Shown: piece after piece, positions 1 through 14,337 of the stretch
How the letters are laid out: the number at the start of each line of letters is the position of its first letter
Position numbering within the stretch: the first letter of the stretch is position 1
UHGV virus genome: UHGV-0078064
Direction: 5' to 3' (one strand)
Length of the DNA: 14,337 nt
DNA from: a virus
The notes under the pieces: generated by a model
What the model was told of the DNA's origin: nothing
The model's input: only the letters and a program-made list of their open reading frames with translations
The model's database searches: none
Translations under genes and position numbers: made by a program

Positions 1-68
1 TACGCAGTGTGCGCCGGGTCGCTGTTACCGAGCGGCTGGTTATGTGTGAAAACTTCAGTAATTGCCAT
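1..68 (-). CDS. D: Head decoration protein gpD, N-terminal 22 codons only (gene runs off the window start)
   Basis: Reverse complement of 1-68 translates [22 protein letters not shown], matching the lambda gpD N-terminus ([22 protein letters not shown]) as I recall it. AAGAGG Shine-Dalgarno lies 6 nt upstream and overlaps the C stop. Confidence 0.75.
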   Translation of the reverse strand, partial: [22 protein letters not shown]

Positions 69-77
69 GATAGCCTC

Positions 78-683
78 TTAAACGGGGGTGTTTAACAAAT
101 CGTCAGCGGCATCAGAAGATGCGCTACCTGCTGGGAGTGCACCGGGTGCTGTTTCCATCAAACGATCCAGCGCCGTATCGGTACGCGCCTGGGCACTTTG
201 CGGTGCAGCAGCCAGAATGCGCTGTGCGCTCTCTACCGTCATACCCGGCGTTTCGGCCAGTGCTCGTGCCTGTGACTCACGCCCTTTAGCCTCATCGCAG
301 TTCAGGATGCCCATGATGCGGCTATTCTCTGCAGCTACTGCTGCAGTAACCTGCGCACTGACATCTACAGGGGCCGCTACGGAAGCAATGGTCGTGTCAA
401 CGGTAGTGACCTGTTCAGCTGAGGCAGTTGTCTGAGTTGCTGCCTGGTCAACTGGCTTAGTGGTCACAGCTGAAGCAGAAGGTGATGGCATAGTTCCTCC
501 AAGGGTTGTTTTTTTGCGTCTGTCGAGTGCTTCGCGCATCACGCCGAGCGCATCGGTATTGTTAACAAGTTCATCCGCCAGTCCGTTATCCAAAGACTCC
601 TGGCCGGAGAATACTGCCGCTTCGGTGTCCAGCACGTCCTGAACAGACATGCCGGTATAAGCGGAAACCTTTTCGGCAAACAT
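78..683 (-). CDS. nu3: Scaffolding protein Nu3, nested in-frame within the 3' third of C
   Basis: Internal ATG at 681-683 (MFAEKVSAYTGM...) gives a 606-nt in-frame ORF sharing the C stop. Lambda Nu3 is 606 nt and starts at the equivalent MFAQKV position (established knowledge). No strong SD is visible. Confidence 0.6.
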   Translation of the reverse strand: MFAEKVSAYTGMSVQDVLDTEAAVFSGQESLDNGLADELVNNTDALGVMREALDRRKKTTLGGTMPSPSASAVTTKPVDQAATQTTASAEQVTTVDTTIASVAAPVDVSAQVTAAVAAENSRIMGILNCDEAKGRESQARALAETPGMTVESAQRILAAAPQSAQARTDTALDRLMETAPGALPAGSASSDAADDLLNTPV

Positions 684-1421
684 CTGACGAGTGGCATCGA
701 TACGCGTCTGGAAATCAGCACGCACATCTTTCGGAAGCTTTTCGTAAGGGTTGCCGTCGACCTTGCGATCGCCGCTGTAAATCAGCGTGACCTCAACGCC
801 GTTAGTTTTGAGCGCAGCGCCATAGTTGCTGTGCGCCATCATGACCCCAATGGAGCCGGTTCTGGCCGTTTGTGTGACCAGCCGTCGCGATGCCGAACTG
901 GCTATAAGCTGCCCTGCACTGCAGTTCATGTCATTGGCCAGCGCCCAGATGGGTTTGATATCGCGCATACGGGCTATAATGTCGGCGCAGTCAAACGCCC
1001 CGGACACCATTCCACCCGGCGTATCCATATCCAGAAGAATGCCGTCAACGCCGGGGTCACTGATTGCCTGCTGCAGGCGAGCAATGATCCCGTTGTAACC
1101 CGTCATGCCGGAATAAGGCTGAAGCGCACGGGTTTTACTGACCAGCGTGCCGGAAACCGGCAAGACCGCGATACCATTTGCCACCTGATAGCTGCGTGAT
1201 GGACGGGGATCCATGTCATCATCCTCACCAAACAGCGCCAGCGGTTCGGCTATTTGTCCGGCATCAAGCGTGATGCCAGAGACGGTATCTGTCAGCCGGG
1301 TGATGCCCAACTGGCCAGCCAGCGCGCAAAAGAAAACCCGCGCATAGGCGGGTTCAAGCATCAGCGGCTCATTAAAGGCCATACTGGCAATATGCGGAAG
1401 ATTACGCAGCTCGTGCGCCAT
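78..1421 (-). CDS. C: Head maturation protease / minor capsid protein C (S49-family peptidase)
   Basis: 447-aa ORF, near-identical along its length to lambda gpC as recalled ([40 protein letters not shown]...DLLNTPV). Overlaps B by 20 nt exactly as in lambda. Confidence 0.93.
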   Translation of the reverse strand: MAHELRNLPHIASMAFNEPLMLEPAYARVFFCALAGQLGITRLTDTVSGITLDAGQIAEPLALFGEDDDMDPRPSRSYQVANGIAVLPVSGTLVSKTRALQPYSGMTGYNGIIARLQQAISDPGVDGILLDMDTPGGMVSGAFDCADIIARMRDIKPIWALANDMNCSAGQLIASSASRRLVTQTARTGSIGVMMAHSNYGAALKTNGVEVTLIYSGDRKVDGNPYEKLPKDVRADFQTRIDATRQMFAEKVSAYTGMSVQDVLDTEAAVFSGQESLDNGLADELVNNTDALGVMREALDRRKKTTLGGTMPSPSASAVTTKPVDQAATQTTASAEQVTTVDTTIASVAAPVDVSAQVTAAVAAENSRIMGILNCDEAKGRESQARALAETPGMTVESAQRILAAAPQSAQARTDTALDRLMETAPGALPAGSASSDAADDLLNTPV

Positions 1422-2994
1422 CTTGCTCCTCCTCGTTTGATTTTTTCACTCCGGCCTCAAAAGCTGCAGCGGCCCATGCCGGTGGTTTCAGACCCGCAGC
1501 ACGACGCTCTATGGTTTCCCGGACCTGCTGGGCAAAAATCTCCTGATAATCATCACCGCGTTTGGCGCACTCTTTTTCATACGTGCTGAGACCTGCCTCA
1601 ATGAGCATGACGGCCTCCTGTACCTCTTTCAGCCCGTCAATTGCCATTCGACCAGAGCCAATCCAGTTGGCATTCCCCCAGGCTGTTCTCGCCTCCTGGA
1701 AACTGAACCGGGCTTTCGAAGGAAGCGTGACCACGCGGCGGACAATCGCCTCTTCAAGCCAGCAAAGAAACATCTGACAGGCCTGTCGGGATGCCACAAA
1801 CTTGCGACGCCCCATAAAGTACGCCCAGGACTCGTTAGCACTTGCGCGTGCGGTCGAGTAGCTCATCTGCGAATAGTTTCGCGAAAGCTGCTCATACGAC
1901 ACACCAAGCCCAGCGGCAATATAACGCAGCAGGGACTGTTCAAAAGTCGAGTAGCCGTTATCGGTATCCTGCGCCGACTGAAGGTTGAGAGAATCACCCG
2001 GCAACAGGTGTGGAACCCTTGCCCCACCCAGGCGAACAGGCGCAGCTGAGTAATAGGACGCCATTTCACCGAGCCAGCCCGTAAGTTTGCTCTGCTGCTC
2101 TTTATTATCCGCGCCGAGAATAAAGTCCATCGCCGATTGGGTATCCAGTTCACTCTCGATGGTAGCGGCATACATAGCCTTCACTATCGCGCTCTGGAGC
2201 TGGGTATTTTGCAGGGTATCGAGCATTTTCATCTGCTCCATCACGCTGTAAAACGCATTGGCCCCACGGGTCTGTCCATCCTCCATCGGTTCGAATACAT
2301 GGATAAATGAAGGTCGACCGCCGGGTAGTTCGCGAGGAATGTAGGTCCAGTTCTGCGCCATCCAGCCGGGATAACCATCGTCGCTGACGTAATATCCCAG
2401 CGCAGCACCGCTATCATTTATTTTCACACCGGCGCGACAGTTCCGGGTATCACCGATATTATTCGGATTGCTGACGCGCTTCGGACTGACCATTTTGAAC
2501 TGAGTACGGAAAAGACGCGTTGAATCGCTGTCCCAGGTCGCCTGCGTGCATAATTCACCGTTAAACGCGTGCATGGCCACACCTTCTCGGATCATCATCG
2601 TAAACGTTCGCTTACGCTCGGCATCAATCCCGCAAAAGTCGTCCTCGGCATACTCATTCCATGCAGCTTCCACATCCCGCGAGAATGCCCGTGAATCCTC
2701 CTCATTTATTCCCAGATAACGCCAGCTTGGTCGATAACTGAGTCTGAAAAATGACCCGACGATGTGGTCCTGGTGGAGCTGCACGGCGTTTGCCGCGTAG
2801 CCATTATTTCGCACCAGATCGTCAGCGCGGGCATTTCCGCGAGAATAGTTGGGTAGGAGTGCGGCATCTGCACTTTCACTCGGCGGATTCCAGCCTCGCA
2901 GCTGCCCACCAAACCCGCCTCCACCGCCATGATATCCTGCGTATTCCCGAAGGGATGTTTTCCCGTCAGGTCCCACCAAAGATGGTATTTTCAT
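1402..2994 (-). CDS. B: Portal protein B
   Basis: 530-aa ORF near-identical to lambda gpB as recalled ([25 protein letters not shown]...). Start overlaps the W stop by 4 nt. Confidence 0.93.
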
Positions 2995-3197
2995 ACGTAA
3001 AACCCTGCTGGCCCCCGGCGTCGTGATGTGGTGCCAACCTGAGATTCAAGGTCAGCAATATATTTTTTGAGATCGCTGACTGAAGTGGCTGTAAATTCCA
3101 CTCTTCGACCGTCTTTCTGTACCGTCGCCACGCGCTTTCCCATCATCAGGTCATGTAACGCAGCGCGCGCGGCATCCAGTTCAGTCTGTGTTGCCAT
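2991..3197 (-). CDS. W: Head-tail joining / head completion protein W
   Basis: 68 aa ([51 protein letters not shown]...[10 protein letters not shown]), matching lambda gpW as recalled. Sits between A and B as in lambda. Confidence 0.9.
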
Positions 3198-5119
3198 TAT
3201 TCATCTCCAGATAATGCCCGCGCGTAATCCGCCAGGGTCTTGTTATTGTTACGGCTGCCTTCTTCCTCCAGCAGGCTGGCCAGAAGTGAATCAAGATTTA
3301 GCTGCCAGCGGGATATGCTTATACGCAGCGCCGCCAGTGCATAAACAAAGCAATCGAGCGCCTCATTTCGTCGTTTTTTGCTGTCCCAGACGATCTTTTT
3401 CTTTCCGTCTACCCATTTTTCCACCTGCTCTTCAGCTGTTAGTTGTTGGGCCTCTGTTAGATCGTAGATTTCTGGGTTATTCGGGAAATGAACCGCTCCC
3501 GCCAGCGGCTCGTCTCTTTGCGCCACCAGCGTGAAACGGTTATAAATCTGCTCTTTTGCGGTGTCTGTTCCTACCTCTGTGAGGTAAACACCATTCTTGT
3601 TACGCTTGCGTGGCATGTTCGCCACTGGCTTTCCATAAACCGACGCCCCCTTTATAGGGATCACACGAAACAGACCGTGTTTTTTTGAGCGGTTGTAGAC
3701 GATGGTGGGATCAATGCCGCCAATATCCCAGCAAGTGCGGGATATAACCATTTCGAGACCGTTCTGGCGCTTATACGTCCTGTTGATCGCTTCATCAACT
3801 CGAGCGAGAGTCGACTCATCATCATGACGACCCATAATGATAATTTTGTCGATAAGCCAGCTTTCCTCTCCCGGCCCCCATCCCCAAACACGCATTTCGT
3901 AACGGTCAAGCTGGGAGTCAATACCCGCTGTCAGATATGCCACTCGCTCCGGCACAGACGCTTCAAAGTGCTCTTTTCGTTCCGCTAAAACTTCAGCATC
4001 GGGTCGTTCACCTATTTTCGGTTCCCACGTTTCGCCCAGGGTCGTGTTAACGAAAGTTTTTCGCTTACCCGTATCACCTTTTGTTTTTATCCAGTCCTTG
4101 ACGATCTGCACCCAGGTTGTGAACGGGCTATATGCGGTCCAGATGTGGAATGTAACGCTGTCAGGAGGTTCAATTTCGGTACCGGATGAAGAAAACCAGT
4201 TAAGGCCGTCTCGTGTCCAGATACCTGTTTCATCACAAATATACCTGGCCTCCAGAAATTCCAGCTCCTGTTGTTTAATCACACAGGCATTGTGTTCACA
4301 GAGGTAGTAAACGCTGGCAGGTTCTCCCGGAGACCATTTGAAGCCAAATGGTGTCTCTTTATCACCGAATTTCAGATACTGCTCTTCCCCACAGTGTGGG
4401 CATGGAACATGGAACCGAAGAAAATGTTCAGACTCCTTAGCAGCTCTTTCTATCTGGCACGTACCTTTGACTTTCGGTGTAGATCCGCGAATGGATTTCG
4501 GCCATACAGAACCCTCAATACGCTTATCACCCAGAAAGGTGGGAGAACCTTCTTTCTCGATGTCATCATCGAAAGCGGCGAGCTCGTCGTAGCCAGCCAC
4601 ATCAACTGATTTTTCACGGTAGTTTTTTGCAGCCTTACCGCCCAGGCACCAGAAACCACGACCATTCGAGAAACGCTTCATGCTCAGCGTATTGTCCCGG
4701 TGTTTTTTACCGTACCAGGGAGCAAGCGCCAGCAACGTCGGAATATCACGAATGGTCGGTTCTACATGAGACTTCATGAAGTTTTCAGCATCACCGTCGG
4801 TTGGTAACCATATTAGGGAGTTACGCTGTTTATGTTGGATGAAATATGCGTAAACGCCGAGCAACATTTTTGAGTAGCCGACACGAGCCGATTTAACGAC
4901 ATTCACCTCGCGAATATAGTCATTACCCATCGCATTCATAATTGCACGCTGAAATGGCAGTGTTTCCCAGCGCCCTTCCTGGTAGGCAGACTCTTTCGGG
5001 AGATAATAATTCTCATCTGCCCATTCAACTGCTGTTTGCGGTTGCGGCCGGTACAGCGAACGTAACCCCGCCCGCGCAGAGTGCTGCAGCCCCTTAACCT
5101 GACTGTTCGATATATTCAC
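3197..5119 (-). CDS. A: Terminase large subunit A
   Basis: 640-aa ORF near-identical to lambda gpA as recalled (lambda is 641 aa). Its start lies 26 nt inside the 3' end of Nu1, as in lambda. Confidence 0.95.
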
Positions 5120-5639
5120 TCAGCAACCCCGGTATCATTTCATCCAGCGCAGCTGCCTTGTTCATGGCCTTAATGATGTCCTTCTTGAGGAAATCAATAT
5201 GTCGGTTCTCCAGCTCCGGGAAGCGCCGCTGAACCGACAGAGGTATTCCATCGAGAATGCTGGCGATTTCTCCGGCTACCCGCGACAGCACGAACGTGCA
5301 GAATGCGGTCTCCACCACTTCAGCGGACTCTTTTGCATTTTTTAATTCCTGAGCGTCAGCCTGAGCTCGCGTAAGTCGGTGTCGCTCATATTCAATCGTG
5401 CCAGGTTGAAGATCGGACTCAGAAGCGATACGGAGATCTTCAACTTCCTTCCGCAACTTTTCATTTTCTATAGCTGCATCGCGCGCACTGTACCATTCGA
5501 TTGCAGCAGCAGATTCAAAGAGAACCTCATTACCTTTGCCACCACCGCGGACAACCGGCATACCTTGCTCCTGCCAGTTCTGAATCGTTCGGACGCTTAC
5601 CCCGAAAATTTCGGATAAGCGTTTTTTGTTAACCTCCAT
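5094..5639 (-). CDS. nu1: Terminase small subunit Nu1
   Basis: 181 aa, MEVNKK...IQNWQEQGMPV...GGGKGNEV... through ...[10 protein letters not shown], near-identical to lambda gpNu1 as recalled. Immediately downstream of the cosB R sites. Confidence 0.95.
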   Translation of the reverse strand: MEVNKKRLSEIFGVSVRTIQNWQEQGMPVVRGGGKGNEVLFESAAAIEWYSARDAAIENEKLRKEVEDLRIASESDLQPGTIEYERHRLTRAQADAQELKNAKESAEVVETAFCTFVLSRVAGEIASILDGIPLSVQRRFPELENRHIDFLKKDIIKAMNKAAALDEMIPGLLSEYIEQSG

Positions 5640-5835
5640 GGCTTACTCCTGGCAAAAAACAGAGAAAGGAAACAATCAACGGTAAACTTCCGTTTTCCTT
5701 GCTCAGCATTTCCTTTCTGGAGAGAGGACGTTTTTAACAAAAACAATGAGTAAACAAGAAGAAGAACGGAAATGGCATAAACCAGAAAATTTTCATAAAT
5801 AGCGAGAATCTGCGCGGACGCCGCCCCGTAACAAG
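5640..5835. other. cos: cos site: cosB (R1, I1, R2, R3 terminase-binding repeats) and cosN nicking region
   Basis: Reverse complement reads ...GTTACG GGGCGGCGTCCG CGCAGATTCTCGCTATTTATGAAAATTTTCTGGTTTATGCCATTTCCGTTCTTC...GTTTCCTTTCTC...ATG(Nu1), matching the lambda cos layout. R-like elements: gagaaaggaaac (about 5662-5673), tttcctttct in opposite orientation (about 5709-5718), gaagaacggaaatgg (about 5761-5775). Predicted 12-nt cohesive end is GGGCGGCGTCCG (+ strand about 5815-5826); lambda has GGGCGGCGACCT. Confidence 0.85.
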
Positions 5836-5884
5836 GCGGATCGCCGGAAAGGACCCGCAAACGATAATAATTATCAATTGCACA

Positions 5885-6349
5885 CTATCGACGGCACTGC
5901 TGCCAGATAACACCACCGGGGAAACATTCCATCATGATGGCCGTGCGGACATAGGAAGCCAGTTCATCCATCGCTTTCTTGTCTGCTGCCATTTGCTTTG
6001 TGACATCCAGCGCCGCACATTCAGCAGCGTTTTTCAGCGCGTTTTCGATCAACGTTTCAATGTTGGTATCAACACCAGGTTTAACTTTGAACTTATCGGC
6101 ACTGACGGTTACCTTGTTCTGCGCTGGCTCATCACGCTGGATACCAAGGCTGATGTTGTAGATATTGGTCACCGGCTGAGGTGTTTCGATTGCCGCTGCG
6201 TGGATAGCACCATTTGCGATAGCGGCGTCCTTGATGAATGACACTCCATTGCGAATAAGTTCGAAGGAGACGGTGTCACGAATGCGCTGGTCCAGCTCGT
6301 CGATTGCCTTTTGTGCAGCAGAGGTATCAATCTCAACGCCAAGCGTCAT
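5885..6349 (-). CDS. Hypothetical protein, cos-proximal late-strand accessory gene
   Basis: 154-aa ORF (MTLGVEIDTSAAQKAIDELDQRIRDTVSFELIRNG...) with ATG start, 12 nt downstream of the preceding gene's stop, ending 55-60 nt before cosN. No family recognised from memory. Occupies the position of lambda's post-bor ORFs but does not resemble them by size or order. Confidence 0.6.
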   Translation of the reverse strand: MTLGVEIDTSAAQKAIDELDQRIRDTVSFELIRNGVSFIKDAAIANGAIHAAAIETPQPVTNIYNISLGIQRDEPAQNKVTVSADKFKVKPGVDTNIETLIENALKNAAECAALDVTKQMAADKKAMDELASYVRTAIMMECFPGGVIWQQCRR

Positions 6350-6361
6350 CGAAGCGCAATA

Positions 6362-6613
6362 TTACTGCTCACCAAAACGCGTATTGACCAGGTGTTCAAC
6401 GGCAAATTTCTGCCCTTCTGATGTCAGAAAGGTAAAGTGATTTTCTTTCTGGTATTCAGTTGCTGTGTGTCTGGTTTCAGCAAAACCAAGCTCGCGCAAT
6501 TCGGCTGTGCCAGATTTAGAAGGCAGATCACCAGACAGCAACGCGCCACGGAAAAACAGCGCATAAAGCACTTCATTAGCAGCGCCAGATAGCGTAATGA
6601 TTTTGTTACTCAT
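6362..6613 (-). CDS. Hypothetical small protein, cos-proximal late-strand accessory gene
   Basis: 83 aa from the ATG at 6611-6613 (MSNKIITLSGAANEVLYALFFRGALLSGDL...), with AAGGAAA SD about 6 nt upstream. The ORF track's 96-aa version starts at a TTG at 6652 with no SD. No family recognised. Confidence 0.6.
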   Translation of the reverse strand: MSNKIITLSGAANEVLYALFFRGALLSGDLPSKSGTAELRELGFAETRHTATEYQKENHFTFLTSEGQKFAVEHLVNTRFGEQ

Positions 6614-6632
6614 GGAATATTTCCTTTTAGGC

Positions 6633-6686
6633 GTGAGCCTGTCGCACGGCAAAGCCGCCGAAAGTTAACGGTTTGCCCAGGCTCAC
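6633..6686. repeat. Perfect 9-bp inverted repeat GTGAGCCTG / CAGGCTCAC with a 36-bp spacer that contains a nested GGCAAA/TTTGCC pair
   Basis: Read directly: arms at 6633-6641 and 6678-6686, nested complementary hexamers at 6648-6653 and 6672-6677, GTTAAC palindrome in the centre. Lies 20-73 nt upstream of the 83-aa gene start. Confidence 0.7.
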
Positions 6687-6724
6687 AGCTGAAAGACTTT
6701 CTACGATGTGCGCGTGCGATGCGC

Positions 6725-6749
6725 ATAAAAAAGCCGCGTGATGGCGGCT
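6725..6749 (-). terminator. Candidate rho-independent terminator (minus strand)
   Basis: Minus-strand RNA: AGCCGC-CAUCAC-GCGGCU (6-bp GC-rich stem, 6-nt loop) followed by UUUUUAU. The + strand tail is weaker (ACUGUUUG). Confidence 0.55.
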
Positions 6750-6878
6750 ACTGTTTGAATATCAGGGTGTTGTTTCGTCTTAACCCTGGTTAATGTAGGC
6801 ATTCAGCCCGTCGGTGGTGGGACACTGGCGCACTTAATAAAGAGTACTGGCTGATTACCTCAGAATAAGGAATCAAAA

Positions 6879-7139
6879 ATGTCAGAAGGTTTTGGTTTAA
6901 AAGAAAAGGTTGAGCAGTTAGAAAAAGAATTAGCCGTACAAAAAATAGCAAATCAGCTTGCTTTTGGAGCACTAATTAAAGCAGTTAATGAGCTGTACCC
7001 GAACAAAGATTTATATGATGGGTTGACAAAATTTGTCCAGGAAAAACTTGATCCTGAACGTGTTAAAAACATCCCTAATCTTCACGAGGCCTTTCTAGAA
7101 GCTGCGAAAATACTGAGGACTGACGCATCTCCTGAATAA
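6879..7139 (+). CDS. Hypothetical protein encoded on the opposite strand, AT-rich (moron-like)
   Basis: 86-aa ORF (MSEGFGLKEKVEQLEKELAVQKIANQLAFGALIKAVNELYPNKDLYDGL...), with AAGGA SD 7 nt upstream of the ATG. Conspicuously AT-rich relative to flanking phage genes. It is the only convincing + strand gene in the window and sits where lambda has bor (also opposite strand), but the product is not Bor-like and has no lipoprotein signal. Confidence 0.6.
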   Translation: MSEGFGLKEKVEQLEKELAVQKIANQLAFGALIKAVNELYPNKDLYDGLTKFVQEKLDPERVKNIPNLHEAFLEAAKILRTDASPE

Positions 7140-7233
7140 TTTTATCAACAAAGGCAGTTGTGTCCTCTTGCTTTTCATTCACAATGCATGTGACTGCCTT
7201 TTCTAAAGCTGTAATTCGTTCTTCAAGTGTCAT
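7075..7233 (-). CDS. Possible small ORF (52 aa) convergent with and overlapping the 3' end of the + strand gene
   Basis: ATG at 7231-7233 (MTLEERITALEKAVTCIVNEKQEDTTAFVDKIIQEMRQSSVFSQLLERPRED) preceded by AGGAG with 5-nt spacing. Overlaps the + gene by 65 bp. The ORF track extends it to a TTG at 7257. Coding status uncertain. Confidence 0.3.
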   Translation of the reverse strand: MTLEERITALEKAVTCIVNEKQEDTTAFVDKIIQEMRQSSVFSQLLERPRED

Positions 7234-7292
7234 ACCCACTCCTGTCATTGGCTTCAAAATGATAAACCCCGCATTTGCAAGTCCTATTTATA

Positions 7293-7331
7293 CCCCGCAG
7301 GGGATAAAAACCATATTATCCGCTTGCGGGG
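7293..7331. repeat. Imperfect palindrome CCCCGCAGGGGATAA-(8 nt)-TTATCCGCTTGCGGGG
   Basis: Read directly: GGATAA/TTATCC (6 bp) and CCCCGC/GCGGGG (6 bp) arms separated by a small internal loop. No clean U-tract on either strand. On the minus strand it abuts a TATAAAT element. Confidence 0.6.
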
Positions 7332-7373
7332 ATATCCATTATCAAGCCCACCAGCAGGTGAGCTTTGGAATGG

Positions 7374-7631
7374 TTACTTCGCTTTTGCTTCCGCTCGCTT
7401 ACGCCGGCGCTCTTCTTTCCTCTCGGCTTTTGCCATGTCCATGAATGCCTGCATGATCGAGTTCCGCATCATGTAGCTGACAAAGTGATGGTTGACACAG
7501 CCGTTGAGGCGCAGCTGCTCGCCAAACTCATCCACCGAGGCCAATGCTTCCATCATGCCCTTCTCGCCTTTCATGAACTCTGAGAAGTCGCGCCCCGCTC
7601 TGGAGGCGCATTCTATTATTCGGGTGCTCAT
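7374..7631 (-). CDS. Hypothetical small protein with a lysine/arginine-rich C-terminal tail, coupled to the upstream KilA-N gene
   Basis: 85 aa from the ATG at 7629-7631 (MSTRIIECASRAGRDFSEFMKGEKGMMEALASVDEFGEQL...AKAERKEERRRKRAEAKAK). Its start is 2 nt after the KilA-N gene stop (TGAtcATG). The ORF track's 105-aa version overlaps the upstream gene. Confidence 0.55.
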   Translation of the reverse strand: MSTRIIECASRAGRDFSEFMKGEKGMMEALASVDEFGEQLRLNGCVNHHFVSYMMRNSIMQAFMDMAKAERKEERRRKRAEAKAK

Positions 7632-7633
7632 GA

Positions 7634-8362
7634 TCAGGCCGCCGCATAGAGCAATTTCATCTGCCCTTTCACCGGGAATGCCGACATGCAACGCGCTTCG
7701 AAATCACGATAATCAGAGCACCCATTGGCAATGCTGGTAACGGCAATGATCTGTCGCTCAACCAATGTCAGCGCGTCAGGTTTAAGGTGCTGATGGATTT
7801 TGTCTCCCGCAGCCAGCCGTCTTTTAACCTCTGCATATACTTCTGGTGGTAATACCGGGCCATATACCCACTTGGCACTGATCATCCCAAATAGTGCGGG
7901 GCGACGACCTGGTCGATGACGGGGCAGCCCTGACATTTTGAACATCGCAGAATAAAACGGATCGCTAAACCTCTTTTCCCATGGCTGAGATTTATCCAGA
8001 AGGAAAATAGCCTTTATTCTTTCATCGTCGATATGATGAACGGAACCCTGAATGATTGCGTCAATTTGCTCATCACACCAGATCTCAAAATCTACAGAAA
8101 GCCATCGAGCAAATCTGACCGCCAGTTTTGGGTGAAGCCATGTTCCGCCGCCACGGTCTTTGCGAGCGCGGCTGGTTTTTACATATGTGATATTCCCATA
8201 TCTACTCTTTAACGCCTCGATGTAACGGACAGTCTCAGGAAGCCTAAGCCACTGAGCCGGCTCCTTGTTGAACTTGTCAGCTGCCGCAGTCGCGTCAAAC
8301 CAGCCATCGTCAGAAAAACGCATGGGATGGCCTTCGAAATCAATCGGGATGATATTGGACAT
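7634..8362 (-). CDS. KilA-N domain protein (N-terminal KilA-N/APSES-type DNA-binding domain; C-terminal half unassigned)
   Basis: 243 aa from the ATG at 8360-8362 (MSNIIPIDFEGHPMRFSDDGWFDATAAADKFNKEPAQWLRLPETVRYIEAL...GGGTWLHPKLAVRFARWLSVDFEIW), a pattern typical of KilA-N domains. AAGG SD about 9 nt upstream. The ORF track's 267-aa version begins at a GTG with no SD. Confidence 0.7.
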   Translation of the reverse strand: MSNIIPIDFEGHPMRFSDDGWFDATAAADKFNKEPAQWLRLPETVRYIEALKSRYGNITYVKTSRARKDRGGGTWLHPKLAVRFARWLSVDFEIWCDEQIDAIIQGSVHHIDDERIKAIFLLDKSQPWEKRFSDPFYSAMFKMSGLPRHRPGRRPALFGMISAKWVYGPVLPPEVYAEVKRRLAAGDKIHQHLKPDALTLVERQIIAVTSIANGCSDYRDFEARCMSAFPVKGQMKLLYAAA

Positions 8363-8512
8363 CGTATTTACCTTTTTGGTGATATGAGCCAGTTCTCGCA
8401 GACATGGACAGCCCAAGAGCGGCACGATGTAAGCCACCGTCCTGTCTCTGTCTCATATCCCGAAAAGCTCTTGGTTGATATGCGCACGAGAATGCGCGTT
8501 TACTGCGGACAT

Positions 8513-8535
8513 AAAAAAGCCCCGCATCGCGAGGC
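8513..8535 (-). terminator. Candidate rho-independent terminator downstream of Rz
   Basis: Minus-strand RNA: GCCUCGC-GAU-GCGGGGC (7-bp stem with one G.U pair) followed by UUUUUU. Lies about 35 nt past the Rz stop. Confidence 0.6.
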
Positions 8536-8568
8536 TCATTAAATGGACTTTGTGATTTGCAAAAAAAA

Positions 8569-9006
8569 TTATTTCAGGCACTGAGTCCTGATGTACTCCT
8601 GCAGGTAGTTAACCTGCGCGGTTATCCTGTCGATTCCACTTCGGAGACGGTAATAATTGAGTTCAGCATCTGCTGTAAGTCTTGGGCTTTCTCCATCGCC
8701 CATGCCGCTGGCTCCGGTCGTTGACTTTGCACAGGTGGCGGCGACTTGCAGGCGCTTACGCCCAGCAGAAACATCAGCACGGAGACTTTCGATAGTCGCG
8801 TTAGCATCAGCAAGCTCCTTTGTATATCTGGCATCGAGTTCTGCTACATCACGTTGACGCTTCTGCATGTCAGCAATAGTGGATGCGGCTTTGTCGCGCT
8901 GTTCTTTGTAGGCGATTGCATTATCACGGTAATGATTAACAGCCCATGACAGGCAGACGATGATGCAGATAACCAGAGCGGAGATAATCGCGGTGACTCT
9001 GCTCAT
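8569..9006 (-). CDS. Rz: Spanin, inner-membrane subunit (i-spanin) Rz
   Basis: 145 aa; the N-terminus [31 protein letters not shown] matches lambda Rz as recalled. Start overlaps the R stop (ATGA). Confidence 0.92.
8622..8807 (-). CDS. Rz1: Spanin, outer-membrane lipoprotein subunit (o-spanin) Rz1, embedded in the +1 frame of Rz
   Basis: 61 aa from the ATG at 8805-8807: [20 protein letters not shown] (signal peptide with VSAC lipobox) followed by a proline-rich segment [13 protein letters not shown]. Entirely embedded in Rz, the lambda architecture. Confidence 0.8.
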
Positions 9007-9479
9007 ACCTCAATCTCTCTGACCGTTCCGCCTGCCTCTTTGAATTTTGCAATCAGGCTGTCAGCCTTATGCTCGAACTGACCATAACCAGCGCCCGGCA
9101 GTGAGGCCCAGATATTGCTGCAACGGTCGATTGCCTGACGAATATCACCGCGGTCAATCATCGGTAAAGCGCCACGCTCTTTAATCTGTTGCAATGCCAC
9201 AGCGTCCTGGCTTTTCGGAGAGAAGTCTTTCAGGCCAAGCTGCTTACGGTAGGCATCCCACCAACGGGAAAGAAGCTGGTAACGTCCGGCGGCTGTTGAT
9301 TTGAGTTTGGGGTTTAGCGTGACAAGTTTGCGAGGGTGATCGGAGTAATCAGTGAATAGCTCTCCGCCTACAATGACGTCATAACCATGATTTCTGGTTT
9401 TCTGACGTCCGTTATCAGTTCCCTCTGACCATGCCAGCATATCGAGGAACGCCTTACGTTGATTATTGATTCCCACCAT
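9003..9479 (-). CDS. R: Endolysin R (lytic transglycosylase)
   Basis: 158 aa, essentially identical to lambda R as recalled ([53 protein letters not shown]...). Overlaps S by 17 nt as in lambda. Confidence 0.95.
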
Positions 9480-9786
9480 CTTCTACTCCGGCTTTTTTAG
9501 CAGCGAAGCGTTTGATAAGCGAACCAATCGAGTCAGTACCGATGTAGCCGATGAACACGCTCGTTATATAAGCGAGATTGCTACTTAGTCCGGCGAAGCC
9601 GAGAAGGTCACGAATGAACCAGGCGATAATGGCGCACATCGTTGCGTCGATTACTGTTTTTGTAAACGCACCGCCATTATATCTGCCGCGAAGGTACGCC
9701 ATTGCAAACGCAAGGATTGCCCCGATGCCTTGTTCCTTTGCCGCGAGAATGGCGGCTAACAGGTCATGTTTTTCTGGCATCTTCAT
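9463..9786 (-). CDS. S: Holin S (class I, with the Met1-Lys2-Met3 dual-start holin/antiholin motif)
   Basis: 107 aa, [62 protein letters not shown]..., near-identical to lambda S107/S105 as recalled. Confidence 0.95.
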
Positions 9787-9904
9787 GTCTTACCCCCAAT
9801 AAGGGGATTTGCTCTATTTAATTAGGAATAAGGTCGATTACTGATAGAACAAATCCAGGCTACTGTGTTTAGTAATCAGATTTGTTCGTGACCGATATGC
9901 ACGG

Positions 9905-9942
9905 GCAAAACGGCAGGAGGTTGTTAGCGCAACCTCATGCCA
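9905..9942 (-). terminator. Stem-loop in the Q-S interval, possibly a second intrinsic terminator or structured leader element
   Basis: Minus-strand RNA: GGCAUGAGGUUG-CGCUAA-CAACCUCCUGCC (12-bp stem, one mismatch) followed by GUUUUGCC. About 120 nt upstream of the S start. From memory the same element occurs upstream of lambda S. Confidence 0.45.
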
Positions 9943-10077
9943 CCCGCTTTCACGAAGCCAGCCATTGCGCTGGTTTTCTTTTATGCAAAGCACACCGCAC
10001 CGTAGCCACAGCGGATAAGGTGATTATTTTTGTCTGTCTGGTATTTGGTTTGATGTGCTTTCAGAAAGGTCGTGATT

Positions 10078-10112
10078 AAAACGCAAAAGCCCCGAGCTAT
10101 TAACTCAGGGCT
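10078..10112 (-). terminator. Promoter-proximal hairpin plus U-tract about 30-60 nt downstream of the pR' start; candidate tR' analogue ending a short 6S-like leader RNA
   Basis: Minus-strand RNA: AGCCCUGAG-UUAAUAG-CUCGGGGCU (9-bp stem with one G.U) followed by UUUGCGUUUU. The + strand version is also followed by a U-rich tail (UUUAUUU), so it may act bidirectionally. Confidence 0.5.
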
Positions 10113-10140
10113 TTATTTAACGAGTGCATTTATCCATCGT

Positions 10141-10176
10141 TGGGTCAAATTTACCCAACTTTATTCAAAAAGTCAA
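10141..10176 (-). promoter_or_regulatory. pR': Late promoter pR' with the overlapping Q-binding/qut region
   Basis: Reverse complement reads TTGACT-(17 nt)-TAAATT followed by TGACCCAACGATGG, matching the lambda pR' -35, -10 and initial transcribed sequence as recalled. Sits immediately downstream of the Q stop. Confidence 0.8.
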
Positions 10177-10218
10177 TATCATGCCGTAAAGATGTTGCCA
10201 TCCGTGGCAATCATGCTG

Positions 10219-10842
10219 CTAACGTGTGACTGCGTTCAAAATGTTGCCTGCGATTGACTCTTCCTTGTGGCATTGCACCACCAGAGCGTCATACAGCGGC
10301 TTAACAGTGCGTGACCAGGTGGGTTGGGTAAGGTTTGGGATTAGCATCGTCACAGCGCGATATGCTGCGCTTGCAGGCATCCTTGAATAACCGACGCCTT
10401 TACATCTTCCGCACTCTTTCTCAACAACTCTCCCCCACTGCTCTGTTTTTGCTATATCAACTGCCCGACCTGTTCCGTGGCAATCTCTGCATCTTGCGCC
10501 CGGCGTCGCAGCACTACGGCAATAATCCGCATAAGCGAATGTTGCGAGCACTTGCAGTACCTTTGCCTTAGTATTTCCTTCGAGCTTTGCCACACCACGG
10601 TATTTCCCCGATACCTTGTGTGCAAATTGCATCAGATAGTTGATAGCCTTTTGTTTGTCGTTCTGGCTGAGTTCATGCTTACCGCAGAATGCAGCCATTC
10701 CGAATCCGGCTTGTGATTGCGCCATCCCCATAGCAGCCATAACATCAGTACCGGAAAGAGAGTCAGAAGCCGTAGCCCGTGGTGAGTCGCTCATCATCGG
10801 GCTTTTTGGCGAATGAAATTTAGCTACGCTTTCGAGTCTCAT
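10219..10842 (-). CDS. Q: Late-gene antiterminator Q
   Basis: 207 aa, essentially identical to lambda Q as recalled (MRLESVAKFHSPKSPMMSDSPRATASDSL...CRDCHGTGRAVD...ECGRCKGVGY...). Start overlaps the ninH stop. Confidence 0.95.
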   Translation of the reverse strand: MRLESVAKFHSPKSPMMSDSPRATASDSLSGTDVMAAMGMAQSQAGFGMAAFCGKHELSQNDKQKAINYLMQFAHKVSGKYRGVAKLEGNTKAKVLQVLATFAYADYCRSAATPGARCRDCHGTGRAVDIAKTEQWGRVVEKECGRCKGVGYSRMPASAAYRAVTMLIPNLTQPTWSRTVKPLYDALVVQCHKEESIAGNILNAVTR

Positions 10843-11027
10843 CGTCTTCCCCTCTTGCCCTGTTTGACCATCAGGACGCCGTTAACTATTACATGACGCT
10901 CGCCTTTGCTGTCTCGGTTGTACTTGAGCACTGTTCCTCTTGCGCAGGAAAGCATCCTCGCCACTTCGGTCTGATTGCCTCGTGTCTGGATAAGAAGCTC
11001 TGGTATCGTTTGAATTGTGGCGTTCAT
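10839..11027 (-). CDS. ninH: NinH-like small protein
   Basis: 62 aa (MNATIQTIPELLIQTRGNQTEVARMLSCARGTVLKYNRDSKGERHVIVNGVLMV...) resembling lambda NinH as recalled (...TIPDMLVEAYGNQTEVARRLKCSRGTVRKY...). Immediately upstream of Q. Confidence 0.75.
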   Translation of the reverse strand: MNATIQTIPELLIQTRGNQTEVARMLSCARGTVLKYNRDSKGERHVIVNGVLMVKQGKRGRR

Positions 11028-11386
11028 ACGCTCTCCAGTTCGGTGATTTTTATTCCAAGCCTTCCGCCTGGTACTTTCACGCCACGAATTACGCGAATGT
11101 CATCGAATTGCTCGTCGTCTTCCGCAAATCCGGCGTGGATAAGAGAGTCGAGTAAACCTTTCAGGATGTTATCGAGGTCGCGGCGGCGGGAGTCTGGAAC
11201 GTCTGCGATGACTTTGATGCGGAGTCGTGATTTGGTGAAAATGTCTAACTTGAGTTGGCGGATTATTTGCTGTACATCTTTTCGGTATTTCTGGCCTTTA
11301 TCGCTGATGTAGTATTGGCTTCCCCTTCTTCGCCAGTAGGTATTCAGTGACGGTGGGTACGGAAGCACAAACTGATATTCGTTCAT
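11024..11386 (-). CDS. rusA: Holliday junction resolvase RusA
   Basis: 120 aa with family-typical motifs (LPxPPSxNxYxR, PDxRRRDLDN, GGRL). Occupies the slot held by NinG/Rap in lambda. Confidence 0.85.
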   Translation of the reverse strand: MNEYQFVLPYPPSLNTYWRRRGSQYYISDKGQKYRKDVQQIIRQLKLDIFTKSRLRIKVIADVPDSRRRDLDNILKGLLDSLIHAGFAEDDEQFDDIRVIRGVKVPGGRLGIKITELESV

Positions 11387-11673
11387 GACTTAATCTTCCC
11401 CTCCCTCAGCAGTATCGCCTGCGTTCTGATCACGCCTTCGAGGTGGTAAAGTCTGGCGTCTTTGTTGTCGAGATTATGGGTGCGTCGGTCGATTTCATCG
11501 TGACACGCACTACAAGCCCATGCGCCGATCAGGTCGTCAGGCTTCATTCCCGTTCCGCAAATTCCAGCCATCCGGTAATGTGCCAGAACTGTAGTTTCAG
11601 GGTTGCCATTGCATACGCCGTAAATACGTACCTGGCATTCTCTGCCGCGTGCTTCTTTGCGTAGGTTAGCCAT
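11383..11673 (-). CDS. ybcO: YbcO-family (DUF1364) cysteine-rich protein, putative nuclease
   Basis: 96 aa with conserved Cys/His pattern (C..C, H, CSACH). Lies immediately upstream of rusA, the same order as ybcO-rusA in the DLP12 prophage (from memory). Confidence 0.65.
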   Translation of the reverse strand: MANLRKEARGRECQVRIYGVCNGNPETTVLAHYRMAGICGTGMKPDDLIGAWACSACHDEIDRRTHNLDNKDARLYHLEGVIRTQAILLREGKIKS

Positions 11674-12395
11674 TAAGCAGCCTCCCCGGTTACTTTCAGC
11701 ATTCCGTTATCGAGCAGCTTTCTGGTCAGCCACTGTTGACCACGCCCGGTGATTTTTGTGGTGAACGATATCTGTATTCCGTGATTTGTGTTGACCGCTG
11801 TTTCTTTCACTGTGAAATAGCCGCGATCCATATATTCCTGCATTGGCACATTTCGCCGGGAACCTGAAGCAATAAGGATTTTGTGATCGCGCATCCACGC
11901 AAACAGTTTGTTTGGACCAATTCCAACAACCTTTGCAAAGTTTCCAATCAAAATTCCACTGGCCTCGCCAACGCGATCGGCAAACTCAACTTTAGGTGCG
12001 GCAATTGCGAGCTGGTTTTCCAGCTGCATTTTCTGCTCAGCAAGGTCAGCAGCAAGGCGCAACGCTTCCGGTAGCGTTTTGGGGATATTAACCGCAGCTT
12101 CTTCAAGCTCTCGCCAGCGGTCAACAAGACGAGCGGTGAACTCTGGCGACAACTGGGCAACAACGACAATACTGTCTCGCTTACCTTGTTCGCCCTCGAA
12201 GACGTAATGCTCGTACTGAACATTGAACCCTAAGTTATTGATTCTTTCGGAAACCTCAATTTGAGGAAGCCGGATAACACCATTTTTAGCCAGCGTTTCG
12301 ATGGTACGTTTCACATTGTCATGACGCTTACCCACCAACTCAGCGATTTCAATGCTTGTCATTTTGATGGCATTGCCATTTATTAACTCACTCAT
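11673..12395 (-). CDS. Rha-family N-terminal plus ANT/KilA-C C-terminal domain protein (Roi-like antirepressor-type DNA-binding protein)
   Basis: 240 aa. N-terminus ELINGNAIKMTSIEIAELVGKRHDNVKRTIE resembles the phage Rha regulatory domain; the C-terminal segment ...ADRVGEASGILIGNFAKVVGIGPNKLFAWMRDHKILIASGSRRNVPMQEYMDRGYF resembles the antirepressor (ANT) C-terminal domain. Assignment from memory of domain signatures. Confidence 0.55.
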   Translation of the reverse strand: MSELINGNAIKMTSIEIAELVGKRHDNVKRTIETLAKNGVIRLPQIEVSERINNLGFNVQYEHYVFEGEQGKRDSIVVVAQLSPEFTARLVDRWRELEEAAVNIPKTLPEALRLAADLAEQKMQLENQLAIAAPKVEFADRVGEASGILIGNFAKVVGIGPNKLFAWMRDHKILIASGSRRNVPMQEYMDRGYFTVKETAVNTNHGIQISFTTKITGRGQQWLTRKLLDNGMLKVTGEAA

Positions 12396-12564
12396 CGTCT
12401 TCTTCCTCGTACATTGAGCTATTCGGATCGCTCATCAGTTCTGCACAGCAGTGCTCACACACGTGAACTTCCAGCACATGCAGCTTCTGACCGCAGTTAG
12501 CGCACGTTAAAGCCCGCTCGACGCTTTCTTTCTGGTATTGAAGGGATTGGGATGGGCTAAGCAT
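12388..12564 (-). CDS. ninF: NinF-like small cysteine-rich protein (not in the ORF track because under 60 aa)
   Basis: Hand translation of the reverse complement of 12388-12564 gives 58 aa: MLSPSQSLQYQKESVERALTCANCGQKLHVLEVHVCEHCCAELMSDPNSSMYEEEDDE. CxxC...CxxCC suggests a zinc ribbon. Its stop overlaps the downstream start (GTGA/ATG). Resembles lambda NinF as recalled. Confidence 0.7.
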   Translation of the reverse strand: MLSPSQSLQYQKESVERALTCANCGQKLHVLEVHVCEHCCAELMSDPNSSMYEEEDDE

Positions 12565-12940
12565 TATTGGCGTCCTGCATCATGAGAAAGACAATCATGG
12601 CGGCACGGAGTGGATTGTCATATGCGACACCAACATTCGGTCCGGCATCATCAAACAAGTCCCTTGCGTTGTCTGTAGCGCACGGCATTGAGGGATTGTC
12701 TAAAATTATGCTGATGTTGTTTTCAGTGATAATCGGCCATGCGTCTGCTGGGTTTGCGCATGGGTTAAAGGATCCGCGCTCAACCTCTACTTCAACTGCG
12801 TCTCCGTTTACAATGTCTCCCTCAAATGAGATAAACACCATCGCGCCATTCTCACCTTCTTTGTAATCCGGTGATCCGTTATGAATGGCTTCGAATACCG
12901 CCACGTTAATTTCAAAATCACTTAACTGTGAATAATCCAT
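12557..12940 (-). CDS. Acidic hypothetical protein, NinX-like by position (between ninE and ninF, as in P22)
   Basis: 127 aa from the ATG at 12938-12940 (MDYSQLSDFEINVAVFEAIHNGSPDYKEGENGAMVFISFEGD...), with GAGGAA SD about 5 nt upstream. The NinX call is by synteny only. Confidence 0.5.
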   Translation of the reverse strand: MDYSQLSDFEINVAVFEAIHNGSPDYKEGENGAMVFISFEGDIVNGDAVEVEVERGSFNPCANPADAWPIITENNISIILDNPSMPCATDNARDLFDDAGPNVGVAYDNPLRAAMIVFLMMQDANNA

Positions 12941-12942
12941 TG

Positions 12943-13119
12943 TCACTTCCTCGCACGATGTCTTAGCCACCGGATATCCCACAGGTGAGCCGTGTAGTTG
13001 AAGGTTTTTACGTCAGATTCTTTTGGGATTGGCTTGCGTTTATTTCTGGAGCGTTTCGTTGGAAGGTATTTGCAGTTTTCGCAGATGATGTCGGTGATAC
13101 TTCGTCGCTGTCGCCTCAT
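12943..13119 (-). CDS. ninE: NinE
   Basis: 58 aa from the ATG at 13117-13119: [58 protein letters not shown], matching lambda NinE as recalled. Start overlaps the ninB stop. Confidence 0.85.
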
Positions 13120-13526
13120 TCGTACCTCCTGTCGGTAAATCTGACACCCTGACCAATAGCCCACGCTGTTGTGTACTCAATCAGACTTGCCATACGCTTC
13201 ACACTCATCTGCGCGCTACTTTCGCGAATGTTGACGTATTCGCCTTCAAGCCCGGGCAAAACATCAGCTTCCTGTTTTGTTGCCACTGCATGACCGCTGA
13301 TCAACAAAACCTTCCATTGTTCCGGTTTTAACCATTTGCCGCACCATTGAACCTGACGTGCGATATCCGCCAGCATCGCGTGAAATTTTGCGTTCTGGTC
13401 AAGGTTGCGCTTGTAGTCAGTAATGCGGATGGTAACTGGCTTGTCTTTATCGAGTGGTGTTGCGAGGATGGCATTTATTGCAGCTTGCTGTTGTTGCTTA
13501 CTCCTGAGGAAAATTGTCTGTTTCAT
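13116..13526 (-). CDS. ninB: NinB-family protein (recombination-associated, ssDNA-binding)
   Basis: 136 aa. The motif [33 protein letters not shown] parallels lambda NinB (RSLDQNRKLWACLGDVSRQVEWHGRWLDAESWK) as recalled. GAGGAA SD present. Confidence 0.7.
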
Positions 13527-13534
13527 GGAATTCC

Positions 13535-13747
13535 TCAGTATGCGTAAAGGCTGTATCCGTTTTTATTTGGCCTGGTGCCATAGCCATATAGGCTCCAGCC
13601 ATCCTGTTTTCTCTCACCAAAAATATGCTTGCGGTATTCTTCCTGCTGGCGTCTCCATATTTCCATCATGTCTGGCTGGTTCTTTTCTCGCATTTTTCGG
13701 ATCTGCTCAAGGATGAACTCTATTTGCTGCTGATTTGTCATACTCAC
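13535..13747 (-). CDS. Hypothetical small protein (GTG start)
   Basis: 70-aa ORF (MSMTNQQQIEFILEQIRKMREKNQPDMMEIW...). The GTG start overlaps the upstream stop (GTGA); an alternative ATG lies 2 codons in. No family recognised. Confidence 0.45.
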   Translation of the reverse strand: MSMTNQQQIEFILEQIRKMREKNQPDMMEIWRRQQEEYRKHIFGERKQDGWSLYGYGTRPNKNGYSLYAY

Positions 13748-14052
13748 TCCTTCACTTTGATTCCAGCGGCGCGGATAGCCTCTACATCGCTTTCGTATTG
13801 CGATTCTGCACCTGAGTCATAGCCAATGTGATAATCACCGGGAAGTGGGCCTTTCTTTGGCTTTTGCAGCTCAATCTCGATAGCTGCTCGCGATGCCTGC
13901 CATAAAGTCCACCACTCATTTAAGGAGTGACGAATATCAATGCTTGAAAATGCGAAGTACCTATCACCATTTCTTGCCTCGGTTATCATCTCTAATGGTA
14001 ATTTCAATTTTTTGGCAACGTATTCCTCAAACTTCTTTCTTGATTCGTCCAT
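13744..14052 (-). CDS. Hypothetical protein
   Basis: 102-aa ORF (MDESRKKFEEYVAKKLKLPLEMITEARNGDRYFAFSSIDIRHSLNEWW...), ATG start with GAGGGT SD. No family recognised. Confidence 0.55.
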   Translation of the reverse strand: MDESRKKFEEYVAKKLKLPLEMITEARNGDRYFAFSSIDIRHSLNEWWTLWQASRAAIEIELQKPKKGPLPGDYHIGYDSGAESQYESDVEAIRAAGIKVKE

Positions 14053-14069
14053 CGATACTTACCCTCAGT

Positions 14070-14276
14070 TCAACTCACAAAACGCCACGCTATTTTTGCT
14101 ACAGCGACAGGCATAACACCGATAATCACCCACAGGAAAATGCTACCGAAAAGCACACCCACCAGGTCTTTACCTTCGCCTACCAACCGGACAAAACAGC
14201 CAGCAACCACAATGAACGTCGCCACCATCCACAGAGCACCGAGAAGCCTCAATGCAGAGAAAATCAACTCAACCAC
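14070..14276 (-). CDS. Small hydrophobic protein, probably membrane-associated (GTG start)
   Basis: 68 aa (MVELIFSALRLLGALWMVATFIVVAGCFVRLVGEGKDLVGVLFGSIFLWVIIGVMPVAVAKIAWRFVS). Two long hydrophobic stretches suggest two transmembrane helices. GTG start with GGGGGAGAG SD 6 nt upstream. Confidence 0.5.
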   Translation of the reverse strand: MVELIFSALRLLGALWMVATFIVVAGCFVRLVGEGKDLVGVLFGSIFLWVIIGVMPVAVAKIAWRFVS

Positions 14277-14290
14277 GATTTACTCTCCCC

Positions 14291-14323
14291 CAAATAAAAA
14301 GGCCTGCGATTACCAGCAGGCCT
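14291..14323 (-). terminator. Rho-independent terminator (minus strand), tR2-like by position at the entry to the nin region
   Basis: Perfect 8-bp stem AGGCCUGC / GCAGGCCU with an 8-nt loop, followed on the minus-strand RNA by UUUUUAUUUG. Lies immediately upstream of the first nin-region gene. Confidence 0.7.
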
Positions 14324-14337
14324 GTTATTAGCTCAGT

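What the first reader, a model, noticed from the sequence alone, without database searches (positions are those of the whole stretch)
5885..8560. The Rz-to-cos accessory slot carries a wholly different cargo from lambda
The lysis cassette upstream and the cos/Nu1/A genes downstream are near-identical to lambda as recalled, but the 2.6 kb between them is not. Lambda has bor (opposite strand) plus two small ORFs here. This window instead has a KilA-N domain gene translationally coupled to a small basic-tailed gene, an AT-rich gene on the opposite strand, a possible convergent small ORF, and two cos-proximal genes of 83 and 154 aa. None of these do I recognise. Flanking conservation with internal replacement is the signature of a moron or accessory hotspot, where lysogenic-conversion, exclusion or anti-defence genes are typically found. 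Two intrinsic terminators (8513-8535 and 6725-6749) subdivide the island.
Basis: partly seen in the sequence, partly recalled or inferred. Interest (0 to 1): 0.65.

Follow-up and report, generated by a model that had tools for sequence, protein, structure and literature searches.

The report
Ordinary mosaic accessory slot before cos
The stretch between the lysis genes and the packaging site of this lambda-like phage is a patchwork of three accessory gene cassettes already seen in phages HK97, mEp213 and phi80, so the cargo is ordinary, although two cassettes start with a conserved folded RNA leader that appears to be undescribed.

Summary
Nothing between the middle of Rz (window 8758) and the cosQ segment (5876) matches lambda as DNA or protein.

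The cargo is not new. It consists of three cassettes already sequenced elsewhere:
- A KilA-N+P63C gene with an 85-aa partner, 98% identical to the HK97/HK022/mEpX1 region.
- An AT-rich antisense 86-aa moron with a convergent 52-aa ORF. Its coding sequence is identical to mEp213.
- The phi80 ORF x171.28 / N15 gp59-like gene, 97-99.8% identical to phi80 and many prophages.

A single CAA->TAA change at codon 84, in an inter-domain linker, cuts it in two.

The flanks are less lambda-like than claimed: 93% for the lysis genes and 78% for the terminase and head genes. No protein matches a known defence or anti-defence family. Related phages carry Tad2-like, Rha, HNH, protease or glycosyltransferase genes in the same slot, so it is a genuine and well-known accessory hotspot.

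One unexpected result: both same-strand cassettes are preceded by a terminator followed by a conserved, covarying hairpin of about 85-105 nt that ends at the ribosome-binding site. This leader class heads very diverse cargo genes in at least 120 viral contigs and 236 E. coli genomes. It has no Rfam match.

The parts
8508..8537 (-). Intrinsic terminator after Rz/Rz1.
   Evidence: Scan hit with 9-bp stem 8517-8537 plus a U-run. Folds at -14.7 kcal/mol, z -3.0. phi80 annotates a terminator at the equivalent place.
8368..8472 (-). Diverged copy of the structured 'cargo leader' hairpin. It ends at the ribosome-binding site of the KilA-N gene.
   Evidence: Covariance model R1 gives a full-length match, 20.3 bits, E about 0.004. 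The independent MFE fold is a long hairpin, z -3.7. The same position is hit in HK97 (L002) and, at 35 bits, before the Klebsiella KilA-N cassettes.
7634..8362 (-). KilA-N + P63C protein, 242 aa (HK97 gp73 / HK97p60 homologue).
   Evidence: Pfam PF04383 79.9 bits and PF10546 42.6 bits. PHROG 1136, E 1e-122. 98% DNA identity to HK97, HK022, mEpX1 and others.
7374..7631 (-). 85-aa partner protein with a basic C-terminal tail. It starts 2 nt after the KilA-N stop.
   Evidence: PHROG 875, E 1e-53. 137 homologue clusters, all unnamed. It lies directly downstream of a KilA-N+P63C gene even in Klebsiella phages, where the pair sits in the tail operon.
7262..7375 (.). Highly structured non-coding junction between the HK97-type and mEp213-type cassettes.
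   Evidence: MFE -48.1 kcal/mol, z -4.9, with 0 of 200 shuffles as stable. It is conserved in loci that lack the KilA-N cassette, and the small hairpins carry compensatory changes.
7075..7233 (-). 52-aa ORF convergent with the moron and overlapping its 3' end by 65 nt. Coding status uncertain.
   Evidence: PHROG 28630. The ORF, GGAG and ATG are kept in all 8 compared loci, including an in-frame 15-nt deletion. There is no third-position bias: 3/2/4 and 10/4/11.
6879..7139 (+). AT-rich 86-aa gene antisense to the late operon. A true mobile moron.
   Evidence: 38-39% GC. Codon-position differences are 8/4/23 and 20/8/37, with synonymous changes in excess in this frame only. Eight homologue clusters. 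It occurs antisense in Rz-cos slots of unrelated lysis/terminase backgrounds and once inside a tail operon.
6726..6749 (-). Second intrinsic terminator, for rightward transcription.
   Evidence: Scan hit with stem 6732-6749 plus a U-run. -10.3 kcal/mol, z -2.6.
6614..6725 (-). Conserved structured 'cargo leader': a small GCGC hairpin followed by a hairpin of about 85 nt whose base includes the ribosome-binding site of the next gene.
   Evidence: R1 scores 106.9 bits. It is 95-97% identical in HK639, mEp390, Fostie and FSL SP-016, upstream of different genes. Found in at least 120 IMG/VR contigs. Covariation shown. No Rfam match.
6362..6613 (-). N-terminal 83 codons (winged-helix domain) of the phi80 x171.28 / N15 gp59-like gene, ending in a premature TAA at 6364-6362.
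   Evidence: CAA in phi80, YPE10 and MS115-1 against TAA here and in ECONIH4. PHROG 17079 positions 2-83. AlphaFold pLDDT is about 95 for residues 10-78. Foldseek matches MarR-family winged helices at probability 1.0.
5885..6349 (-). C-terminal 154 codons of the same gene, in frame and 12 nt after the TAA. Carries a tail-tip-like motif and a long helix.
   Evidence: PHROG 17079 positions 89-242, E 6e-105. PF09327 scores 23.1 bits against a cut-off of 22. Shares its C-terminal module with other leader-headed cargo proteins: BLASTP E 3e-6, and siblings score 26.7-36.5 bits on PF09327.
5862..5876 (.). Fur-box-like 7-1-7 palindrome (TGATAATTATTATCG) next to cosQ. Right edge of the variable region.
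   Evidence: One mismatch to TGATAATNATTATCA, with 0 matches expected by chance. The palindrome is perfect in the right ends of lambda and phi80 at the same place.
5815..5876 (-). cosQ-containing conserved segment (5827-5876) and the 12-base cohesive end GGGCGGCGTCCG (5826-5815).
   Evidence: 84% identical to the last 51 bases of lambda. The phi80 record ends and begins here. The end differs from lambda at bases 9 and 12, the positions at which N15 is reported to differ (PMC4669245).

Best explanation
The interval is an ordinary example of the known variable accessory slot between the lysis cassette and cos in lambdoid phages. Here it is filled by recombination with three cassettes that already exist in sequenced phages.

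Cassette A: terminator, leader hairpin, KilA-N+P63C gene, 85-aa partner. It is a mobile two-gene unit on the late strand. The first protein is a Bro-N/KilA-N-class DNA-binding protein. The pair's function is unknown.

Cassette B: an AT-rich 86-aa gene transcribed against the late operon. It is a classical moron that moves between phages as a unit with a convergent 52-aa ORF.

Cassette C: terminator, leader hairpin, then a 242-aa protein. That protein has a variable N-terminal winged-helix head on a conserved C-terminal stalk, which carries a weak gpJ tail-tip-like motif, a long helix and a PGGxIW end. In this genome a nonsense mutation in the linker separates head from stalk. The gene is therefore probably a recent pseudogene, or at best yields a free 83-aa winged-helix protein.

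Inferred, not shown: cassettes A and C are passengers of the Q-antiterminated late transcript, which reads through the two terminators. Their leader hairpins, whose base includes the ribosome-binding site, set how much is translated. The antisense moron is the only part likely to be expressed from the repressed prophage.
For: Replacement relative to lambda is shown.

Module identities:
- 98% to HK97, HK022 and mEpX1 for 8900-7337.
- 93% overall, and 100% in coding sequence, to mEp213/mEp043 for 7372-6370.
- 97% to phi80 and 99.3-99.8% to E. coli prophages for 6738-5827.

Every junction between neighbouring modules is seen elsewhere. A+B occurs in E. coli O68:H12 97.3 and B+C in L015.

Evidence for one gene split by an ochre codon:
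- Alignment.
- HMM coverage 2-83 plus 89-242.
- Allele counts of 13 C to 1 T.
- A family norm of 242 aa.
- The stop falls in the low-confidence linker, residues 83-86, of the model.

Cassette mobility: the KilA-N pair also sits in Klebsiella tail operons, and the moron occurs in five different backgrounds and in a tail operon.

Slot variability is shown. The leaders are supported.
Against: - No record in the phage or complete-E. coli collections covers 80% or more of the island, so this exact combination is new.
- No function is established for any of the proteins, so 'ordinary' refers to kind, not to understood biology.
- No sigma-70 promoter was found for the moron or for either cassette, so the expression model is inference.
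- The stop allele recurs in ECONIH4 and one IMG/VR contig. It sits at a domain boundary where stand-alone N- and C-domain proteins also exist, so a functional split gene cannot be excluded.
Confidence: 0.85

Rival explanations
1. The island is a lysogenic-conversion, exclusion or anti-defence island with novel effectors. On this view the KilA-N pair acts like the KilA-N-containing abortive-infection protein BstA, or the small proteins inhibit host defences.
For: - The same slot holds a Tad2-like (PF11195) gene in close relatives L015 and L016.
- KilA-N-like domains occur in BstA, and KilA-N proteins have been linked to defence islands (bioRxiv 10.1101/2020.07.13.199331).
- There is a weak PADLOC hit of the KilA-N protein to candidate PDC-S22: 19.6 bits over 30 residues.
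- The moron is antisense and AT-rich, as prophage-expressed genes often are.
Against: - PADLOC reported only the weak PDC-S22 hit and the other five proteins had none. I believe but did not verify that the library holds a BstA model, so no match to one was seen.
- NCBIfam found no family, apart from one chance-level hit far below its cut-off, CcdA at 16.3 bits against 100. PDB sequence searches returned only chance-level matches (E 0.4-0.9) or none.
- The KilA-N pair and the 242-aa gene lie on the late strand behind terminators with no promoter signal.
- The KilA-N pair also sits inside tail operons, which fits late expression better than prophage expression.
Confidence: 0.2
2. The 83-aa and 154-aa ORFs are two genuine genes, a natural split of a two-domain protein, and not a pseudogene.
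For: - The stop lies exactly in the inter-domain linker.
- An ATG follows 12 nt later.
- The same allele occurs in E. coli ECONIH4, where both halves are annotated, and in one IMG/VR contig.
- Stand-alone N-domain proteins of 75-106 aa and C-domain-only proteins exist.
- mEp213 recombines a different C-terminus at this very point.
Against: - Only one base differs from intact copies that are otherwise 99.3-99.8% identical, so the change is recent.
- 13 of 14 IMG/VR copies and 242 aa as the norm in the family of 656 clusters (120 listed) argue that the intact form is the functional one.
- No Shine-Dalgarno sequence precedes the second ATG (read directly).
Confidence: 0.2
3. The 242-aa gene is an iron-regulated ('Fur-regulated') gene, as NCBI names the family.
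For: - The family name appears in NCBI records.
- A near-perfect Fur-box-like palindrome lies 9 nt after the gene's stop codon.
Against: - The palindrome lies downstream of the gene, not in its upstream region. That region is occupied by a terminator and the structured leader.
- The same palindrome sits next to cosQ in lambda, which lacks this gene, so it belongs to cos rather than to the gene.
- No NCBIfam model backs the name.
- I found no paper supporting it.
Confidence: 0.1

Closest known systems
HK97 gp73 region (HK97p60 KilA-N protein plus HK97p61), also present in HK022, mEpX1, mEpX2, mEp234, mEp235, mEp506 and HK446
   Same: Same position directly after Rz. Same terminator, same 729-bp KilA-N+P63C gene and same small downstream gene. 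97.5-98.5% DNA identity over window 8900-7337.
   Different: In HK97 the cassette is followed by the HNH endonuclease gp74 and an HK97-type cos. Here it is followed by the mEp213-type moron and a lambda/N15-type cos. The partner ORF is annotated as 77 aa in HK97 against 85 aa here.
mEp213 / mEp043 gp71-gp72-gp73 (Rz-to-cos region)
   Same: The convergent 52-aa and 86-aa gene pair is identical, as are the terminator, the leader and the first 81 codons of the winged-helix gene.
   Different: mEp213 lacks the KilA-N cassette. Its winged-helix gene continues into a different, shorter C-terminus (155 aa). Homology stops at window 6370, 6 nt upstream of the TAA here (6364-6362).
phi80 ORF x171.28 (gp49, 'similar to N15 gp59'); PHROG 17079; NCBI 'Fur-regulated protein'
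   Same: Last gene before cosQ, with the same leader. 97% DNA identity through to the cohesive end.
   Different: The gene is an intact 242 codons in phi80 and interrupted here. phi80 has Rha and other ORFs upstream instead of KilA-N and the moron. phi80's cohesive end is lambda-type (…GACCT), whereas here it is GGGCGGCGTCCG, differing at the two positions (bp 9 and 12) where N15 is reported to differ.
Lambda bor / lambdap78 / lambdap79 region
   Same: Same map position between Rz and cosQ. Same idea of non-essential genes, one of them on the opposite strand.
   Different: No sequence similarity at all. Lambda has no copy of the leader hairpin in the 44000-48502 or 1-6500 regions that were searched.
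Morons as defined for HK97/HK022 (Juhala et al. 2000, as summarised in PMC3594210)
   Same: The 86-aa gene is extra DNA with deviating base composition. It is present or absent between otherwise adjacent genes and sits in different genomic places in different phages.
   Different: Its own promoter and terminator could not be identified by consensus scans. Expression from a prophage was not tested.
Phage T7-type RNase III processing hairpins and SD-sequestering leaders (comparison from general knowledge, not tested)
   Same: The leaders are intercistronic within a long polycistronic transcript. They have a lower stem, an asymmetric 3' internal loop and an upper stem, and end just before a ribosome-binding site.
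   Different: No sequence relationship and no Rfam family. Cleavage by RNase III is a guess only.

Membership tests
   blastn leaves window 8757-5877 unmatched. tblastn of six island proteins against the lambda ends gives only hits at E>=0.8.
Moron (Juhala/Hendrix sense): 86-aa gene | Extra DNA between genes that are adjacent in related phages, occurring in varied contexts | tested here: met
   Present in Rz-cos slots of five different backgrounds and between tail genes L and M in L010. Absent from HK97 and phi80.
Moron (Juhala/Hendrix sense): 86-aa gene | Base composition different from the surroundings | tested here: met
   GC 0.38-0.39 at 6751-7200 against about 0.50 on both sides.
Moron (Juhala/Hendrix sense): 86-aa gene | Own promoter and terminator | tested here: inconclusive
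   No sigma-70-like site on the + strand upstream of 6879. The downstream hairpins (7262-7345) lack a clear U-run on the + strand.
Moron (Juhala/Hendrix sense): 86-aa gene | Expressed from the repressed prophage | not testable with these tools
   Needs RNA-seq or a reporter in a lysogen.
KilA-N domain proteins (PF04383) with P63C (PF10546) | HMM match above the Pfam gathering score for both domains | tested here: met
   79.9 bits against a cut-off of 23.8, and 42.6 bits against 26.1.
BstA abortive-infection family | Match to the BstA model, meaning a KilA-N-like N-domain plus the BstA C-domain | tested here: inconclusive
   PADLOC returns only a 19.6-bit local hit to candidate PDC-S22 and reports no BstA match. 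I believe but did not verify that the library includes a BstA model.
phi80 x171.28 / N15 gp59-like (PHROG 17079) | Full-length similarity to the 242-position family profile | tested here: met
   The two ORFs cover profile positions 2-83 (E 2e-51) and 89-242 (E 6e-105).
phi80 x171.28 / N15 gp59-like (PHROG 17079) | Uninterrupted reading frame of about 242 codons | tested here: not met
   TAA at codon 84, where relatives have CAA.
MarR/PadR-type winged-helix regulators (N-terminal 83 aa) | Winged-helix fold | tested here: met
   The model has pLDDT about 95 for residues 10-78, with topology H-H-beta hairpin-H. The top 30 Foldseek PDB hits are nearly all MarR-family, probability 1.0, E 4e-3.
MarR/PadR-type winged-helix regulators (N-terminal 83 aa) | Sequence-family membership and the dimerisation helices of MarR | tested here: not met
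   No Pfam or NCBIfam hit. 12-23% identity only. The domain is 83 aa, against about 140 aa for MarR proteins.
gpJ tail-tip fibre domain (PF09327): C-terminal 154 aa | HMM match above the gathering score | tested here: inconclusive
   23.1 bits against a cut-off of 22, over 33 residues only. Sibling cargo proteins score 26.7-36.5 bits. BLASTP against lambda gpJ is not significant.
Fur-regulated gene | Fur box in the promoter region of the gene | tested here: not met
   The only Fur-box-like site (5862-5876) lies after the stop codon, next to cosQ. It is also present in lambda, which lacks the gene.
Rho-independent terminators | GC-rich hairpin followed by a U-run, more stable than shuffled sequence | tested here: met
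   for both 8508-8537 and 6726-6749 on the - strand.
Any described RNA family (Rfam 15): leader hairpins | Covariance-model match | tested here: not met
   No match at E<=1 in window 5500-9000 on either strand.

The most novel reading that the evidence does not exclude
The terminator-proximal hairpins at 6614-6725 and 8368-8472 belong to an undescribed class of structured RNA leaders. These leaders head portable accessory-gene cassettes in the late regions of enterobacterial temperate phages, and they control translation or processing of whatever cargo follows. Possible mechanisms are SD sequestration or RNase III cleavage.

The leader would then be the conserved 'socket' of the accessory slot, and the genes behind it the exchangeable 'plugs'. 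Cargo seen behind it includes KilA-N, Rha, HNH, glycosyltransferase, and a family of proteins with variable heads on a common tail-tip-like stalk.
Probability: 0.4. Interest if true: 0.55.

Novelty: new member of a known kind. Interest (0 to 1): 0.3.

Why it matters
As a cargo island it matters little. It confirms textbook lambdoid mosaicism and adds no new gene family.

Two things could be useful:
- The conserved leader hairpin gives a sequence handle for finding late-operon accessory cassettes in prophages, whatever gene they carry. It also raises a testable question about how phages dose such passenger genes.
- The family with a variable N-terminal head on a conserved tail-tip-like stalk is common (656 clusters) and sits next to cos or inside tail operons. 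It may be virion-associated, and this can be tested in phi80.

The nonsense allele also shows why two adjacent small ORFs should not be counted as separate genes.

Tried and rejected
- Structure prediction of the 242-aa protein with a shallow alignment (24 sequences at 74-98% identity) failed, with pLDDT 39.5. It worked only after adding 50%-cluster representatives.
- The afdb50 fold library was unavailable.
- NCBIfam found no family for any island protein apart from one chance-level hit far below cut-off. PADLOC found none apart from a weak PDC-S22 hit. PDB sequence searches, including a profile search, returned only chance-level matches (E 0.4-0.9) or none.
- Pfam scans of ten multi-domain relatives of the winged-helix family added nothing beyond the weak PF09327 signal.
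- The 19-mer Fur-box consensus with up to 3 mismatches found nothing. Only the 7-1-7 form matches.
- Literature searches found no functional data on these genes. Terms tried were P63C/KilA-N, phi80 with Fur-regulated, Fur titration assay, N15 gp59, and the leader sequence string.
- BLASTP of the C-terminal half and of a sibling protein against lambda gpJ was not significant, so I do not call the protein a tail protein.
- I considered that the 52-aa ORF and the 86-aa gene form a toxin-antitoxin-like convergent pair. Nothing supports this beyond the conserved overlap, and the 52-aa ORF shows no codon-position signal.
- I looked for sigma-70 promoters inside the leaders and found none (and reading of the alignment).

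Full report
ORIENTATION AND OBSERVATION

The window is the reverse complement of the usual lambda map. Phage genes lie on the - strand:
- Q: 10219-10842
- S: 9463-9786
- R: 9003-9479
- Rz / Rz1: 8569-9006 / 8622-8834
- the island
- cos
- Nu1: 5094-5639
- A: 3197-5119
- W, B and C

I ran blastn against lambda 44000-48502 and 1-6500:
- S, R and the 5' half of Rz are 93.2% identical (window 9957-8758 = lambda 45015-46235).
- The last 51 bases of lambda are 84% identical (window 5876-5827).
- Nu1 through C is 77.6% identical.
- Nothing in 8757-5877 matches lambda DNA, and tblastn of the six island proteins gives only noise.

The replacement is therefore real. However, it begins inside Rz, and the flanks are not 'near-identical' to lambda. 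The true relatives of the left flank are HK97, HK022 and mEpX1 (about 96%). Those of the right flank are mEp237 (99.9%), Phi06_2987 (100%) and phi80 (91.7%).

THE ISLAND IS THREE KNOWN CASSETTES

Megablast against 50,697 phage records and 5,426 complete E. coli genomes finds no record that covers 80% of the island. It does find every part.

Module A (8900-7337) is 97.5-98.5% identical to HK97, HK022, mEpX1/X2, mEp234/235/506 and HK446. There it is annotated as a KilA-N(-P63C) protein plus a small hypothetical protein.

Module B (7372-6370) is 93% identical to mEp213 and mEp043, and identical in the coding parts.

Module C (6738-5827) is 97% identical to phi80 and 99.3-99.8% identical to many E. 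coli prophages.

The A+B junction exists in E. coli O68:H12 strain 97.3. The B+C junction exists in a metagenomic contig, L015, which carries a Tad2-like gene where this window has the KilA-N cassette. Only the three-way combination is new.

CASSETTE A

The first gene (7634-8362, 242 aa, starting at the ATG used in HK97) has KilA-N (79.9 bits) and P63C (42.6 bits) domains. The 85-aa gene starts 2 nt after its stop codon.

The small protein has 137 homologue clusters, none of them named. In the two divergent cases I looked up, from Klebsiella phages, it again follows a KilA-N+P63C gene directly. There the pair sits in the tail operon between a chaperone-like gene and the tape-measure gene. The pair is therefore a mobile two-gene unit.

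PADLOC gives only a weak local hit to a candidate system and reports no BstA match. The KilA-N domain is a DNA-binding fold of the Bro-N/KilA-N/Rha group. No bacterial or phage member has a defined role according to the BstA paper. I therefore cannot go beyond 'DNA-binding protein with a small partner, probably made late'.

CASSETTE B

The 86-aa gene (6879-7139, + strand) is 38-39% GC. It belongs to a tiny family of 8 clusters from E. coli and Enterobacter.

Its contexts are the best evidence that it is a moron. It lies antisense to the late genes in Rz-cos slots of prophages with different holins, endolysins and terminases. In one contig it sits between tail genes L and M.

Substitutions against two diverged copies fall 8/4/23 and 20/8/37 on codon positions 1/2/3, with synonymous changes in excess in this frame only. 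It is therefore a real gene under purifying selection.

The convergent 52-aa ORF (7075-7233) keeps its GGAG, ATG and open frame in all eight loci. In the most distant locus it has an in-frame 15-nt deletion. It shows no codon-position bias, and its changes are mostly non-synonymous, so I leave its status open. The 65-nt overlap of the two ORFs is almost invariant.

CASSETTE C AND THE NONSENSE MUTATION

ORFs 6362-6613 and 5885-6349 are in the same frame. Aligned with phi80, YPE10 and MS115-1, the only difference at the boundary is C->T, which turns CAA into TAA at 6364-6362.

The two pieces cover positions 2-83 and 89-242 of the 242-position PHROG 17079. The family has 656 clusters at 90% identity in E. 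coli, Citrobacter and Salmonella prophages. Its usual length is 242 aa, and NCBI names it 'Fur-regulated protein'. Among 14 IMG/VR copies of this exact stretch, 13 have C and 1 has T. E. coli ECONIH4 also has T.

With a deep alignment, AlphaFold gives a confident N-terminal domain (residues 10-78, pLDDT about 95) with winged-helix topology. A low-confidence linker follows at 83-86, exactly where the stop lies. The C-terminal part contains a long helix.

Foldseek places the N-domain with MarR-type winged helices (probability 1.0, E 4e-3). It also matches stand-alone phage proteins of 75-106 aa.

The C-terminal part scores just above threshold on the gpJ tail-tip domain PF09327 (23.1 against 22). 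It shares its module, FIKDAxIGxG … long helix … PGGxIW, with other proteins that have quite different N-termini (BLASTP E 3e-6). Several of those score 26.7-36.5 bits on PF09327. Direct BLASTP against lambda gpJ is not significant.

My reading is a variable head on a conserved stalk, cut here between head and stalk. This is most likely a recent inactivation. A functional split cannot be excluded.

THE 'FUR-REGULATED' NAME

The name is not supported for this gene. The only Fur-box-like site (5862-5876, one mismatch to the 7-1-7 consensus, none expected by chance) lies after the stop codon, beside cosQ. The same palindrome is perfect at the right ends of lambda and phi80. Lambda lacks the gene, so the site belongs to cos.

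The cohesive end here is GGGCGGCGTCCG. It differs from lambda's GGGCGGCGACCT at bases 9 and 12, the positions at which the N15 cohesive end is reported to differ from lambda's (PMC4669245).

THE SLOT AS A HOTSPOT

Related genomes put other genes in the same interval:
- bor and two ORFs in lambda
- Rha and others in phi80
- HNH in HK97
- an SDH Clp-fold protease in YPE10
- Tad2-like in L015 and L016
- glycosyltransferase in mEp390 and Fostie

It is what Juhala et al. and later reviews describe for lambdoid phages (PMC3594210).

THE UNEXPECTED PART: A CONSERVED LEADER

A stretch of about 118 nt upstream of the winged-helix gene (6616-6735) is 95-97% identical in phages that share nothing else nearby:
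- HK639, where it heads a gene inserted between the major tail protein and the chaperones
- mEp390, Fostie and FSL SP-016

236 of 5,426 complete E. coli genomes carry the element, and it is never annotated.

In 105 of 146 instances a T-run precedes it, usually with a hairpin, which indicates a terminator. It always ends in AAAAGG plus a start codon.

The gene behind it varies widely:
- the winged-helix family, 33 of 117
- a 472-aa glycosyltransferase
- FN3-like proteins
- an HNH endonuclease
- several small proteins

RNAalifold on 59 distinct cores predicts one long hairpin whose base pairs TCTTT with AAAGG of the ribosome-binding site. Pair 27-65 covaries (CG 23, GC 17, UG 12, UA 5). One-sided changes are G-U-compatible only on the sense strand.

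There is a caveat. My search pattern fixed the 5' arm, so invariance there says nothing about structure.

A covariance model built from these cores finds a diverged second copy in the window at 8368-8472, ending at the KilA-N start (20.3 bits, E about 0.004). It also finds copies before phi80 rha (63 bits), before the Klebsiella KilA-N cassettes (35 bits), and before HNH_3 and TerB-like genes.

Folded on their own, these diverged copies give the same architecture: a lower stem, an asymmetric 3' loop GUGNGA, an upper stem, then CUAAAAGG. On the model-fitted alignment 14 of 20 pairs show double changes. 96% of cells are paired, against 35-51% when the partners are slid. That alignment leans towards the model and includes some opposite-strand rows.

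Rfam has no match. I found no sigma-70 promoter in the element.

I think this is a real RNA structure that gates translation or processing of late-operon passenger genes. RNase III cleavage or SD sequestration are the obvious candidate mechanisms, and neither was tested.

VERDICT

The finding describes a real, correctly located replacement. Its content is a recombinant of published cassettes of unknown function, one of them broken. The phenomenon is textbook. Interest in the finding itself is low. The leader class is worth a separate look.

Noticed in passing
window 6614-6725 (-) and 8368-8472 (-): A conserved, covarying leader hairpin sits right after each terminator and ends at the ribosome-binding site of the next gene. 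The same class heads very diverse cargo genes in at least 120 IMG/VR contigs and 236 complete E. coli genomes. It has no Rfam match and is never annotated.
   Followed up: partly
window 6362-6364 (-): A single C->T change turns CAA into TAA. This ochre codon at position 84 splits the 242-aa phi80 x171.28-like gene exactly in its inter-domain linker. The allele is shared with E. coli ECONIH4 and 1 of 14 IMG/VR copies.
   Followed up: yes
window 5862-5876: A Fur-box-like 7-1-7 palindrome lies directly upstream of cosQ. It is perfect at the same place in lambda and phi80. I suspect, from memory and without verification, that it is the origin of the 'Fur-regulated' label. A role in packaging or iron-dependent control is untested.
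   Followed up: partly
window 5815-5826 (-): The cohesive-end sequence is GGGCGGCGTCCG. It differs from lambda at bases 9 and 12, the positions where N15 is reported to differ, although the neighbouring cosQ side is phi80-like.
   Followed up: partly
window 8758 (inside Rz, 8569-9006): Similarity to lambda stops in the middle of Rz. The 3' half of Rz and the embedded Rz1 are of the HK97 type, so there is a recombination joint inside the spanin genes.
   Followed up: no
window 7262-7375: An unusually stable set of hairpins (z -4.9) lies at the joint between the HK97-type and mEp213-type cassettes. It is also present in loci that lack the KilA-N cassette, and the small hairpins carry compensatory changes. 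It could be a bidirectional terminator or a recombination boundary.
   Followed up: partly
window 7075-7139 (overlap of the 86-aa and 52-aa ORFs): The 65-nt 3' overlap of the two convergent ORFs is almost invariant across copies that differ by 15-30% elsewhere. This suggests dual coding or an antisense interaction.
   Followed up: partly
loci L130, L135, L137-L139, L038 (IMG/VR, HK639) compared with window 5885-6349: Many leader-headed cargo proteins share a C-terminal module, FIKDAxIGxG … DAIRNALKPGGxIW, with the window's 154-aa fragment, but have unrelated N-terminal domains (winged helix, FN3-like and others). Some lie in tail operons or next to a glycosyltransferase. They may form a head-on-stalk family associated with the virion.
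   Followed up: partly
loci L015 6504-6974 and L016 1500-1970: Close relatives carry a Tad2-like (PF11195, anti-Thoeris family) gene exactly where this window has the KilA-N cassette.
   Followed up: no

What the first reader, a model, noticed from the sequence alone, without database searches (positions are those of the whole stretch)
5885..6613. Two cos-adjacent late-strand genes of unknown function
The 83-aa and 154-aa genes lie between a minus-strand terminator and cosN, with the second ending under 60 bp from the nick site. Both have plausible starts and are on the late strand, so in a concatemer or prophage they would be transcribed by Q-antiterminated read-through just before the packaging genes. 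They do not match the size or order of lambda's two post-bor ORFs. Genes adjacent to cos are occasionally packaging accessory factors (for example HNH endonucleases in HK97-like phages), but these carry no motif I recognise.
Basis: partly seen in the sequence, partly recalled or inferred. Interest (0 to 1): 0.45.

Follow-up and report, generated by a model that had tools for sequence, protein, structure and literature searches.

The report
One phage gene split by stop codon
The two small "genes" next to the phage DNA-packaging site are the two halves of one known, dispensable phi80-type accessory gene cut by a single C-to-T stop mutation, so the finding is ordinary, apart from an unannotated, highly conserved RNA-like leader in front of it.

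Summary
The ORFs exist as described: 83 aa at 6613..6362 and 154 aa at 6349..5885, on the minus (late) strand, between a terminator and cosN. They are not two genes. They share one reading frame, separated by one TAA and four codons. Phage phi80 orf66 and about 100 complete E. coli genomes carry a single 242-codon ORF here. The window differs from the Nissle 1917 allele by one base (window 6364, CAA to TAA at codon 84).

The intact protein has an N-terminal winged-helix domain, which is exactly the 83-aa piece. The stop falls at the first residue of a segment homologous to the central straight fibre of tail-tip protein J, followed by a long helix.

A packaging role is unlikely. The gene sits before at least five terminase types, and phi80 lacking orf62-66 still forms plaques.

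The stop allele is real: it occurs in many independent assemblies and in at least three prophage backgrounds. It is far less common than the intact allele, and other truncating lesions occur nearby. I read it as recent loss of a dispensable accessory gene.

A ~105-nt structured leader directly upstream is 95-100% conserved, precedes unrelated cargo genes in at least 120 viral contigs, and has no Rfam match.

The parts
5885..6613 (-). One 243-codon reading frame, homolog of phi80 orf66 (PHROG 17079; named 'Fur-regulated protein' by NCBI; N15/phiKO2 gp59-like), interrupted by an in-frame TAA at codon 84
6362..6613 (-). 5' fragment of 83 codons plus TAA. It encodes a complete winged-helix domain
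6362..6364 (-). Ochre codon TAA. The changed base is window 6364 (gene nt 250, C to T). All intact homologs read have CAA (Gln84)
5885..6349 (-). 3' fragment, a 154-codon ORF starting at the internal Met89. No Shine-Dalgarno sequence; could be translated only by reinitiation after the TAA 12 nt upstream
   Evidence: Identical to residues 89-242 of the intact allele
6083..6367 (-). Segment (residues 83-177 of the joined protein) homologous to the central straight fibre part of tail-tip protein J
   Evidence: Pfam PF09327 at 23-30 bits, cutoff 22. BLASTP against phi80 J residues 1063-1129, E 3e-4; family member P0153 against J 1048-1137, E 2e-9. 668 phage records hit; those listed fall in J/tail-fibre genes where annotated. 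Solved homologs of that J region
6614..6722 (-). Conserved structured leader of about 105 nt ending at the Shine-Dalgarno sequence. A long hairpin whose lower stem pairs with the SD and the AUG
   Evidence: No Rfam family
6724..6749 (-). Intrinsic terminator (AGCCGC-CATCAC-GCGGCT plus a T run) immediately before the leader
   Evidence: The homologous position is annotated as a terminator in HK639 and phiKO2
5827..5881 (-). cosQ / R4 region, abutting the stop codon
   Evidence: Aligned without gaps to the phi80 feature 46084-46138, 'cosQ; aka R4 region'
5815..5826 (-). cosN cohesive-end sequence GGGCGGCGTCCG (N15 type)
   Evidence: N15 left end. PMC4669245
5094..5639 (-). Small terminase subunit (Nu1 type), first gene after cos

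Best explanation
SHOWN. The 83-aa and 154-aa ORFs are the two halves of a single accessory gene, the homolog of phi80 orf66 (PHROG 17079; N15/phiKO2 gp59-like). A single CAA-to-TAA transition at codon 84 (window 6364) splits it. The intact gene encodes a 242-aa protein with two parts. The N-terminal part is a small acidic winged-helix domain. The C-terminal part begins with a segment homologous to the central straight fibre of tail-tip protein J and ends in a long helix and a conserved PGG..RR tail. The stop falls at the junction between the two parts. The gene is the last one before cos and the packaging genes. It is preceded by an intrinsic terminator and a conserved structured leader.

INFERRED. 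The gene is transcribed only by Q-modified polymerase late in infection. The leader hairpin, which pairs with the SD and AUG, limits or times its translation. In this window the winged-helix fragment is still made. The J-like fragment is lost or made only at a low level by reinitiation at Met89, so the allele is a recent null or hypomorph of a dispensable gene.

MOST LIKELY ROLE OF THE INTACT PROTEIN (inference, about 0.3-0.4). It is a tail-tip-related accessory or conflict protein. Its J-like trimer-forming module would engage J, or proteins that recognise J, in the same 'upstream of packaging' moron hotspot that holds the Tai/Ati tail-assembly defence pair in phi80. It is not a packaging factor.
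For: Single gene split by one base:
- Same frame, and one PHROG profile covers both ORFs.
- phi80 has one annotated CDS, with CAA where the window has TAA.
- One CDS is annotated in all but one of the 60 E. coli genome hits listed, of 99 that cover the region.
- There is a one-base difference from the Nissle allele.
- All seven homologs read have QQ at positions 83-84.
- An exact look-up finds the intact allele on at least 1000 contigs, against 66 and 75 for the two fragments.

The intact gene is functional: dN/dS is 0.08-0.14 for the N domain and 0.35-0.47 for the C part.

Domains:
- J homology is shown.
- A long C-terminal helix is predicted.

Not a packaging factor:
- The gene sits before several different terminase types.
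- phi80 lacking orf62-66 is viable, and only the orf64 deletion lowered titre (PMC11364771).

Late expression: a terminator upstream and no promoter-like site.

Leader: fold energy -43 kcal/mol, z -2.9, with SD and AUG paired.

Hotspot: tai homologs lie predominantly upstream of the packaging module (PMC11364771).

Decay: other truncating lesions occur nearby, namely stops at codon 83 and frameshifts near codons 75 and 87.
Against: - The function is not demonstrated anywhere. PADLOC gives no hit, and there is no similarity to TaiEcA.
- The J-like segment matches the phage's own J no better than other J proteins.
- The similarity of this particular allele to J is weak (E 3e-4; Pfam 23 bits against a cutoff of 22), and the J-like part is poorly modelled as a monomer (pLDDT below 50).
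- The winged-helix domain is acidic, so DNA binding is not assured.
- For the 'simple loss' reading: the TAA allele has spread into at least 3 upstream contexts and 2 cosN types with no further change in 729 nt. The stop also sits exactly at the domain junction with an ATG 4 codons downstream. Both points leave room for a functional split.
- The single orf66 deletion is mentioned in the text of PMC11364771 but is not listed in its strain table.
Confidence: 0.85

Rival explanations
1. Functional gene fission. The stop at the domain junction yields two working proteins: the winged-helix domain, and the J-like domain made by termination-reinitiation at Met89. The split form would be maintained by selection.
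For: - The stop lies exactly at the boundary between the winged-helix domain and the first J-like residue.
- An in-frame ATG lies 12 nt downstream.
- The allele occurs in 121 collection blocks. The 10 loci read are 100% identical over 729 nt, yet sit in at least 3 different upstream modules and 2 cosN types.
- The same stop occurs on the phi80-type N-terminal variant (P0130).
- Standalone N-domain genes (P0288, P0290) and standalone C-domain genes with their own starts (P0265, P0191) exist.
Against: - From general knowledge, TAA followed by T is an efficient terminator.
- There is no Shine-Dalgarno sequence before Met89.
- The allele is a small minority (66-75 contigs against at least 1000).
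- Neighbouring alleles carry frameshifts near codons 75 and 87 and stops at codon 83, which look like random decay.
- Zero divergence from the intact allele means the mutation is very young, so its spread can be hitch-hiking with the Nu1/A packaging module.
Confidence: 0.12
2. Two independent cos-adjacent genes, one or both acting as packaging accessory factors.
For: - RefSeq annotates two CDS in strain ECONIH4.
- The position directly before cosQ is conserved.
- A winged-helix fold is also what small terminase subunits use to bind DNA (general knowledge).
Against: - There is one frame and one profile, and relatives carry one CDS.
- The gene is found before at least five unrelated packaging modules.
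- In the HK97-type loci the HNH gene is a separate downstream gene.
- phi80 lacking orf62-66 forms plaques.
- In HK639 and Enterobacter prophages, relatives sit in the tail module, far from cos.
Confidence: 0.02
3. Sequencing or assembly error: the TAA is an artefact and the gene is intact.
For: It is a single-base difference from a very common allele.
Against: Both fragment sequences are present in many independent assemblies from NCBI, ENA, JGI and Logan (66 and 75 contigs; 121 blocks), in different prophage contexts.
Confidence: 0.01

Closest known systems
Phage phi80 orf66 (PHI80_66, AFV29203.1, 'ORF x171.28; similar to N15 gp59'); PHROG 17079; NCBI name 'Fur-regulated protein'
   Same: 98% identical protein and 97% identical DNA. 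Same position (last gene before cosQ), same strand, same upstream leader.
   Different: The window carries TAA at codon 84. Its first 48 nt are of the Nissle type rather than the phi80 type. Its cosN is N15 type. The upstream neighbours in phi80 (taiEcA, atiEcA) are absent here.
N15 / phiKO2 gp59 and the N-domain genes of mEp043, mEp213 and mEp237
   Same: They share the 83-aa winged-helix module (60-84% identity). They are preceded by a terminator; the mEp genes also carry the conserved leader.
   Different: The C-terminal parts differ. mEp237_062 is 155 aa, and phiKO2 gp59 is 241 aa with tblastn similarity only over the N-terminal ~83 residues. The phiKO2 gene lies away from cos.
Tip attachment protein J (lambda J; Pfam PF09327 Phage_Tail_Tip; 'central straight fiber')
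   Same: Residues 83-177 share the motifs QYxAxMxLGVE, the VFIKDAxI motif and YNIxLG...ADxFxV with J 1040-1130 of phi80, which corresponds to lambda J about 841-933. Relatives such as SP016_00205 also carry a J-type FN3 piece.
   Different: The protein is one fifth the size of J. It has no hub domains and no receptor-binding C-terminus. It is fused to a winged helix and encoded outside the tail operon. It is not a J ortholog.
TaiEcA / AtiEcA tail-assembly-inhibition defence and counter-defence of phi80 (He et al. 2024, PMC11364771)
   Same: Same moron hotspot upstream of the packaging module. Both relate to the C-terminal region of J: Tai escape mutations map there, and gp66 resembles it. atiEcA (orf64) likewise lies in the Q-controlled late operon.
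   Different: There is no sequence similarity to TaiEcA. The orf64 deletion, not the orf66 deletion, gave the counter-defence phenotype. No function has been shown for orf66.
RBS-occluding or RNase III-processed phage mRNA leaders, such as the lambda N leader (general knowledge, not tested)
   Same: A long imperfect hairpin immediately 5' of a start codon, with the SD and AUG paired in the lower stem.
   Different: There is no sequence relation and no Rfam family. The element travels with many unrelated cargo genes. Its mechanism is untested.

Membership tests
phi80 orf66 / PHROG 17079 / 'Fur-regulated protein' | Full-length sequence homology to the 242-aa family profile | tested here: met
   ORF1 matches profile positions 1-83 (E 2.5e-52) and ORF2 matches 89-242 (E 6e-105). 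98% identity to phi80. 658 homologs found.
phi80 orf66 / PHROG 17079 / 'Fur-regulated protein' | Uninterrupted reading frame of about 242 codons | tested here: not met
   TAA at codon 84. The window holds a nonsense allele of the family gene.
phi80 orf66 / PHROG 17079 / 'Fur-regulated protein' | Position after the lysis genes and directly before the packaging module, on the late strand, behind a terminator and the conserved leader | tested here: met
'Fur-regulated' (as the NCBI name implies) | Regulation by Fur | not testable with these tools
   The name is inherited from database annotation. No paper found here tests it. Only a Fur-box-like palindrome in the cosQ region was seen by eye.
Packaging accessory factors next to cos (e.g. 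HK97-type HNH endonuclease) | HNH or other nuclease/terminase-associated motif | tested here: not met
   No such Pfam or NCBIfam hit. In HK97-type loci the HNH gene is a separate gene downstream.
Packaging accessory factors next to cos | Co-inheritance with one terminase family | tested here: not met
   Full-length genes are found before Nu1/GpA, HNH plus Terminase_4/TerL and DUF1441 modules. N-domain-only remnants are found before DUF2280 and Terminase_2/3 modules.
Packaging accessory factors next to cos | Needed for phage production | not testable with these tools
   Literature only: phi80 lacking orf62-66 plaques normally on a naive host, and of the single deletions only orf64 lowered titre (PMC11364771).
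Lambda post-bor ORFs | Sequence similarity to the lambda genes between bor and cos | tested here: not met
   tblastn of the joined protein against all phage records returned no lambda record at E <= 1e-5.
Tai tail-assembly inhibitors | Homology to TaiEcA | tested here: not met
   BLASTP E 0.9. No PADLOC hit (PADLOC 2023 predates Tai).
Tip attachment protein J | PF09327 / central straight fibre segment | tested here: met
   The match is weak for this allele and clear for family members.
Tip attachment protein J | Full J architecture (hub, FN3 domains, receptor-binding end; about 1100-1200 aa; located in the tail operon) | tested here: not met
   242 aa. Only J residues about 1040-1130 are matched.
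MarR/PadR-type winged-helix regulators | Winged-helix fold | tested here: met
MarR/PadR-type winged-helix regulators | Sequence-family membership, dimerisation helices, DNA binding | tested here: not met
   No Pfam or NCBIfam hit. The domain is only 83 aa with no flanking dimer helices and has a net acidic charge (read from the sequence). DNA binding itself was not testable.

The most novel reading that the evidence does not exclude
The terminator plus the ~105-nt leader (window 6749-6614) may be the 5' end of a mobile 'late moron cassette'. In this reading the leader is an undescribed cis-regulatory RNA that keeps the SD and AUG paired until some late signal opens it, such as RNase III cleavage, temperature or a phage factor. 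It would be used by lambdoid phages of E. coli, Salmonella and Klebsiella to drive at least 10 unrelated cargo genes. Its commonest cargo is a hypervariable family of small J-fragment proteins, this gene included, which would act on tail-tip assembly in phage-phage conflict as decoys for, or poisons of, J.
Probability: 0.3. Interest if true: 0.55.

Novelty: already known. Interest (0 to 1): 0.25.

Why it matters
For the finding as given, the practical points are about annotation:
- The two RefSeq-style 'hypothetical proteins' should be read as one disrupted gene.
- The cos-adjacent position should not be taken as a hint of a packaging role.

Two by-products may be worth a specialist's time:
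- The phi80 orf66 / N15 gp59 family turns out to be a mosaic of a winged-helix module and fragments of the tail-tip protein J. It sits in the hotspot that holds the Tai/Ati tail-assembly defence pair, which gives a concrete hypothesis for a gene that has had none.
- A near-invariant structured leader precedes many unrelated accessory genes in lambdoid phages and is absent from Rfam. This is a testable candidate for a new translational control element.

Tried and rejected
- Pfam, NCBIfam and PADLOC scans gave no functional family beyond a marginal PF09327 hit. The CcdA and FrmR hits were noise.
- PDB sequence searches with the single protein, the family profile and HK639_13 found nothing useful.
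- The AF2 model of the full 242-aa protein was poor (pLDDT 59; residues 114-179 below 50), so it was not used for fold search.
- TaiEcA homology was rejected.
- The idea that the J-like segment tracks the phage's own J was rejected: cargo proteins match the J proteins of phi80, HK639 and Fraca about equally.
- The idea that the standalone C-domain gene P0265 is a tail assembly chaperone was rejected. It lies after the major tail gene, but inside a moron-rich gap with Arc and Bro-N genes, and the true chaperone-sized genes sit next to the tape measure gene.
- I first took the window to be E. coli ECONIH4. The 801-bp gene region is 100% identical, but the leader differs by one base and the upstream genes differ, so the source is another genome with the same allele.
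- Literature searches for 'Fur-regulated protein', N15 gp59 and the leader sequence itself gave nothing on function.
- The Rfam isrK hit (17.6 bits against a gathering score of 50) lies on the terminator upstream and was dismissed.
- The BFVD fold search returned only uncharacterised viral winged-helix proteins.

Full report
**What is in the sequence.** The late genes of this lambdoid element are on the minus strand of the window. In order they are:
- Q (10842..10219)
- holin (9786..9463)
- Rz (9006..8569)
- a KilA-N/P63C gene (8437..7634)
- the region in question
- cos
- Nu1 (5639..5094), A (5119..3197), W, portal and the S49 protease

(compare the annotation of a near-identical prophage.)

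The 83-aa ORF (ATG 6613 to TAA 6364-6362) and the 154-aa ORF (ATG 6349 to TAG 5887-5885) exist as described. An intrinsic terminator on the same strand lies at 6749-6732. The stop of the second ORF lies 58 nt before the cohesive-end sequence GGGCGGCGTCCG at 5826-5815. That is the N15-type end, differing from lambda at positions 9 and 12 (PMC4669245). The 55 bp between the stop and cosN align without gaps to the phi80 feature 'cosQ; aka R4 region'.

**The two ORFs are one gene.**
- They are in the same frame, separated by TAA and four sense codons.
- PHROG 17079, a 242-position profile, matches ORF1 at positions 1-83 and ORF2 at 89-242.
- Phage phi80 has a single 242-codon CDS here (PHI80_66, 'ORF x171.28; similar to N15 gp59'). 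In the DNA alignment the only difference across 680 consecutive bases is C in phi80 against T in the window, turning CAA (Gln84) into TAA.
- Against the E. coli Nissle 1917 and MEI4O1-23 prophage alleles, the whole 729-nt stretch differs by exactly that one base, gene nt 250 = window 6364.
- Of 106 complete E. coli genomes with the region, 99 cover it. All but one of the 60 listed carry one annotated CDS. The exception is ECONIH4, which has the same TAA and is annotated with two hypothetical CDS.
- All seven homologs from E. coli, Citrobacter and Salmonella that I read have Gln-Gln at positions 83-84.

**The stop is real, recent and recurrent.**
- An exact-sequence look-up finds the intact protein (Gln84, otherwise identical) on at least 1000 contigs. 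The 83-aa and 154-aa fragments are on 66 and 75 contigs from NCBI, ENA, JGI and Logan. This excludes a sequencing artefact.
- Ten loci with the split allele are 100% identical over the 729 nt. They lie behind at least three different upstream arrangements, with different Q, holin and spanin types; one has a Tai-like 204-aa antisense gene. One of the ten has a lambda-type cosN rather than the N15 type.
- The same cluster holds other lesions close by:
  - stops at codon 83 (P0132, P0135);
  - the codon-84 stop on the phi80-type N-terminus (P0130);
  - frameshifts near codons 75 and 87.
- Elsewhere there are C-terminally truncated forms (P0012, P0105).
- Between E. coli, Salmonella and Citrobacter alleles, dN/dS is 0.08-0.14 for codons 1-83 and 0.35-0.47 for codons 85-242. 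The intact gene is therefore under purifying selection in both parts.
- I read the window's allele as a very young loss-of-function, or hypomorphic, mutation in a dispensable gene, spread by recombination together with the Nu1/A packaging module.
- The alternative is that the split is itself functional. It keeps some probability, about 0.12. In its favour, the stop sits exactly at a domain junction, an ATG follows after four codons, and standalone N-domain and C-domain genes exist. Against it, there is no Shine-Dalgarno sequence before that ATG, and from general knowledge TAA-T is an efficient stop.

**What the intact protein looks like.**
- This domain has no Pfam family. It is net acidic, and it lacks the dimerisation helices of MarR proteins, so DNA binding is not assured.
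- In BFVD it matches only uncharacterised phage proteins.
- The full-length model is poor between residues 114 and 179 and predicts a long helix at 185-230.
- The start of the C-terminal part is homologous to tail-tip protein J:
  - Pfam PF09327 (Phage_Tail_Tip) scores just above its cutoff for this allele and higher for 224-aa variants.
  - Residues 83-142 align to phi80 J 1063-1129 (E 3e-4).
  - The family member P0153 aligns to J 1048-1137 (E 2e-9).
  - Its middle part finds 668 phage records; those listed fall in J/central tail fibre genes wherever the record is annotated, apart from the family's own gene in Fraca.
- That J region corresponds to lambda J about 841-933 and to chains named 'central straight fiber' in the PDB.
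- The TAA replaces the first residue of this J-like segment (QQYCASMTLGVE against J QYYAAGMGIGVE).
- The family is small, with 114 representatives at 50% identity among 1.84 billion proteins. It is strongly mosaic. The winged helix, a second N-terminal module, J-type FN3 and fibre pieces, and a conserved C-terminal helix ending in PGG..RR are combined in proteins of 150-330 aa.

**Why it is not a packaging factor.**
- Full-length family members sit directly before lambda-type Nu1/GpA (window, phi80, L018), HK97-type HNH plus Terminase_4/TerL (L014-L017, L019) and DUF1441 (Nissle 1917) packaging modules. N-domain-only remnants sit before DUF2280 and Terminase_2/3 modules.
- In HK639 and in Enterobacter prophages, relatives lie after the major tail gene, far from cos.
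- In phi80, He et al. 2024 (PMC11364771) deleted orf62-orf66 and obtained a plaque-forming phage. They state that, of the single deletions of orf62, 64, 65 and 66, only orf64 (atiEcA) reduced titre. The strain table lists the orf62-66 deletion but not a single orf66 deletion.
- That paper also shows that the region upstream of the packaging module is a moron/immunity hotspot. There orf63 (taiEcA) blocks tail assembly of other phages through the C-terminal region of J, and orf64 counteracts it.
- gp66 is not homologous to TaiEcA. It matches its own phage's J no better than other J proteins.
- My functional proposal is therefore an inference with modest confidence. I propose a late-expressed accessory protein whose J-like, probably trimer-forming, module engages J or J-recognising proteins during tail-tip assembly or phage-phage conflict.

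**The leader.**
- The 109 nt between the terminator and the start codon (6722..6614) are 95-100% identical in 22 phage records. Among them are phi80, mEp043/213/237, mEp390, HK639, Fraca and FSL SP-016. This holds although the DNA upstream is unrelated and the coding sequences downstream diverge immediately.
- Copies at 70-78% identity in Klebsiella phages and in 'Elizabethkingia' phage EKP1 precede unrelated genes.
It gave 110 distinct versions, followed by cargo ORFs in 10 unrelated similarity groups. The largest group is the J-fragment family (63 of 94). Others include a 485-aa glycosyltransferase-like protein, a membrane protein and several small proteins.
- As RNA, the element folds at -43 kcal/mol (z -2.9) into a long hairpin whose lower stem pairs UCUUU with the SD and UCGU with AUGA.
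- Two inner-stem pairs show compensatory double changes, for example C-G 54, G-C 30, U-G 17 and U-A 5. The outer stems could not be tested because my search pattern fixed them.
- It has no Rfam match and is unannotated in the 122 complete E. coli genomes that carry it. No paper in the library contains its sequence.
- It looks like a translational-control or processing element of a mobile accessory-gene cassette. This is the most novel thing in the neighbourhood, but it is not what the finding was about and it remains untested.

**Verdict.** The feature is a nonsense allele of a catalogued, dispensable phi80-type gene of unknown function, so interest is low. The domain analysis and the conserved leader give two concrete hypotheses for follow-up.

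Noticed in passing
window 6614-6722 (minus strand), with the terminator at 6724-6749: A ~105-nt leader is 95-100% conserved across many lambdoid phages while both flanks differ. It precedes at least 10 unrelated cargo gene groups in at least 120 viral contigs. It folds into a long hairpin that pairs with the SD and AUG, shows some compensatory changes, and has no Rfam family or annotation.
   Followed up: partly
window 5863-5875 (minus strand), inside the cosQ/R4 region: The palindrome GATAATTATTATC matches 13 of the last 14 positions of the Fur-box consensus as I recall it (15 of 19 overall). A Fur-titration clone containing cos could be the origin of the inherited name 'Fur-regulated protein'. 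This is unverified.
   Followed up: no
window 5815-5826: The cohesive end is the N15 type (GGGCGGCGTCCG), although the adjacent gene and cosQ are 97% phi80-like. One of ten otherwise identical loci (L027) has the lambda type (GGGCGGCGACCT), so there is a recombination joint inside cos.
   Followed up: partly
window 6879-7139 (plus strand): An 86-aa ORF (MSEGFGLKEKVEQLEKEL...) lies antisense to the late operon between the lysis genes and the leader, and gene callers report it in 8 related loci. The arrangement is the same 'non-contiguous operon' layout as taiEcA in phi80. It has no Pfam hit.
   Followed up: no
L007-L010 (Enterobacter prophages), 4001-4495: A standalone homolog of the 154-aa part (P0265, 164 aa, with its own start) lies directly after the major tail protein gene and before a DUF6246 gene. 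This is a moron-rich gap (Arc, Bro-N/antirepressor, ORF6N) ahead of the tape-measure gene.
   Followed up: partly
L034 (HK639) 1623-2303; L035 (FSL SP-016) 1611-2384: HK639_13 (after the major tail gene) and SP016_00205 carry the same leader and belong to the same mosaic family. SP016_00205 is essentially a mini-J: an FN3 piece plus a fibre piece, E 4e-11 against phi80 J.
   Followed up: partly
window 7634-8437 (minus strand): A KilA-N plus P63C domain gene (267 aa, antirepressor-like) sits in the late operon between Rz and the accessory region.
   Followed up: no
window 9003-9479 (minus strand): The 158-aa ORF at the endolysin position, between holin and Rz, gave no Pfam hit at E <= 0.01.
   Followed up: no

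What the first reader, a model, noticed from the sequence alone, without database searches (positions are those of the whole stretch)
6633..6686. Nested inverted repeat in the leader of the 83-aa gene
A perfect 9-bp inverted repeat (GTGAGCCTG/CAGGCTCAC) encloses a second complementary pair (GGCAAA/TTTGCC) and a central GTTAAC palindrome. It lies 20-73 nt upstream of the start codon and just downstream of the 6725-6749 terminator, where any promoter for the cos-proximal genes must sit. This could be an operator for a dimeric DNA-binding protein (the island encodes candidates) or a structured 5' leader affecting translation. I could not identify a convincing sigma70 promoter here by eye.
Basis: seen in the sequence. 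Interest (0 to 1): 0.35.

Follow-up and report, generated by a model that had tools for sequence, protein, structure and literature searches.

The report
Pseudoknotted RNA leader before phage accessory genes
The inverted repeat is the central stem of a roughly 105-base, doubly pseudoknotted mRNA leader that recurs in hundreds of temperate phages of enteric bacteria (including P22 and phi80). It always sits between a terminator and the ribosome-binding site of one of many different accessory late genes, it probably gates their translation, and no RNA family library or paper I could search describes it.

Summary
The repeat is real and lies at the stated coordinates, but it is only part of a larger element. 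On the gene-sense (minus) strand, window 6725-6619 folds into a conserved RNA. Two long-range pairings complete the fold: the P0 loop UCGCAC with the 3' bulge GUGCGA, and the linker GAAAGU with the P2 loop ACUUUC.

Every helix shows compensatory changes across about 200 copies from phages and prophages of Enterobacterales. A second, divergent copy lies at 8498-8368, in front of the KilA-N gene. P22, phi80 and HK639 carry copies in front of rha.

The element usually follows an intrinsic terminator directly. It ends 5-8 nt before the start codon of at least 48 different N-terminal types of gene. I found no sigma-70 promoter, no Rfam family and no describing paper.

Best reading: a portable cis-acting leader RNA that occludes the ribosome-binding site of late-operon accessory genes. 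The releasing trigger is unknown. A DNA operator is not supported.

The "83-aa gene" is a phi80 gp66-like gene cut short by one in-frame TAA.

The parts
6726..6749 (-). Intrinsic terminator directly upstream of copy 1 (stem-loop 6749-6732, T-run 6731-6726)
   Evidence: terminator-like site; hairpin in the MFE fold. 118 of 171 homologous copies have a hairpin plus T-run in this position.
6709..6725 (-). P0 hairpin UGCGC-AUCGCAC-GCGCA. Loop nucleotides 6719-6714 (UCGCAC) are the 5' strand of pseudoknot PK1.
   Evidence: predicted de novo. (stem covaries, e.g. UGCGU/ACGCA). (coordinates).
6696..6701 (-). Linker GAAAGU, the 5' strand of pseudoknot PK2
   Evidence: a 5-9 bp duplex with the P2 apical loop in all 39 diverse copies, in 13 different complementary sequence variants. 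(coordinates).
6689..6696 (-). Anti-Shine-Dalgarno strand UCUUUCAG, the 5' strand of basal helix P1a
   Evidence: paired with AAAGG and CU in the MFE. helices 3-4: 96-99% paired, with double changes (AU to GC).
6678..6686 (-).
   Evidence: Invariant in the main subfamily. Covaries in divergent copies: 8 of 9 pairs with double changes.
6648..6677 (-). P2 hairpin. 5' strand GGCAAACCG 6677-6669; apical loop containing ACUUUC 6665-6660 (the PK2 3' strand); 3' strand CGG-C-UUUGCC 6657-6648.
   Evidence: (4-5 of 6 lower pairs with double changes).
6642..6647 (-). Six-nucleotide 3' bulge GUGCGA, the 3' strand of pseudoknot PK1
   Evidence: UCGCAC/GUGCGA 96 copies, UCGUAC/GUACGA 12, UCGCAU/AUGCGA 9; 6 of 6 PK1 pairs with double changes, 94% paired.
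6633..6641 (-).
6619..6632 (-). 3' strand of basal helix P1a with the Shine-Dalgarno (AAAGG 6627-6623), followed by the spacer to ATG 6613
   Evidence: mean probability that the SD is unpaired is 0.25 over 39 copies and 0.13 here; the ATG lies 17-20 nt after ..CUCAC in all copies.
5885..6613 (-). Cargo gene of copy 1: a phi80 gp66 / N15 gp59-like gene of 242 codons, interrupted by one in-frame TAA at codon 84. This gives the '83-aa' ORF 6362-6613 and the 154-aa ORF 5885-6349.
   Evidence: translation ..RFGEQ*YCASMTL... (phi80 gp66 reads ..GEQQYCASMTL..). (PF09327 Phage_Tail_Tip in the C-terminal part).
8368..8498 (-). Second, divergent copy of the same RNA. P0 8498-8494/8485-8481; PK1 UUCUCG 8492-8487 with CGAGAA 8398-8393; PK2 CCAAGAGC 8474-8467 with GCUCUUGG 8420-8413; P1 8456-8448/8392-8384; P2 8447-8439/8409-8400; SD about 8375-8371.
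   Evidence: covariance model, 29.6 bits, E 3.4e-5..
8513..8537 (-). Intrinsic terminator upstream of copy 2 (GAGCCUCGCGAUGCGGGGC plus UUUUUU), just after the stop codon of the 145-aa ORF 8569-9006, which I take to be Rz by its position in the gene order (not tested)
7634..8362 (-). Cargo gene of copy 2: a KilA-N plus P63C domain protein (242 aa). The likely true start is ATG 8362, not the GTG at 8437 listed mechanically.
   Evidence: KilA-N 1.2e-22, P63C 7.8e-11. (SD and ATG directly after the RNA).

Best explanation
**What it is.** The repeat is the core of a cis-acting, doubly pseudoknotted leader RNA of about 105-130 nt, read from the same strand as the gene. It is a portable 5' cassette for accessory ('moron') genes that sit inside or at the end of the late operon of temperate enterobacterial phages.

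**How it most likely works.**
1. Transcription reaches the element from upstream. Most likely this is the Q-antiterminated late transcript reading through the intrinsic terminator that usually abuts the element.
2. The RNA folds into P0, P1a, P1 and P2 (plus an optional P3).
3. The fold is locked by two tertiary pairings: the P0 loop with the P1/P2 bulge (PK1), and the linker with the P2 apical loop (PK2).
4. In the folded state the basal helix P1a pairs the Shine-Dalgarno AAAGG with the conserved UCUUU.
5. Translation of the cargo gene is therefore held down until something opens or cuts the fold. Cargo examples are antirepressor-like Rha or KilA-N proteins, tail-tip-like proteins and glycosyltransferases.

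**Shown:**
- the structure
- its strand
- the inclusion of the SD in a conserved, covarying helix
- the fixed distance to the start codon
- the association with an upstream terminator and with many unrelated cargo genes

**Inferred:**
- that the RNA controls translation
- that transcription comes from the late promoter
- that a trigger exists (ligand, protein, RNase III, temperature or other)
For: **Structure.**
- RNAalifold on a plain MAFFT alignment recovers P0, P1 and lower P2.
- On 107 distinct canonical copies, 97.1% of cells pair, against 93.9% shuffled (0 of 500 shuffles reach it) and at most 52.7% when slid. PK1 is 99.5% paired, with 3 of 6 pairs doubly changed.
- On 39 diverse copies found by the covariance model, 94% pair, against 83.7% shuffled and at most 46% slid. 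27 of 33 pairs have double changes, including 6 of 6 in PK1 and 8 of 9 in P1.
- PK2 is a 5-9 bp duplex at a constant position in all 39 copies, in 13 sequence variants.

**Strand.** The element sits at a fixed 17-20 nt from the ATG. G.U pairs outnumber A.C by 51 to 23.

**SD occlusion.** The basal helix covaries: CAG/CUA becomes CGG/CCA, and one copy (L114) has a 14-bp continuous helix. Mean probability that the SD is unpaired is 0.25.

**Portability.**
- The element is 95-100% identical in phages whose flanking genes are unrelated or only 88% identical.
- 171 copies precede 48 N-terminal types of gene, and 118 of them have a terminator directly upstream.

**Distribution.** The element occurs in 129 of 5426 complete E. 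coli genomes and in about 50 species of Enterobacterales. It is present in P22, phi80 and HK639 before rha.

**No promoter-like site.** One search finds none.
Against: - There are no expression data of any kind. Translational control is inferred from the pairing alone.
- P1a is short (5+2 bp with internal loops) in the main subfamily. It appears in the MFE fold but not in the centroid fold.
- The nearest-neighbour model ignores the pseudoknots.
- The main data set was collected with a pattern that fixed P1, TTTCAG and part of the bulge. P1 covariation therefore rests on about 15 divergent copies found by the model.
- Alignment A2 is fitted to the nested structure. PK1 and PK2 were not in the model.
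- About 30% of copies lack an upstream terminator.
- A weak or non-canonical promoter inside or upstream of the element cannot be excluded.
Confidence: 0.6

Rival explanations
1. **Riboswitch.** The double-pseudoknot fold is an aptamer for a small molecule or ion. Ligand binding stabilises P1/P1a and shuts off translation, or does the converse. This is a specific version of the best explanation.
For: - The architecture is typical of translational riboswitches: a compact pseudoknotted core with invariant nucleotides, and a marginally stable closing helix that contains the SD.
- P1 is sequence-invariant beyond what pairing requires in the main subfamily.
Against: - The cargo genes are functionally heterogeneous: antirepressor-like, tail-tip-like, glycosyltransferase and small ORFs. 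No coherent regulon points to a ligand.
- Few strictly conserved unpaired nucleotides survive in the divergent copies.
Confidence: 0.2
2. **Processing and insulator element.** The long quasi-continuous helix P1a-P1-P2 is an RNase III (or other RNase) site. Cleavage would separate the accessory-gene message from the late polycistron, free the SD and leave a stabilising structure. The lambda N leader and the T7 inter-genic RNase III sites work this way.
For: - The coaxial P1a+P1+P2 stack is about 25 bp with an asymmetric internal loop, and it lies between cistrons of a long late transcript.
- A context-independent cassette in front of many cargos fits an insulator role.
Against: - RNase III sites need neither two covarying pseudoknots nor an invariant stem sequence.
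- No cleavage data exist.
- The comparison with lambda N and T7 is from my knowledge and was not tested here.
Confidence: 0.15
3. **Self-cleaving ribozyme of a new class.** It would cut the late transcript just upstream of or within the leader, acting as a natural 'RiboJ'-like insulator.
For: - The double-pseudoknot compact fold of 105-130 nt is of the size and complexity of small ribozymes.
- Several ribozyme classes are common in phage genomes (my knowledge).
- Conservation of the junction CUUUCAG and of P1 is stronger than pairing requires.
Against: - No match to any Rfam ribozyme model, even at E<=10.
- The topology differs from pistol, twister and HDV-like ribozymes. For example, the pseudoknot partner lies on the 3' side of the internal loop. 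This is a comparison from memory.
- No biochemical evidence.
Confidence: 0.07
4. **DNA-level element.** Either an operator for a dimeric DNA-binding protein, or a conserved 'linker' kept only as a homologous-recombination joint for swapping modules.
For: - The outer arms are a perfect palindrome, and the island encodes KilA-N.
- Mosaic breakpoints coincide with the two ends of the element. The element is 100% identical to mEp213 while the flanks are 88% identical. It very probably does serve as a recombination joint as a by-product.
Against: - Arm spacing varies from 36 to more than 60 nt.
- The arms covary instead of being conserved in divergent copies.
- G.U pairs exceed A.C.
- Two pseudoknots covary.
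- Position relative to the SD and ATG is fixed.

A pure recombination linker would not maintain compensatory changes.
Confidence: 0.04
5. **Promoter-bearing moron cassette.** The conserved 5' part would hold an unconventional promoter, so that the cargo is expressed in the lysogen independently of late transcription. This is the classical moron of Juhala et al. 2000.
For: - The terminator immediately upstream and a terminator after the cargo (HK639_13) give the classical moron layout.
- phi80 records label neighbouring ORFs 'Fur-regulated', and some upstream contexts look Fur-box-like (my inspection).
Against: - The scan finds no sigma-70-like -35/-10 pair.
- None stands out in the conserved columns. 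Candidate -10-like hexamers lack the conserved final T and vary among copies.
- In HK639 and P22 the element sits inside the late operon, directly after late genes.
Confidence: 0.07

Closest known systems
Translational riboswitches and SD-sequestering leader RNAs (e.g. preQ1-II, SAM-II, the rpoS leader)
   Same: A cis-acting 5' leader in which a conserved pseudoknotted fold includes the Shine-Dalgarno in a closing helix, at a fixed short distance from the start codon.
   Different: - No ligand or trans-activator is known.
- The cargo genes are unrelated to one another.
- The element is a mobile cassette within phage late operons and is usually preceded by a terminator rather than followed by one.
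- No sequence or model similarity to any Rfam family.
Lambda N-leader RNase III site and phage T7 inter-cistronic RNase III sites
   Same: A long imperfect hairpin with an asymmetric internal loop between cistrons of a phage polycistronic mRNA, overlapping or adjoining the ribosome-binding site of the next gene.
   Different: - Those sites have no covarying pseudoknots and no invariant stem.
- Cleavage here is untested.
- The comparison is from my knowledge, not from a tool result.
Gifsy-1 isrK-orf45-anrP leader (PMC4825925)
   Same: A prophage antirepressor-type gene lies behind a terminator. Read-through RNA is translationally inactive because its RBS is sequestered.
   Different: - A different RNA: Gifsy-1 has no copy of this element.
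- The isrK and isrJ Rfam matches in the window are weak (17.6 and 17.8 bits, against gathering scores of 50 and 37) and lie on the upstream terminators.
- IsrK works in trans, and no trans partner was found here.
HK022/HK639 put antiterminator RNAs
   Same: Structured cis-acting RNAs of lambdoid phages. HK639 carries both kinds.
   Different: - put lies just downstream of the early promoters and acts on RNA polymerase.
- The HK639 putL-like sequence shows no resemblance.
- The present element lies next to an RBS in the late region.
Morons (Juhala et al. 2000)
   Same: Accessory genes inserted in late operons and bracketed by terminators. The element marks the 5' boundary of such insertions.
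   Different: The classical moron has its own sigma-70 promoter. Here the conserved 5' module is a structured RNA with no recognisable promoter.

Membership tests
Any Rfam 15 family | Score at or above the family's gathering threshold | tested here: not met
   No hits at gathering threshold on the whole window or on the P22, phi80 and CobraSix loci at the element. At E<=10 only weak hits appear (13-20 bits), and these lie on the terminators.
Structured cis-regulatory RNA (generic) | Conserved secondary structure supported by compensatory changes in independent lineages | tested here: met
   27 of 33 pairs have double changes. 94% of cells pair, against 83.7% shuffled and at most 46% slid. PK2 occurs in 13 variants. 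De novo RNAalifold agrees.
Structured cis-regulatory RNA (generic) | Constant orientation and position relative to the regulated ORF | tested here: met
   The element is always on the gene strand, with the ATG 17-20 nt after P1. Annotated contexts agree.
Riboswitch | Specific ligand binding that changes the fold | not testable with these tools
   Needs in-line probing or ITC.
Riboswitch | Association with a functionally coherent gene set | tested here: not met
   There are 48 N-terminal types. Pfam finds KilA-N/P63C and Phage_Tail_Tip. Record annotations or protein starts add Rha, glycosyltransferases and small ORFs.
Palindromic operator for a dimeric DNA-binding protein | Conserved half-site sequence at fixed spacing | tested here: not met
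   Arm spacing ranges from 36 to more than 60 nt. Half-sites change but stay complementary in divergent copies.
Sigma-70 promoter / classical moron promoter | -35 and -10 hexamers with 16-18 nt spacing, conserved among copies | tested here: not met
   No site on the minus strand between 6613 and 6880. No conserved TAnnnT-type hexamer in alignment A1.
RNase III processing site | About 20 bp or more of quasi-continuous dsRNA | tested here: met
   P1a (7 bp) + P1 (9 bp) + P2 (9-10 bp).
RNase III processing site | Cleavage by RNase III | not testable with these tools
   Needs an rnc mutant or an in-vitro assay.
Known small self-cleaving ribozymes (hammerhead, twister, twister-sister, pistol, hatchet, HDV-like) | Match to the class consensus | tested here: not met
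   No ribozyme family is among the Rfam matches up to E=10.
HK022-type put antiterminator RNA | Similarity to put RNA and a location just downstream of pL/pR | tested here: not met
   The HK639 putL-like feature at 34187-34312 is unrelated in sequence. The element lies in the late region.
Integron attC-like folded recombination site | Cassette boundaries (crossover point) inside the hairpin | tested here: not met
   Mosaic breakpoints lie at the outer ends of the 105-nt element, not in the stem.

The most novel reading that the evidence does not exclude
This would be a new class of ligand-sensing riboswitch or self-cleaving ribozyme carried as a mobile cassette by temperate enterobacterial phages. 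It would license translation of antirepressor-type and other accessory genes only when a particular host or phage signal is present. Candidate signals are a nucleotide second messenger, an immune signal, or IHF/HU-type protein binding, as hinted by the old Rha/IHF genetics.
Probability: 0.28. Interest if true: 0.9.

Novelty: new variant of a known kind. Interest (0 to 1): 0.75.

Why it matters
- **Model phages.** P22, phi80, HK639 and hundreds of prophages of E. coli, Klebsiella, Enterobacter, Citrobacter, Salmonella, Pantoea and Serratia share an elaborate RNA fold that is unannotated in the records examined here and absent from Rfam. It sits in front of their rha/KilA-N antirepressor-like genes and other accessory late genes.
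- **Moron expression.** It gives a concrete, testable handle on how morons embedded in late operons are expressed and kept in check.
- **An old puzzle.** It may explain the control of rha, whose product blocks phage growth in IHF-deficient hosts.
- **Mosaicism.** It identifies a sequence that acts as the 5' joint where accessory genes are swapped between phages.
- **Annotation.** It corrects several records: the P22 rha start, the KilA-N gene start here, and spurious small ORFs called over the element.
- **Engineering.** A compact, self-contained leader that works in front of at least 48 different N-terminal types of gene is also a candidate natural insulator part.

Tried and rejected
- **Sigma-70 promoter.** The scan of 6000-7700 found nothing on the minus strand near the element. 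Hand inspection of conserved columns for sigma-70, sigma-54, sigma-E, sigma-32 and sigma-28-like motifs found nothing consistent.
- **Rfam.** Nothing at gathering threshold, and only weak hits at E<=10, on the window and on the P22, phi80 and CobraSix loci.
- **tRNA/tmRNA.** None.
- **IsrK/IsrJ homology.**
  - The hits are weak and lie on the terminators.
  - Gifsy-1 itself has no copy of the element.
  - The IsrK paper describes a different, shorter leader.
- **put antiterminator RNA.** The HK639 putL-like sequence is unrelated.
- **attC-like or recombination hairpin.** The breakpoints are in the wrong place.
- **CRISPR-repeat mimic.** By eye I saw a TGCCGT..ACAGGC resemblance to my recollection of type I-F repeats. 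I judged it chance because the repeat hairpin cannot form here.
- **Trans-acting partner.** No further copy of CAGGCTCAC beyond chance in the window: 3 matches with at most 1 mismatch, against 3.3 expected.
- **Literature.**
  - Sequence-string and keyword searches found no description.
  - Henthorn & Friedman 1995 on rha could not be read.
- **Column-wise counting of PK2 on the MAFFT alignment.** Abandoned because the loop register shifts between subtypes. I used a per-sequence duplex search instead.

Full report
**1. The observation**

GTGAGCCTG lies at 6633-6641 and CAGGCTCAC at 6678-6686. They enclose GGCAAA (6648-6653) / TTTGCC (6672-6677) and GTTAAC (6664-6669).

The 83-aa ORF starts at ATG 6613 on the minus strand. 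A minus-strand terminator-like hairpin (6749-6732) with a T-run lies just upstream.

A 9-bp inverted repeat alone is expected about three times by chance in 14 kb (my arithmetic). The evidence that the feature is real is therefore comparative.

**2. The repeat is part of a longer conserved unit**

- BLAST of 6350-6900 against phage records gave two kinds of hit. Relatives such as mEp213 and phi80 matched over the whole stretch. Unrelated phages (HK639, mEp390, Fraca, Fostie, Salmonella FSL SP-016, 'Aeromonas' AsXd-1) matched only about 105-120 nt, equal to window 6616-6738, at 95-97% identity.
- The element is 100% identical to mEp213 over 123 nt, while the surrounding 531 nt are 87.9% identical.
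- In every annotated record the element lies on the gene strand. It ends a few bases before the start codon of a different gene, and it usually begins right after a terminator or after the stop codon of a late gene.
These yielded 134 copies with 70 distinct cores.
- A scan of one genome per species gave copies in about 50 species, all Enterobacterales once chance hits and contaminated MAGs are removed.
- 129 of 5426 complete E. coli genomes carry the element. These include laboratory strains with phi80 DNA.

**3. Structure**

Read on the minus strand, the unit runs in this order:

| Part | Sequence | Window coordinates |
|---|---|---|
| Terminator | stem-loop + T-run | 6749-6726 |
| P0 hairpin | UGCGC-AUCGCAC-GCGCA | 6725-6709 |
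| Linker (PK2 5' strand) | GAAAGU | 6701-6696 |
| Anti-SD | UCUUUCAG | 6696-6689 |
| P1 5' strand | GUGAGCCUG | 6686-6678 |
| P2 hairpin | GGCAAACCG … CGG-C-UUUGCC | 6677-6648 |
| 3' bulge (PK1 3' strand) | GUGCGA | 6647-6642 |
| P1 3' strand | CAGGCUCAC | 6641-6633 |
| SD | ..CUAAAAGG.. (AAAGG) | 6627-6623 |
| Start codon | AUG | 6613 |

Two long-range pairings became apparent.

*PK1.* The P0 loop UCGCAC is complementary to the bulge GUGCGA.
- Among pattern-found copies the pairs are UCGCAC/GUGCGA (96), UCGUAC/GUACGA (12) and UCGCAU/AUGCGA (9), with a few wobble variants.
- Divergent copies use UCUCAC/GUGAGA, UCACAC/GUGUGA, UUCUCG/CGAGAA, CGCUC/GAGCG, CGCCC/GGGCG, GUGCC/GGCAC and UGCCC/GGGCA.

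*PK2.* The linker just 5' of the anti-SD pairs with the 3' part of the P2 apical loop.
- Here the pairing is GAAAGU/ACUUUC.
- Elsewhere it is CGAGAG/CUCUCG, CGAUAAC/GUUAUCG, CCACAGAG/CUCUGUGG, CCAAGAGC/GCUCUUGG, CGUCGA/UCGACG and others.
- It forms 5-9 bp at a constant position in all 39 diverse copies.

*Formal counts.*
- On 107 distinct canonical copies, 97.1% of cells pair, against 93.9% in shuffles (0 of 500 reach it) and at most 52.7% when slid.
- On 39 diverse copies aligned by a covariance model, 94.0% pair, against 83.7% shuffled and at most 46.4% slid. 27 of 33 pairs have changes on both sides, including 6 of 6 in PK1, 8 of 9 in P1 and the basal helix.
- RNAalifold on the plain MAFFT alignment recovers P0, P1 and lower P2 without any input from me.

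*Caveats.*
- The collection pattern fixed P1, TTTCAG and two bulge bases. P1 covariation therefore rests on the roughly 15 divergent copies found by the model.
- The model alignment leans towards the nested helices.
- PK1 and PK2 were not in the model.

**4. Strand and relation to translation**

- The start codon lies 17-20 nt after P1 in all copies.
- G.U pairs outnumber A.C by 51 to 23.
- The basal helix pairs the SD AAAGG with UCUUU. It covaries (AG/CU becomes GG/CC in copy 2), and one copy (L114) has a 14-bp continuous helix.
- In a nested-only partition function, the SD is unpaired with mean probability 0.25 over 39 copies and 0.13 in the window.

**5. A second copy in the window, and copies in model phages**

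- The covariance model finds a divergent copy at 8498-8368 (29.6 bits, E 3.4e-5). It follows a terminator just after the stop of the 145-aa ORF that I take, by position, to be Rz. It ends at ATG 8362 of a KilA-N + P63C protein.
- phi80 and HK639 each have two copies, and the second precedes rha.
- P22 has a copy at 39507-39634, between Rz and rha. The annotated GTG start of P22 rha lies inside the RNA. The ATG at 39645, preceded by AAGAAGG, is the likely start.
- Copies that share a genome always carry different PK1 and PK2 sequences (window, phi80, HK639, and L114 with three copies). This would avoid cross-pairing on one long late transcript (inference).

**6. Cargo**

- 171 copies precede 48 N-terminal (30-aa) types of gene. 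118 of the 171 have a hairpin plus T-run directly upstream.
- The largest group is a mosaic family related to phi80 gp66 / N15 gp59. It has segments of the tail-tip fibre (PF09327) and a shared C-terminus ..KPGGLLY...
- The window's '83-aa gene' is such a gene cut by one in-frame TAA. Translation of 5885-6613 reads ..RFGEQ*YCASMTL.., whereas phi80 has ..GEQQYCASMTL...

**7. Mechanism**

*Shown:* a conserved, doubly pseudoknotted RNA on the gene strand that includes the SD in its basal helix. It is carried as a cassette in late regions, and most copies lie behind a terminator.

*Inferred:* the element is transcribed as part of the Q-antiterminated late message. Its folded state limits ribosome access to potentially harmful or timing-sensitive cargo, such as Rha, which is reported to block phage growth in IHF-deficient hosts (cited in PMC4936722). 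Some trigger releases it. I could not determine what the trigger is.

*Rivals:* a ligand-sensing riboswitch, an RNase III processing or insulator site, a new self-cleaving ribozyme, an unconventional promoter, and a DNA site. The DNA-operator idea is contradicted by four observations: variable arm spacing, covariation of the arms, the G.U excess and the pseudoknots.

The element almost certainly also serves as a homologous-recombination joint for swapping cargo. This follows from the breakpoints at its ends and from its identity exceeding that of the flanks. Recombination alone does not explain the compensatory changes.

**8. Comparison with what is known**

- No Rfam 15 family matches.
- Weak isrK and isrJ hits fall on the two upstream terminators. 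Gifsy-1, the home of those sRNAs, has no copy.
- HK639's putL-like RNA is unrelated.
- Searches of the paper library by sequence strings and by keywords found no description. Publication outside that library cannot be excluded.

**Verdict**

The finding is real and more interesting than first scored. It is the visible core of an apparently undescribed structured RNA family of temperate enterobacterial phages. The kind of element, an SD-occluding structured leader, is known. This fold, its cassette-like mobility and its coupling to terminators are new. The function is inferred, not shown.

Noticed in passing
window 6362-6364 (TAA) within 5885-6613, minus strand: The '83-aa gene' and the following 154-aa ORF are one phi80 gp66-like gene (242 codons) interrupted by a single in-frame ochre codon at position 84. 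phi80 has Gln there. It is either a pseudogene or a gene that needs read-through.
   Followed up: yes
window 8368-8498 and 7634-8437, minus strand: A second, divergent copy of the leader RNA precedes the KilA-N/P63C gene. The mechanically listed GTG start at 8437 lies inside the RNA, so ATG 8362 is the likely start.
   Followed up: yes
L194 (P22 NC_002371) 39507-39645: The annotated P22 rha (orf201) start, GTG 39575, lies inside the conserved RNA. ATG 39645, preceded by AAGAAGG, gives MNELIANHDFDFRQL.., which matches other Rha N-termini. The start is probably mis-annotated.
   Followed up: partly
window 6727-6800 and 8516-8597, minus strand: Weak Rfam matches to the Gifsy-1 sRNAs isrK (17.6 bits) and isrJ (17.8 bits) fall on the terminator regions just upstream of the two RNA copies. 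They are probably driven by the terminators. Gifsy-1 lacks the element.
   Followed up: partly
Proteins downstream of the element in L001-L135 (e.g. L002, L003, L011, L034): The commonest cargo is a highly mosaic protein family. It has interchangeable N-terminal modules, middle segments resembling the lambda J tail-tip fibre (PF09327), and a shared C-terminus ..A(L/I)(K/R)PGGLLY... Its function is unknown. It could be a virion accessory or a decoy.
   Followed up: partly
L014 (phi80) 623-922; L011 1993-2109; L013 1979-2116: Small 'hypothetical protein' CDSs annotated across the RNA element (PHI80_65 on the opposite strand, and short ORFs in CharmingMan and LMessi) are probably spurious calls over a non-coding RNA.
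   Followed up: no
L002 (Aeromonas phage AsXd-1), L005 (Elizabethkingia phage EKP1), L143 and L170 (Cellvibrionaceae and Collinsella MAGs): Records assigned to non-enterobacterial hosts carry the enterobacterial element at 80-97% identity, and the two MAGs give the same model score as an E. coli copy. The host assignments may be wrong, or the assemblies contaminated.
   Followed up: no
L014 (phi80) about 920-990; window 6750-6790, minus strand: A shared upstream block, ..CCTGATAT(T/A)(C/A)A(A/G)ACAG.., precedes some copies. In phi80 the neighbouring ORFs are labelled 'Fur-regulated', and the block looks loosely Fur-box-like. It may be a conditional promoter for a subset of copies.
   Followed up: no
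L005 (EKP1) 719-1996: In one context the element precedes a 60-aa ORF followed by a tyrosine integrase. This recalls satellites that integrate into prophage late genes (PMC10111431).
   Followed up: no

What the first reader, a model, noticed from the sequence alone, without database searches (positions are those of the whole stretch)
6879..7233. AT-rich opposite-strand gene with a convergent, overlapping small ORF
The 86-aa + strand ORF is the only convincing gene opposing the late operon. It is visibly more AT-rich than its surroundings and has a good SD, hallmarks of a horizontally acquired moron expressed independently of late transcription, possibly from the prophage state. It sits where lambda carries bor but is not Bor-like. 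A 52-aa minus-strand ORF with a strong AGGAG SD runs convergently and overlaps its last 65 bp. If both are expressed the transcripts are mutually antisense, an arrangement seen in antisense-regulated toxin/antitoxin or exclusion modules. I recognise neither product.
Basis: partly seen in the sequence, partly recalled or inferred. Interest (0 to 1): 0.6.

Follow-up and report, generated by a model that had tools for sequence, protein, structure and literature searches.

The report
Forward/reverse moron pair in lambdoid prophage
The AT-rich 86-codon gene and the small gene overlapping its end are both real and form a mobile add-on cassette of a type first annotated in phages HK97 and HK022; the backward-facing gene sits behind a widely conserved, folded RNA leader that no one seems to have described.

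Summary
There is an 86-aa + strand ORF (6879-7139) and a 52-aa - strand ORF (7075-7233). They overlap by 65 bp, both have Shine-Dalgarno (SD) sequences, and GC is 0.37 against 0.50 for the window.

Both ORFs are real genes. The pair is kept as a unit in prophages with unrelated lysis, terminase and tail modules, and also in loci where the 86-aa protein is only 28-37% identical.

It is not a new kind of element. The roughly 590-bp segment 6728-7315 matches the "moron + reverse moron" module annotated in HK97 (gp22/gp23), HK022 (gp22/gp23 "srb") and ES18 (gp24/gp25). Its parts are:
- a minus-strand intrinsic terminator (6732-6749);
- a conserved promoter-like block;
- a structured + strand 5' leader (6803-6878);
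- the reverse gene;
- a convergent forward gene co-oriented with the late operon.

The leader shows strong covariation. It recurs in more than 120 viral contigs, in front of at least 12 unrelated-looking small cargo genes, and it matches no Rfam family.

No toxin/antitoxin or defence signature was found. The likeliest reading is a lysogen-expressed accessory gene that convergent late transcription switches off. Expression is inferred, not shown, and the function of both proteins is unknown.

The parts
6726..6749 (-). Intrinsic terminator for minus-strand (late-operon-sense) transcripts. The stem is AGCCGC/GCGGCU (6749-6732) and is followed by UUUUUU.
   Evidence: Found by the terminator scan. 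The hairpin is kept in 4 of 5 diverged lineages. One lineage has a compensatory G-C to A-U change. One variant pairs only through G.U on the minus strand. Many GCCGC/GCGGC and GCCAC/GUGGC variants appear in alignment A6. The equivalent site is annotated as a putative terminator in HK97 and ES18.
6750..6802 (+). Conserved promoter-like block (CTACTGTTTGAATATCAGGGTGTTG...CCCTGGTTAATGT). The candidate -10 is TAATGT at 6791-6796. The -35 is poor.
   Evidence: The block is 75-87% identical in HK97, HK022, ES18, HK633 and Salmonella phages, although their downstream proteins differ. A TAnnnT hexamer sits at -12 to -7 relative to the first base of the leader across alignment A6. The block is also found joined to unrelated leaders, so it is a separable module. 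No strong conserved sigma-70 match was found.
6803..6878 (+). Structured 5' leader RNA of the reverse gene. P1 pairs 6803-6808 with 6849-6854. P2 pairs 6809-6816 with 6823-6830. P3 pairs 6840-6845 with 6858-6863; it crosses P1, so it is an alternative fold or a pseudoknot. The SD is AAGGA at 6867-6871.
   Evidence: Based on 112 distinct leaders (A7) and pair counts. P2 is 97% paired, and 6 of its 8 pairs show changes on both sides. One P2 pair is U.G in 61 of 112 sequences, which is valid only in the + strand RNA. P1 is 98.7% paired and its one-sided changes are all wobbles. None of 500 shuffles reached the observed covariation. The MFE fold of the window sequence reproduces P1 and P2 (-21.3 kcal/mol, z -2.1). 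There is no Rfam match on this strand.
6879..7139 (+). Reverse-moron gene encoding an 86-aa protein (phrog_21164) of unknown function. It is predicted all-helical, with a long N-terminal helix over residues 3-39.
   Evidence: pN/pS is 0.08-0.25 outside the overlap. Only 8 close protein clusters exist among 5.8 billion. Remote relatives of 80-114 aa were found with a profile search; HK633 gp65 belongs to the same remote subfamily. AF2 models have pLDDT 67-69. No Pfam, PADLOC or PDB fold match was found.
7150..7203 (+). Putative terminator hairpin of the reverse gene. The arms are 7150-7160 and 7191-7201, followed by UUUUCU. It lies inside the coding region of the 52-aa gene.
   Evidence: The stem is 94.5% paired in 5 lineages. 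Two pairs change on both sides, and the G.U pairs are valid only on the + strand. Support is weak: the folding z-score is -0.6, 185 of 500 shuffles do as well, and the loop is long (22-32 nt). HK97 has a putative + strand terminator annotated at the equivalent place.
7075..7243 (-). Forward-moron gene encoding a 52-aa protein (phrog_28630), with SD AGGAG at 7243-7239. It is co-oriented with the late operon and overlaps the last 65 bp of the reverse gene.
   Evidence: The ORF is open, with a conserved start and SD, in all five lineages; one lineage has an in-frame 15-nt deletion. It is the only one of six frames without stops. Replacements are conservative (mean BLOSUM +0.58, against -0.65 to -1.5 in the other frames). 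pN/pS is 0.62 overall and 0.35 in the first 13 codons. Homologous partner ORFs of 71, 99 and 125 aa lie convergent to remote homologues of the 86-aa gene. Long relatives belong to phrog_11851, which includes HK97 gp22.
6728..7315 (.). Extent of the variable, mobile segment at this site.
   Evidence: Homology to phages that carry other cargo at this site (SaltyDalty, Fraca) ends at about 6724-6727 on the left and resumes at 7316 on the right. The minimal shared cassette, seen in tail-gene contexts (L008, L012), runs from about 6728 to 7250.

Best explanation
**Identity.** Window 6728-7315 is a mobile accessory cassette of the HK97 gp22/gp23 type, a "moron plus reverse moron". It holds two convergent transcription units.

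**Reverse unit (+ strand).** It has a conserved promoter-like block, a roughly 76-nt structured leader whose 5' end is predicted to be base-paired, the 86-aa gene, and a weak hairpin terminator.

**Forward unit (- strand).** It is a 52-aa gene with a strong SD. It has no cassette-internal promoter in the minimal form and always points the same way as the phage late genes. A good intrinsic terminator, placed just past the reverse promoter, ends it.

**Inferred mechanism.**
- In the lysogen the late operon is silent. The reverse gene is then transcribed from its own promoter, and the two terminators insulate it from the structural genes.
- After induction, Q-antiterminated late transcription reads through the forward gene. 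It then runs antisense across the whole reverse gene and its promoter, ignoring the terminator.
- The result is that the 52-aa late protein is made while the reverse gene is shut off, by promoter occlusion, polymerase collision and antisense RNA.

**Protein function.** The 86-aa helical protein is most likely a lysogen-stage accessory factor acting on the host or on competing phages. It is one of many interchangeable cargos carried behind the same leader.

**Shown versus inferred.** The anatomy, the reality of both genes, mobility, the RNA structure and the homology of the architecture are shown. Promoter activity, timing of expression, interference and protein function are inferred.
For: **Mobility and composition.**
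- The pair is kept as a unit next to different terminase, lysis and tail modules, and between tail genes L and M in L008.
- It is replaced by other cargo at the same site.
- GC is 0.37 against 0.50 for the window.

**Both genes are real.** The overlap is the most conserved DNA in the cassette: mean pairwise identity 0.90 against 0.72-0.76 elsewhere.

**The architecture is conserved far beyond sequence similarity.**
- Remote homologues at 28-37% identity also have a convergent, overlapping partner ORF.
- Of 73 distinct leader-plus-cargo instances, 69 have a convergent ORF and 48 overlap it.

**Homology to the annotated modules.**
- The upstream block and leader match HK97, HK022, ES18 and HK633.
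- Those records annotate a "reverse moron product", a "moron product" and flanking putative terminators.

**Strand-specific RNA elements.**
- The terminator works only on the minus strand.
- The leader helices are valid only on the + strand and covary strongly.

**Orientation.** In every locus examined the flanking phage genes lie on the strand of the small ORF.

**Read-through dependence.** In L024 a terminator sits immediately upstream of the partner gene's SD. That fits expression by antiterminated read-through.
Against: - No expression data of any kind were available.
- The promoter is only a conserved TAnnnT hexamer with a poor -35.
- The + strand terminator hairpin is thermodynamically unremarkable, and its comparative support is not significant with five sequences.
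- A promoter-like site lies about 80 nt upstream of the small ORF in this window (TTGATA-19-GATAAT, ending 7315). The forward gene might therefore also be expressed in lysogens.
- The overlap is not universal: 21 of 69 partners do not overlap. Antisense coupling may be incidental.
- The small ORF shows only weak purifying selection overall (pN/pS 0.62).
Confidence: 0.55

Rival explanations
1. These are two independent morons packed tail to tail. The overlap and the convergent arrangement are only a by-product of compact insertion and shared terminators. There is no regulatory cross-talk and no functional link between the two proteins.
For: The overlap ranges from +68 bp down to gaps of more than 100 nt, and 21 of 69 partners do not overlap. 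The same forward family (phrog_11851 and short forms sharing the MTLEERxxALE N-terminus) is found with many unrelated reverse cargos. ES18 gp24 and gp25 do not overlap.
Against: A convergent partner is present in 69 of 73 instances, and the arrangement persists at 28-37% protein identity. The forward terminator is always placed beyond the reverse promoter, so forward transcripts must cross the whole reverse unit. Synonymous change in the 86-aa gene drops 2- to 6-fold inside the overlap.
Confidence: 0.28
2. This is an antisense-controlled toxin/antitoxin or abortive-infection module. The 86-aa protein is toxic, and the minus-strand transcript or the 52-aa protein keeps it in check.
For: The transcripts would be convergent and mutually antisense. 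The pair is always inherited together within its family. The cassette lies in a region of accessory genes; in L016 and L017 its neighbour is Tad2-like.
Against: There are no PADLOC or Pfam matches for either protein. Neither sequence shows a long hydrophobic stretch on reading, and the 86-aa protein is predicted all-helical. The overlap is 3' to 3' and does not cover the ribosome-binding site of the supposed toxin. The minimal cassette has no promoter for a dedicated antisense RNA. Cargo swapping against a constant partner family argues against a matched pair.
Confidence: 0.1
3. The 52-aa ORF is not a gene. Its conservation only reflects the C-terminal coding constraint of the 86-aa gene plus the + strand terminator hairpin.
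For: NCBI's PGAP annotation does not call it. pN/pS is only 0.5-1.0 in pairwise comparisons. A conserved hairpin lies inside it. In the overlap, substitutions are synonymous for the 86-aa frame and replace residues in the small frame.
Against: It is the only frame open in all lineages, and one lineage carries an in-frame 15-nt deletion. The ATG and SD are conserved in ten loci. Replacements are conservative. Between the window and L008, Leu3 and Leu10 are each kept by two-base codon changes (read from the alignment). Recognisable protein homologues of 71, 99 and 125 aa occur in the same position at remote loci, and the long forms match PHROG family phrog_11851.
Confidence: 0.07

Closest known systems
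HK97 gp22 ('moron product') / gp23 ('reverse moron product'), NC_002167 14475-15129 (annotation of Juhala et al. 2000)
   Same: It has the same layout: forward gene, convergent overlapping reverse gene of 86 aa, a minus-sense terminator beyond the reverse promoter, and a putative + terminator at the end of the reverse gene. The upstream block and leader are homologous at 75.6% over 123 nt, with the same P1 and P2 helices. Long relatives of the 52-aa protein fall in the same PHROG as gp22.
   Different: It lies between tail genes I and J, not between lysis and terminase genes. The gp23 protein is not detectably related to the 86-aa protein (hhalign E 0.26). gp22 has 120 aa against 52, and the overlap is 123 bp against 65.
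HK022 gp22 / gp23 ('srb protein'), and ES18 gp24 (DUF1327) / gp25
   Same: The leader is the same (81% and 86% identity). Both pairs are convergent and are annotated as morons. ES18 gp25 shows a marginal profile match to the 86-aa family (E 0.006 over 49 columns).
   Different: HK022 gp23 is unrelated in sequence (E 0.42). The ES18 pair does not overlap and its forward gene belongs to another family. I found no paper explaining 'srb'.
HK633 gp65 (81 aa, hypothetical)
   Same: It belongs to the same remote 'MGSM...' subfamily as the profile-search homologues of the 86-aa protein. It has the same leader (85% identity). It also lies in the interval between the lysis genes and the terminase end of the genome. 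An unannotated 111-aa convergent partner ends in ...SSELFSQLS.
   Different: By sequence it belongs with the remote homologues, which are 28-37% identical to the 86-aa protein. Its partner is the long form, phrog_11851.
Classical morons: lambda bor, HK97 gp15
   Same: These are extra genes within late regions. They have deviant base composition, are flanked by a promoter and a terminator, and are expressed from the prophage (general knowledge; PMC3594210).
   Different: Bor is a lipoprotein and gp15 is an inner-membrane exclusion protein. The proteins here are soluble-looking helical proteins with no match to either. Here there are two convergent genes rather than one.
Convergent or antisense control in temperate phages (lambda OOP/cII; coliphage 186 pR/pL interference)
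   Same: This is the proposed working principle: opposing transcription across a gene and its promoter gives stage-specific silencing (general knowledge).
   Different: There is no sequence relationship. No dedicated antisense RNA promoter was found here. The effect has not been tested.

Membership tests
Moron (Juhala/Hendrix definition) | Extra DNA between genes that are adjacent in related phages | tested here: met
   The flanks 6650-6738 and 7316-7377 are shared with phages that carry other or shorter inserts. The cassette is present in only 4 of 5,426 complete E. coli genomes.
Moron (Juhala/Hendrix definition) | Base composition unlike the surrounding genome | tested here: met
   GC is 0.372 against 0.500 +/- 0.038. 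GC3 is 0.276 against about 0.5.
Moron (Juhala/Hendrix definition) | Own transcription terminator | tested here: met
   The minus-strand terminator 6749-6726 shows compensatory changes. The + strand hairpin 7150-7203 is only putative.
Moron (Juhala/Hendrix definition) | Own promoter, active in the lysogen | tested here: inconclusive
   A conserved block carries TAnnnT at -12 to -7 of the leader start. The -35 is weak and no consensus promoter was found. Activity cannot be tested with these tools.
HK97 gp22/gp23-type forward/reverse moron module | Convergent gene pair: forward gene co-oriented with the late genes, reverse gene opposed | tested here: met
HK97 gp22/gp23-type forward/reverse moron module | Homologous upstream block and structured leader in front of the reverse gene | tested here: met
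   blastn identity is 75-87% to HK97, HK022, ES18 and HK633. Helices P1 and P2 are shared and covary.
HK97 gp22/gp23-type forward/reverse moron module | Forward protein related to gp22 (phrog_11851) | tested here: inconclusive
   The 52-aa protein itself hits only phrog_28630. It shares the MTLEERxxALE N-terminus and the ..V.DKII.. / SS.FSQL motifs with the 111-125-aa partners, which do match phrog_11851.
HK97 gp22/gp23-type forward/reverse moron module | Reverse protein related to gp23 | tested here: not met
   hhalign E is 0.26 for HK97 gp23 and 0.42 for HK022 gp23. The cargo behind this leader is hypervariable, so this feature may not define the module.
Type I (antisense RNA) toxin/antitoxin | Small hydrophobic membrane toxin, with an antisense RNA covering its leader or ribosome-binding site | tested here: not met
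   The sequences show no long hydrophobic stretch on reading; no transmembrane predictor was run. The overlap is 3' to 3'. There is no PADLOC or Pfam match. No dedicated antisense promoter is conserved.
Lambda Bor | Bor lipoprotein family sequence | tested here: not met
   No Pfam match at E <= 1.
Rfam isrK (RF01394) | Score at or above the family gathering threshold (50 bits) | tested here: not met
   The hit is 17.6 bits on the minus strand, 6727-6807. It appears to be driven by a hairpin plus the terminator.

The most novel reading that the evidence does not exclude
The promoter-like block plus the P1/P2/P3 leader may be an undescribed, portable cis-regulatory RNA platform. It would drive a rapidly exchanging set of small "reverse moron" genes in hundreds of enterobacterial siphophage and prophage genomes. 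The supporting observations are:
- at least 12 unrelated-looking cargo families (75 distinct proteins in a capped sample);
- a constant gp22-like partner gene on the other side of the cargo.

This would be a cassette-exchange locus, plausibly for phage-host or phage-phage conflict. Its expression would be set by the leader's alternative folds (P1 against P3, an internal SD/anti-SD-like GGAGG/CCUC pairing) and by convergent late transcription.
Probability: 0.4. Interest if true: 0.65.

Novelty: new member of a known kind. Interest (0 to 1): 0.42.

Why it matters
The gene pair itself is one more example of an architecture annotated in HK97 and HK022 in 2000 and never explained.

The wider value lies in what the comparison exposed. 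One conserved promoter-like block and one structured leader serve very many different small proteins of unknown function, always opposed to the late operon and usually overlapped by a gp22-like late gene.

That gives a simple way to find lysogen-stage accessory genes in enterobacterial prophages: search for the leader. It also gives a defined RNA element for regulatory tests, and a tractable model, since mEp213 and mEp043 grow on E. coli K-12. With that model one could test whether convergent late transcription is a general off-switch for prophage accessory genes.

Tried and rejected
- **Pfam, PADLOC and PHROG on both proteins.** Only two tiny PHROGs of unknown function matched.
- **Rfam at gathering and permissive thresholds.** Nothing on the + strand leader. 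A sub-threshold isrK hit on the minus strand was rejected: 17.6 against 50 bits, and the IsrK locus is a different context, downstream of antQ.
- **AlphaFold2 with 7 and with 11 sequences.** Helices only, pLDDT 67-69 and pTM 0.36-0.46. Foldseek against the PDB gave no match better than E 3.6.
- **Sigma-70 searches.** The consensus scan and my own weight-matrix scan across five lineages found no strong promoter conserved at homologous positions. The AGGACA-16-TAAAAT site inside the small ORF is lost in L004 through a change that is synonymous in the small ORF.
- **Homology of the 86-aa protein to HK97 gp23 or HK022 gp23.** Rejected.
- **"The small ORF is an artefact".** Rejected.
- **+ strand hairpin as a proven terminator.** Not established.
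- **Literature searches.** Searches for 'reverse moron', HK022 srb, HK97 gp23 and mEp213/mEp043 found nothing on function. The HK97 gp15 paper was not held in the library.
- **IHF-like match.** An IHF-like site (TATCAGGGTGTTG in this window, TATCAGGATGTTG in the alignment consensus) in the upstream block is only a resemblance that I noticed. It was not tested.

Full report
**Context.** The window is a lambdoid prophage or phage segment read against its late genes. The minus strand carries:
- Q (10219-10842), holin, endolysin and Rz (9786-8569);
- a KilA-N/P63C protein (8437-7634) and a phrog_875 gene;
- then the finding;
- then a phrog_17079-type gene, Nu1, the large terminase, W, portal and protease.

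The closest records are phages mEp213 and mEp043 and four E. coli chromosomes, at about 99% identity over the region.

- The 86-aa + ORF (6879-7139) and the 52-aa - ORF (7075-7233) overlap by 65 bp. Both have SD sequences.
- GC of the pair is 0.372. The mean for 355-nt windows is 0.500 with sd 0.038, and only 50 of 13,982 windows are as low. GC3 of the 86-aa gene is 0.276, against about 0.5 in the phage genes.
- No other long + strand ORF has family support.
- Both ORFs are annotated as hypothetical in mEp213 (gp72, gp71). NCBI's PGAP annotation calls only the larger one.

**Both ORFs are genes.**
- The 86-aa protein has only eight close clusters among 5.8 billion proteins, at 70-99% identity, mostly from Enterobacter and E. 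coli prophages.
- Its gene is under clear purifying selection, with pN/pS 0.08-0.25.
- In five diverged lineages the small ORF keeps its ATG, its SD and its frame. One lineage has an in-frame 15-nt deletion.
- It is the only one of six frames without stops. Its replacements are conservative: mean BLOSUM +0.58, against -0.65 to -1.5 in the other frames. Codon position 2 varies least.
- pN/pS is 0.62 overall and 0.35 in the first 13 codons.
- The overlap is the most conserved DNA in the cassette: mean pairwise identity 0.90, against 0.72-0.76 elsewhere. Synonymous change in the large gene falls 2- to 6-fold inside it.
- The decisive evidence comes from remote homologues. A profile search of 1.8 billion representatives found relatives of the 86-aa protein at 28-51% identity. 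Their loci again have a convergent, overlapping partner ORF of 71, 99 or 125 aa.
- Those partners share the N-terminal M-x-L-E-x-R-V-x-A-L-E motif, the ..V.DKI(I/V).. core and the SS.FSQL tail with the 52-aa protein.
- The long partners belong to phrog_11851, which also includes HK97 gp22.

**It is mobile.**
- The pair sits next to at least four different terminase/portal types and several lysis cassettes. In L008 and L023 it lies between tail genes L and M, and in L028 between I and J. The small ORF is always on the strand of the late genes.
- At the window's own site, SaltyDalty and Fraca share the flanks up to about 6727 and from 7316, but carry an unrelated 64-aa forward gene between them.
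- The minimal shared cassette runs from about 6728 to 7250.

**It is a known architecture.**
- The 130 nt upstream of the 86-aa gene are as conserved as the coding sequence. They stay recognisable even where the protein is only 31% identical (L029).
- A blastn search with this stretch finds it in HK97, HK022, ES18, HK633 and several Salmonella phages.
- In HK97 it precedes Gp23, annotated "reverse moron product". Gp23 is convergent with and overlaps Gp22, annotated "moron product", and putative terminators are annotated on both sides.
- HK022 (gp23 "srb" and gp22) and ES18 (gp25 and gp24) are laid out in the same way.
- The cargo proteins differ. HK97 gp23 and HK022 gp23 are not detectably related to the 86-aa protein, ES18 gp25 is marginal, and HK633 gp65 belongs to the same remote subfamily as the profile-search homologues.
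- I found no publication on the function of any of these proteins.

**The non-coding parts.**

1. *Minus-strand terminator (6749-6726).* It has a GC-rich stem and a U6 tract. The hairpin is kept in 4 of 5 lineages. One lineage has a compensatory G-C to A-U change, and some variants pair only through G.U on the minus strand.

2. *Promoter-like block (6750-6802).* A TAnnnT hexamer lies exactly at -12 to -7 relative to the first leader base (TAATGT, 6791-6796). The -35 is poor. The same block is also found fused to unrelated leaders, so it is a separable module.

3. *Structured leader (6803-6878).* I aligned 112 distinct copies and counted pairs.
   - P2 (6809-6816 with 6823-6830) is 97% paired. 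Six of its eight pairs change on both sides, for example AU 80 / CG 23, GC 87 / AU 23 and UA 82 / CG 23.
   - One P2 pair is U.G in 61 of 112 sequences, which is valid only in the + strand RNA.
   - P1 (6803-6808 with 6849-6854) is 98.7% paired. Its one-sided changes are all wobbles and there is one double change. My first search pattern fixed both arms, so P1 is less well tested.
   - P3 (6840-6845 with 6858-6863) is 81.5% paired and crosses P1.
   - None of 500 shuffles reached the observed covariation, and slid controls collapse to 27-49% paired.
   - The window sequence folds into P1 and P2 on its own.
   - Rfam has nothing on this strand.

4. *Hairpin after the 86-aa stop (7150-7203).* It lies inside the small ORF and is followed by UUUUCU. 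It looks like the reverse gene's terminator and shows some covariation, but the support is weak.

**How widespread the leader is.** Downstream of the leader I found 75 distinct small ORFs of 33-143 aa, mostly 65-135 aa. They fall into at least a dozen unrelated-looking families, including DUF1883 and an aspartyl-protease-like protein. Most have no family match and none hits PADLOC. Of 73 distinct leader-plus-cargo pairs, 69 have a convergent ORF ending inside the cargo or within 150 nt downstream of it, and 48 overlap it. Some of those 69 are simply the next phage gene.

**Interpretation.** The anatomy fits a lysogen-expressed reverse gene, insulated by two terminators. Q-modified late transcription would cross it and probably silence it, while also expressing the small gp22-like forward protein. 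This is inference from layout, orientation and the strand-specific RNA signals. No expression data were available.

The toxin/antitoxin reading has nothing in its favour beyond the convergent layout. Exchange of reverse cargos against a constant partner family speaks against a matched pair. Two independent, tightly packed morons remains a serious rival.

The function of both proteins is unknown. The 86-aa protein is predicted to be helical, with a long N-terminal helix, and has no fold match.

**Verdict.** The finding is real but belongs to a known, functionally unexplained kind. The more interesting result is the conserved structured leader with hypervariable cargo, which appears to be undescribed.

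Noticed in passing
window 6619-6735 (sense on the minus strand): This is a second conserved non-coding element. It lies between the terminator and the next minus-strand gene (ATG at 6613) and contains a long hairpin, GUGAGCCUG...CAGGCUCAC (MFE -40.5 kcal/mol, z -2.6). A 97% identical copy lies in HK639 between the major tail protein gene and HK639_13, and another in Fraca; SaltyDalty has a 91% identical copy. Its first 86-89 nt recur in about 110 of 5,426 E. coli genomes. It looks like the leader of another moron family.
   Followed up: partly
window 5885-6652, minus strand: The gene to the left of the cassette is interrupted by one in-frame stop (...GEQ*YCASMTLGVEID...). The two ORFs (6362-6652 and 5885-6349) match residues 1-83 and 89-242 of the same PHROG, phrog_17079. 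This is either a pseudogene or a natural two-gene form.
   Followed up: partly
window 7269-7333: Three copies of CCCCGCA lie upstream of the small ORF: two on the + strand and one on the - strand. One copy is part of the palindrome CCCCGCAGGGG. A promoter-like TTGATA-19-GATAAT on the minus strand ends at 7315. Part of this region is shared with the Enterobacter loci but not with the minimal cassette.
   Followed up: no
L016 6504-6974; L017 1500-1970: In two loci that carry a 99% identical cassette, the next gene on the lysis side is Tad2-like (PF11195, an anti-Thoeris family). This interval therefore collects counter-defence cargo.
   Followed up: no
window 6727-6807, minus strand: There is a sub-threshold Rfam match to the IsrK sRNA of the Gifsy-1 prophage: 17.6 bits against a gathering score of 50, covering the full model length. 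It consists of a CCAGGG/CCCUGG hairpin, AUAUUCAAAC and the terminator. The 3' end of the forward transcript could give rise to a small RNA.
   Followed up: partly
L155, L167, L184, L198; L161, L164, L170 (IMG/VR loci): The promoter-like block (CTACTG.T.GAATATCAGG...TAnnnT) also occurs joined to two other, unrelated leader sequences. Promoter block and leader therefore recombine independently.
   Followed up: partly
window 6760-6772; alignment A6 columns around -44 to -32: The invariant stretch TATCAGG(A/G)TGTTG fits the IHF consensus WATCAR-N4-TTR and overlaps the weak -35 region. This is a resemblance only.
   Followed up: no
L024 about 6590-6630 (just upstream of the partner ORF at 6212-6589): A strong intrinsic terminator (AACCCGCCGAGCGCGGGTTTTTT) sits immediately upstream of the SD of the 125-aa forward gene. 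In that phage the forward gene can probably be expressed only by antiterminated read-through.
   Followed up: no

What the first reader, a model, noticed from the sequence alone, without database searches (positions are those of the whole stretch)
7293..7331. Imperfect 39-bp palindrome between the KilA-N operon and the small convergent ORF
CCCCGC...GGATAA-(8 nt)-TTATCC...GCGGGG forms two 6-bp helices. It has no clean U-tract on either strand, so it is not an obvious intrinsic terminator. On the minus strand it sits immediately upstream of a TATAAAT element that could be the -10 for the 52-aa ORF. That makes it a candidate operator or regulated-promoter element; alternatively it is an RNA processing or stability element at the 3' end of the KilA-N operon transcript.
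Basis: seen in the sequence. Interest (0 to 1): 0.35.

Follow-up and report, generated by a model that had tools for sequence, protein, structure and literature searches.

The report
HipB-type operator pair in prophage
The "palindrome" is two side-by-side copies of the DNA site that the E. coli antitoxin and repressor HipB binds at its own hipBA promoter, here lying without a hipB gene in the late region of a lambda-like phage, which suggests that many temperate phages are wired to, or interfere with, the host's HipBA persistence switch.

Summary
The palindrome is real, at the stated coordinates, and folds far better than shuffles. It is only the middle of a 48-bp element (7288-7335). That element is two tandem 20-bp dyads, TTATAC-N8-GGATAA and TTATCC-N8-GGATAT, with starts 28 bp apart.

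This is the E. coli HipB operator consensus (TATCC-N8-GGATA) in the same 18-10-18 layout as the O1-O2 and O3-O4 pairs of the K-12 hipBA promoter. Unit 2 matches O1 at 18 of 20 bases.

The exact double-dyad pattern hit 103 loci in species-representative genomes. In 77 of them a hipB homologue starts 1-166 nt from the pair (one outlier). The same pair occurs without hipB in more than 120 viral contigs and in HK97, mEp213 and Stx2 phages. It usually lies 2-30 nt upstream of genes that open the packaging module.

Half-sites are conserved. Spacers vary without covariation, so a protein-binding DNA site fits better than an RNA hairpin.

Best reading: an orphan HipB operator pair that recruits host HipB, with or without HipA, and blocks transcription into downstream minus-strand genes. 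Binding and its effect are untested. A decoy for HipB is the main rival. I found no report of this in the paper library searched.

The parts
7288..7307 (.). Operator-like unit 1: TTATAC-CCCGCAGG-GGATAA. The core TATAC-N8-GGATA has one mismatch to the HipB consensus. On the minus strand it reads TTATCCCCTGCGGGGTATAA.
   Evidence: The GGGTATAA variant half-site also occurs in genuine hipB-adjacent operators.
7308..7315 (.). 8-bp spacer between the 20-bp units. This equals the 10-bp gap between 18-bp cores and gives the 28-bp period.
   Evidence: K-12 hipBA operators start at L245 2965/2993 and 3032/3060, 28 bp apart within each pair. PMC4150777 gives the separations as 10, 21 and 10 bp.
7316..7335 (.). 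Operator-like unit 2: TTATCC-GCTTGCGG-GGATAT. It matches the consensus perfectly and matches hipBA O1 at 18 of 20 bases.
7336..7373 (-). Conserved 38-nt hairpin that abuts the pair, just after the stop codon (7376-7374) of the small ORF downstream of KilA-N. It marks a mosaic joint. Whether it works together with the operators is unknown.
7340..7345 (-). TTGATA, a -35-like hexamer inside the conserved hairpin, 19 bp upstream of GATAAT.
   Evidence: Read from the sequence. The promoter scan, which allows 16-18 bp spacers, did not report it.
7315..7320 (-). GATAAT, a -10-like hexamer formed by the half-site of unit 2 plus one spacer base. This is the same position as the -10 in many hipBA promoters.
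   Evidence: Only 23 of 72 phage sites have a T at this position.
7286..7292 (-). It overlaps the half-site GTATAA of unit 1.
7258..7281 (-). Decayed copy of a terminator (CTTGCAAATGCGGGG + TTTATCATTTT). In relatives the intact terminator follows the pair directly.
7075..7233 (-). 52-aa ORF (phrog_28630) with an AGGAG ribosome-binding site. It is the first gene downstream of the pair on the late strand, with its ATG 54 nt after the pair. It overlaps the convergent 86-aa + strand ORF at 6879-7139.

Best explanation
The element at 7288-7335 is an orphan pair of HipB-type operators. Each unit is a 20-bp dyad for one dimer of an Xre-family helix-turn-helix repressor. The two units have the same phasing as the O1-O2 pair of the hipBA promoter, which HipB binds cooperatively.

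In an E. coli host, which almost always carries hipBA, chromosomal HipB would occupy this site, alone or as a HipA-HipB complex. The site lies between the lysis/KilA-N accessory genes and the downstream accessory and packaging genes.

Inferred consequence: the bound complex blocks transcription on the minus (late) strand. It would do so either by occluding a weak local promoter that overlaps the operators, or as a roadblock that works together with the flanking hairpin and terminator. Downstream genes would then stay silent while HipB is present. They would open up when HipB is degraded by Lon or titrated by replicating phage DNA.

Shown: the sequence identity with HipB operators, the specificity of that pattern for hipB loci, and wide conservation in phages. 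Inferred: HipB binding here, and its effect on transcription.
For: (1) Both units fit TATCC-N8-GGATA, with 0 and 1 mismatch, and are separated by 10 bp. The consensus and a 48-bp O1O2 oligo bound by HipB at Kd 0.6 nM are given in PMC3376134. The K-12 promoter shows four such sites in two pairs with a 28-bp period. Unit 2 matches O1 at 18/20.

(2) The exact double-dyad pattern found 103 loci in one genome per species. 77 have a hipB homologue (36-100% identity), starting 1-166 nt from the pair in 76 of them, and 75 have hipA. So the pattern is a specific signature of HipB operators.

(3) The same pattern found more than 120 viral contigs. Only four of the roughly 245 phage loci held encode HipB or HipA. 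mEp213 has one pair in 44 kb and no HipB homologue.

(4) In 120 loci chosen only by the neighbouring hairpin, 72 carry a pair with at most 2 mismatches. Reversed-sequence controls gave 0. In 71 of the 72 the pair lies downstream of the hairpin on the late strand.

(5) Half-sites carry about 2 bits of information and spacers about 0-0.5 bits. Variable columns show no pairing beyond shuffles.

(6) At least ten unrelated gene families start 2-31 nt after the pair, including HNH endonuclease and small terminase. hipB sits in the same way after its own operators.

(7) hipB with its promoter is present in 5250 of 5426 complete E. coli genomes.
Against: No binding data exist for this site.

No convincing sigma-70 promoter overlaps the pair in this window. 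The -10-like T after the first unit is not enriched across phage sites (23 of 72).

In this window and its closest relatives the pair is followed by a terminator or its remnant, not directly by a gene. That fits a roadblock or decoy better than a promoter.

Some carriers are Salmonella phages such as epsilon34. I could not check whether their hosts have an E. coli-type HipB.

HipB is a scarce, autoregulated protein, so occupancy of an extra site is not guaranteed.

Antiterminated late transcription must still pass the site during lytic growth.
Confidence: 0.5

Rival explanations
1. Decoy for the host toxin-antitoxin system. The pair has no cis-regulatory role. As phage DNA replicates, the many copies bind HipB and HipA-HipB complexes. 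This protects HipB from Lon and holds HipA in inactive complexes on DNA, so infection does not trigger HipA-mediated translation arrest. Alternatively the copies titrate HipB away from its own promoter and reset the switch.
For: Operator DNA slows Lon degradation of HipB in vitro, with t1/2 above 200 min (PMC3376134). The strict O1O2-like spacing is kept in all phage copies. From my own knowledge (Schumacher et al. 2015), this is the geometry that lets HipA dimerise inactively on adjacent operators. The pairs have no hipB gene and occur once per genome. In this window's subfamily the pair is followed by a terminator, which makes little sense for a promoter.
Against: A decoy could lie anywhere. 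Yet the pair keeps one location and orientation, downstream of the hairpin at the head of the packaging module, and sits 2-31 nt from unrelated start codons. No evidence was found in the library that HipBA restricts these phages.
Confidence: 0.2
2. The sites are bound by another repressor, not host HipB. It would be a phage-encoded or other Xre-family protein with the same specificity, and it would control the downstream genes.
For: HipB homologues only 36-45% identical to E. coli HipB still use this dyad, so distant relatives share the specificity. Some carriers infect Salmonella. Lambdoid phages encode many helix-turn-helix proteins.
Against: tblastn with HipB found no homologue in mEp213 (whole genome) or in the roughly 240 phage loci apart from four hipBA loci. 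The pair is the only good match in mEp213, so no autoregulatory site marks a cognate gene. None of 24 orphan genomic pairs has an obvious alternative regulator next to it. The phages that carry the pair have unrelated immunity and accessory modules.
Confidence: 0.12
3. RNA element. The 39-48-nt hairpin forms in the late transcript or its antisense and acts as a processing site (for example for RNase III), a stabiliser, or a terminator without a U-tract at the end of the KilA-N unit.
For: The hairpin is strongly predicted on both strands in this window. 47 of 57 relatives can form some inter-unit hairpin. The adjacent conserved 38-nt hairpin does look like an RNA structure on the late strand.
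Against: Variable columns pair no more often than in shuffles (0.50 against 0.48, and 0.52 against 0.52). Half-site changes are not compensated. Stability ranges from -6.4 to -31.8 kcal/mol, and the HK97 pair gives -8 to -13. All four half-sites are conserved in sequence, which an RNA helix does not require. No U-tract follows. There is no Rfam match.
Confidence: 0.08
4. Inert relic. A piece of a hipBA promoter was captured by an ancestral phage and is now carried along by module exchange without any function.
For: The element lies at a mosaic joint. Decayed versions exist, for example in L044 and L047.
Against: Half-sites stay intact while the spacers have diverged almost to randomness in about 100 distinct versions. 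That pattern requires selection on the half-sites. No similarity to the hipBA promoter extends beyond the operators.
Confidence: 0.05

Closest known systems
O1-O2 and O3-O4 operator pairs of the E. coli hipBA promoter (HipB autoregulation)
   Same: The dyad is the same (T)TATCC-N8-GGATA(A/T). The 20-bp unit, the 8-bp spacer between units and the 28-bp period are the same. Unit 2 matches O1 at 18/20. In many phage copies the position just upstream of a start codon is also the same.
   Different: There is no hipB or hipA next to the pair. There are only two operators rather than four. The -35 TTGACA that abuts the distal operator in hipBA promoters is absent here; TTGATA lies 4 bp further away. 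The setting is a phage late operon.
Orphan HipB boxes at the relA, eutH and fadH promoters (Lin et al. 2013, as summarised in PMC3920263)
   Same: These are HipB palindromes away from hipBA that give the antitoxin a wider regulon.
   Different: They are host chromosomal promoters and, as far as the summary says, single palindromes. Here the site is a phased pair carried by phages and conserved across many phage lineages.
Lambdoid 'moron' boundaries (promoter and terminator flanking an inserted gene). From my own knowledge: Juhala et al. 2000.
   Same: The element lies at a mosaic joint next to inserted accessory genes and terminators.
   Different: The conserved part is a specific operator pair for a host repressor, not a generic promoter or terminator.
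Phage countermeasures that mimic antitoxins, such as pseudo-ToxI RNA of phage PhiTE and T4 Dmd. From my own knowledge.
   Same: If the decoy reading is right, the phage would carry a piece of the host toxin-antitoxin system's own control apparatus to keep the toxin silent.
   Different: Those examples are an RNA or a protein that neutralises the toxin directly. This would be DNA that binds the antitoxin. No functional evidence exists here.
Intrinsic (Rho-independent) terminator
   Same: It is a G+C-containing inverted repeat in an intergenic region after an operon.
   Different: There is no U-tract on either strand, and the stem is not conserved as a structure.

Membership tests
HipB operator (E. 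coli type) | 18-bp dyad TATCC-N8-GGATA | tested here: met
   Unit 2 (7317-7334) has 0 mismatches. Unit 1 (7289-7306) has 1 mismatch (TATAC). The consensus is from PMC3376134. The same GTATA variant occurs in hipB-adjacent operators.
HipB operator (E. coli type) | Operators arranged in pairs 10 bp apart (28-bp period), which allows cooperative binding | tested here: met
   The window units start at 7288 and 7316. The K-12 operators start at 2965/2993 and 3032/3060 in L245. PMC4150777 gives separations of 10, 21 and 10 bp.
HipB operator (E. coli type) | Located upstream of a hipBA operon (autoregulation) | tested here: not met
   No hipB or hipA homologue was found in the window or in most of the fetched phage loci that carry the pair (tblastn). 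It is therefore an orphan site, like those at relA, eutH and fadH.
HipB operator (E. coli type) | Bound by HipB or the HipA-HipB complex | not testable with these tools
   This needs EMSA, footprinting or ChIP. Indirect support: 18/20 identity to O1, and 77 of 103 genomic matches to the pattern lie next to hipB.
HipB operator (E. coli type) | Overlaps the -35/-10 of the promoter it represses | tested here: inconclusive
   hipBA promoters show TTGACA abutting the distal unit and a -10 in its right half-site. Here there is TTGATA with a 19-bp spacer to GATAAT, and the promoter scan found nothing.
Intrinsic terminator | Stable G+C-rich stem followed directly by a U-tract | tested here: not met
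   The stem is present, but the tails are AUAUCCAUU on the + strand and UAUAAAUAGG on the - strand. The terminator scan did not list it.
Conserved structured RNA | Base pairs maintained by compensatory change across relatives | tested here: not met
   Pairing in variable columns equals the shuffle expectation. Half-site variants are uncompensated. There is no Rfam family match.

The most novel reading that the evidence does not exclude
Temperate enterobacterial phages (HK97-like, lambda-like, Sf6-like and Stx2 phages) carry a phased copy of the host hipBA operator pair at the entrance to their packaging module in order to plug into the host's HipBA persistence switch. One version is a sensor that ties phage gene expression to HipB turnover. 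The other is a DNA decoy that stabilises HipB and keeps the HipA kinase inactive during infection. The decoy version would be a kind of anti-toxin-antitoxin device not described before.
Probability: 0.2. Interest if true: 0.85.

Novelty: new variant of a known kind. Interest (0 to 1): 0.62.

Why it matters
HipBA is the founding persistence locus, and HipB is known mainly as the repressor of its own operon.

A perfectly phased HipB operator pair without a hipB gene occurs in more than a hundred phage contigs and in model phages such as HK97 and Stx2 phages. It occurs once per genome in the one complete genome checked (mEp213). It usually sits at the head of the DNA-packaging genes.

This would mean a direct molecular link between a host toxin-antitoxin module and temperate-phage gene control or counter-defence. 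The link is testable with existing reagents: purified HipB and HipA, hipBA deletion and hipA7 strains, and HK97 or lambda genetics.

It also gives a concrete candidate function to a conserved but unannotated intergenic module in lambdoid late regions.

Tried and rejected
- **Rfam.** The whole window at gathering thresholds gave nothing. A permissive scan of 6600-7500 gave only sub-threshold hits (isrK 17.6 bits against a cut-off of 50). Relatives gave nothing at the element.
- **Promoter and terminator scan.** No promoter or terminator was found at the palindrome.
- **Long RNA hairpin or two short hairpins.** No covariation was found and stability varies widely among relatives.
- **Replication-initiator iterons or immunity operators.** I rejected these because mEp213 has no other copy of the dyad anywhere in its 44 kb, including the O gene and the cI/cro region.
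- **Other resemblances considered by eye and dropped.**
  - Fur box at GGATAAC-CATTATCA: it leaves the G+C-rich dyads unexplained.
  - DnaA box TTATCCACA: the ACA is not conserved.
  - Hin/Gin hix-type sites: these are 26 bp, not 20.
  - LysR T-N11-A boxes: the spacing is off by one.
  - Type III toxin-antitoxin repeat arrays: there are only two palindromic units here and the downstream genes are unrelated.
  - CsrA GGA sites.
- **A common downstream gene.** I looked for one that could explain the element, but at least ten unrelated families follow it.
- **A cognate regulator gene next to orphan pairs in bacterial genomes.** None was found.
- **Literature.** Searches linking HipB with HK97, or with phage, terminase and operator together, found nothing relevant. 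The library lacks most subscription journals.

Full report
**Setting**

The window is a lambdoid phage or prophage whose late operon runs on the minus strand. The gene order is holin, lysozyme and Rz (9786-8569), a KilA-N/P63C protein (8437-7634), and a small ORF of phrog_875 (7631-7374). Next come the finding, a cassette with two overlapping small ORFs, a strong terminator, cos, and lambda-type Nu1, A, W, B and C. HK97, HK022 and mEpX1 are 97-98% identical down to 7337 and then diverge. mEp213 and mEp043 are 98.9% identical over 6650-7372. The finding therefore lies at a mosaic joint.

**Observation**

The palindrome is as described, and no U-tract follows on either strand. It folds at -25.1 kcal/mol on the + strand (z -4.5) and -22.4 on the - strand (z -3.1).

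**What it really is**

I aligned relatives and collected 120 viral contigs through the conserved 16-mer next to the palindrome. This showed a recurring unit, TTATCC-N8-GGATA(A/T), present twice with an 8-bp spacer. In the window the units are 7288-7307 (TTATAC...GGATAA) and 7316-7335 (TTATCC...GGATAT).

The outer helix comes from the C- and G-rich bases beside the half-sites. These are the only good matches in the window. The same two are the only ones in the complete 44-kb genome of mEp213.

**Identification**

TATCC-N8-GGATA is the published consensus of the operators bound by the E. coli antitoxin and repressor HipB. A 48-bp O1O2 oligonucleotide of the same architecture binds HipB with Kd 0.6 nM (PMC3376134).

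I fetched the K-12 hipBA promoter. It holds four exact sites in two pairs, each pair with starts 28 bp apart. This agrees with the published separations of 10, 21 and 10 bp (PMC4150777). The window has the same 28-bp period, and unit 2 matches O1 at 18 of 20 positions.

**Specificity of the pattern**

I scanned one genome per bacterial species for the exact double dyad (22 specified bases) and found 103 loci. 77 have a hipB homologue (36-100% identical to E. coli HipB), starting 1-166 nt from the pair in 76 of them, and 75 have hipA. The pattern is therefore a reliable mark of HipB operators across Gammaproteobacteria. Of the 24 loci with neither gene, some are prophages and none shows an alternative regulator gene beside the pair.

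**Distribution in phages**

In the 120 loci that were chosen only by the neighbouring hairpin, 72 contain a pair with at most two mismatches in 20 positions. Reversed-sequence controls gave none. In 71 of the 72 the pair lies 2-860 nt downstream of the hairpin on the late strand.

Named carriers include HK97, where the pair sits upstream of a 45-aa DUF2560-like ORF and the HNH protein gp74. Others are mEpX1/2, mEp213, CUS-3, Sf101, epsilon34 and Stx2-converting phages. P22 lacks the pair.

The genes that start right after the pair belong to at least ten unrelated families. They include HNH endonuclease and small terminase, and they typically begin 2-31 nt downstream, as hipB does after its own operators.

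**DNA site or RNA structure?**

Across 72 distinct phage versions the half-sites carry about 2 bits per position, while the N8 and the spacer between units carry about 0-0.5 bits. The half-site conservation in the second data set is partly imposed by the search pattern. It is also seen in the set chosen by the hairpin alone.

In the unconstrained columns, pairing between the two units is no more frequent than after shuffling partners. Half-site variants are not compensated.

Predicted stability ranges from -6.4 to -31.8 kcal/mol; the HK97 pair gives -8 to -13. Genuine hipBA operator pairs also score as hairpins (z -2.7 to -4.5). The long hairpin is thus a by-product of two adjacent palindromic protein sites, made stronger in this window by a few extra matches.

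**Mechanism**

hipB with its promoter is present in 5250 of 5426 complete E. coli genomes, so the host factor is almost always available. I therefore take host HipB, with or without HipA, as the most likely occupant.

What occupancy does is inferred. In hipBA promoters TTGACA abuts the distal operator and the -10 lies in its right half-site. Some phage groups keep this geometry, with ATGACA or ATGGCA abutting the unit and GATAAT at its end.

In this window the best candidates are TTGATA (7345-7340), a 19-bp spacer, then GATAAT (7320-7315). The scan reports no promoter.

In the closest relatives the pair is followed directly by a strong terminator. The window has a decayed copy of that terminator at 7281-7258, then an inserted 540-bp cassette, then an intact copy at 6749-6732. 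For this subfamily a roadblock or insulator role fits at least as well as promoter repression. Here the hairpin, the HipB pair and the terminator would together stop transcription that is not antiterminated from entering the packaging genes.

The main rival is a decoy that binds HipB or HipA-HipB on replicating phage DNA. Operator DNA protects HipB from Lon in vitro. From my own knowledge (Schumacher et al. 2015), adjacent operators promote inactive HipA dimers. The fixed position and the closeness to start codons argue for a cis role, but they do not exclude the decoy.

**Novelty**

HipB operators and a few orphan HipB boxes in host promoters are known. I found nothing in the searchable library that links HipB operators to phage late regions. 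That library omits much subscription literature.

I rate this a new variant of a known kind. The site type is known. The orphan, phased, phage-borne and widely conserved form at the head of the packaging module appears not to have been described.

**Limits**

- No binding or expression data exist for this site.
- Some carriers are Salmonella phages, and I could not check the HipB status of their hosts.
- Part of the comparative set was selected with the consensus itself.
- Which of the two overlapping small ORFs downstream is real remains open.

Noticed in passing
window 7336-7373 (minus strand): A conserved 38-nt hairpin (CCATTCCAAAGCTCACC-TGCT-GGTGGGCTTGATAATGG) lies directly after the stop codon of the phrog_875 ORF. 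It is shared by HK97, mEpX1, mEp213, ECP1, Stx2 phages and more than 120 viral contigs with different flanks. Stem variants are C/T opposite G, so they still pair (as G-U) only on the late-strand RNA, while the loop varies freely. No U-tract follows. Its function is unknown, and it marks the joint where modules are exchanged.
   Followed up: partly
window 6750-7287: A cassette of about 540 bp holds a + strand 86-aa ORF (6879-7139, phrog_21164) whose 3' end overlaps a - strand 52-aa ORF (7233-7075, phrog_28630). The cassette is absent from relatives L043, L057, L073 and L121, where the operator pair is followed directly by a terminator. It looks like an insertion between two copies of that terminator: a decayed copy at 7281-7258 and an intact one at 6749-6732. 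Which ORF is real was not resolved.
   Followed up: partly
window 6732-6749 (minus strand) and 6724-6872: A strong terminator (AGCCGCCATCACGCGGCT followed by TTTTT) is also preceded by an A-run, so it could act in both directions. The surrounding 150 bp resemble intergenic stretches annotated 'terminator' in the tail regions of HK97, ES18 and HK022. A weak isrK match (17.6 bits against a cut-off of 50) overlaps it and is probably due to the terminator alone.
   Followed up: partly
window 5885-6652 (minus strand): Two adjacent ORFs (6652-6362 and 6349-5885) match positions 1-83 and 89-242 of the same family, phrog_17079. This suggests one gene split by a frameshift or stop. Relatives are annotated differently: they carry a 155-aa gene at the equivalent of 6146-6613.
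   Followed up: no
loci L190 and L231 (viral contigs): A hipBA homologue (HipB 36% and HipA 45% identical to E. coli) lies on predicted viral contigs, preceded by the same operator pair. Some mobile elements may therefore carry their own HipBA of the same operator specificity.
   Followed up: no
locus L002 (HK97) 790-835; locus L350 (Stx2a_WGPS8) 1519-1564; locus L349 (P22): HK97 and an Stx2a-converting phage carry the operator pair between the KilA-N region and the HNH/terminase genes. P22 lacks it upstream of its homologous orf80. These make a natural comparison set for experiments.
   Followed up: partly
locus L043 941-1137: A full-length STnc100 small-RNA match (61.7 bits, above the family cut-off) lies on a related viral contig. 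It is unrelated to the finding.
   Followed up: no

Follow-up and report, generated by a model that had tools for sequence, protein, structure and literature searches.

A KilA-N/P63C Gene Pair behind a Predicted Shine–Dalgarno-Hiding RNA Hairpin in the Late Operon of a Lambdoid Prophage

Two genes that separate the lysis module of a lambdoid prophage from its packaging module are read here as a dispensable cassette of accessory genes of the "Bro network" type, encoding a DNA-binding module that acts late and under tight gating. We give this reading about even odds (0.5). As a gene pair the locus is ordinary, since both members are already annotated in HK97-like prophages as uncharacterised accessory genes of the HK97 type. 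Its most interesting feature is the RNA that precedes them: a strongly covarying hairpin, predicted to hide the Shine–Dalgarno sequence (SD) of the first gene and apparently uncatalogued. The DNA analysed is a stretch of 14,337 nucleotides from the virus genome UHGV-0078064, referred to here as the window.

Results

Reading the minus strand confirmed the two open reading frames of the original prediction. The first (7634–8362; ATG at 8362, TGA stop at 7636–7634) encodes a KilA-N + P63C protein of 242 residues; the 243 residues given previously for the same frame had included the stop codon. After a gap of 2 nt (TC) follows an 85-aa frame on the same strand (7374–7631; ATG at 7631, stop at 7376–7374), the product of which ends in ...KAERKEERRRKRAEAKAK. 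The pair is preceded by Q, S, R and Rz/Rz1 and followed by Nu1, A, W, B and C, as expected for the proposed position in the late operon. The pair had been placed just after Rz and ahead of a terminator of its own. Rz is indeed found upstream, but a strong intrinsic terminator on the minus strand (8517–8537; GAGCCTCGCGATGCGGGGCTT with a T-run, annotated in mEp235) marks the boundary between Rz and the cassette, and together with a structured spacer of 205 nt it separates the two. The proposed downstream terminator is a weak match at 7281–7268, and the next strong intrinsic terminator (6732–6749, minus strand) closes the transcription unit of the pair and marks the start of the following cassette. 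A consensus scan of the minus strand from 8537 to 8362, which may overlook promoters that are weak or depend on an activator, found no sigma-70-like site. The first reading of this DNA had missed both the upstream terminator and the SD-sequestering leader. It had correctly noted a second antirepressor-like module in the nin region, a Rha + ANT protein that also belongs to the Bro network.

The presence of an N-terminal KilA-N domain was confirmed by Pfam, which assigns residues 8–105 (nt 8048–8341, minus strand) to PF04383 with E = 1.2e-22 and a score of 80.2 bits (curated threshold 23.8). The domain has the APSES-like alpha/beta DNA-binding fold. The C-terminal half, previously regarded as unassignable, matches the P63C profile (PF10546, residues 117–192, nt 7787–8014, minus strand; E = 7.8e-11, 42.9 bits, curated threshold 26.1). 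Conservation continues past this match to about residue 235, and the region forms one all-alpha domain that reaches the C-terminus. Over its full length the protein matches phrog_1136 (1e-122). Fold and sequence searches with P63C returned no relative that would confer a biochemical activity, and the domain shows neither a motif nor a fold recognisable as that of a nuclease. An alternative in-frame GTG start at 8437, used in annotations of 263–267 aa, was rejected; it falls inside the conserved RNA leader, and Klebsiella phage KP12 has a 1-nt indel there.

The 85-aa protein consists of three helices, the last of which is poly-basic, and matches phrog_875 over its full length (1e-53). This match and dN/dS values of 0.04–0.30, with synonymous sites near saturation, support the view that the small frame is coding and conserved in relatives. 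The large protein retains about 92% amino acid identity with its KP12 counterpart despite pS = 0.75. By these measures both frames are genuine genes under strong purifying selection and not chance ORFs. The small protein gave nothing significant in searches with PDB Foldseek and BFVD or in phmmer and profile searches of the PDB; it is a generic three-helix protein, likewise with no recognisable motif or fold of a nuclease. Distant relatives carry a phrog_875-type domain as a fusion with the nuclease-like T5orf172/MUG113 domain. One such fusion gene adjoins a KilA-N + P63C gene, in a different gene order, and another occupies the slot between lysis and terminase genes. We considered a Cys/His metal site made of C8, C45, H48 and H49, which are invariant in close relatives, and rejected it because C8, C45 and H48 are not conserved in the distant T5orf172 fusions.

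The short gap between the two genes had been taken to indicate a co-translated functional pair. The junctions fit co-translation: the gap measures +2 or −4 nt in more than 80 loci, the latter being an ATGA overlap in ORF11CD3-type loci, and the small ORF lacks a good SD of its own (the sequence up to its start is GCGGCGGCCTGATC-ATG). A close stop and start kept in relatives and a weak independent SD are the marks of a translationally coupled operon. The functional pair is a different matter, as the two genes are not obligate companions. Among 80 KilA-N + P63C loci, the small gene is present in 23, a different coupled gene (phrog_24826, product of about 120 aa) in 18 and neither in 38. Because 57 of the 80 loci lack the small gene, the KilA-N + P63C and 85-aa proteins need not act together. 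KilA-N + P63C proteins scored 99–100% identical to that of the window occur with either partner, and there are identical or 79% identical proteins that lack the small gene and have another partner or none. Seen from the small gene, the linkage is strict: in about 90 loci it invariably lies behind a KilA-N gene, either of the P63C type or of the unrelated ORF11CD3 type. The pairing is one-way, with the small gene as a facultative add-on that occurs only behind a KilA-N gene.

The two genes may then form no functional pair at all, the 85-aa gene being independent cargo (for example, a host- or defence-modulating gene) that borrows the expression signals of the KilA-N gene by coupling, like phrog_24826. 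The facultative pairing, the exchange of partners behind near-identical proteins and the occurrence of the small gene behind an unrelated KilA-N + ORF11CD3 protein would all fit this view. We nevertheless consider it unlikely. The small domain stays confined to KilA-N neighbourhoods, and chance hitch-hiking explains poorly why a very distant, nuclease-fused relative again adjoins a KilA-N + P63C gene.

The structured spacer upstream of the pair contains two RNA elements. The first is a small conserved hairpin, GCGCA-TTCTCG-TGCGC (8482–8497, minus strand), read directly from the sequences; its stem covaries between loci (for example TGCGT/ACGCA, TTGCC/GGCAA, GCTC/GAGC) around a loop of roughly AUCxCAC. 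The second is a structured 5′ leader RNA of about 100 nt (8367–8471, minus strand; covariance model R2, 76 bits, E 8e-19), a long irregular hairpin with its 3′ end 4 nt before the ATG at 8362. In the basal helix of this leader an anti-SD (CUUUU) pairs with the SD AAAAG(G) of the KilA-N gene, and the 3′ side carries a conserved 6-nt bulge that is GUGNGA-like. In an alignment fitted to the model, built from covariance models and a seed structure defined by hand, pairing is seen in 93.9% of pair cells, versus 67.9% in shuffled and 40–50% in slid controls, and compensatory double changes occur in 26 of 28 pairs. In the same alignment each of the 6 pairs of the anti-SD:SD helix (helix 1) shows compensatory changes, and the helix is paired in 86% of its cells. 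Such conserved anti-SD:SD pairing is what defines an RBS-sequestering hairpin. RNAalifold on a plain MAFFT alignment recovers 6 inner pairs only, so that independent support covers the inner helices alone. Identity among leaders is 92–100% at the nucleotide level where that of the coding sequences is 74–88%, and ORF11CD3-type leaders score 59–88 bits in the sense versus 32–37 bits in the antisense direction. A search of Rfam 15 found no covariance model matching the leader at E ≤ 1; the sole match in the window is unrelated and sub-threshold, at 10075–10180. Kink-turns, the boxA/boxB nut site of lambda and put-like antiterminators of HK022 were compared by eye and rejected as identities of the leader, their motifs being unfit or unconserved.

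In the leader of the window, the consensus fold (−37.7 kcal/mol) is not the predicted minimum free energy (MFE) structure, which is an alternative fold at −41 kcal/mol. For this reason, sequestration of the SD in this particular copy may be partial. The window contains a second copy of the leader (6618–6700, minus strand; R2, 54.7 bits, E 6e-13; fold z = −3.1), the MFE structure of which is the consensus fold and shows the pairing with the SD directly. This copy lies immediately 5′ of an 83-aa ORF (MSNKIITL...; 6362–6613, minus strand, ATG at 6613), and this ORF together with another at 5885–6349 matches a single PHROG family of 242 aa, phrog_17079.

Comparison of loci indicates that the two genes travel together as a cassette. 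In all related loci that were inspected it starts with an intrinsic terminator, followed by the small hairpin and the leader; the hairpin and T-run of the terminator recur with different stem sequences. Wherever upstream sequence sufficed, the leader precedes essentially every KilA-N gene of both types. The same terminator–hairpin–leader chassis also precedes a P22-Ant-like gene and the free-standing HNH endonuclease genes of three loci (L010, L122 and L160). Phage KP12 carries the same pair, leader and terminator between its tail tube and chaperone genes. More generally, the cassette sits at module junctions in unrelated phage types, and its presence is patchy among near-identical phages. To judge from the truncated remnants that are all HK75 and HK633 retain, and from lambda, which has no match to the leader model, the cassette is dispensable. 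Of 5426 complete E. coli genomes, 376 (about 7%) carry the ORF11CD3-type version and 18 the P63C-type version of the window.

This distribution raises the question of selfish spread. In the broadest form of the idea, KilA-N-family, P22-Ant-like and HNH genes of enterobacterial temperate phages would share one undescribed chassis, composed of a terminator, a small hairpin and an SD-masking riboregulator of about 100 nt with a factor-recognised bulge, and the KilA-N + P63C/phrog_875 pair would be a homing-like selfish element and would not serve to regulate the life cycle of its phage. We think this improbable, though not far-fetched. More specifically, the KilA-N + P63C protein, with or without the small protein, might promote copying of the element into cassette-less relatives during co-infection, with the chassis limiting the cost to the carrier. 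The shared chassis of the HNH genes, the occupied module junctions, the patchiness and the fusion of the small domain to GIY-YIG-like T5orf172/MUG113 in distant relatives are consistent with such a mechanism, as is the RBS-sequestration logic of T4 homing endonuclease genes (PMC2988022). Neither P63C nor the small protein shows a nuclease motif or fold, however, and ordinary recombination also accounts for lambdoid mosaicism, which leaves homing decidedly doubtful.

Discussion

From the domain content and the layout of the locus we infer the function of the cassette, namely that of a late, tightly gated accessory DNA-binding module. Lambdoid late genes are served by a single promoter, pR′. Because no promoter was found at the cassette, the pair would be transcribed when the Q-antiterminated late transcript reads through the upstream terminator. 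Such Q-dependent transcription would leave the pair silent in the lysogen. On the late transcript the leader would hold down or gate translation of the KilA-N gene, by analogy with the RBS-sequestering hairpins of T4 homing endonuclease genes. The leader might be opened by a protein, by a switch to a competing fold, or by cleavage of the RNase III type at its conserved 3′ bulge. The small ORF would be translated by termination–reinitiation coupling. The KilA-N protein is a predicted sequence-specific DNA binder that would act late in infection, in regulation or in inter-phage or host conflict rather than in lysis, with the small basic protein as a putative nucleic-acid-binding or adaptor partner. 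Candidate binding sites in the window are the DNA of the GCGCA-N6-TGCGC hairpin and the CCCCGC palindromes at 7260–7345.

A role in conflict could also take the form of prophage defence. Abortive infection is caused by BstA, a protein of two domains that is encoded by prophages and has an N-terminus resembling KilA-N (PMC8585504), and the KilA-N + P63C gene is likewise an accessory prophage gene. By this model the KilA-N domain would sense foreign phage DNA, the C-terminal domain would be the effector, and the small protein would serve as a modulator or self-immunity factor. Homology to a catalogued defence protein does not extend beyond the KilA-N core: among the defence families of PADLOC there is only a 30-residue KilA-N match to the candidate PDC-S22 (E 9.5e-5). 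The cassette also has no detected lysogenic promoter, stands behind a terminator and a sequestered SD, and lies in the late operon away from the immunity region. A BstA-type function is therefore very unlikely.

That a toxic KilA-N protein is neutralised by the 85-aa protein, as kil by anti-kil, is hardly credible: the lethality of P1 KilA, the tight coupling of the small downstream gene and the heavy translational damping predicted for the leader would suit a harmful product, but the one-way pairing argues against an obligate toxin/antidote pair, near-identical proteins do with a different partner or with none, the small gene is also found with a KilA-N protein whose C-terminal domain is unrelated, and searches of NCBIfam and PADLOC gave no meaningful match for the pair and none to a toxin–antitoxin family. 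The toxicity-and-rescue logic of the original prediction is weakened because the pair is not obligate; its P1 KilA precedent keeps the shared domain and is an analogy at that level only.

The one-way linkage, the fusion to a nuclease-like domain, the mobility of the cassette and the SD-masking leader are new here. Linkage, fusion and leader provide the long-ignored loci annotated as "KilA-N domain-containing protein + hypothetical protein" with a testable logic. Should the leader prove to be a genuine riboregulator, it would represent a new RNA family in many enterobacterial prophages. It could also explain how phages tolerate potentially toxic or selfish DNA-binding genes in their late operons.

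Comparison with Known Systems

The closest documented relatives are HK97 gp73 (HK97p60) and HK97p61, which are the same genes at 98–99% nucleotide identity (98% for the KilA-N + P63C gene and gp73) likewise located behind Rz. In the HK97 reference sequence a frameshift close to the 3′ end of the small gene shortens it to 77 aa. The packaging genes differ, being lambda-type (Nu1/A) in the window and HNH plus an HK97-type terminase in HK97. The same pair is found in HK022, HK446 and mEp234, mEp235, mEp506, mEpX1 and mEpX2, and records from 2025 name the large protein "KilA-N-P63C". In the literature searched we found no published function for the pair members of HK97, HK022 and the mEp phages, nor a functional study on KilA-N + P63C, HK97 gp73, ORF11CD3 or the mEp phages.

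Several domains of the Bro network are reportedly credited by Pfam to Iyer and colleagues. The network (KilA-N, Bro-N, ANT/KilA-C, Rha, P63C, ORF11CD3, T5orf172 and P22_AR_N) has been treated as a domain-shuffled network of phage proteins (PMC10111431). The window likewise fuses KilA-N to P63C, the alternative host of the small gene is KilA-N + ORF11CD3, and the small domain is itself fused to T5orf172 in relatives. The phrog_875 domain is not among the listed domains, and neither its exclusive linkage to KilA-N nor the shared RNA leader was found in the literature searched. BstA and P1 KilA have no detectable similarity to KilA-N + P63C outside the KilA-N domain, and differ from it in genomic position and expression logic.

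Phage morons in the sense of Hendrix, such as bor and lom of lambda or gp15 of HK97, resemble the cassette as non-essential insertions between conserved modules with a patchy distribution. Classic morons have a promoter of their own and are active in the prophage. In contrast, the cassette has a masked SD and, as far as the sigma-70 consensus scan can tell, a terminator in the place of the promoter.

The expression logic of the leader is closest to that of T4-type homing endonuclease genes (I-TevI/II/III, segB and mobE), in which a stable hairpin pairs with the SD (PMC2988022). In T4 these hairpins are short, and a late promoter inside them allows them to be bypassed. Unlike these, the leader described here is about 100 nt long, has conserved bulge and loop nucleotides, and follows a terminator and another hairpin; a sigma-70 consensus scan of 8367–8471 found no internal promoter-like site that could give a hairpin-free transcript. 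Both arrangements mask the SD of a potentially harmful, mobile gene within an essential operon, and some copies of the leader precede HNH endonuclease genes, as the T4-type hairpins precede endonuclease genes.

Gene Order and Encoded Proteins

The window contains a lambdoid prophage in which all genes relevant to the pair are on the minus strand. The nin region with its Rha+ANT protein (12395–11673) is followed by Q (10842–10219), the holin gene S, the endolysin gene R, and Rz/Rz1 (9006–8569). The pair comes next, and several small ORFs separate it from the packaging and head genes, which are of the lambda type (Nu1, A, W, B, and C). This gene order confirms the predicted location in the late operon. 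Both reading frames exist as originally predicted, except that the KilA-N gene (ATG 8362 to TGA 7636–7634) encodes 242 residues, since the earlier count of 243 included the stop codon. The small gene begins at ATG 7631, 2 nt past this stop, and encodes 85 residues with KAERKEERRRKRAEAKAK at the C-terminal end.

The pair had also been credited with its own terminator, but the stretch that separates the small ORF from the one after it contains just a weak terminator-like site (7281–7268). Three short CCCCGC-containing palindromes in this stretch (7260–7345: AACCCCGCATTTGC, TACCCCGCAGGGGATA, and ATCCGCTTGCGGGGAT) could be protein-binding sites. On the same strand, 140 nt past the small gene, is a 52-aa ORF (phrog_28630, 7075–7233 (-)) that has a strong Shine-Dalgarno sequence (SD; AGGAG) six nt 5' of its ATG. 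This ORF overlaps a convergent 86-aa ORF (phrog_21164, 6879–7139 (+)) oriented as lambda bor; both families are without assigned function.

Pfam profiles match both halves of the large protein. The predicted KilA-N domain covers residues 8–105 (E = 1.2e-22), and the C-terminal half, previously considered unassignable, matches P63C (residues 117–192, E = 7.8e-11). Among 40 aligned homologues, the protein is conserved to approximately residue 235, and the invariant positions include W128, F132, Y137, W165, Y167, P172, H190, Q191, D217, D220, F221, and G233. In an AlphaFold2 model (pLDDT 82.5), the N-domain is alpha/beta and the C-domain all-helical. The large protein combines a KilA-N/APSES fold with a P63C domain and is, by prediction, most probably a sequence-specific DNA binder. 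Several database entries (mEp235_059, P0121–P0123) start at an in-frame upstream GTG, giving 263–267 residues. We rejected this start: the extension (8363–8437 (-)) falls within a conserved RNA leader, and a 1-nt indel in the unrelated Klebsiella phage KP12 breaks its frame. Judging from these sequences, translation probably starts at ATG 8362.

The small gene is genuine, as predicted, because pairwise dN/dS values are 0.04–0.30 with synonymous sites near saturation, and because the family shows little or no variation in the motifs ECASRAGRDFSEF and GCVNHHF. Its product matches a single family, PHROG phrog_875, which carries no functional assignment there. Structure prediction gives three helices (pLDDT 92.6), the last of which (48–84) bears the basic tail; no significant structural or sequence relatives were found in PDB or BFVD. 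The family is very narrow: clustering at 90% identity yields 137 groups, all annotated as "hypothetical" and, where named, from Enterobacterales; when 1.84 billion cluster representatives were searched with a profile, just 21 matched. In the most distant relatives, the domain is fused to a T5orf172/MUG113 domain, which we take to be related to GIY-YIG nucleases. One fusion gene directly adjoins a KilA-N+P63C gene, and another occupies the lysis-terminase slot, as in the window. By analogy with the place of the domain in these fusions, the small protein may be a nucleic-acid-binding or adaptor module.

Three loci deserve separate mention. At L178 (3001–6495), in the tail region of a prophage, a T5orf172 fusion gene neighbours a KilA-N+P63C gene. 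The two adjoin a cluster of the P22 immI type that comprises a Bro-N gene, two Arc-family genes, and a weak fragment of P22_AR_N; our rebuilt covariance model of the leader (R2) detected no copy there. In the HK97 reference sequence (L001 1097–1330; also L103), a frameshift near the 3' end shortens the small gene to 77 aa without the basic tail, and the small protein of HK97 as sequenced may therefore not be fully functional. A 4-kb contig from a MAG labelled "Candidatus Nanosynbacter" (L007, JARKOR010000234.1) carries an E. coli-type cassette with 96% aa identity, which is probably a binning contaminant.

The 1.4-kb region is 97–99% identical to HK97 (gp73 + HK97p61), HK022, HK446, and mEp234/235/506/X1/X2. 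RefSeq lists the pair as "KilA-N domain-containing protein" and "hypothetical protein", and 2025 records name the large protein "KilA-N-P63C"; we found no functional study of the pair in the searchable literature. The gene pair has been annotated before and alone is of modest interest.

Linkage of the Two Genes

The linkage between the two genes is asymmetric. At the approximately 90 loci that carry it, the small gene always lies directly 3' of a KilA-N gene of one of two kinds. The first is KilA-N+P63C with the 2-nt gap of the window, or, in some diverged relatives (L114–116), a 4-nt overlap instead of the gap. The second encodes a 165-aa KilA-N+ORF11CD3 protein of unrelated sequence with a 4-nt overlap (ATGA), and is much commoner: of 5426 complete E. 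coli genomes, 376 carry it and 18 carry the P63C type. These tight junctions support the predicted translational coupling.

The converse does not hold. Among 80 KilA-N+P63C loci (52–100% identity), the small gene follows at 23, and at 18 its place is taken by another coupled gene, phrog_24826, of about 120 aa; at 38 the next element is a terminator or some unrelated gene. Either partner can accompany proteins that score 99–100% identity to KilA-N+P63C of the window. Both observations argue against an obligate toxin/antidote pair, and the original prediction of a functional pair fails as an obligate unit. The alternative partner (117–126 aa, without Pfam match or assigned function) starts just past the stop of identical or related KilA-N+P63C genes (L100, L110–L113, L119, L125, L158, L163–L173; for example, L112 1981–2340). 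The distribution fits a small gene that is a facultative add-on and relies on the KilA-N gene for expression. Mere hitch-hiking is argued against by the T5orf172 fusion beside KilA-N+P63C and by KP12, where the genes for the tail tube and the chaperone flank the whole unit of terminator, leader, and both genes.

A Conserved RNA Leader

Upstream of the pair, a strong intrinsic terminator 3' of Rz (8537–8517 (-), annotated as such in mEp235) is followed by a small hairpin (8497–8482 (-)) and a leader of approximately 105 nt that ends at the SD (8471–8367 (-); 76 bits, E = 8e-19). No sigma-70-like promoter was found between this terminator and the KilA-N gene. Nucleotide identity in the leader is 92–100%, as compared to 74–88% in the coding sequence with its saturated synonymous sites. 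The leader is not conserved as an N-terminal protein extension, since KP12 carries the 1-nt indel there.

Single-sequence folds of diverse leaders converge on one long irregular hairpin. In its basal helix the anti-SD CCUUU pairs with the SD AAAGG, and a 6–7-nt bulge on the 3' side (GUGNGA-like) lies between two inner helices. A covariance model was seeded with three sequences and rebuilt from 37. In the model-fitted alignment, 93.9% of pair cells are paired (67.9% after shuffling, 40–50% with slid partners), and compensatory double changes affect 26 of 28 pairs (271 cells observed, 82 expected). A plain MAFFT/RNAalifold run recovered covariation of the inner helices independently. The structure belongs to the mRNA strand, as it contains many U-G pairs and as ORF11CD3-type leaders score 59–88 bits in sense and 32–37 bits in antisense. 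For the copy upstream of the pair, the MFE structure (-41 kcal/mol) is an alternative that competes with the consensus fold (-37.7 kcal/mol).

At approximately 150 loci with enough upstream sequence, the model matches before KilA-N genes of both types almost without exception, and no Rfam 15 family matches the leader. The single Rfam match in the window at E ≤ 1 (SpF66_sRNA, 10075–10180 (-), downstream of Q) scores 23 bits, below the gathering score of 42; it ends 3' in a GC-rich stem and U-run, and we dismissed it as a chance likeness to a terminator-like hairpin.

A second leader copy in the window (6700–6618 (-); 54.7 bits, E = 6e-13) has the consensus fold as its MFE structure (z = -3.1). 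It follows a terminator (6749–6732 (-)) and precedes an 83-aa ORF (6613–6362 (-)) unrelated to KilA-N. The minus-strand ORFs at 6362–6652 (96/83 aa) and 5885–6349 (154 aa) correspond to residues 1–83 and 89–242 of phrog_17079 (242 aa), either as a gene split by a stop codon or as a true two-gene variant. Extra copies elsewhere, each with its own terminator and small hairpin, precede genes that we judged by eye from translations to encode free-standing HNH endonucleases, a further KilA-N+ORF11CD3 protein, and a protein with a P22 antirepressor-like N-terminus (L010 2577–3229; L122 and L160, ~1507–2203/1530–2226; L060 483–1162; L118 1072–1690).

Proposed Function and Precedents

HK75 and HK633 retain only truncated gp73 remnants, and the leader model has zero matches in the whole lambda genome. 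The cassette is therefore a dispensable element of the late region, in which a conserved small basic protein starts abutting the upstream stop, behind a terminator and an SD-masking leader. We propose that only terminator-resistant, Q-modified polymerase would transcribe it in lytic growth, and that it would hence be silent in lysogens. The leader would damp or gate translation of the KilA-N gene, and the small ORF may be translated by reinitiation. The cassette is unlikely to act in lysis itself because it is a separate terminator-bounded unit that also occurs among tail genes. Candidate roles are regulation, inter-phage conflict, and selfish spread.

The covarying leader and the cassette logic, including leaders before HNH endonuclease genes, appear to be undescribed and are readily testable. 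The closest precedent is provided by the hairpins of T4 homing-endonuclease genes, which likewise sequester the ribosome binding site (PMC2988022). In contrast to these hairpins, the cassette leader contains no internal promoter, so that it may have to be opened through a cut at the conserved bulge, by a protein, or by refolding.

What the first reader, a model, noticed from the sequence alone, without database searches (positions are those of the whole stretch)
9905..10176. pR' is lambda-like but followed by a terminator-like hairpin only about 30-60 nt downstream
The -35/-10 and initial transcribed sequence match lambda pR' as recalled. In lambda the constitutive pR' transcript is the 194-nt 6S RNA ending at tR'. 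Here a 9-bp hairpin with an interrupted U-tract (10078-10112) sits about 30-60 nt from the predicted start, and a second 12-bp hairpin with a GUUUU tail (9905-9942) lies about 120 nt upstream of S. The Q-to-S interval is also shorter than lambda's (about 430 versus 600-plus bp as I remember). This implies a much shorter leader RNA and possibly two sequential terminators that Q-modified polymerase must bypass, a different regulatory geometry from the textbook case.
Basis: partly seen in the sequence, partly recalled or inferred. Interest (0 to 1): 0.45.

Follow-up and report, generated by a model that had tools for sequence, protein, structure and literature searches.

The report
P22-type short late-leader terminator (tR')
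This prophage has lambda's late-gene switch (Q protein plus promoter pR') joined to the short leader and early terminator already annotated in phage P22 and shared by HK97 and HK022, so it is a common natural variant and not a new regulatory design.

Summary
Q (10219-10842) is 99% identical to lambda Q. pR' (-35 at 10176-10171, -10 at 10153-10148, +1 at 10141) follows it. A strong intrinsic terminator lies at +31 to +64 (stem 10111-10089, tail UUUUGCGUUUU to 10078). A second hairpin lies at 9941-9912. The Q-S gap is 432 bp, against 676 bp in lambda.

The early terminator is the same element that GenBank annotates in P22 as "t late or tR'; antiterminated by gene 23 protein". It occurs in 96 phage records (HK97, HK022, HK140, mEp phages, epsilon34) and in 334 of 5426 complete E. 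coli genomes. Phages with other Q types carry it with compensatory changes at the stem top.

A 161-bp P22/HK97-type segment (10118-9958) replaces lambda 44610-45014. That lambda segment holds the 6S RNA body, tR' and the sRNA LPR2.

The second hairpin is not new, because lambda has it almost unchanged. Its GUUUU "tail" is the internal loop of a longer, covarying stem-loop. P22 keeps the pairing but has UGAUCU there, so it is probably not a dedicated terminator.

Verdict: already known, low interest.

The parts
10219..10842 (-). Q antiterminator gene (207 aa)
   Evidence: 205/207 identical to lambda Q and 201/207 to P22 gp23.
10148..10176 (-). Late promoter pR'. The -35 TTGACT is at 10176-10171 and the -10 TAAATT at 10153-10148. 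The 17-bp spacer carries the Q-binding element.
   Evidence: Found by the scan. Aligns with lambda pR' and P22 P-late. The spacer is identical to P22's and differs from lambda at -28 and -18. HK140, mEp and P22 records annotate the homologous site as pR'/qut.
10119..10141 (-). Start site (+1 = 10141) and initial transcribed region shared with lambda. It includes the -10-like AACGAT at +1 to +6, which induces the sigma-dependent pause in lambda.
   Evidence: Homology with lambda 44587-44609. The role of AACGAT is taken from established lambda work and was not tested here.
10078..10114 (-). tR', the intrinsic terminator of the P22/HK97 type. AAA flank, stem 10111-10104/10096-10089, tail UUUUGCGUUUU.
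   Evidence: The homologue is annotated 't late or tR'' in P22, X78401 and Emek. Three stem-top variants all keep the pairing.
9958..10118 (-). 161-bp segment not shared with lambda. It replaces lambda 44610-45014 (405 bp).
   Evidence: Alignments. 92-99% identical in HK97, HK022, HK140, mEp phages, Gally and Sf101, and about 74% in P22 and epsilon34.
9901..9947 (-). Extended stem-loop ('hairpin 2'). Outer helix 9947-9942/9906-9901, inner helix 9941-9931/9922-9912, 3'-side internal loop GUUUU at 9911-9907.
   Evidence: Folds. Shared with lambda. Covariation: the outer helix is 100% paired with 2 pairs changed on both sides; overall 90.3% of cells are paired against 28-52% when the partners are slid.
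9836..9887 (-). Third leader helix (GAACAAAUC/GAUUUGUUC plus AGUAAUC/GAUUACU), shared with lambda.
   Evidence: identical in lambda.
9463..9786 (-). Holin gene S, the first late gene. It is preceded by the CCCC/GGGGG stem at 9807-9793, the sdi structure in lambda.
   Evidence: The sdi name comes from lambda literature and was not tested here.

Best explanation
The window carries a lambda/P22-type (type 1) Q late-gene switch in its P22/HK97/HK022 allelic form.

pR' fires constitutively. RNA polymerase pauses at about +16/+17 on the -10-like AACGAT, where Q, bound to its site between the -35 and -10 hexamers, can load.

Without Q, transcription stops at tR' (hairpin +31 to +53, U-rich tail to +64) and releases an RNA of about 60 nt. 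With Q, the modified polymerase ignores tR' and runs through about 290 nt of structured leader into S, R, Rz and the head genes.

The arrangement arose by mosaic exchange. It is lambda-like up to +23, then a 161-bp P22/HK97-type cassette, then lambda-like again from 9957 through S.

The second hairpin belongs to the leader that lambda also has. It is most likely a structured RNA element, such as a processing or stability site, and at most a weak back-up terminator.

Shown here: sequence, homology, folds, covariation, distribution and existing annotation. Inferred: termination, pausing and Q action, by homology to lambda and P22.
For: - Q is 99% identical to lambda Q and 97% to P22 gp23.
- The promoter/qut region is 57/58 identical to P22 and 51/58 to lambda.
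- Lambda Q and P22 gp23 are reported to substitute for one another (PMC8022706).
- The terminator hairpin core folds at -15.2 kcal/mol, and the whole short RNA has z = -4.45.
- It is homologous to the element annotated as tR' in P22 NC_002371 at 37917-37945, with the RNA 5' end annotated at 37887.
- ES18, ST104/MG40 and Salmonella phage SF6 have larger Q genes of about 255 aa (765-774 bp) and different upstream sequence. They keep the same stem base and U tract, but the stem top changes from A-U,G-C to C-G,A-U or to G-U,C-G,A-U.
- The element is found in 96 phage records and in 334 of 5426 E. coli genomes.
- PMC7547250 states that short antitermination-regulated RNAs are made from the late promoters of 21, phi80, 82 and P22.
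Against: - There is no transcript data for this window or its close relatives in what I could read. The P22 evidence is GenBank annotation plus a 1976 book chapter that I know only through a citation.
- The window's proximal U run is 4 U, where most relatives have 5. This could lower termination efficiency.
- HK620's annotators labelled the same hairpin 'putative qut' and placed tQ about 600 bp downstream.
Confidence: 0.85

Rival explanations
1. Two sequential intrinsic terminators. Hairpin 2 (9941-9912 plus GUUUU) is a second dedicated terminator that Q-modified polymerase must also bypass.
For: The inner hairpin is stable at -16.3 kcal/mol (-18.7 in lambda) and is followed by GUUUUG. The annotators of phage MG40 marked the homologous site as a predicted terminator. 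From memory only, tandem terminators downstream of lambda tR' were described by Luk and Szybalski in 1983. I could not retrieve that paper.
Against: There are only four U, and a G precedes them. P22, ES18, As3 and Salmonella SF6 keep the helix, with compensatory changes, but have UGAUCU or UGAUUU in place of GUUUU. The 'tail' is enclosed by an outer helix that is paired in 11 of 11 sequences and covaries. The element is also not special to this window, since lambda has it.
Confidence: 0.15
2. The roughly 60-nt pR' transcript is not only a by-product. It is a trans-acting small RNA of the lysogen, like StxS of Shiga-toxin phages. This is compatible with the best explanation.
For: The RNA would be made constitutively. 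It would have a 3' terminator hairpin with a U-rich tail, preceded by the A/U-rich UUAAAUAAA. There are precedents: StxS is made from pR'-tR' (PMC7547250), and lambda 6S RNA and LPR2 are Hfq-bound (bioRxiv 10.1101/2024.10.31.621285). Positions +1 to +30 are nearly invariant across the P22-type set.
Against: The conservation of +1 to +30 is already explained by its role in pausing and Q loading. The U tract is interrupted, which makes a poor Hfq 3' tail. There is no Rfam match and no expression or binding data.
Confidence: 0.15
3. Hairpin 1 is an RNA part of the Q-utilisation site rather than a terminator, as the HK620 annotation implies.
For: HK620's record labels the region covering the hairpin 'qut; putative Q-utilization site'.
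Against: Phages with a different Q gene size and different promoter-proximal sequence keep the same hairpin base and U tract. It has the full anatomy of an intrinsic terminator. Lambda qut is DNA in the promoter and early transcribed region, and lambda lacks this hairpin altogether, yet lambda Q and P22 gp23 are reported to substitute for one another (PMC8022706).
Confidence: 0.03

Closest known systems
Phage P22 late control region (gene 23, P-late/pR', t-late/tR'); the same allele in HK97, HK022, HK140, mEp phages and epsilon34
   Same: Same Q family (97%). The promoter/qut region is 57/58 identical. The same terminator stem sits at the same distance from +1. The downstream leader is homologous, and the interval length is 432 bp against 434 bp.
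   Different: The loop sequence differs (UUAAUAG against UUUAACCG). The proximal U run has one U fewer. There is a T-to-C change at -2. The middle of the leader is only about 74% identical to P22, though 92-99% identical to the HK97/HK022/HK140 group.
Phage lambda pR'-6S RNA-tR' (textbook case)
   Same: Q is 99% identical. pR', qut and +1 to +23 are shared. The last roughly 170 nt of leader before S are shared, including hairpin 2, helix 3 and the stem before the S start.
   Different: Lambda 44610-45014 is replaced by 161 unrelated bp. That 405-bp lambda segment holds the 6S body, tR' at +194 and the LPR2 sRNA region. The terminated RNA would be about 60 nt rather than 194 nt.
Phage 21 / Sf6 late region and the StxS-producing pR'-tR' of Stx phages
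   Same: The logic is the same: a constitutive late promoter, a nearby terminator and a short RNA. In Sf6 the annotated terminator also lies within about 55 nt of the promoter. StxS shows that such RNAs can acquire a function (PMC7547250).
   Different: The Q families, promoters and RNA sequences are unrelated. In Sf6, tRNA genes follow the terminator, and the window has none.

Membership tests
Lambda/P22-type (type 1) Q antitermination module | Q protein of the lambda family encoded immediately upstream | tested here: met
   205/207 identical to lambda Q and 201/207 to P22 gp23.
Lambda/P22-type (type 1) Q antitermination module | pR' with the Q-binding element between -35 and -10, and the -10-like AACGAT at +1 to +6 | tested here: met
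   Alignments. The spacer is identical to P22 and has two differences from lambda. AACGAT is intact.
Lambda/P22-type (type 1) Q antitermination module | Intrinsic terminator between the pause site and the first late gene | tested here: met
Lambda/P22-type (type 1) Q antitermination module | Termination without Q and read-through with Q | not testable with these tools
   This needs in vitro transcription or RNA mapping.
P22/HK97-type short tR' leader | Hairpin GCCCUGAG...CUCGGGGC at about +31 to +53 with a U-rich tail, homologous to the annotated P22 tR' | tested here: met
Lambda 6S RNA / tR' at +194 | Homology to the 6S body and tR' (lambda 44610-44780) | tested here: not met
   The segment is absent from the alignment. 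The LPR2 probe sequence from the same lambda-only block is also absent from the window.
Intrinsic terminator (hairpin 2) | Stable G/C-rich stem directly followed by a U tract that is conserved among homologues | tested here: not met
   The stem is present, but the tail is G plus 4 U. In P22-type homologues the tail is replaced by UGAUCU/UGAUUU while the pairing is kept. The tail lies inside a covarying outer helix.
RNase III processing site (hairpin 2) | Cleavage dependent on rnc within a duplex of about two helical turns | not testable with these tools
   The only support is structural: 6 + 11 bp with an asymmetric internal loop. The title of Daniels et al. 1988 says RNase III sites exist in lambda late RNA, but I could not check where they are.
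Hfq-dependent prophage sRNA (StxS-like) | Stable short RNA bound by Hfq with trans targets | not testable with these tools
   No expression or binding data are available, and there is no Rfam match.

The most novel reading that the evidence does not exclude
The roughly 60-nt RNA ending at this tR' is made constitutively from a prophage allele present in about 6% of complete E. coli genomes and in many Salmonella phages. It could be a functional regulatory RNA of the lysogen. On this reading it would be the P22/HK97-type counterpart of StxS and of lambda's Hfq-bound 6S and LPR2 RNAs, both of which this allele lacks. A related possibility is that the conserved stem base plus U tract of the terminator acts as a recombination joint, letting different Q/promoter modules be swapped onto the same leader.
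Probability: 0.15. Interest if true: 0.45.

Novelty: already known. Interest (0 to 1): 0.15.

Why it matters
It matters little for discovery. The element is a common, already annotated allele of the lambdoid late switch.

Three points are useful. First, lambda's 194-nt 6S arrangement is only one of several leader cassettes. The full lambda cassette appears in 24 phage records, against 87-96 for the short P22 type, and the two are about equally frequent in E. coli genomes (416 against 334 of 5426).

Second, the short allele lacks the lambda regions now reported to give Hfq-bound RNAs (6S and LPR2). Any function of those RNAs is therefore dispensable for phages with this allele, or is replaced in them.

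Third, annotators should not call the small ORFs in this interval genes.

Tried and rejected
- **Rfam.** Gathering thresholds on the whole window and permissive E-values on the interval gave only sub-threshold, terminator-like noise.
- **Lambda LPR2 as hairpin 2.** I suspected hairpin 2 might be the 3' end of the roughly 63-nt lambda sRNA LPR2. This was rejected. The published LPR2 probe maps to lambda 44816-44850, inside the lambda-only block, and is absent from the window.
- **phi80 lead.** A 99.5% match in a 'DH5alpha' assembly suggested a phi80 connection. The locus is an ordinary lambdoid prophage with a lambda-type Q, and nothing there points to phi80, so I did not pursue it.
- **Terminator alignment.** The MAFFT alignment of the terminator variants misplaced the stem tops. 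I therefore read the pairing from separate folds of each variant.
- **Coding potential.** For the 51-aa ORF 9838-9993(-) and the 65-aa ORF 9882-10079(+) there were no Pfam hits. The start codon is not conserved, and 1-nt indels relative to P22 break the frame.
- **Papers not retrieved.** Luk and Szybalski 1983, Daniels et al. 1988, Roberts 1975, Guo et al. 1991, Vander Byl and Kropinski 2000, and Casjens and Hendrix 2015 could not be obtained.
- **tRNA genes.** None were found in the window or in lambda's interval.

Full report
**Orientation and anatomy.** The late genes lie on the minus strand: Q is 10219..10842, S is 9463..9786 and R is 9003..9479. Read in the direction of transcription, the 432-bp Q-S interval runs as follows.
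- The -35 TTGACT is at 10176-10171. A 17-bp spacer follows, then the -10 TAAATT at 10153-10148.
- The start, AACGATGG, has +1 at 10141 by homology with lambda 44587.
- At +31 to +53 lies the stem GCCCUGAG/CUCGGGGC (10111-10104 and 10096-10089). It is flanked by AAA on the 5' side and followed by UUUUGCGUUUU, ending at 10078.
- The 67-nt RNA from +1 folds at -23.3 kcal/mol, with z = -4.45 and 0 of 200 shuffles folding as well.
- This is the only terminator-like site on the transcribed strand between 9400 and 10900 and the strongest inverted repeat in the interval.
- The second hairpin is 9941-9931/9922-9912 with GUUUU at 9911-9907.

The promoter match on its own is not above chance (1 found, 2.0 expected). 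The identification rests on homology.

**Comparison with lambda.** Q is 205/207 identical to lambda Q. The alignment shows near-identity from the end of Q through pR' to +23, with seven differences between -35 and +23. Unrelated sequence follows. Near-identity resumes at CTTCGTGAAAGCGGG (window 9957, lambda 45015) and runs through S. The window-specific block is 10118-9958 (161 bp). It replaces lambda 44610-45014 (405 bp), which accounts exactly for the 244-bp length difference. The lambda-only block holds most of the 6S RNA, tR' at +194, and the region probed as the Hfq-bound roughly 63-nt sRNA LPR2 (bioRxiv 10.1101/2024.10.31.621285; the probe maps to lambda 44816-44850). That probe sequence is absent from the window.

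**What the replacement is.**
- The whole interval is 95-98% identical to phages Gally, HK140, HK544, HK106, mEp234, Sf101, mEpX1/X2, HK022 and mEp213.
- The 161-bp core matches 96 phage records, 87 of them over at least 80% of its length. These include HK97, HK022, and P22 and epsilon34 at about 74%.
- In P22 (NC_002371) the homologous hairpin at 37917-37945 is annotated 'terminator: t late or tR'; antiterminated by gene 23 protein action'. The late RNA 5' nucleotide is annotated at 37887, which puts the hairpin at +31 to +59. The older record X78401 calls it 'terminator tR'; terminator tQ'. Emek annotates it as a rho-independent terminator.
- The window's promoter/qut region from -35 to +23 differs from P22 at a single position, -2.
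- P22 gp23 is 97% identical to the window's Q. Lambda Q and P22 gp23 are reported to substitute for one another (PMC8022706).
- Sy et al. [quoted passage not shown]

The 'different geometry' is therefore the known P22-type geometry.

**Evidence that hairpin 1 is a real, selected terminator.** ES18, ST104/MG40 and Salmonella phage SF6 have larger Q genes (765-774 bp) and unrelated promoter-proximal sequence. They nevertheless carry the same stem base (GCCCUG/CGGGGC) and the same U-rich tail. The top of the stem differs with compensation. It is A-U,G-C in the lambda-Q group, C-G,A-U in ES18 and ST104, and G-U,C-G,A-U in SF6. All variants fold as uninterrupted stems of -13.6 to -15.2 kcal/mol. 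HK620 shares the window's sequence up to the end of the hairpin and its U5 run, then diverges into a 1021-bp interval. The terminator thus sits at mosaic junctions and is retained whatever lies on either side. Sf6 (phage 21-type Q) also has an annotated tR' within about 55 nt of its promoter, followed by two tRNA genes.

**Frequencies.**
- In complete E. coli genomes, the short allele is found in 334 of 5426 and lambda's 6S segment in 416 of 5426. Many of the latter are laboratory lysogens and DE3 strains.
- Among phage records, the full lambda block appears in 24, mostly lambda itself and derivatives. The short type appears in 87-96.

**Hairpin 2.**
- It lies in the part shared with lambda, which has GGCAGGAGGUC...AACCUCCUGCC GUUUUG at 45031-45066. 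It cannot be a difference from the textbook case.
- The minimum-energy folds place the inner helix inside an outer helix, GCGGGU/GCCCGU (9947-9942/9906-9901). This makes GUUUU a 3'-side internal loop.
- Across 11 distinct versions (lambda, window, HK140, E7476, Emek, Sf6, P22, ES18, Salmonella SF6, ST104 and HK620), the outer helix is paired in every sequence. Two of its pairs change on both sides (C-G to U-A; G-C to G-U to A-U).
- Overall, 90.3% of cells are paired, against 28-52% when the partners are slid. No shuffle out of 500 reaches the observed covariation score. The sample is small and the sequences are related, so this is supportive rather than decisive.
- P22, ES18, As3 and SF6 keep the structure but have UGAUCU or UGAUUU instead of GUUUU. 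I therefore read it as a conserved structured element of the late leader, and at best a weak terminator.
- One candidate role is RNase III processing. Daniels et al. 1988 report RNase III sites in lambda late RNA in vivo, but I know this from the title only. I could not check the mapped positions, so this remains an inference.

**Mechanism.** The steps are inferred from lambda and P22 knowledge and were not tested here.
1. pR' is constitutive.
2. Sigma-70 re-binds the -10-like AACGAT and pauses the polymerase at about +16/+17.
3. Q, bound between -35 and -10, loads there.
4. Unmodified polymerase terminates at about +58 to +64.
5. Q-modified polymerase reads through tR' and everything downstream.

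Q loads before the terminator hairpin (from +31) is transcribed, so a terminator this close to the start is compatible with Q action, as the P22 arrangement implies.

**Other strands and ORFs.**
- The ORFs in the interval are 51 aa on the minus strand (annotated as hypothetical in HK140 and ECP1) and 65 and 61 aa on the plus strand.
- The 51-aa and 65-aa ORFs, the two tested, have no Pfam match.
- The 51-aa ORF's start codon is not conserved.
- Single-nucleotide indels relative to P22 interrupt the frame of the 51-aa and 65-aa ORFs.
- I treat them as non-coding.
- No sigma-70-like promoter other than pR' was found on either strand between 9400 and 10900.

**Verdict.** The element is already known at the level of database annotation and classical literature. 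Interest is low.

Noticed in passing
window 9954-9977 (+ strand): A hairpin CCAGC...GCTGG is followed on the plus strand by TTTTCTTTT, so it looks like an intrinsic terminator facing against late transcription. The stem and the A/U run are conserved, with variable loops, in P22, ES18, HK620, Salmonella SF6 and HK97. Lambda lacks it. No sigma-70-like promoter that would feed it was found on that strand. On the sense RNA the same stretch reads AAAAGAAAA plus a hairpin, which could also be an A-rich protein-binding site.
   Followed up: partly
window 10139-10159: A perfect 7-bp inverted repeat GTTGGGT/ACCCAAC is centred on the -10 hexamer of pR'. It is created by the two substitutions at -18 (A to G) and -2 (T to C) relative to lambda. 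HK620, Emek and E. coli E7476 have both changes, P22 has only the first, and HK140 has neither. The -2 change also turns the TTGACT just downstream of the -10 hexamer into TTGACC.
   Followed up: partly
window 10085-10088: The proximal U run of tR' is 4 U here and in E. coli E7476. It is 5 U in all other relatives examined. This might make the terminator slightly leakier.
   Followed up: no
window about 10060-10015: A C-rich, G-poor stretch lies directly after tR'. In 60-nt windows starting at +61 and +76, C is 25-27% and G is 8-12%. P22 and ES18 show the same bias although their sequence differs. Lambda, HK620 and Salmonella SF6 do not. This composition is typical of Rho-utilisation sites, so Rho could back up tR' on the untranslated leader.
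   Followed up: partly
L001 1067-1153 (lambda 44866-44952): Part of lambda's own Q-S interval is 82-83% identical over about 87 nt to regions annotated tRNA-Lys or tRNA-OTHER in rV5-like phages. ARAGORN finds no tRNA in lambda's interval. It may be a tRNA relic, since other lambdoid phages carry tRNA genes in this slot.
   Followed up: partly
L005 890-932 (HK620) and L002 1027-1182 (HK140): There are annotation inconsistencies in public records. HK620 labels the tR'-type hairpin 'putative qut' and places tQ about 600 bp downstream. HK140, ECP1, Sf101 and some RefSeq E. coli genomes annotate small 'hypothetical protein' ORFs inside the structured leader.
   Followed up: partly
window 1-5820 and 7337-14337: The window is itself a mosaic. 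The head and terminase genes (1-5639) are 99.9% identical to mEp237, and 1-5820 is 100% identical to Phi06_2987. The lysis, Q and nin side (7337-14337) is about 96% identical to mEpX1 and HK022. No single phage record covers 80% of the window.
   Followed up: no
window 7634-8437 (-): Between Rz and Nu1 lies a 267-aa KilA-N/P63C-domain protein gene, an antirepressor-like cargo. Lambda itself has different genes there.
   Followed up: no

Follow-up and report, generated by a model that had tools for sequence, protein, structure and literature searches.

A conserved palindrome beside an IHF site within roi in an HK022/HK97/HK620-type nin region

In the window, i.e. the whole stretch of 14,337 nt analyzed here, nine genes lie on the minus strand between positions 13526 and 10219 in the order ninB, ninE, ninX, ninF, roi, ybcO, rusA, ninH and Q. 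The initial annotation had proposed these genes in this order, and all nine products scored above the Pfam gathering score of the family that it had named, including the Rha, ANT and NinX families guessed for the 240-aa and 127-aa proteins. It had also described most junctions as overlapping by 1 to 8 nt, which is the case at seven of the eight: start and stop overlap by 4 nt at ninB/ninE (ATGA), 8 nt at ninX/ninF and at ninF/roi (ATGAGTGA at the latter), 1 nt at roi/ybcO (TAATG), and 4 nt each at ybcO/rusA, rusA/ninH and ninH/Q, while ninE and ninX are separated by a 2-nt gap. Such tight overlaps would fit translational coupling within a presumed single transcript. No Pfam family matched the antisense ORFs (91–139 aa) within the region. 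We report sequence identities, family memberships, conserved catalytic residues, homology breakpoints and a census of related loci as observed directly, and the biochemical functions named below are all inferred.

ninB (13526-13116; Pfam NinB, 1.1e-55) is predicted by homology to encode an Orf-type recombination mediator and is an HK620-type allele, 99% identical to the HK620 protein and only 40% to NinB of lambda and P22. The next three genes encode small proteins. NinE (13119-12943; 7e-44) is 95% identical to its lambda homologue and 98% to those of P22 and HK620. The acidic NinX-like product announced by the initial annotation is indeed a NinX (DUF2591) protein of 127 aa (12940-12557; Phage_P22_NinX, 1.4e-16) with a pI of 4.05 (22 D+E, 4 K+R); it is identical to a protein of the E. 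coli 980-2 prophage, 98% identical to that of JEP4 and 45% to that of P22, and has no counterpart in HK620, HK97, HK022 or lambda. NinF (12564-12388; 1.8e-12) is 98-100% identical to NinF of P22 and JEP4 and 88% to that of lambda.

Downstream of roi, ybcO (DUF1364; 11673-11383; Pfam YbcO, 2.9e-44) encodes a putative His-Me finger nuclease that aligns without gaps to PDB 3G27 (E 4.8e-40) and conserves Cys13/21/54/57 and His32/58. By homology it would travel with RusA, and DUF1364/YbcO proteins have been described as His-Me fingers typically encoded next to RusA, Q and an antirepressor (PMC5714182). rusA (11386-11024; Pfam RusA, 2.4e-16) encodes a predicted Holliday junction resolvase, which aligns without gaps to PDB 1Q8R (E 6.5e-26), conserves the catalytic residues D70, D72 and D91, and is 100% identical to gp67 of HK022 and HK97. 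In lambda and P22, the position that it would fill is taken by an unrelated resolvase, NinG/Rap; the alternative resolvases rap or rusA are always found downstream of orf (PMC4118853). NinH (11027-10839; Phage_NinH, 2e-24), like Roi a putative DNA-binding protein by homology, is 100% identical to HK97 gp68 and 56% to lambda NinH. Q (10842-10219; Antiterm, 3e-57) is essentially the lambda-type late-gene antiterminator, as previously noted, with 99.0% identity to lambda Q over 207 aa and 97% to P22 gp23.

At the upstream end of the nin region, a tR2-like intrinsic terminator (14300-14323, minus strand; hairpin and T-run) overlaps a partial ninA homologue (P22 NinA, 94% identical at 14337-14284), and the segment 14283-14337 matches the lambda ren-ninB spacer at 100% identity and can be aligned with an annotated P22 terminator and with HK620 tR2. 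Between this terminator and ninB, three small minus-strand ORFs (13535-14276) are nin-region members unlisted in the initial annotation: a 68-aa ORF (14276-14070; phrog_1165), a 102-aa ORF (14052-13744; phrog_343) and a 70-aa ORF (13747-13535; phrog_18758). None of the three matched a Pfam family, and the last one was not found in any of the nine comparator loci. Downstream of Q, promoter and terminator scans on the minus strand predicted the late promoter pR' (TTGACT-17-TAAATT, 10176-10148) and the terminator tR' (10114-10086); the region comprising pR', qut and tR' (10086-10176) is collinear with the annotated pR'/qut of HK620, and 10119-10852 is 95% identical to lambda. Q would modify RNA polymerase at qut/pR', letting the enzyme pass tR' and reach the lysis and head genes. 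Read on the minus strand from the tR2-like terminator (~14300-14323) to the late regulator Q, the segment very probably makes up the distal portion of the rightward delayed-early operon.

The gene block itself is ordinary and has been annotated since about 2000. The sole feature that we consider worth follow-up is a conserved palindrome hidden in the roi coding sequence beside an IHF site. This dyad-symmetric element (12246-12274, strandless; TCCGGCTTCCTCAA-A-TTGAGGTTTCCGAA) contains a perfect inner palindrome at 12254-12266 and is centred on position 12260, i.e. nucleotide 136 of roi. Located 3 nt downstream of it, an IHF consensus, AATCAATAACTTA (12231-12243, minus strand; nucleotides 153-165 of roi), is the only perfect match to WATCAANNNNTTR in the window. 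HK620, Kapi1, E. coli 980-2, JEP4, HK022 and HK97 carry the consensus at an identical offset, and in roi alleles of the other family AAACAANNNNTTR stands in the register of the IHF site.

We compared the dyad in 28 distinct roi alleles, all of which share the same centre column. Its arms were complementary in 81.1% of the cells vs 63.2% in shuffles, none of the 500 shuffles scoring as high; the covariation score was 0.448 vs 0.164, and both sides had changed in 12 of the 14 dyad pairs. Synonymous sites followed the same pattern (209 of 268 complementary, 94 expected). Other alleles form perfect palindromes of 23–29 bp at this position, and the dyad was found in homologues down to 43% identity. 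The position of the dyad is fixed over the 28 alleles and distant homologues, while its sequence varies by compensatory substitutions, synonymous sites included. We conclude that the dyad, followed as it is by the IHF site, is under selection as DNA.

Compensatory changes that preserve complementarity up to a 1-nt centre are also typical of RNA structure, and stems of 11–14 bp could form in some alleles, as would be expected if the dyad were a hairpin of the early transcript, with an effect on its stability, translation or processing by RNase III, and not a protein-binding DNA site. However, non-Watson-Crick cells showed no sense-strand wobble signature (13 G-T/T-G vs 26 A-C/C-A), a 1-nt centre forms no loop unless the innermost pairs open, and the alleles of HK022 and of the window have only 5–6 perfect inner pairs. 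Furthermore, no Rfam family matched, and the fixed distance to the IHF consensus points to a complex at the DNA level. Altogether, we regard an RNA hairpin as rather unlikely.

The block as a whole is almost certainly an HK022/HK97/HK620-type nin region of a lambda-like E. coli phage or prophage. Checking synteny against known phages, as had been proposed, we found HK620 (AF335538), Kapi1 (MT813197), HK97 (AF069529) and HK022 (AF069308) to be collinear with the block at 94-97% nucleotide identity and annotated in the same order (ninE, ninF, roi, gp66/HkbD, rus/gp67, ninH/gp68, Q), with further collinear matches in this range in HK633 and mEpX1. HK620 and Kapi1 (96.6-96.7%) also share ninB upstream and pR' downstream, with NinB at 97-99%, Roi at 99%, RusA at 98%, NinH at 100% and Q at 99-100% identity. 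They differ in that HK620 lacks ninX, the Kapi1 ninX is a different allele, 39% identical to that of the window, and Q and S are separated by two tRNA genes in Kapi1 but by none in the window; moreover, both are P22-like podoviruses, whereas the window carries lambda-type head genes. HK97 and HK022 match the window at 100% for RusA and NinH, 99% for Q and 96-97% for YbcO, but lack ninX and have a lambda-type NinB (40% identical). The nine-gene order including ninX is identical in the E. coli prophage NZ_CP127324.1 (a single uninterrupted match over 98% of the query, 96.5% identity), and 2,436 of 5,426 complete E. coli genomes contain a partial match or better. Neither among phages nor among complete E. 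coli genomes did any one sequence match 80% or more of the full 14.3-kb window at a single site, indicating that this particular phage combines known modules in a new way.

By contrast, the initial annotation had called the region a P22/DLP12-type mosaic in which a block encoding a Roi-like protein, YbcO and RusA had taken the place of NinG and NinI in an otherwise lambda-like region. This reading accommodates the identity of ninE, ninF and Q to lambda (88-99%) and P22 (97-98%), the presence of ninX between ninE and ninF and the conserved ninA/tR2 segment as in P22 (NC_002371; ninE and ninF 98% identical, gene 23 (Q) 97%), and the adjacent ybcO-rusA pair upstream of the Q gene, with conserved RusA catalytic residues and YbcO metal ligands, as in the DLP12 cryptic prophage/phage 82 (ybcN, ninE, ybcO, rusA, ylcG, quuD). 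However, the nin region of P22 contains ninD, ninG, ninY and ninZ and lacks roi, ybcO and rusA; P22 NinG, NinD and NinZ gave only chance-level matches in the window and NinY gave none. DLP12 lacks roi, ninF, ninX and ninH, its YbcO, RusA and NinE are only 70%, 43% and 50% identical to those of the window, and its YbcN-type Orf, YlcG and QuuD-type Q have no counterpart here. The matches to HK620, HK97 and HK022 largely refute the P22/DLP12 label, making this reading unlikely.

Two other parts of that description fared better. Lambda (NC_001416, 40644-44509) likewise has its nin region between the replication genes/tR2 and Q, with pR' and tR' conserved, but it has genes for NinC, NinD, NinG (Rap) and NinI and none for NinX, Roi, YbcO or RusA; the reported absence of the former four was borne out by tblastn in all six frames of the window (best E 0.77, 0.11, 0.75 and 2.2, respectively). 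The proposed modular exchange is likewise apparent, as the breakpoints of homology to lambda lie no more than a few nucleotides from gene junctions: 10852, which is 10 nt before the Q start; 12393, where ninF stops and roi starts; and 12947 and 13130, at the stop and the start of ninE, respectively. On sequence grounds, the region is a mosaic built from cassettes that can be exchanged independently and that meet at gene junctions: ninB is of HK620 type, ninX of JEP4/HK446 type, ninE and ninF of P22/JEP4 type, roi of HK620 type, ybcO-rusA-ninH of HK97/HK022 type, and Q with pR' of lambda type. As the HK022/HK97/HK620-type order has long been annotated, this mosaic was already known.

Replacement of NinG and NinI was only partly upheld. 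A census of 80 IMG/VR loci carrying the same Roi allele revealed combinatorial cassettes, with roi followed by lambda-type NinG in 7 of the 80, whereas phage JEP4 combines roi, ybcO, a RusA, ninH and a NinI-type phosphatase. Since roi also occurs with NinG, it is a separate insertion, and the co-occurrence of RusA with a NinI-type phosphatase in JEP4 shows NinI to be independent of RusA; there was therefore no single replacement event, and the original wording merges three independent states. What stands, judging by gene position, is that ybcO-rusA sits in the NinG resolvase slot and that NinI is simply absent.

The 240-aa product of roi (12395-11673, minus strand) has an N-terminal Rha domain (Phage_pRha, 6.3e-09, 36.7 bits) and a C-terminal ANT/KilAC domain (7.7e-33, 113.5 bits), and matches phrog_63 (2.7e-99). 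Describing it as Roi-like identified the right family but understated the relationship: over its full length it is 99% identical to Roi of HK620 and Kapi1, 88% to that of HK022 and 87% to that of HK97, and by these identities it is Roi itself. Residues 22-64 form a variable cassette; HK97 and HK022 carry another one; at 12200-12300, their nucleotide identity to the window is about 63%, and their dyad differs (CTGCA-T-TGCAG). The ANT/KilAC domain and the PHROG and RefSeq family name, "anti-repressor Ant", would suit a protein that inactivates a CI-type repressor by protein contact, like Ant of P22 or P1. Yet such names are family-level annotations rather than experimental results, and HK022 Roi is described in GenBank and the literature as a DNA-binding protein affecting lytic growth (PMC3430580). 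In addition, roi lies in the delayed-early operon, transcribed only once repression is lifted, and the conserved dyad and IHF site suggest DNA binding, so that antirepressor activity appears quite doubtful.

A cruciform-forming recombination signal, e.g. a RusA/YbcO substrate promoting cassette exchange at roi, is very improbable despite the perfect 25–29-bp palindromes able to extrude in other alleles, the symmetric CC dinucleotides in the arms and the location of the dyad in the most mosaic part of roi near resolvase genes, because roi with the same dyad also adjoins NinG in place of RusA and the perfect arms are short in many alleles, including that of the window.

The dyad is probably the operator of Roi itself. 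In 1996, Clerget and Boccard reportedly found Roi to bind inside its own gene, next to an IHF site. In the most likely reading, Roi would bind the dyad with IHF as a cofactor. Rha-family genes have been found to block phage growth in IHF-deficient hosts (PMC4936722). The IHF consensus is also present in the P22 rha gene, which is located in the late region and shares with roi only a short segment that includes it.

The DNA segment from ninB to Q is an HK022/HK97/HK620-type nin region, as revealed by its gene order, collinear identity and location. It matched 436 phage records, the best being Kapi1, HK620, HK633, mEpX1, HK97 and HK022, all collinear with it at 94-97% nucleotide identity, and GenBank annotation of these best matches gives the same order (ninB, ninE, ninF, roi, HkbD/gp66, rus/gp67, ninH/gp68, Q, pR'). 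HK620 aligned as a single piece over 10079-12530 (96.9% identity), and HK022 and HK97 did so over 9700-12530 (94.8% and 94.1%, respectively). Furthermore, a prophage of E. coli strain 980-2 (NZ_CP127324.1) has the identical nine-gene order, including ninX, and a single piece of it covers 98% of the query (96.5% identity). Of 5426 complete E. coli genomes, 2436 contain the block at least in part, and 88 carry 80% or more of it at a single place.

All nine genes lie on the minus strand, in the order ninB (13526-13116, 136 aa), ninE (13119-12943, 58 aa), ninX (12940-12557, 127 aa), ninF (12564-12388, 58 aa), roi (12395-11673, 240 aa), ybcO (11673-11383, 96 aa), rusA (11386-11024, 120 aa), ninH (11027-10839, 62 aa) and Q (10842-10219, 207 aa). 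Every product scored above the Pfam gathering score for the family named in the initial annotation, with concordant PHROGs, so that the proposed block stands, including the families guessed for the 240-aa Rha/ANT protein and the acidic 127-aa NinX (pI 4.05), both of which gave profile matches. The overlaps reported between most neighbors were also found (4, 8, 8, 1, 4, 4 and 4 nt), except at ninE/ninX, the sole non-overlapping junction, which is a 2-nt gap. The absence of ninC, ninD, ninG and ninI was borne out by tblastn of the lambda proteins against all six frames of the window, which returned chance-level matches only (best E values of 0.77, 0.11, 0.75 and 2.2 for NinC, NinD, NinG and NinI, respectively), and the ATGA overlap of ninH and Q closes the place of NinI. 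No antisense ORF of 91-139 aa within the nin region matched a Pfam family; NinC/D/G/I-like or other genes hidden in other frames were ruled out by the six-frame tblastn and Pfam searches.

The block had been labelled P22/DLP12-type, which is imprecise given its collinear HK-type matches at 94-97%. The P22 type carries ninD, ninG, ninY and ninZ, and has no roi, ybcO or rusA. In the window, P22 NinD, NinG and NinZ gave E values of 0.065, 0.70 and 0.068, NinY gave no match, and the only P22 nin counterparts are ninE, ninX, ninF, ninH and gene 23. Likewise, DLP12 YbcN, YlcG and QuuD had no match at E≤1, and DLP12 YbcO and RusA are only 70% and 43% identical to ours, which sets the block apart from the DLP12/82 type. 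Nor does the window have the ninC, ninD, ninG (rap) and ninI genes of the lambda type. The individual products point in several directions. NinB is 99% identical to that of HK620 vs 40% for lambda, P22 and HK97; NinX is 100% and 98% identical to its homologues in the 980-2 prophage and JEP4 vs 45% for P22; NinE and NinF are 98-100% identical to those of P22 and JEP4 vs 95% and 88%, respectively, for lambda. Roi is 99% identical to the HK620 and Kapi1 proteins vs 87-88% for HK97 and HK022, YbcO is 95-99% identical to those of HK-type phages, and RusA and NinH are 100% identical to those of HK97 and HK022 (lambda NinH, 56%). Q was described as essentially lambda Q and is indeed 99.0% identical to it.

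RusA matched the profile PF05866 over its full length (60.9 bits, cutoff 22.8), and residues 1-117 aligned without gaps to E. coli RusA (PDB 1Q8R), with D70, D72 and D91 (E. coli numbering) kept at the same positions. These three residues are the essential catalytic aspartates of RusA. Family and residues thus predict a Holliday junction resolvase. YbcO scored 149.4 bits against PF07102 (cutoff 29.9) and aligned gap-free to the YbcO structure 3G27, with C13, C21, H32, C54, C57 and H58 identical. YbcO/DUF1364 proteins belong to the His-Me finger nuclease class, usually neighbor RusA, Q and an antirepressor-type gene, and have a predicted nuclease activity, even in the founding members of the family (PMC5714182).

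The block sits between a tR2 homologue (14300-14323) and the pR'/lysis genes, with the replication genes lying outside the window, and is the distal part of a delayed-early operon. The 55 nt around the terminator (14323-14300), at 14283-14337, match the lambda spacer between ren and ninB at 100% identity and align with tR2 as annotated in HK620 and with its counterpart in P22. Downstream of Q are a lambda-type pR' promoter (TTGACT-17-TAAATT, 10176-10148) and a lambda-type tR' terminator (10114-10086), followed by the holin, endolysin and Rz genes. Q (PF03589) is of the lambda type, with its cognate pR'/qut/tR' directly downstream. Transcription and translational coupling of the nin genes would be expected by analogy with lambda. 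Three small minus-strand ORFs that were missing from the initial annotation occupy the interval from the tR2-like terminator to ninB (13535-14276). One of them, a 70-aa ORF (13747-13535, phrog_18758), has no counterpart in any of the nine comparator loci, not even in the 980-2 prophage, which is otherwise collinear. No Rfam family was detected in the whole window at gathering thresholds and ARAGORN found no tRNA in it, in contrast to Kapi1, which carries two between Q and S.

Only three stretches are homologous to lambda: 10119-10852 (95% identity), which spans pR' and Q and ends 10 nt ahead of the Q start, 12393-12530, which corresponds to ninF and begins at the ninF stop/roi start, and 12947-13130, which corresponds to ninE. 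The breakpoints relative to lambda therefore fall at gene junctions. We examined gene content in 80 IMG/VR loci, all bearing the window's own Roi allele, by an alignment-based scan of viral contigs. Most of them carried ninF, roi, ybcO, rusA and ninH, whereas NinB was of either the lambda or the HK620 type, NinC, NinD and two NinX types were variably present, and Q was occasionally of another type. The exact order seen in the window occurred in five or six loci. In 7 of the 80 loci roi was followed by a lambda-type NinG, and JEP4 combines roi, ybcO, RusA and ninH with a NinI-type phosphatase, indicating that ybcO-rusA is an alternative to NinG in the resolvase slot. Exchange of rap and rusA resolvase cassettes and shuffling of nin genes are standard examples of modular evolution in lambdoid phages. 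The mosaic first noticed here is thus real and was mostly well interpreted; it is also an ordinary and common arrangement, which annotations of HK97, HK022 and HK620 have included for about 25 years and which is found widely among E. coli prophages. It adds nothing new, and the practical value of its description lies in correct annotation.

On a larger scale, the head genes (1-5639) are 99.9-100% identical to those of mEp237 and Phi06_2987, and mEpX1 and HK022 share about 96% identity with 7337-14337. Among phage records and complete E. coli genomes, none spans 80% or more of the window at a single place. Because its parts match different phages and none covers that much, the phage is a new combination of known modules.

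The Rha/ANT protein contains a Phage_pRha domain (residues 12-99, 36.7 bits, cutoff 29.9) and an ANT domain (residues 126-228, 113.5 bits, cutoff 25.3), the Rha + ANT/KilAC architecture of proteins of about 240 aa. Its description as Roi-like was right about domains and family, but too weak: it shares 88% identity over 100% of its length with the characterized Roi of HK022, and lies between the same neighbors (ninF and the resolvase gene, upstream of Q). Judged by its sequence, this protein is Roi. Its alleles are near-invariant outside a sharply delimited cassette (residues 22-64, window 12204-12332), of which close relatives have at least three types (HK620 and the window, the hybrid of the 980-2 prophage, and HK022/HK97/JEP4), with many further types in viral contigs. 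Sequence and profile searches of PDB chains for solved relatives of Roi or its N-terminal domain returned nothing or spurious matches to designed repeat proteins, and a single-sequence AlphaFold2 model was too poor for fold comparison (mean pLDDT 41.5, pTM 0.28).

Within the cassette, roi nt 122-165 (window 12231-12274) contain a dyad-symmetric element and an IHF consensus. The IHF consensus (12243-12231, roi nt 153-165) is the only perfect match in the window and would be non-significant alone (0.64 expected, at least one match in 98 of 200 shuffles). It gains weight only because its position is conserved across alleles, as it occurs at the same offset in six comparators; it is also present in P22 rha. 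Palindromes that differ by allele share a common center 17 nt upstream of the IHF consensus. HK022 roi, for example, has CTGCA-T-TGCAG and the IHF-site sequence AATCAATGATTTA in this region. A 27-nt island (12228-12254), which includes the IHF consensus together with the dyad's outer right arm, is 96% identical to P22 rha (comparator 5825-5851), the two genes being otherwise distantly related.

Alleles of roi were sampled with a degenerate pattern from the conserved downstream block, without similarity ranking, which yielded 116 usable loci and 42 distinct variants, some with perfect palindromes of 23-29 bp at the dyad. We aligned 28 distinct alleles with MAFFT and scored 14 pairs around one column against shuffle and slide controls. 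Complementary cells amounted to 81.1%, compared to 63.2% in shuffles (0/500 reached the observed value) and at most 52.8% in slide controls, and the covariation score was 0.448 (shuffle control, 0.164; slide control, at most 0.185). Both sides had changed in 12 of the 14 pairs, and one pair was A-T in 14 alleles, C-G in the other 14 and unpaired in none. Furthermore, homologues with 43-60% identity, encoded by phages of Hamiltonella, Psychrobacter, Vibrio, Pseudomonas and Klebsiella, also carry the dyad at the corresponding codon, with 9-10 of 12 pairs formed (shuffle fraction ≤0.027). In two-thirds of the pairs, a third codon position faces a second codon position. Synonymous sites were complementary in 209 of 268 cases vs 94 expected from codon usage (z = 15.7), which rules out the dyad being a by-product of a peptide motif. 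Slid controls of this test were near expectation, except for +1 (z = 6.8), an excess that we attribute to A/T runs in the dyad arms. Significance is overstated in these alignment and synonymous-site statistics because they treat alleles as independent; the slide controls, which preserve relatedness, agree in direction. Mismatches within the dyad bore no sense-strand G-U signature (13 G-T/T-G vs 26 A-C/C-A).

The window's own 6+1+6 palindrome is unremarkable taken alone. Ten perfect palindromes of this form occur in the window vs 3.7 (sd 2.1) in mononucleotide shuffles, two further ones lying inside roi with centers near 11810 and 12372. Searching the window for additional CCTCAAATTGAGG sites, allowing three mismatches at most, gave 5 matches vs 4.5 expected, hence no extra site.

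These observations suggest that the dyad probably serves Roi itself as a DNA-level operator, IHF being a cofactor. It clearly exemplifies a regulatory DNA site, here a candidate operator, kept by selection on synonymous sites in a coding sequence. HK022 Roi reportedly binds inside its own gene, next to an IHF site (Clerget and Boccard 1996), and the operator reading fits this account. It also fits the IHF-dependent phenotype documented for Rha-family genes (PMC4936722, PMC3430580). The half-site variant tracks the Roi motif at residues 23-33 (for example, KRHDNVKRTIE with CCTCAA, SRHDKVKQSIE with CCCCCA, SRPDSVKRTIE with CCACAG); this correlation is non-independent evidence, since tight linkage could explain it.

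We tentatively propose, with a little less than even confidence, that Roi/Rha genes are self-contained specificity cassettes with an inbuilt operator. The DNA encoding the variable segment of the N-terminal DNA-binding domain (residues 22-64) would also hold the operator (codons 41-50), followed by the IHF site, and the encoded Roi would recognize the dyad in its own gene. The two half-sites would co-evolve by compensatory changes and follow whichever variant of the putative recognition motif is present at residues 23-33. As the element is located in the early operon ahead of ybcO, rusA, ninH and Q, a complex of Roi and IHF could form an autoregulatory roadblock there, by which Q expression and the timing of lysis would be tuned. 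If true, this would explain why Rha/Roi proteins harm phage growth only when IHF is missing. The dyad and IHF site, whose role we infer, are the only part of the region that might be of specialist interest, as they would provide an allele-resolved cis-element for the old and mechanistically unexplained Rha/Roi growth block in IHF-deficient hosts. The literature searched contained no description of family-wide covariation of the dyad and no open-access description of a Roi binding site; the HK022 site itself was probably described in 1996.

Elsewhere in the window, a 267-aa KilA-N domain protein (7634-8437, minus strand, phrog_1136) encoded between Rz and the cos/Nu1 end is about 99% identical to its counterparts in mEpX2, HK446 and mEp235. 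Small ORFs lie near its gene in an AT-rich stretch (GC 0.40), including one on the plus strand (6879-7139, phrog_21164). On the minus strand at 5885-6652, two adjacent ORFs of 96 and 154 aa in the same frame are split by a TAA stop (6364-6362) and match the N- and C-terminal parts of a single PHROG (phrog_17079, 242 positions), which looks like either one gene that a nonsense codon has broken or a gene that is split naturally. Finally, a minus-strand ORF (8622-8834) located in another frame inside Rz (9006-8569) encodes a lipoprotein-like signal (…LLGVSAC…) and resembles an Rz1 o-spanin gene nested in Rz, the arrangement known from lambda and P22.

What the first reader, a model, noticed from the sequence alone, without database searches (positions are those of the whole stretch)
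13535..14323. Three unrecognised small genes, including a putative two-helix membrane protein, directly behind a strong terminator at the entry to the nin region
A perfect 8-bp stem followed by a U-tract (14291-14323) is positioned where lambda has tR2. It is immediately followed by a GTG-initiated 68-aa hydrophobic protein with a strong SD, then 102-aa and 70-aa ORFs, before the recognisable ninB. In lambda this slot holds ren and ninA. Small membrane proteins in early regions are candidates for host-kill or superinfection-exclusion functions, or for Ren-like protection, but I cannot assign these.
Basis: partly seen in the sequence, partly recalled or inferred. Interest (0 to 1): 0.4.

Follow-up and report, generated by a model that had tools for sequence, protein, structure and literature searches.

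The report
Accessory genes behind lambda terminator tR2
The hairpin is phage lambda's own tR2 terminator, and the three small genes behind it, one of them a real two-helix membrane protein, are already-catalogued but never-studied optional genes that lambda-like phages swap in and out at this spot, so the finding is largely ordinary.

Summary
On the minus strand there is an 8-bp hairpin plus U-tract (14323-14292). It is followed by a GTG-started 68-aa ORF, a 102-aa ORF, a third small ORF and ninB.

The hairpin is not just placed like tR2. The 55 nt at 14337-14283 are identical to lambda tR2, including the GGGGGAGAG ribosome-binding site that serves ninB in lambda.

The genes are not unrecognised:
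- ORF68 is HK022 gp58 (98.5% identical; phrog_1165). It is always 68 codons, has two hydrophobic helices, and occurs in 107 phage records and hundreds of enterobacterial prophages.
- ORF102 is the Sf6 gp48 orthologue (95%; Pfam PF26207, Phage_phiTE_015).
- The third ORF probably starts at the ATG at 13741 (68 aa, not 70) and belongs to a rare family (phrog_18758).

None of the three is Ren or NinA. In lambda, ren lies upstream of tR2, ninA reads through the hairpin, and ninB follows directly.

I examined 96 viral contigs carrying this tR2. Half have ninB directly behind it. The other half carry 0.2-1.3 kb of reassorting accessory genes, and ORF68 is the commonest first gene.

Function is unknown. 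Position argues for delayed-early lytic expression that depends on antitermination, not prophage expression. Interest is low to moderate.

The parts
14269..14337 (-). 3' part of the ninA-type small hydrophobic ORF (...TELITGLLVIAGLFIWGRVNRG*). It reads through the tR2 hairpin. Its start lies off the window. Its TGA (14271-14269) overlaps the start of ORF68 (GTGGTTGA).
   Evidence: Read directly from the sequence. The same ORF is annotated as ninA in HK620 and as 'NinA-like' gene 45 in Sf6. Upstream ATGACCATCTAC plus an SD is seen in 8 of 10 related loci. PMC4824070 reports that the NinA start site is active.
14292..14323 (-). Intrinsic terminator tR2: 8-bp stem (6 G-C pairs), 8-nt loop, then TTTTATTT.
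   Evidence: Identical to lambda tR2. The same stretch is annotated tR2 in Sf6 and HK620 and 'terminator' in mEp235.
14283..14291 (-). Shine-Dalgarno GGGGGAGAG. It is the last part of the 55-nt block shared with lambda, where it serves ninB. Here it serves ORF68.
   Evidence: Alignment A1. It is conserved in front of whichever gene follows tR2 in 96 viral contigs.
14070..14276 (-). ORF68: 68 aa, GTG start, predicted two-helix (hairpin) inner-membrane protein of the HK022 gp58 family (phrog_1165).
13744..14052 (-). ORF102: soluble acidic 102-aa protein, orthologue of Sf6 gp48, Pfam PF26207 (Phage_phiTE_015) / phrog_343. It has three conserved anchor segments and two variable cassettes.
13535..13741 (-). 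Third ORF: 68 aa from the ATG at 13741 (70 aa if the GTG at 13747 is used). Predicted helical hairpin plus a Tyr/Gly-rich tail (WSLYGYG...NGYSLYAY). Rare family phrog_18758.
13116..13526 (-). ninB (136-aa type), the downstream boundary of the accessory slot. Given as context.
   Evidence: Pfam NinB E=1.1e-55.

Best explanation
**Shown.** This is the variable accessory-gene slot between terminator tR2 and ninB in the rightward (PR) delayed-early operon of a lambda-like phage. The hairpin and the ribosome-binding site after it are lambda tR2 itself. This 55-nt block is a conserved junction at which different gene cassettes are joined in different phages. Here three independent, tightly packed cassettes lie between it and ninB:
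1. A 68-aa two-helix membrane protein of the HK022 gp58 family.
2. The Sf6 gp48 orthologue (PF26207).
3. A rare 68-aa helical protein.

**Inferred from position.** The genes have no promoter of their own and lie behind tR2. They should therefore be transcribed with the nin genes only when antiterminated polymerase reads through tR2, that is during lytic growth or induction and not in the repressed prophage. ORF68 is translated from the SD that lambda uses for ninB, possibly coupled to the ninA ORF whose stop overlaps its start. They are probably non-essential, as the surrounding nin region is in lambda and Sf6.

**Inferred, low confidence (about 0.3).** ORF68 inserts in the inner membrane as a hairpin, with a weak preference for N and C termini in the cytoplasm. 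It probably acts by binding a membrane protein through its conserved second helix and C-terminal juxtamembrane motif (F-x5-W-x3-G-x2-P-x4-K-x2-W). The first helix is free to vary. The most plausible role is a lytic-phase modulator of a host or competing-phage membrane function, for example blocking DNA entry of superinfecting phage or blunting a membrane-acting abortive-infection effector. ORF102 and the third ORF are soluble accessory proteins. The reassorting variable cassettes of ORF102 suggest a binding protein under diversifying pressure.
For: **Identity to lambda.** Window 14337-14283 matches lambda tR2 plus its SD at 55/55 nt. The sequences diverge right after the SD.

**Same arrangement elsewhere.** Nine of 10 loci carrying an ORF68 homologue have the hairpin and SD directly in front of it. 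The start is GTG or ATG at the same spacing, and the gene is always 68 codons.

**Census of 96 IMG/VR contigs with this tR2.**
- 49 have ninB directly behind tR2.
- 47 have 0.2-1.3 kb of accessory genes.
- The first gene behind tR2 is ORF68 in 24 contigs, an Sf6 gp46-like protein in 10, and a PF26207-like protein in 7.
- ORF68 occurs with all three types of replication module upstream: Gally-type helicase 8, DnaB-like 7, lambda P+Ren 6.
- The exact ORF68-ORF102-ORF70-ninB combination is seen only in the window.
- One of 5,426 complete E. coli genomes covers at least 80% of the region.

**Expression.** There is no promoter-like site near the three genes. In-vivo tR2 termination efficiency is about 0.9 (PMC4824070).

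**Membrane character of ORF68.** Kyte-Doolittle 19-residue maxima are 1.99 and 2.49, GRAVY is 1.64. W16, W49, G53, P56, K61 and W64 are invariant down to 30% identity, while helix 1 varies. dN/dS is 0.3-0.8.

**ORF102 cassettes.** N-terminal and C-terminal cassettes reassort in at least 9 combinations.
Against: - Topology rests on hydropathy and a weak positive-inside count (3 versus 2 Lys/Arg). No dedicated predictor was available.
- The promoter scan covers only sigma-70 consensus and could miss a weak or activator-dependent promoter. About 10% read-through of tR2 could also give low expression whenever PR fires.
- The region upstream of tR2, including the replication genes and any nut or N function, is off the window. 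Dependence on antitermination is assumed by analogy with lambda.
- HK022, which carries a 98.5% identical gene, uses RNA-based (put) antitermination rather than N (my own knowledge, not tested here).
Confidence: 0.7

Rival explanations
1. One reading: the genes, above all ORF68, are prophage-expressed 'moron'-type functions for superinfection exclusion, host kill or Ren-like protection that act in the lysogen.
For: ORF68 is a small membrane protein, as several exclusion proteins are. It is an optional cassette present in about a quarter of contigs carrying this tR2. Other unrelated small membrane proteins occupy the same first slot: Sf6 gp46-like and a 90-aa 'MKDLLVTL' protein.
Against: There is no promoter-like site in front of it. 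It lies directly behind a terminator of about 0.9 efficiency inside the repressor-controlled PR operon. It uses the SD of an early lytic gene. It has no terminator of its own and is packed 17 nt from the next gene. There are no PADLOC hits and no similarity to Ren.
Confidence: 0.12
2. ORF68 is a lytic-phase membrane toxin or lysis-timing factor (pinholin- or antiholin-like) that depolarises or permeabilises the inner membrane.
For: It is 68 aa with two hydrophobic helices. This is the same size and helix count as the phage 21 pinholin S21-68 (my own knowledge, not tested here).
Against: It lies in the early operon, about 4.3 kb from the lysis cassette. The phage has its own lambda-S-type holin (Pfam Phage_holin_3_1, 9463-9786) and an Rz gene. 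ORF68 lacks the strongly charged C-terminal tail typical of holins; it has only K61 and R65. No holin family hit was found.
Confidence: 0.08
3. One or more of the ORFs is not a real gene, or ORF68 is really the shorter 52-aa ORF from the internal ATG, as annotated in mEp235.
For: mEp235 and HK629 annotate shorter versions. HK620 does not annotate the gene at all. The third ORF has frameshifted and 51-aa variants.
Against: Residues 1-16 are conserved. The Salmonella homologues start with ATG at exactly the GTG position, behind the same SD. The length of 68 codons is kept down to 43% identity, with dN/dS below 1. phrog_1165 matches positions 1-68 of 68. PGAP aa.
Confidence: 0.04
4. The three genes form one functional unit, for example a membrane anchor plus two soluble partners, rather than independent cassettes.
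For: They are tightly packed and co-oriented. ORF68 and a PF26207 gene co-occur in 18 of 24 ORF68 carriers against 16 of 72 non-carriers (Fisher p about 1e-5). A distant ORF68 relative (P0268) also has a weak PF26207 gene on its contig.
Against: The association vanishes among contigs that carry any accessory gene at all (18 of 24 versus 16 of 23, derived), and the contigs are not independent samples. Each gene occurs without the others. The third ORF is found with ORF68 in only one other genome, E. coli E-93. PF26207 partners of ORF68 carry different cassettes.
Confidence: 0.08

Closest known systems
Bacteriophage lambda terminator tR2, with the overlapping ninA ORF and the 'bsq6' boundary sequence annotated in Sf6
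   Same: 55/55 nt identity including the hairpin, U-tract and following SD. Same place in the gene order, ahead of ninB.
   Different: In lambda the SD drives ninB directly. Here it drives ORF68, and 0.75 kb of extra genes precede ninB. The upstream context (ren or a helicase gene) is off the window.
HK022 gp58 (AUM59826.1) / Stx2-converting phage 86 orf70 / phrog_1165: uncharacterised 68-aa proteins
   Same: 98.5% and 88% amino-acid identity respectively. Same length, same position behind the tR2 hairpin, same GTG start.
   Different: Nothing of substance. No member has a known function. In HK022 the hairpin is preceded by two other genes (gp56, gp57) rather than by ninA.
Sf6 gene 48 protein / 933W L0091-like / Pfam PF26207 Phage_phiTE_015 (PGAP name 'phiTE_015 family protein')
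   Same: ORF102 is 95% identical to Sf6 gp48 over all 102 residues. Its close homologues carry PF26207.
   Different: Other family members share only the three anchor segments and carry different cassettes. Function is unknown. The labels 'similar to P22 EaD' (phage Gally) and 'VOC family' are annotators' names without support here. For VOC, only a sub-threshold Glyoxalase_4 hit was seen in one relative.
Small early-expressed phage membrane proteins that block superinfection, such as T4 Imm, and prophage exclusion proteins such as HK97 gp15 (comparison from my own knowledge)
   Same: Small size, predicted inner-membrane location, and optional accessory status.
   Different: No sequence or profile similarity was found. 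Function is untested. Unlike prophage-expressed exclusion genes, ORF68 has no promoter of its own.

Membership tests
Lambda tR2 intrinsic terminator | G+C-rich hairpin followed by a U-tract | tested here: met
   8-bp stem with 6 G-C pairs, 8-nt loop, TTTTATTT.
Lambda tR2 intrinsic terminator | Sequence identity to lambda tR2 | tested here: met
   55/55 nt identical to lambda 40582-40636.
Lambda tR2 intrinsic terminator | Position between the replication genes and ninB in the PR operon | tested here: inconclusive
   ninB lies downstream, but the replication genes are off the window. In all related loci the hairpin follows P/helicase or ren.
Lambda tR2 intrinsic terminator | Terminates transcription and is overridden by antitermination | not testable with these tools
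   Literature value for the identical lambda sequence: in-vivo termination efficiency about 0.9 (PMC4824070).
HK022 gp58 family (phrog_1165) | Full-length match to the family profile | tested here: met
   E=5.6e-35, residues 1-68 on profile positions 1-68 of 68. 98.5% identity to HK022 gp58.
HK022 gp58 family (phrog_1165) | 68 residues, two hydrophobic segments, conserved W16/W49/G53/P56/K61/W64 | tested here: met
Pfam PF26207 Phage_phiTE_015 | Match to the Pfam model | tested here: inconclusive
   The local Pfam copy lacks this model, so there was no hit. All 120 listed homologues, including one at 96% identity, carry a precomputed PF26207 hit. phrog_343 matches at E=7.5e-28.
Pfam PF26207 Phage_phiTE_015 | Conserved anchors MDESRKQFEE / WxxWQASRAAIEIE / IRAAGIKVKE | tested here: met
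   All three anchors are present in ORF102.
NinA (lambda/P22/HK620 nomenclature) | ORF of about 27-29 aa starting MTIYITE..., reading through the tR2 hairpin | tested here: not met
   ORF68, ORF102 and the third ORF all start after the hairpin and are unrelated in sequence. The ninA-type ORF is a separate, partial feature at 14337-14269.
Ren (lambda Rex-exclusion protection) | Sequence similarity to lambda Ren; position upstream of tR2 | tested here: not met
   tblastn with lambda Ren finds no hit in the window region at E<=1e-5, while it finds ren upstream of tR2 in other contigs. In lambda, ren ends before the hairpin.
Holin / pinholin (class II) | Two membrane helices | tested here: met
   Hydropathy analysis.
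Holin / pinholin (class II) | Location in the lysis cassette next to the endolysin; highly charged C-terminal tail; match to a holin family | tested here: not met
   ORF68 is in the early operon. The lysis cassette is at about 8569-9786 and has its own Phage_holin_3_1 gene. The C-terminus is AKIAWRFVS. No holin Pfam hit.
Prophage-expressed exclusion or defence 'moron' | Own promoter (and usually terminator) allowing expression in the lysogen | tested here: not met
   No sigma-70-like site near 13535-14337. The consensus scan could miss weak or non-sigma-70 promoters.
Prophage-expressed exclusion or defence 'moron' | Similarity to known defence proteins | tested here: not met
   No PADLOC hit at E<=1 for any of the three proteins.

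The most novel reading that the evidence does not exclude
The position directly behind tR2 may be a dedicated landing site for small delayed-early membrane effectors. Three unrelated membrane-protein families account for 36 of 47 first genes there: ORF68 with two helices, Sf6 gp46-like with one, and a 90-aa 'MKDLLVTL' protein with one. The hydrophobic ninA peptide also overlaps the terminator itself. Under this reading ORF68 would be a new lytic-phase factor. It would act on an inner-membrane target, by excluding superinfecting DNA or neutralising a membrane-acting abortive-infection system. The cassette-shuffling PF26207 protein would be a diversifying binder in the same conflict.
Probability: 0.15. 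Interest if true: 0.55.

Novelty: new member of a known kind. Interest (0 to 1): 0.25.

Why it matters
As it stands, the result mainly corrects an annotation. The terminator is lambda tR2.

There is modest wider value in three points:
- The HK022 gp58 family is a widespread two-helix membrane protein. It was found in 24 of 96 sampled tR2-bearing viral contigs, in 107 phage records including 48 Stx2a-converting phages, and in hundreds of Escherichia, Shigella and Salmonella contigs. No function is known, and it is unannotated or mis-started in reference genomes such as HK620, mEp235 and HK629.
- The first gene behind tR2 is usually a small membrane protein, drawn from unrelated families.
- PF26207 proteins are built from reassorting cassettes.

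Each of these points can be tested cheaply in well-established phage systems such as HK022, mEp235 and Sf6.

Tried and rejected
**Searches that gave nothing for the three proteins.**
- Pfam, NCBIfam and PADLOC scans.
- PDB sequence and profile searches.
- Foldseek against viral structures: only uncharacterised proteins for ORF102, nothing for the third ORF.
- The afdb50 library was unavailable.
- An HMMER scan of 1.84 billion representative proteins with ORF68 found 16 hits: fragments plus a few 63-68-aa relatives at 31-39% identity. No annotated relative emerged.
- Rfam and tRNA scans of the whole window were empty.

**Hypotheses tested and dropped.**
- *ORF68 is ninA.* The 'ninA' label under the HK620 hit is only a 2-nt overlap with the real ninA. 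ORF68 is unannotated in HK620.
- *ORF68 is tied to DnaB-type helicase modules.* The first 11 loci suggested this, but the census shows it also sits behind lambda P+Ren.
- *ORF68 and PF26207 are functionally linked.* The association disappears among contigs that carry any accessory gene.
- *ORF102 is under positive selection.* It shows 0 synonymous against 2-5 non-synonymous differences from close relatives, too few changes to mean anything.

**Literature.** Searches for phiTE_015, PF26207, and tR2/ninB/lambdoid terms returned nothing on function. Cheng et al. 1995 and Liu et al. 2013 are not held in the library.

**Host range.** A genome-collection scan for the tR2-ORF68 junction gave four hits: two Escherichia and two metagenome bins whose taxonomic labels look doubtful.
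Full report
**1. What is in the sequence**

All genes in the window run on the minus strand. The order is lambdoid late genes at low coordinates (S49 protease, portal, terminase A/Nu1), then the lysis genes, then Q, then the nin genes up to ninB at 13526-13116.

At the high-coordinate end, the minus strand reads as follows:
- A hairpin, AGGCCTGC-TGGTAATC-GCAGGCCT, at 14323-14300.
- TTTTATTT at 14299-14292.
- GGGGGAGAG at 14291-14283.
- A 6-nt spacer, then GTG at 14276.

Three ORFs follow:
- ORF68, 14276-14070.
- ORF102, 14052-13744.
- A third ORF listed as 13747-13535 (70 aa, GTG start).

They are separated by 17 nt, by an overlap or 2 nt, and by 8 nt from ninB.

One correction applies. The third ORF most likely starts at the ATG at 13741, 5 nt after AAGGAG, and is 68 aa long. 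Three results support this. The phrog_18758 profile aligns to residues 3-70 over its full length. Every full-length homologue is 68 aa and starts MTNQQQ. PGAP nt for the homologue in E. coli E-93.

**2. The terminator is lambda tR2 itself**

Window 14337-14283 is identical at 55 of 55 positions to lambda 40582-40636. In lambda, ren ends 26 nt before the hairpin, and ninB starts 8 nt after the shared block, using the GGGGGAGAG as its Shine-Dalgarno.

The same block is annotated elsewhere:
- In Sf6 as 'tR2, homology to phage lambda' and as boundary sequence bsq6.
- In HK620 as tR2.
- In mEp235 as a rho-independent terminator.

A terminator-like pattern alone is not above chance in this region, with 1 found against 1.7 expected. 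The identity to lambda is the evidence. For the identical lambda sequence, an in-vivo study measured a maximal termination efficiency of about 0.9 (PMC4824070).

- ren is upstream of tR2.
- ninA is the ~27-aa hydrophobic ORF (MTIYITELITGLLVIAGLFIWGRGKS in lambda) that reads through the hairpin.
- Behind tR2, lambda has ninB.

The window holds only the 3' part of a ninA-type ORF, at 14337-14269. Its TGA overlaps the GTG of ORF68 (GTGGTTGA), an arrangement typical of translational coupling. PMC4824070 reports that the NinA initiation site is active and lowers tR2 efficiency by only about 10%.

**3. ORF68**

ORF68 is a real gene and a predicted two-helix membrane protein, and it is already catalogued.

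*Physical properties.*
- GRAVY 1.64.
- Kyte-Doolittle 19-residue maxima of 1.99 (residues 4-22) and 2.49 (residues 41-59).
- A short polar loop, R30-LVGEGKD-37, between the two segments.

*Family membership.*
- It matches phrog_1165 end to end (E=5.6e-35).
- It is 98.5% identical to HK022 gp58.
- tblastn finds it in 107 of 50,697 phage records. These include 48 Stx2a-converting phages, HK75, HK629, mEpX1, mEp235, mEp213, HK620 and P22-like Salmonella phages, at 43-98% identity.
- The 5.8-billion-protein search returns 196 clusters, nearly all exactly 68 aa. All are named 'hypothetical' apart from one 'membrane protein'.
- A filter-free HMMER scan of 1.84 billion representatives adds only a few 63-68-aa relatives at 31-39% identity. 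The family is narrow and enterobacterial.

*Evidence for the gene and its start.*
- In 10 compared loci the gene is always 68 codons.
- In 9 of those 10 it sits directly behind the same hairpin and SD.
- The Salmonella versions have ATG exactly where the others have GTG.
- dN/dS against the window copy is 0.3-0.8.

These results support the GTG start over the internal ATG used in the mEp235 and HK629 annotations. HK620's reference record does not annotate the gene at all.

*Conservation pattern.*
- Invariant residues across the family are W16, W49, G53, P56, K61 and W64.
- A basic residue at position 10 and the loop motif V-N/G-x-G-K-D are nearly invariant.
- Helix 2 and the C-terminal AK(M/I)AWRF are conserved, while helix 1 is variable.
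- Lys/Arg counts are 3 on the N/C-terminal side and 2 in the loop. This only weakly favours both termini in the cytoplasm.

**4. ORF102**

ORF102 is the orthologue of Sf6 gene 48, at 95% identity over 102 residues.

- All listed homologues carry Pfam PF26207, named Phage_phiTE_015. PGAP now labels some of them 'phiTE_015 family protein'.
- The local Pfam copy lacks this model, so my own scans were blank.
- The family has three conserved anchors: MDESRKQFEE, W-x-x-WQASRAAIEIE and IRAAGIKVKE. Two variable cassettes between them reassort. Nine N-type by C-type combinations were seen among 24 genes in the census, and further types appear in alignment A3.
- An AlphaFold model (pLDDT 77) is a small helical bundle with a short two-strand sheet. 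The anchors form the scaffold, and the second cassette is of low confidence.
[quoted passage not shown] The region that holds gene 48 is therefore dispensable for lytic growth in the laboratory (PMC5630979).

**5. The third ORF**

This ORF is rare.
- It has 19 clusters in the large protein search.
- It occurs in 1 of 50,697 phage records, Bas106_0055 at 95.6% identity.
- It occurs in three census contigs and in E. coli E-93.
- It always lies immediately upstream of the 136-aa type of ninB.

It is predicted as a charged helical hairpin (residues 3-41) followed by a disordered Tyr/Gly-rich tail with two WSLYGY/YSLYAY motifs. The model has pLDDT 69. Variants truncated at 51 aa and frameshifted variants exist. 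dN/dS is 0.2-0.45, based on very few changes. No family, structure or defence-system match was found.

**6. The slot behind tR2 is a mosaic junction**

I scanned IMG/VR for the exact hairpin plus SD. Of the 96 with at least 1.5 kb downstream:

| Arrangement behind tR2 | Contigs |
|---|---|
| ninB directly, as in lambda | 49 |
| 0.2-1.3 kb of accessory genes first | 47 |

Among the 47 with accessory genes, the first gene is:

| First gene | Contigs |
|---|---|
| ORF68 family (one copy frameshifted) | 24 |
| Sf6 gp46-like, 108 aa, N-terminal membrane helix (Kyte-Doolittle 2.28) | 10 |
| PF26207-like | 7 |
| 90-aa 'MKDLLVTL' protein, N-terminal membrane helix (Kyte-Doolittle 1.78) | 2 |
| Others | 4 |

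ORF68 carriers have any of three replication modules upstream: Gally-type helicase 8, DnaB-like 7, lambda P+Ren 6. This rejects a link to the helicase type that the first 11 loci had suggested.

ORF68 and PF26207 co-occur more often than chance across all contigs (18 of 24 against 16 of 72). The association is absent among contigs that have any accessory gene (18 of 24 against 16 of 23). The contigs are also not independent samples.

The exact combination ORF68-ORF102-third ORF-ninB was seen only in the window. One of 5,426 complete E. coli genomes (E-93) has the same three families, with a different PF26207 variant. The genes therefore behave as independent cassettes joined at a conserved linker, which is the classical lambdoid mosaic pattern.

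**7. How it most likely works**

*Shown.* The anatomy, the identities and the cassette behaviour described above.

*Inferred from position.*
- No sigma-70-like promoter lies near the three genes.
- They sit inside the PR operon behind tR2.
- They should therefore be made only when antiterminated polymerase passes tR2, during lytic growth or after induction, together with ninB through Q.
- ORF68 borrows the SD that lambda uses for ninB and may be coupled to ninA translation.

*Inferred with low confidence.* ORF68 inserts as a helical hairpin in the inner membrane. It acts through its conserved second helix and juxtamembrane tail on another membrane protein. A lytic-phase role is the most plausible. 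Candidates are blocking superinfecting DNA entry or countering a membrane-acting abortive-infection effector. Nothing here tests either.

**8. Verdict**

The feature is a new combination of known, uncharacterised lambdoid accessory genes behind a known terminator. Interest is low to moderate. The points worth a specialist's attention are these:
- The HK022 gp58 family is a widespread two-helix membrane protein with no known function.
- Unrelated small membrane proteins recur as the first gene behind tR2.
- PF26207 proteins are built from reassorting cassettes.

Noticed in passing
window 14269-14337 (-): This is the 3' part of a ninA-type hydrophobic mini-ORF that is translated through the tR2 hairpin. 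Its stop codon overlaps the GTG of ORF68 (GTGGTTGA). In related loci the ORF starts at an ATGA or TGATG overlap with the upstream gene and has a strong SD. Translation across a terminator, coupled to the next gene, may tune both termination and ORF68 expression.
   Followed up: partly
IMG/VR loci L015-L134, directly downstream of the tR2 match: In 36 of 47 contigs that carry accessory genes behind tR2, the first gene encodes a small membrane protein. The proteins come from three unrelated families: ORF68 (two helices), Sf6 gp46-like (108 aa, one N-terminal helix), and a 90-aa 'MKDLLVTL...' protein.
   Followed up: partly
window 13744-14052 (-), and PF26207 genes in loci L015-L134: PF26207 (Phage_phiTE_015) proteins consist of three conserved anchor segments and two hypervariable cassettes that reassort independently. 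At least 9 N-type by C-type combinations were seen. This is intragenic mosaicism within a gene of about 100 codons.
   Followed up: partly
L008 (HK620, NC_002730.1) locus 1795-2001, record about 12378-12584: The HK620 reference genome has an unannotated, intact 68-codon homologue of ORF68 (54.5% identity) between tR2 and ninB. mEp235 and HK629 annotate N-terminally truncated versions of the same gene.
   Followed up: yes
L011 (Salmonella phage S9-5) locus about 1410-1707: This ORF68 homologue has no tR2 hairpin in the 90 nt upstream. The record annotates no separate gene for it: the helicase CDS is annotated as running into its first 58 nt.
   Followed up: no
window 5640-7336: This stretch of about 1.7 kb lies between the KilA-N/P63C gene (7634-8437) and Nu1. 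It holds only short ORFs plus one 154-aa ORF (5885-6349) with a weak tail-tip-fiber hit. It had no close match among the top phage hits. It probably includes cos and lambda-like 'bor-side' filler.
   Followed up: no
L137 and L138 (genome-contig hits): The exact tR2-ORF68 junction occurs on contigs binned into a 'Bacillota' and a 'Cellvibrionaceae' metagenome-assembled genome. These are most likely mis-binned enterobacterial phage contigs.
   Followed up: no
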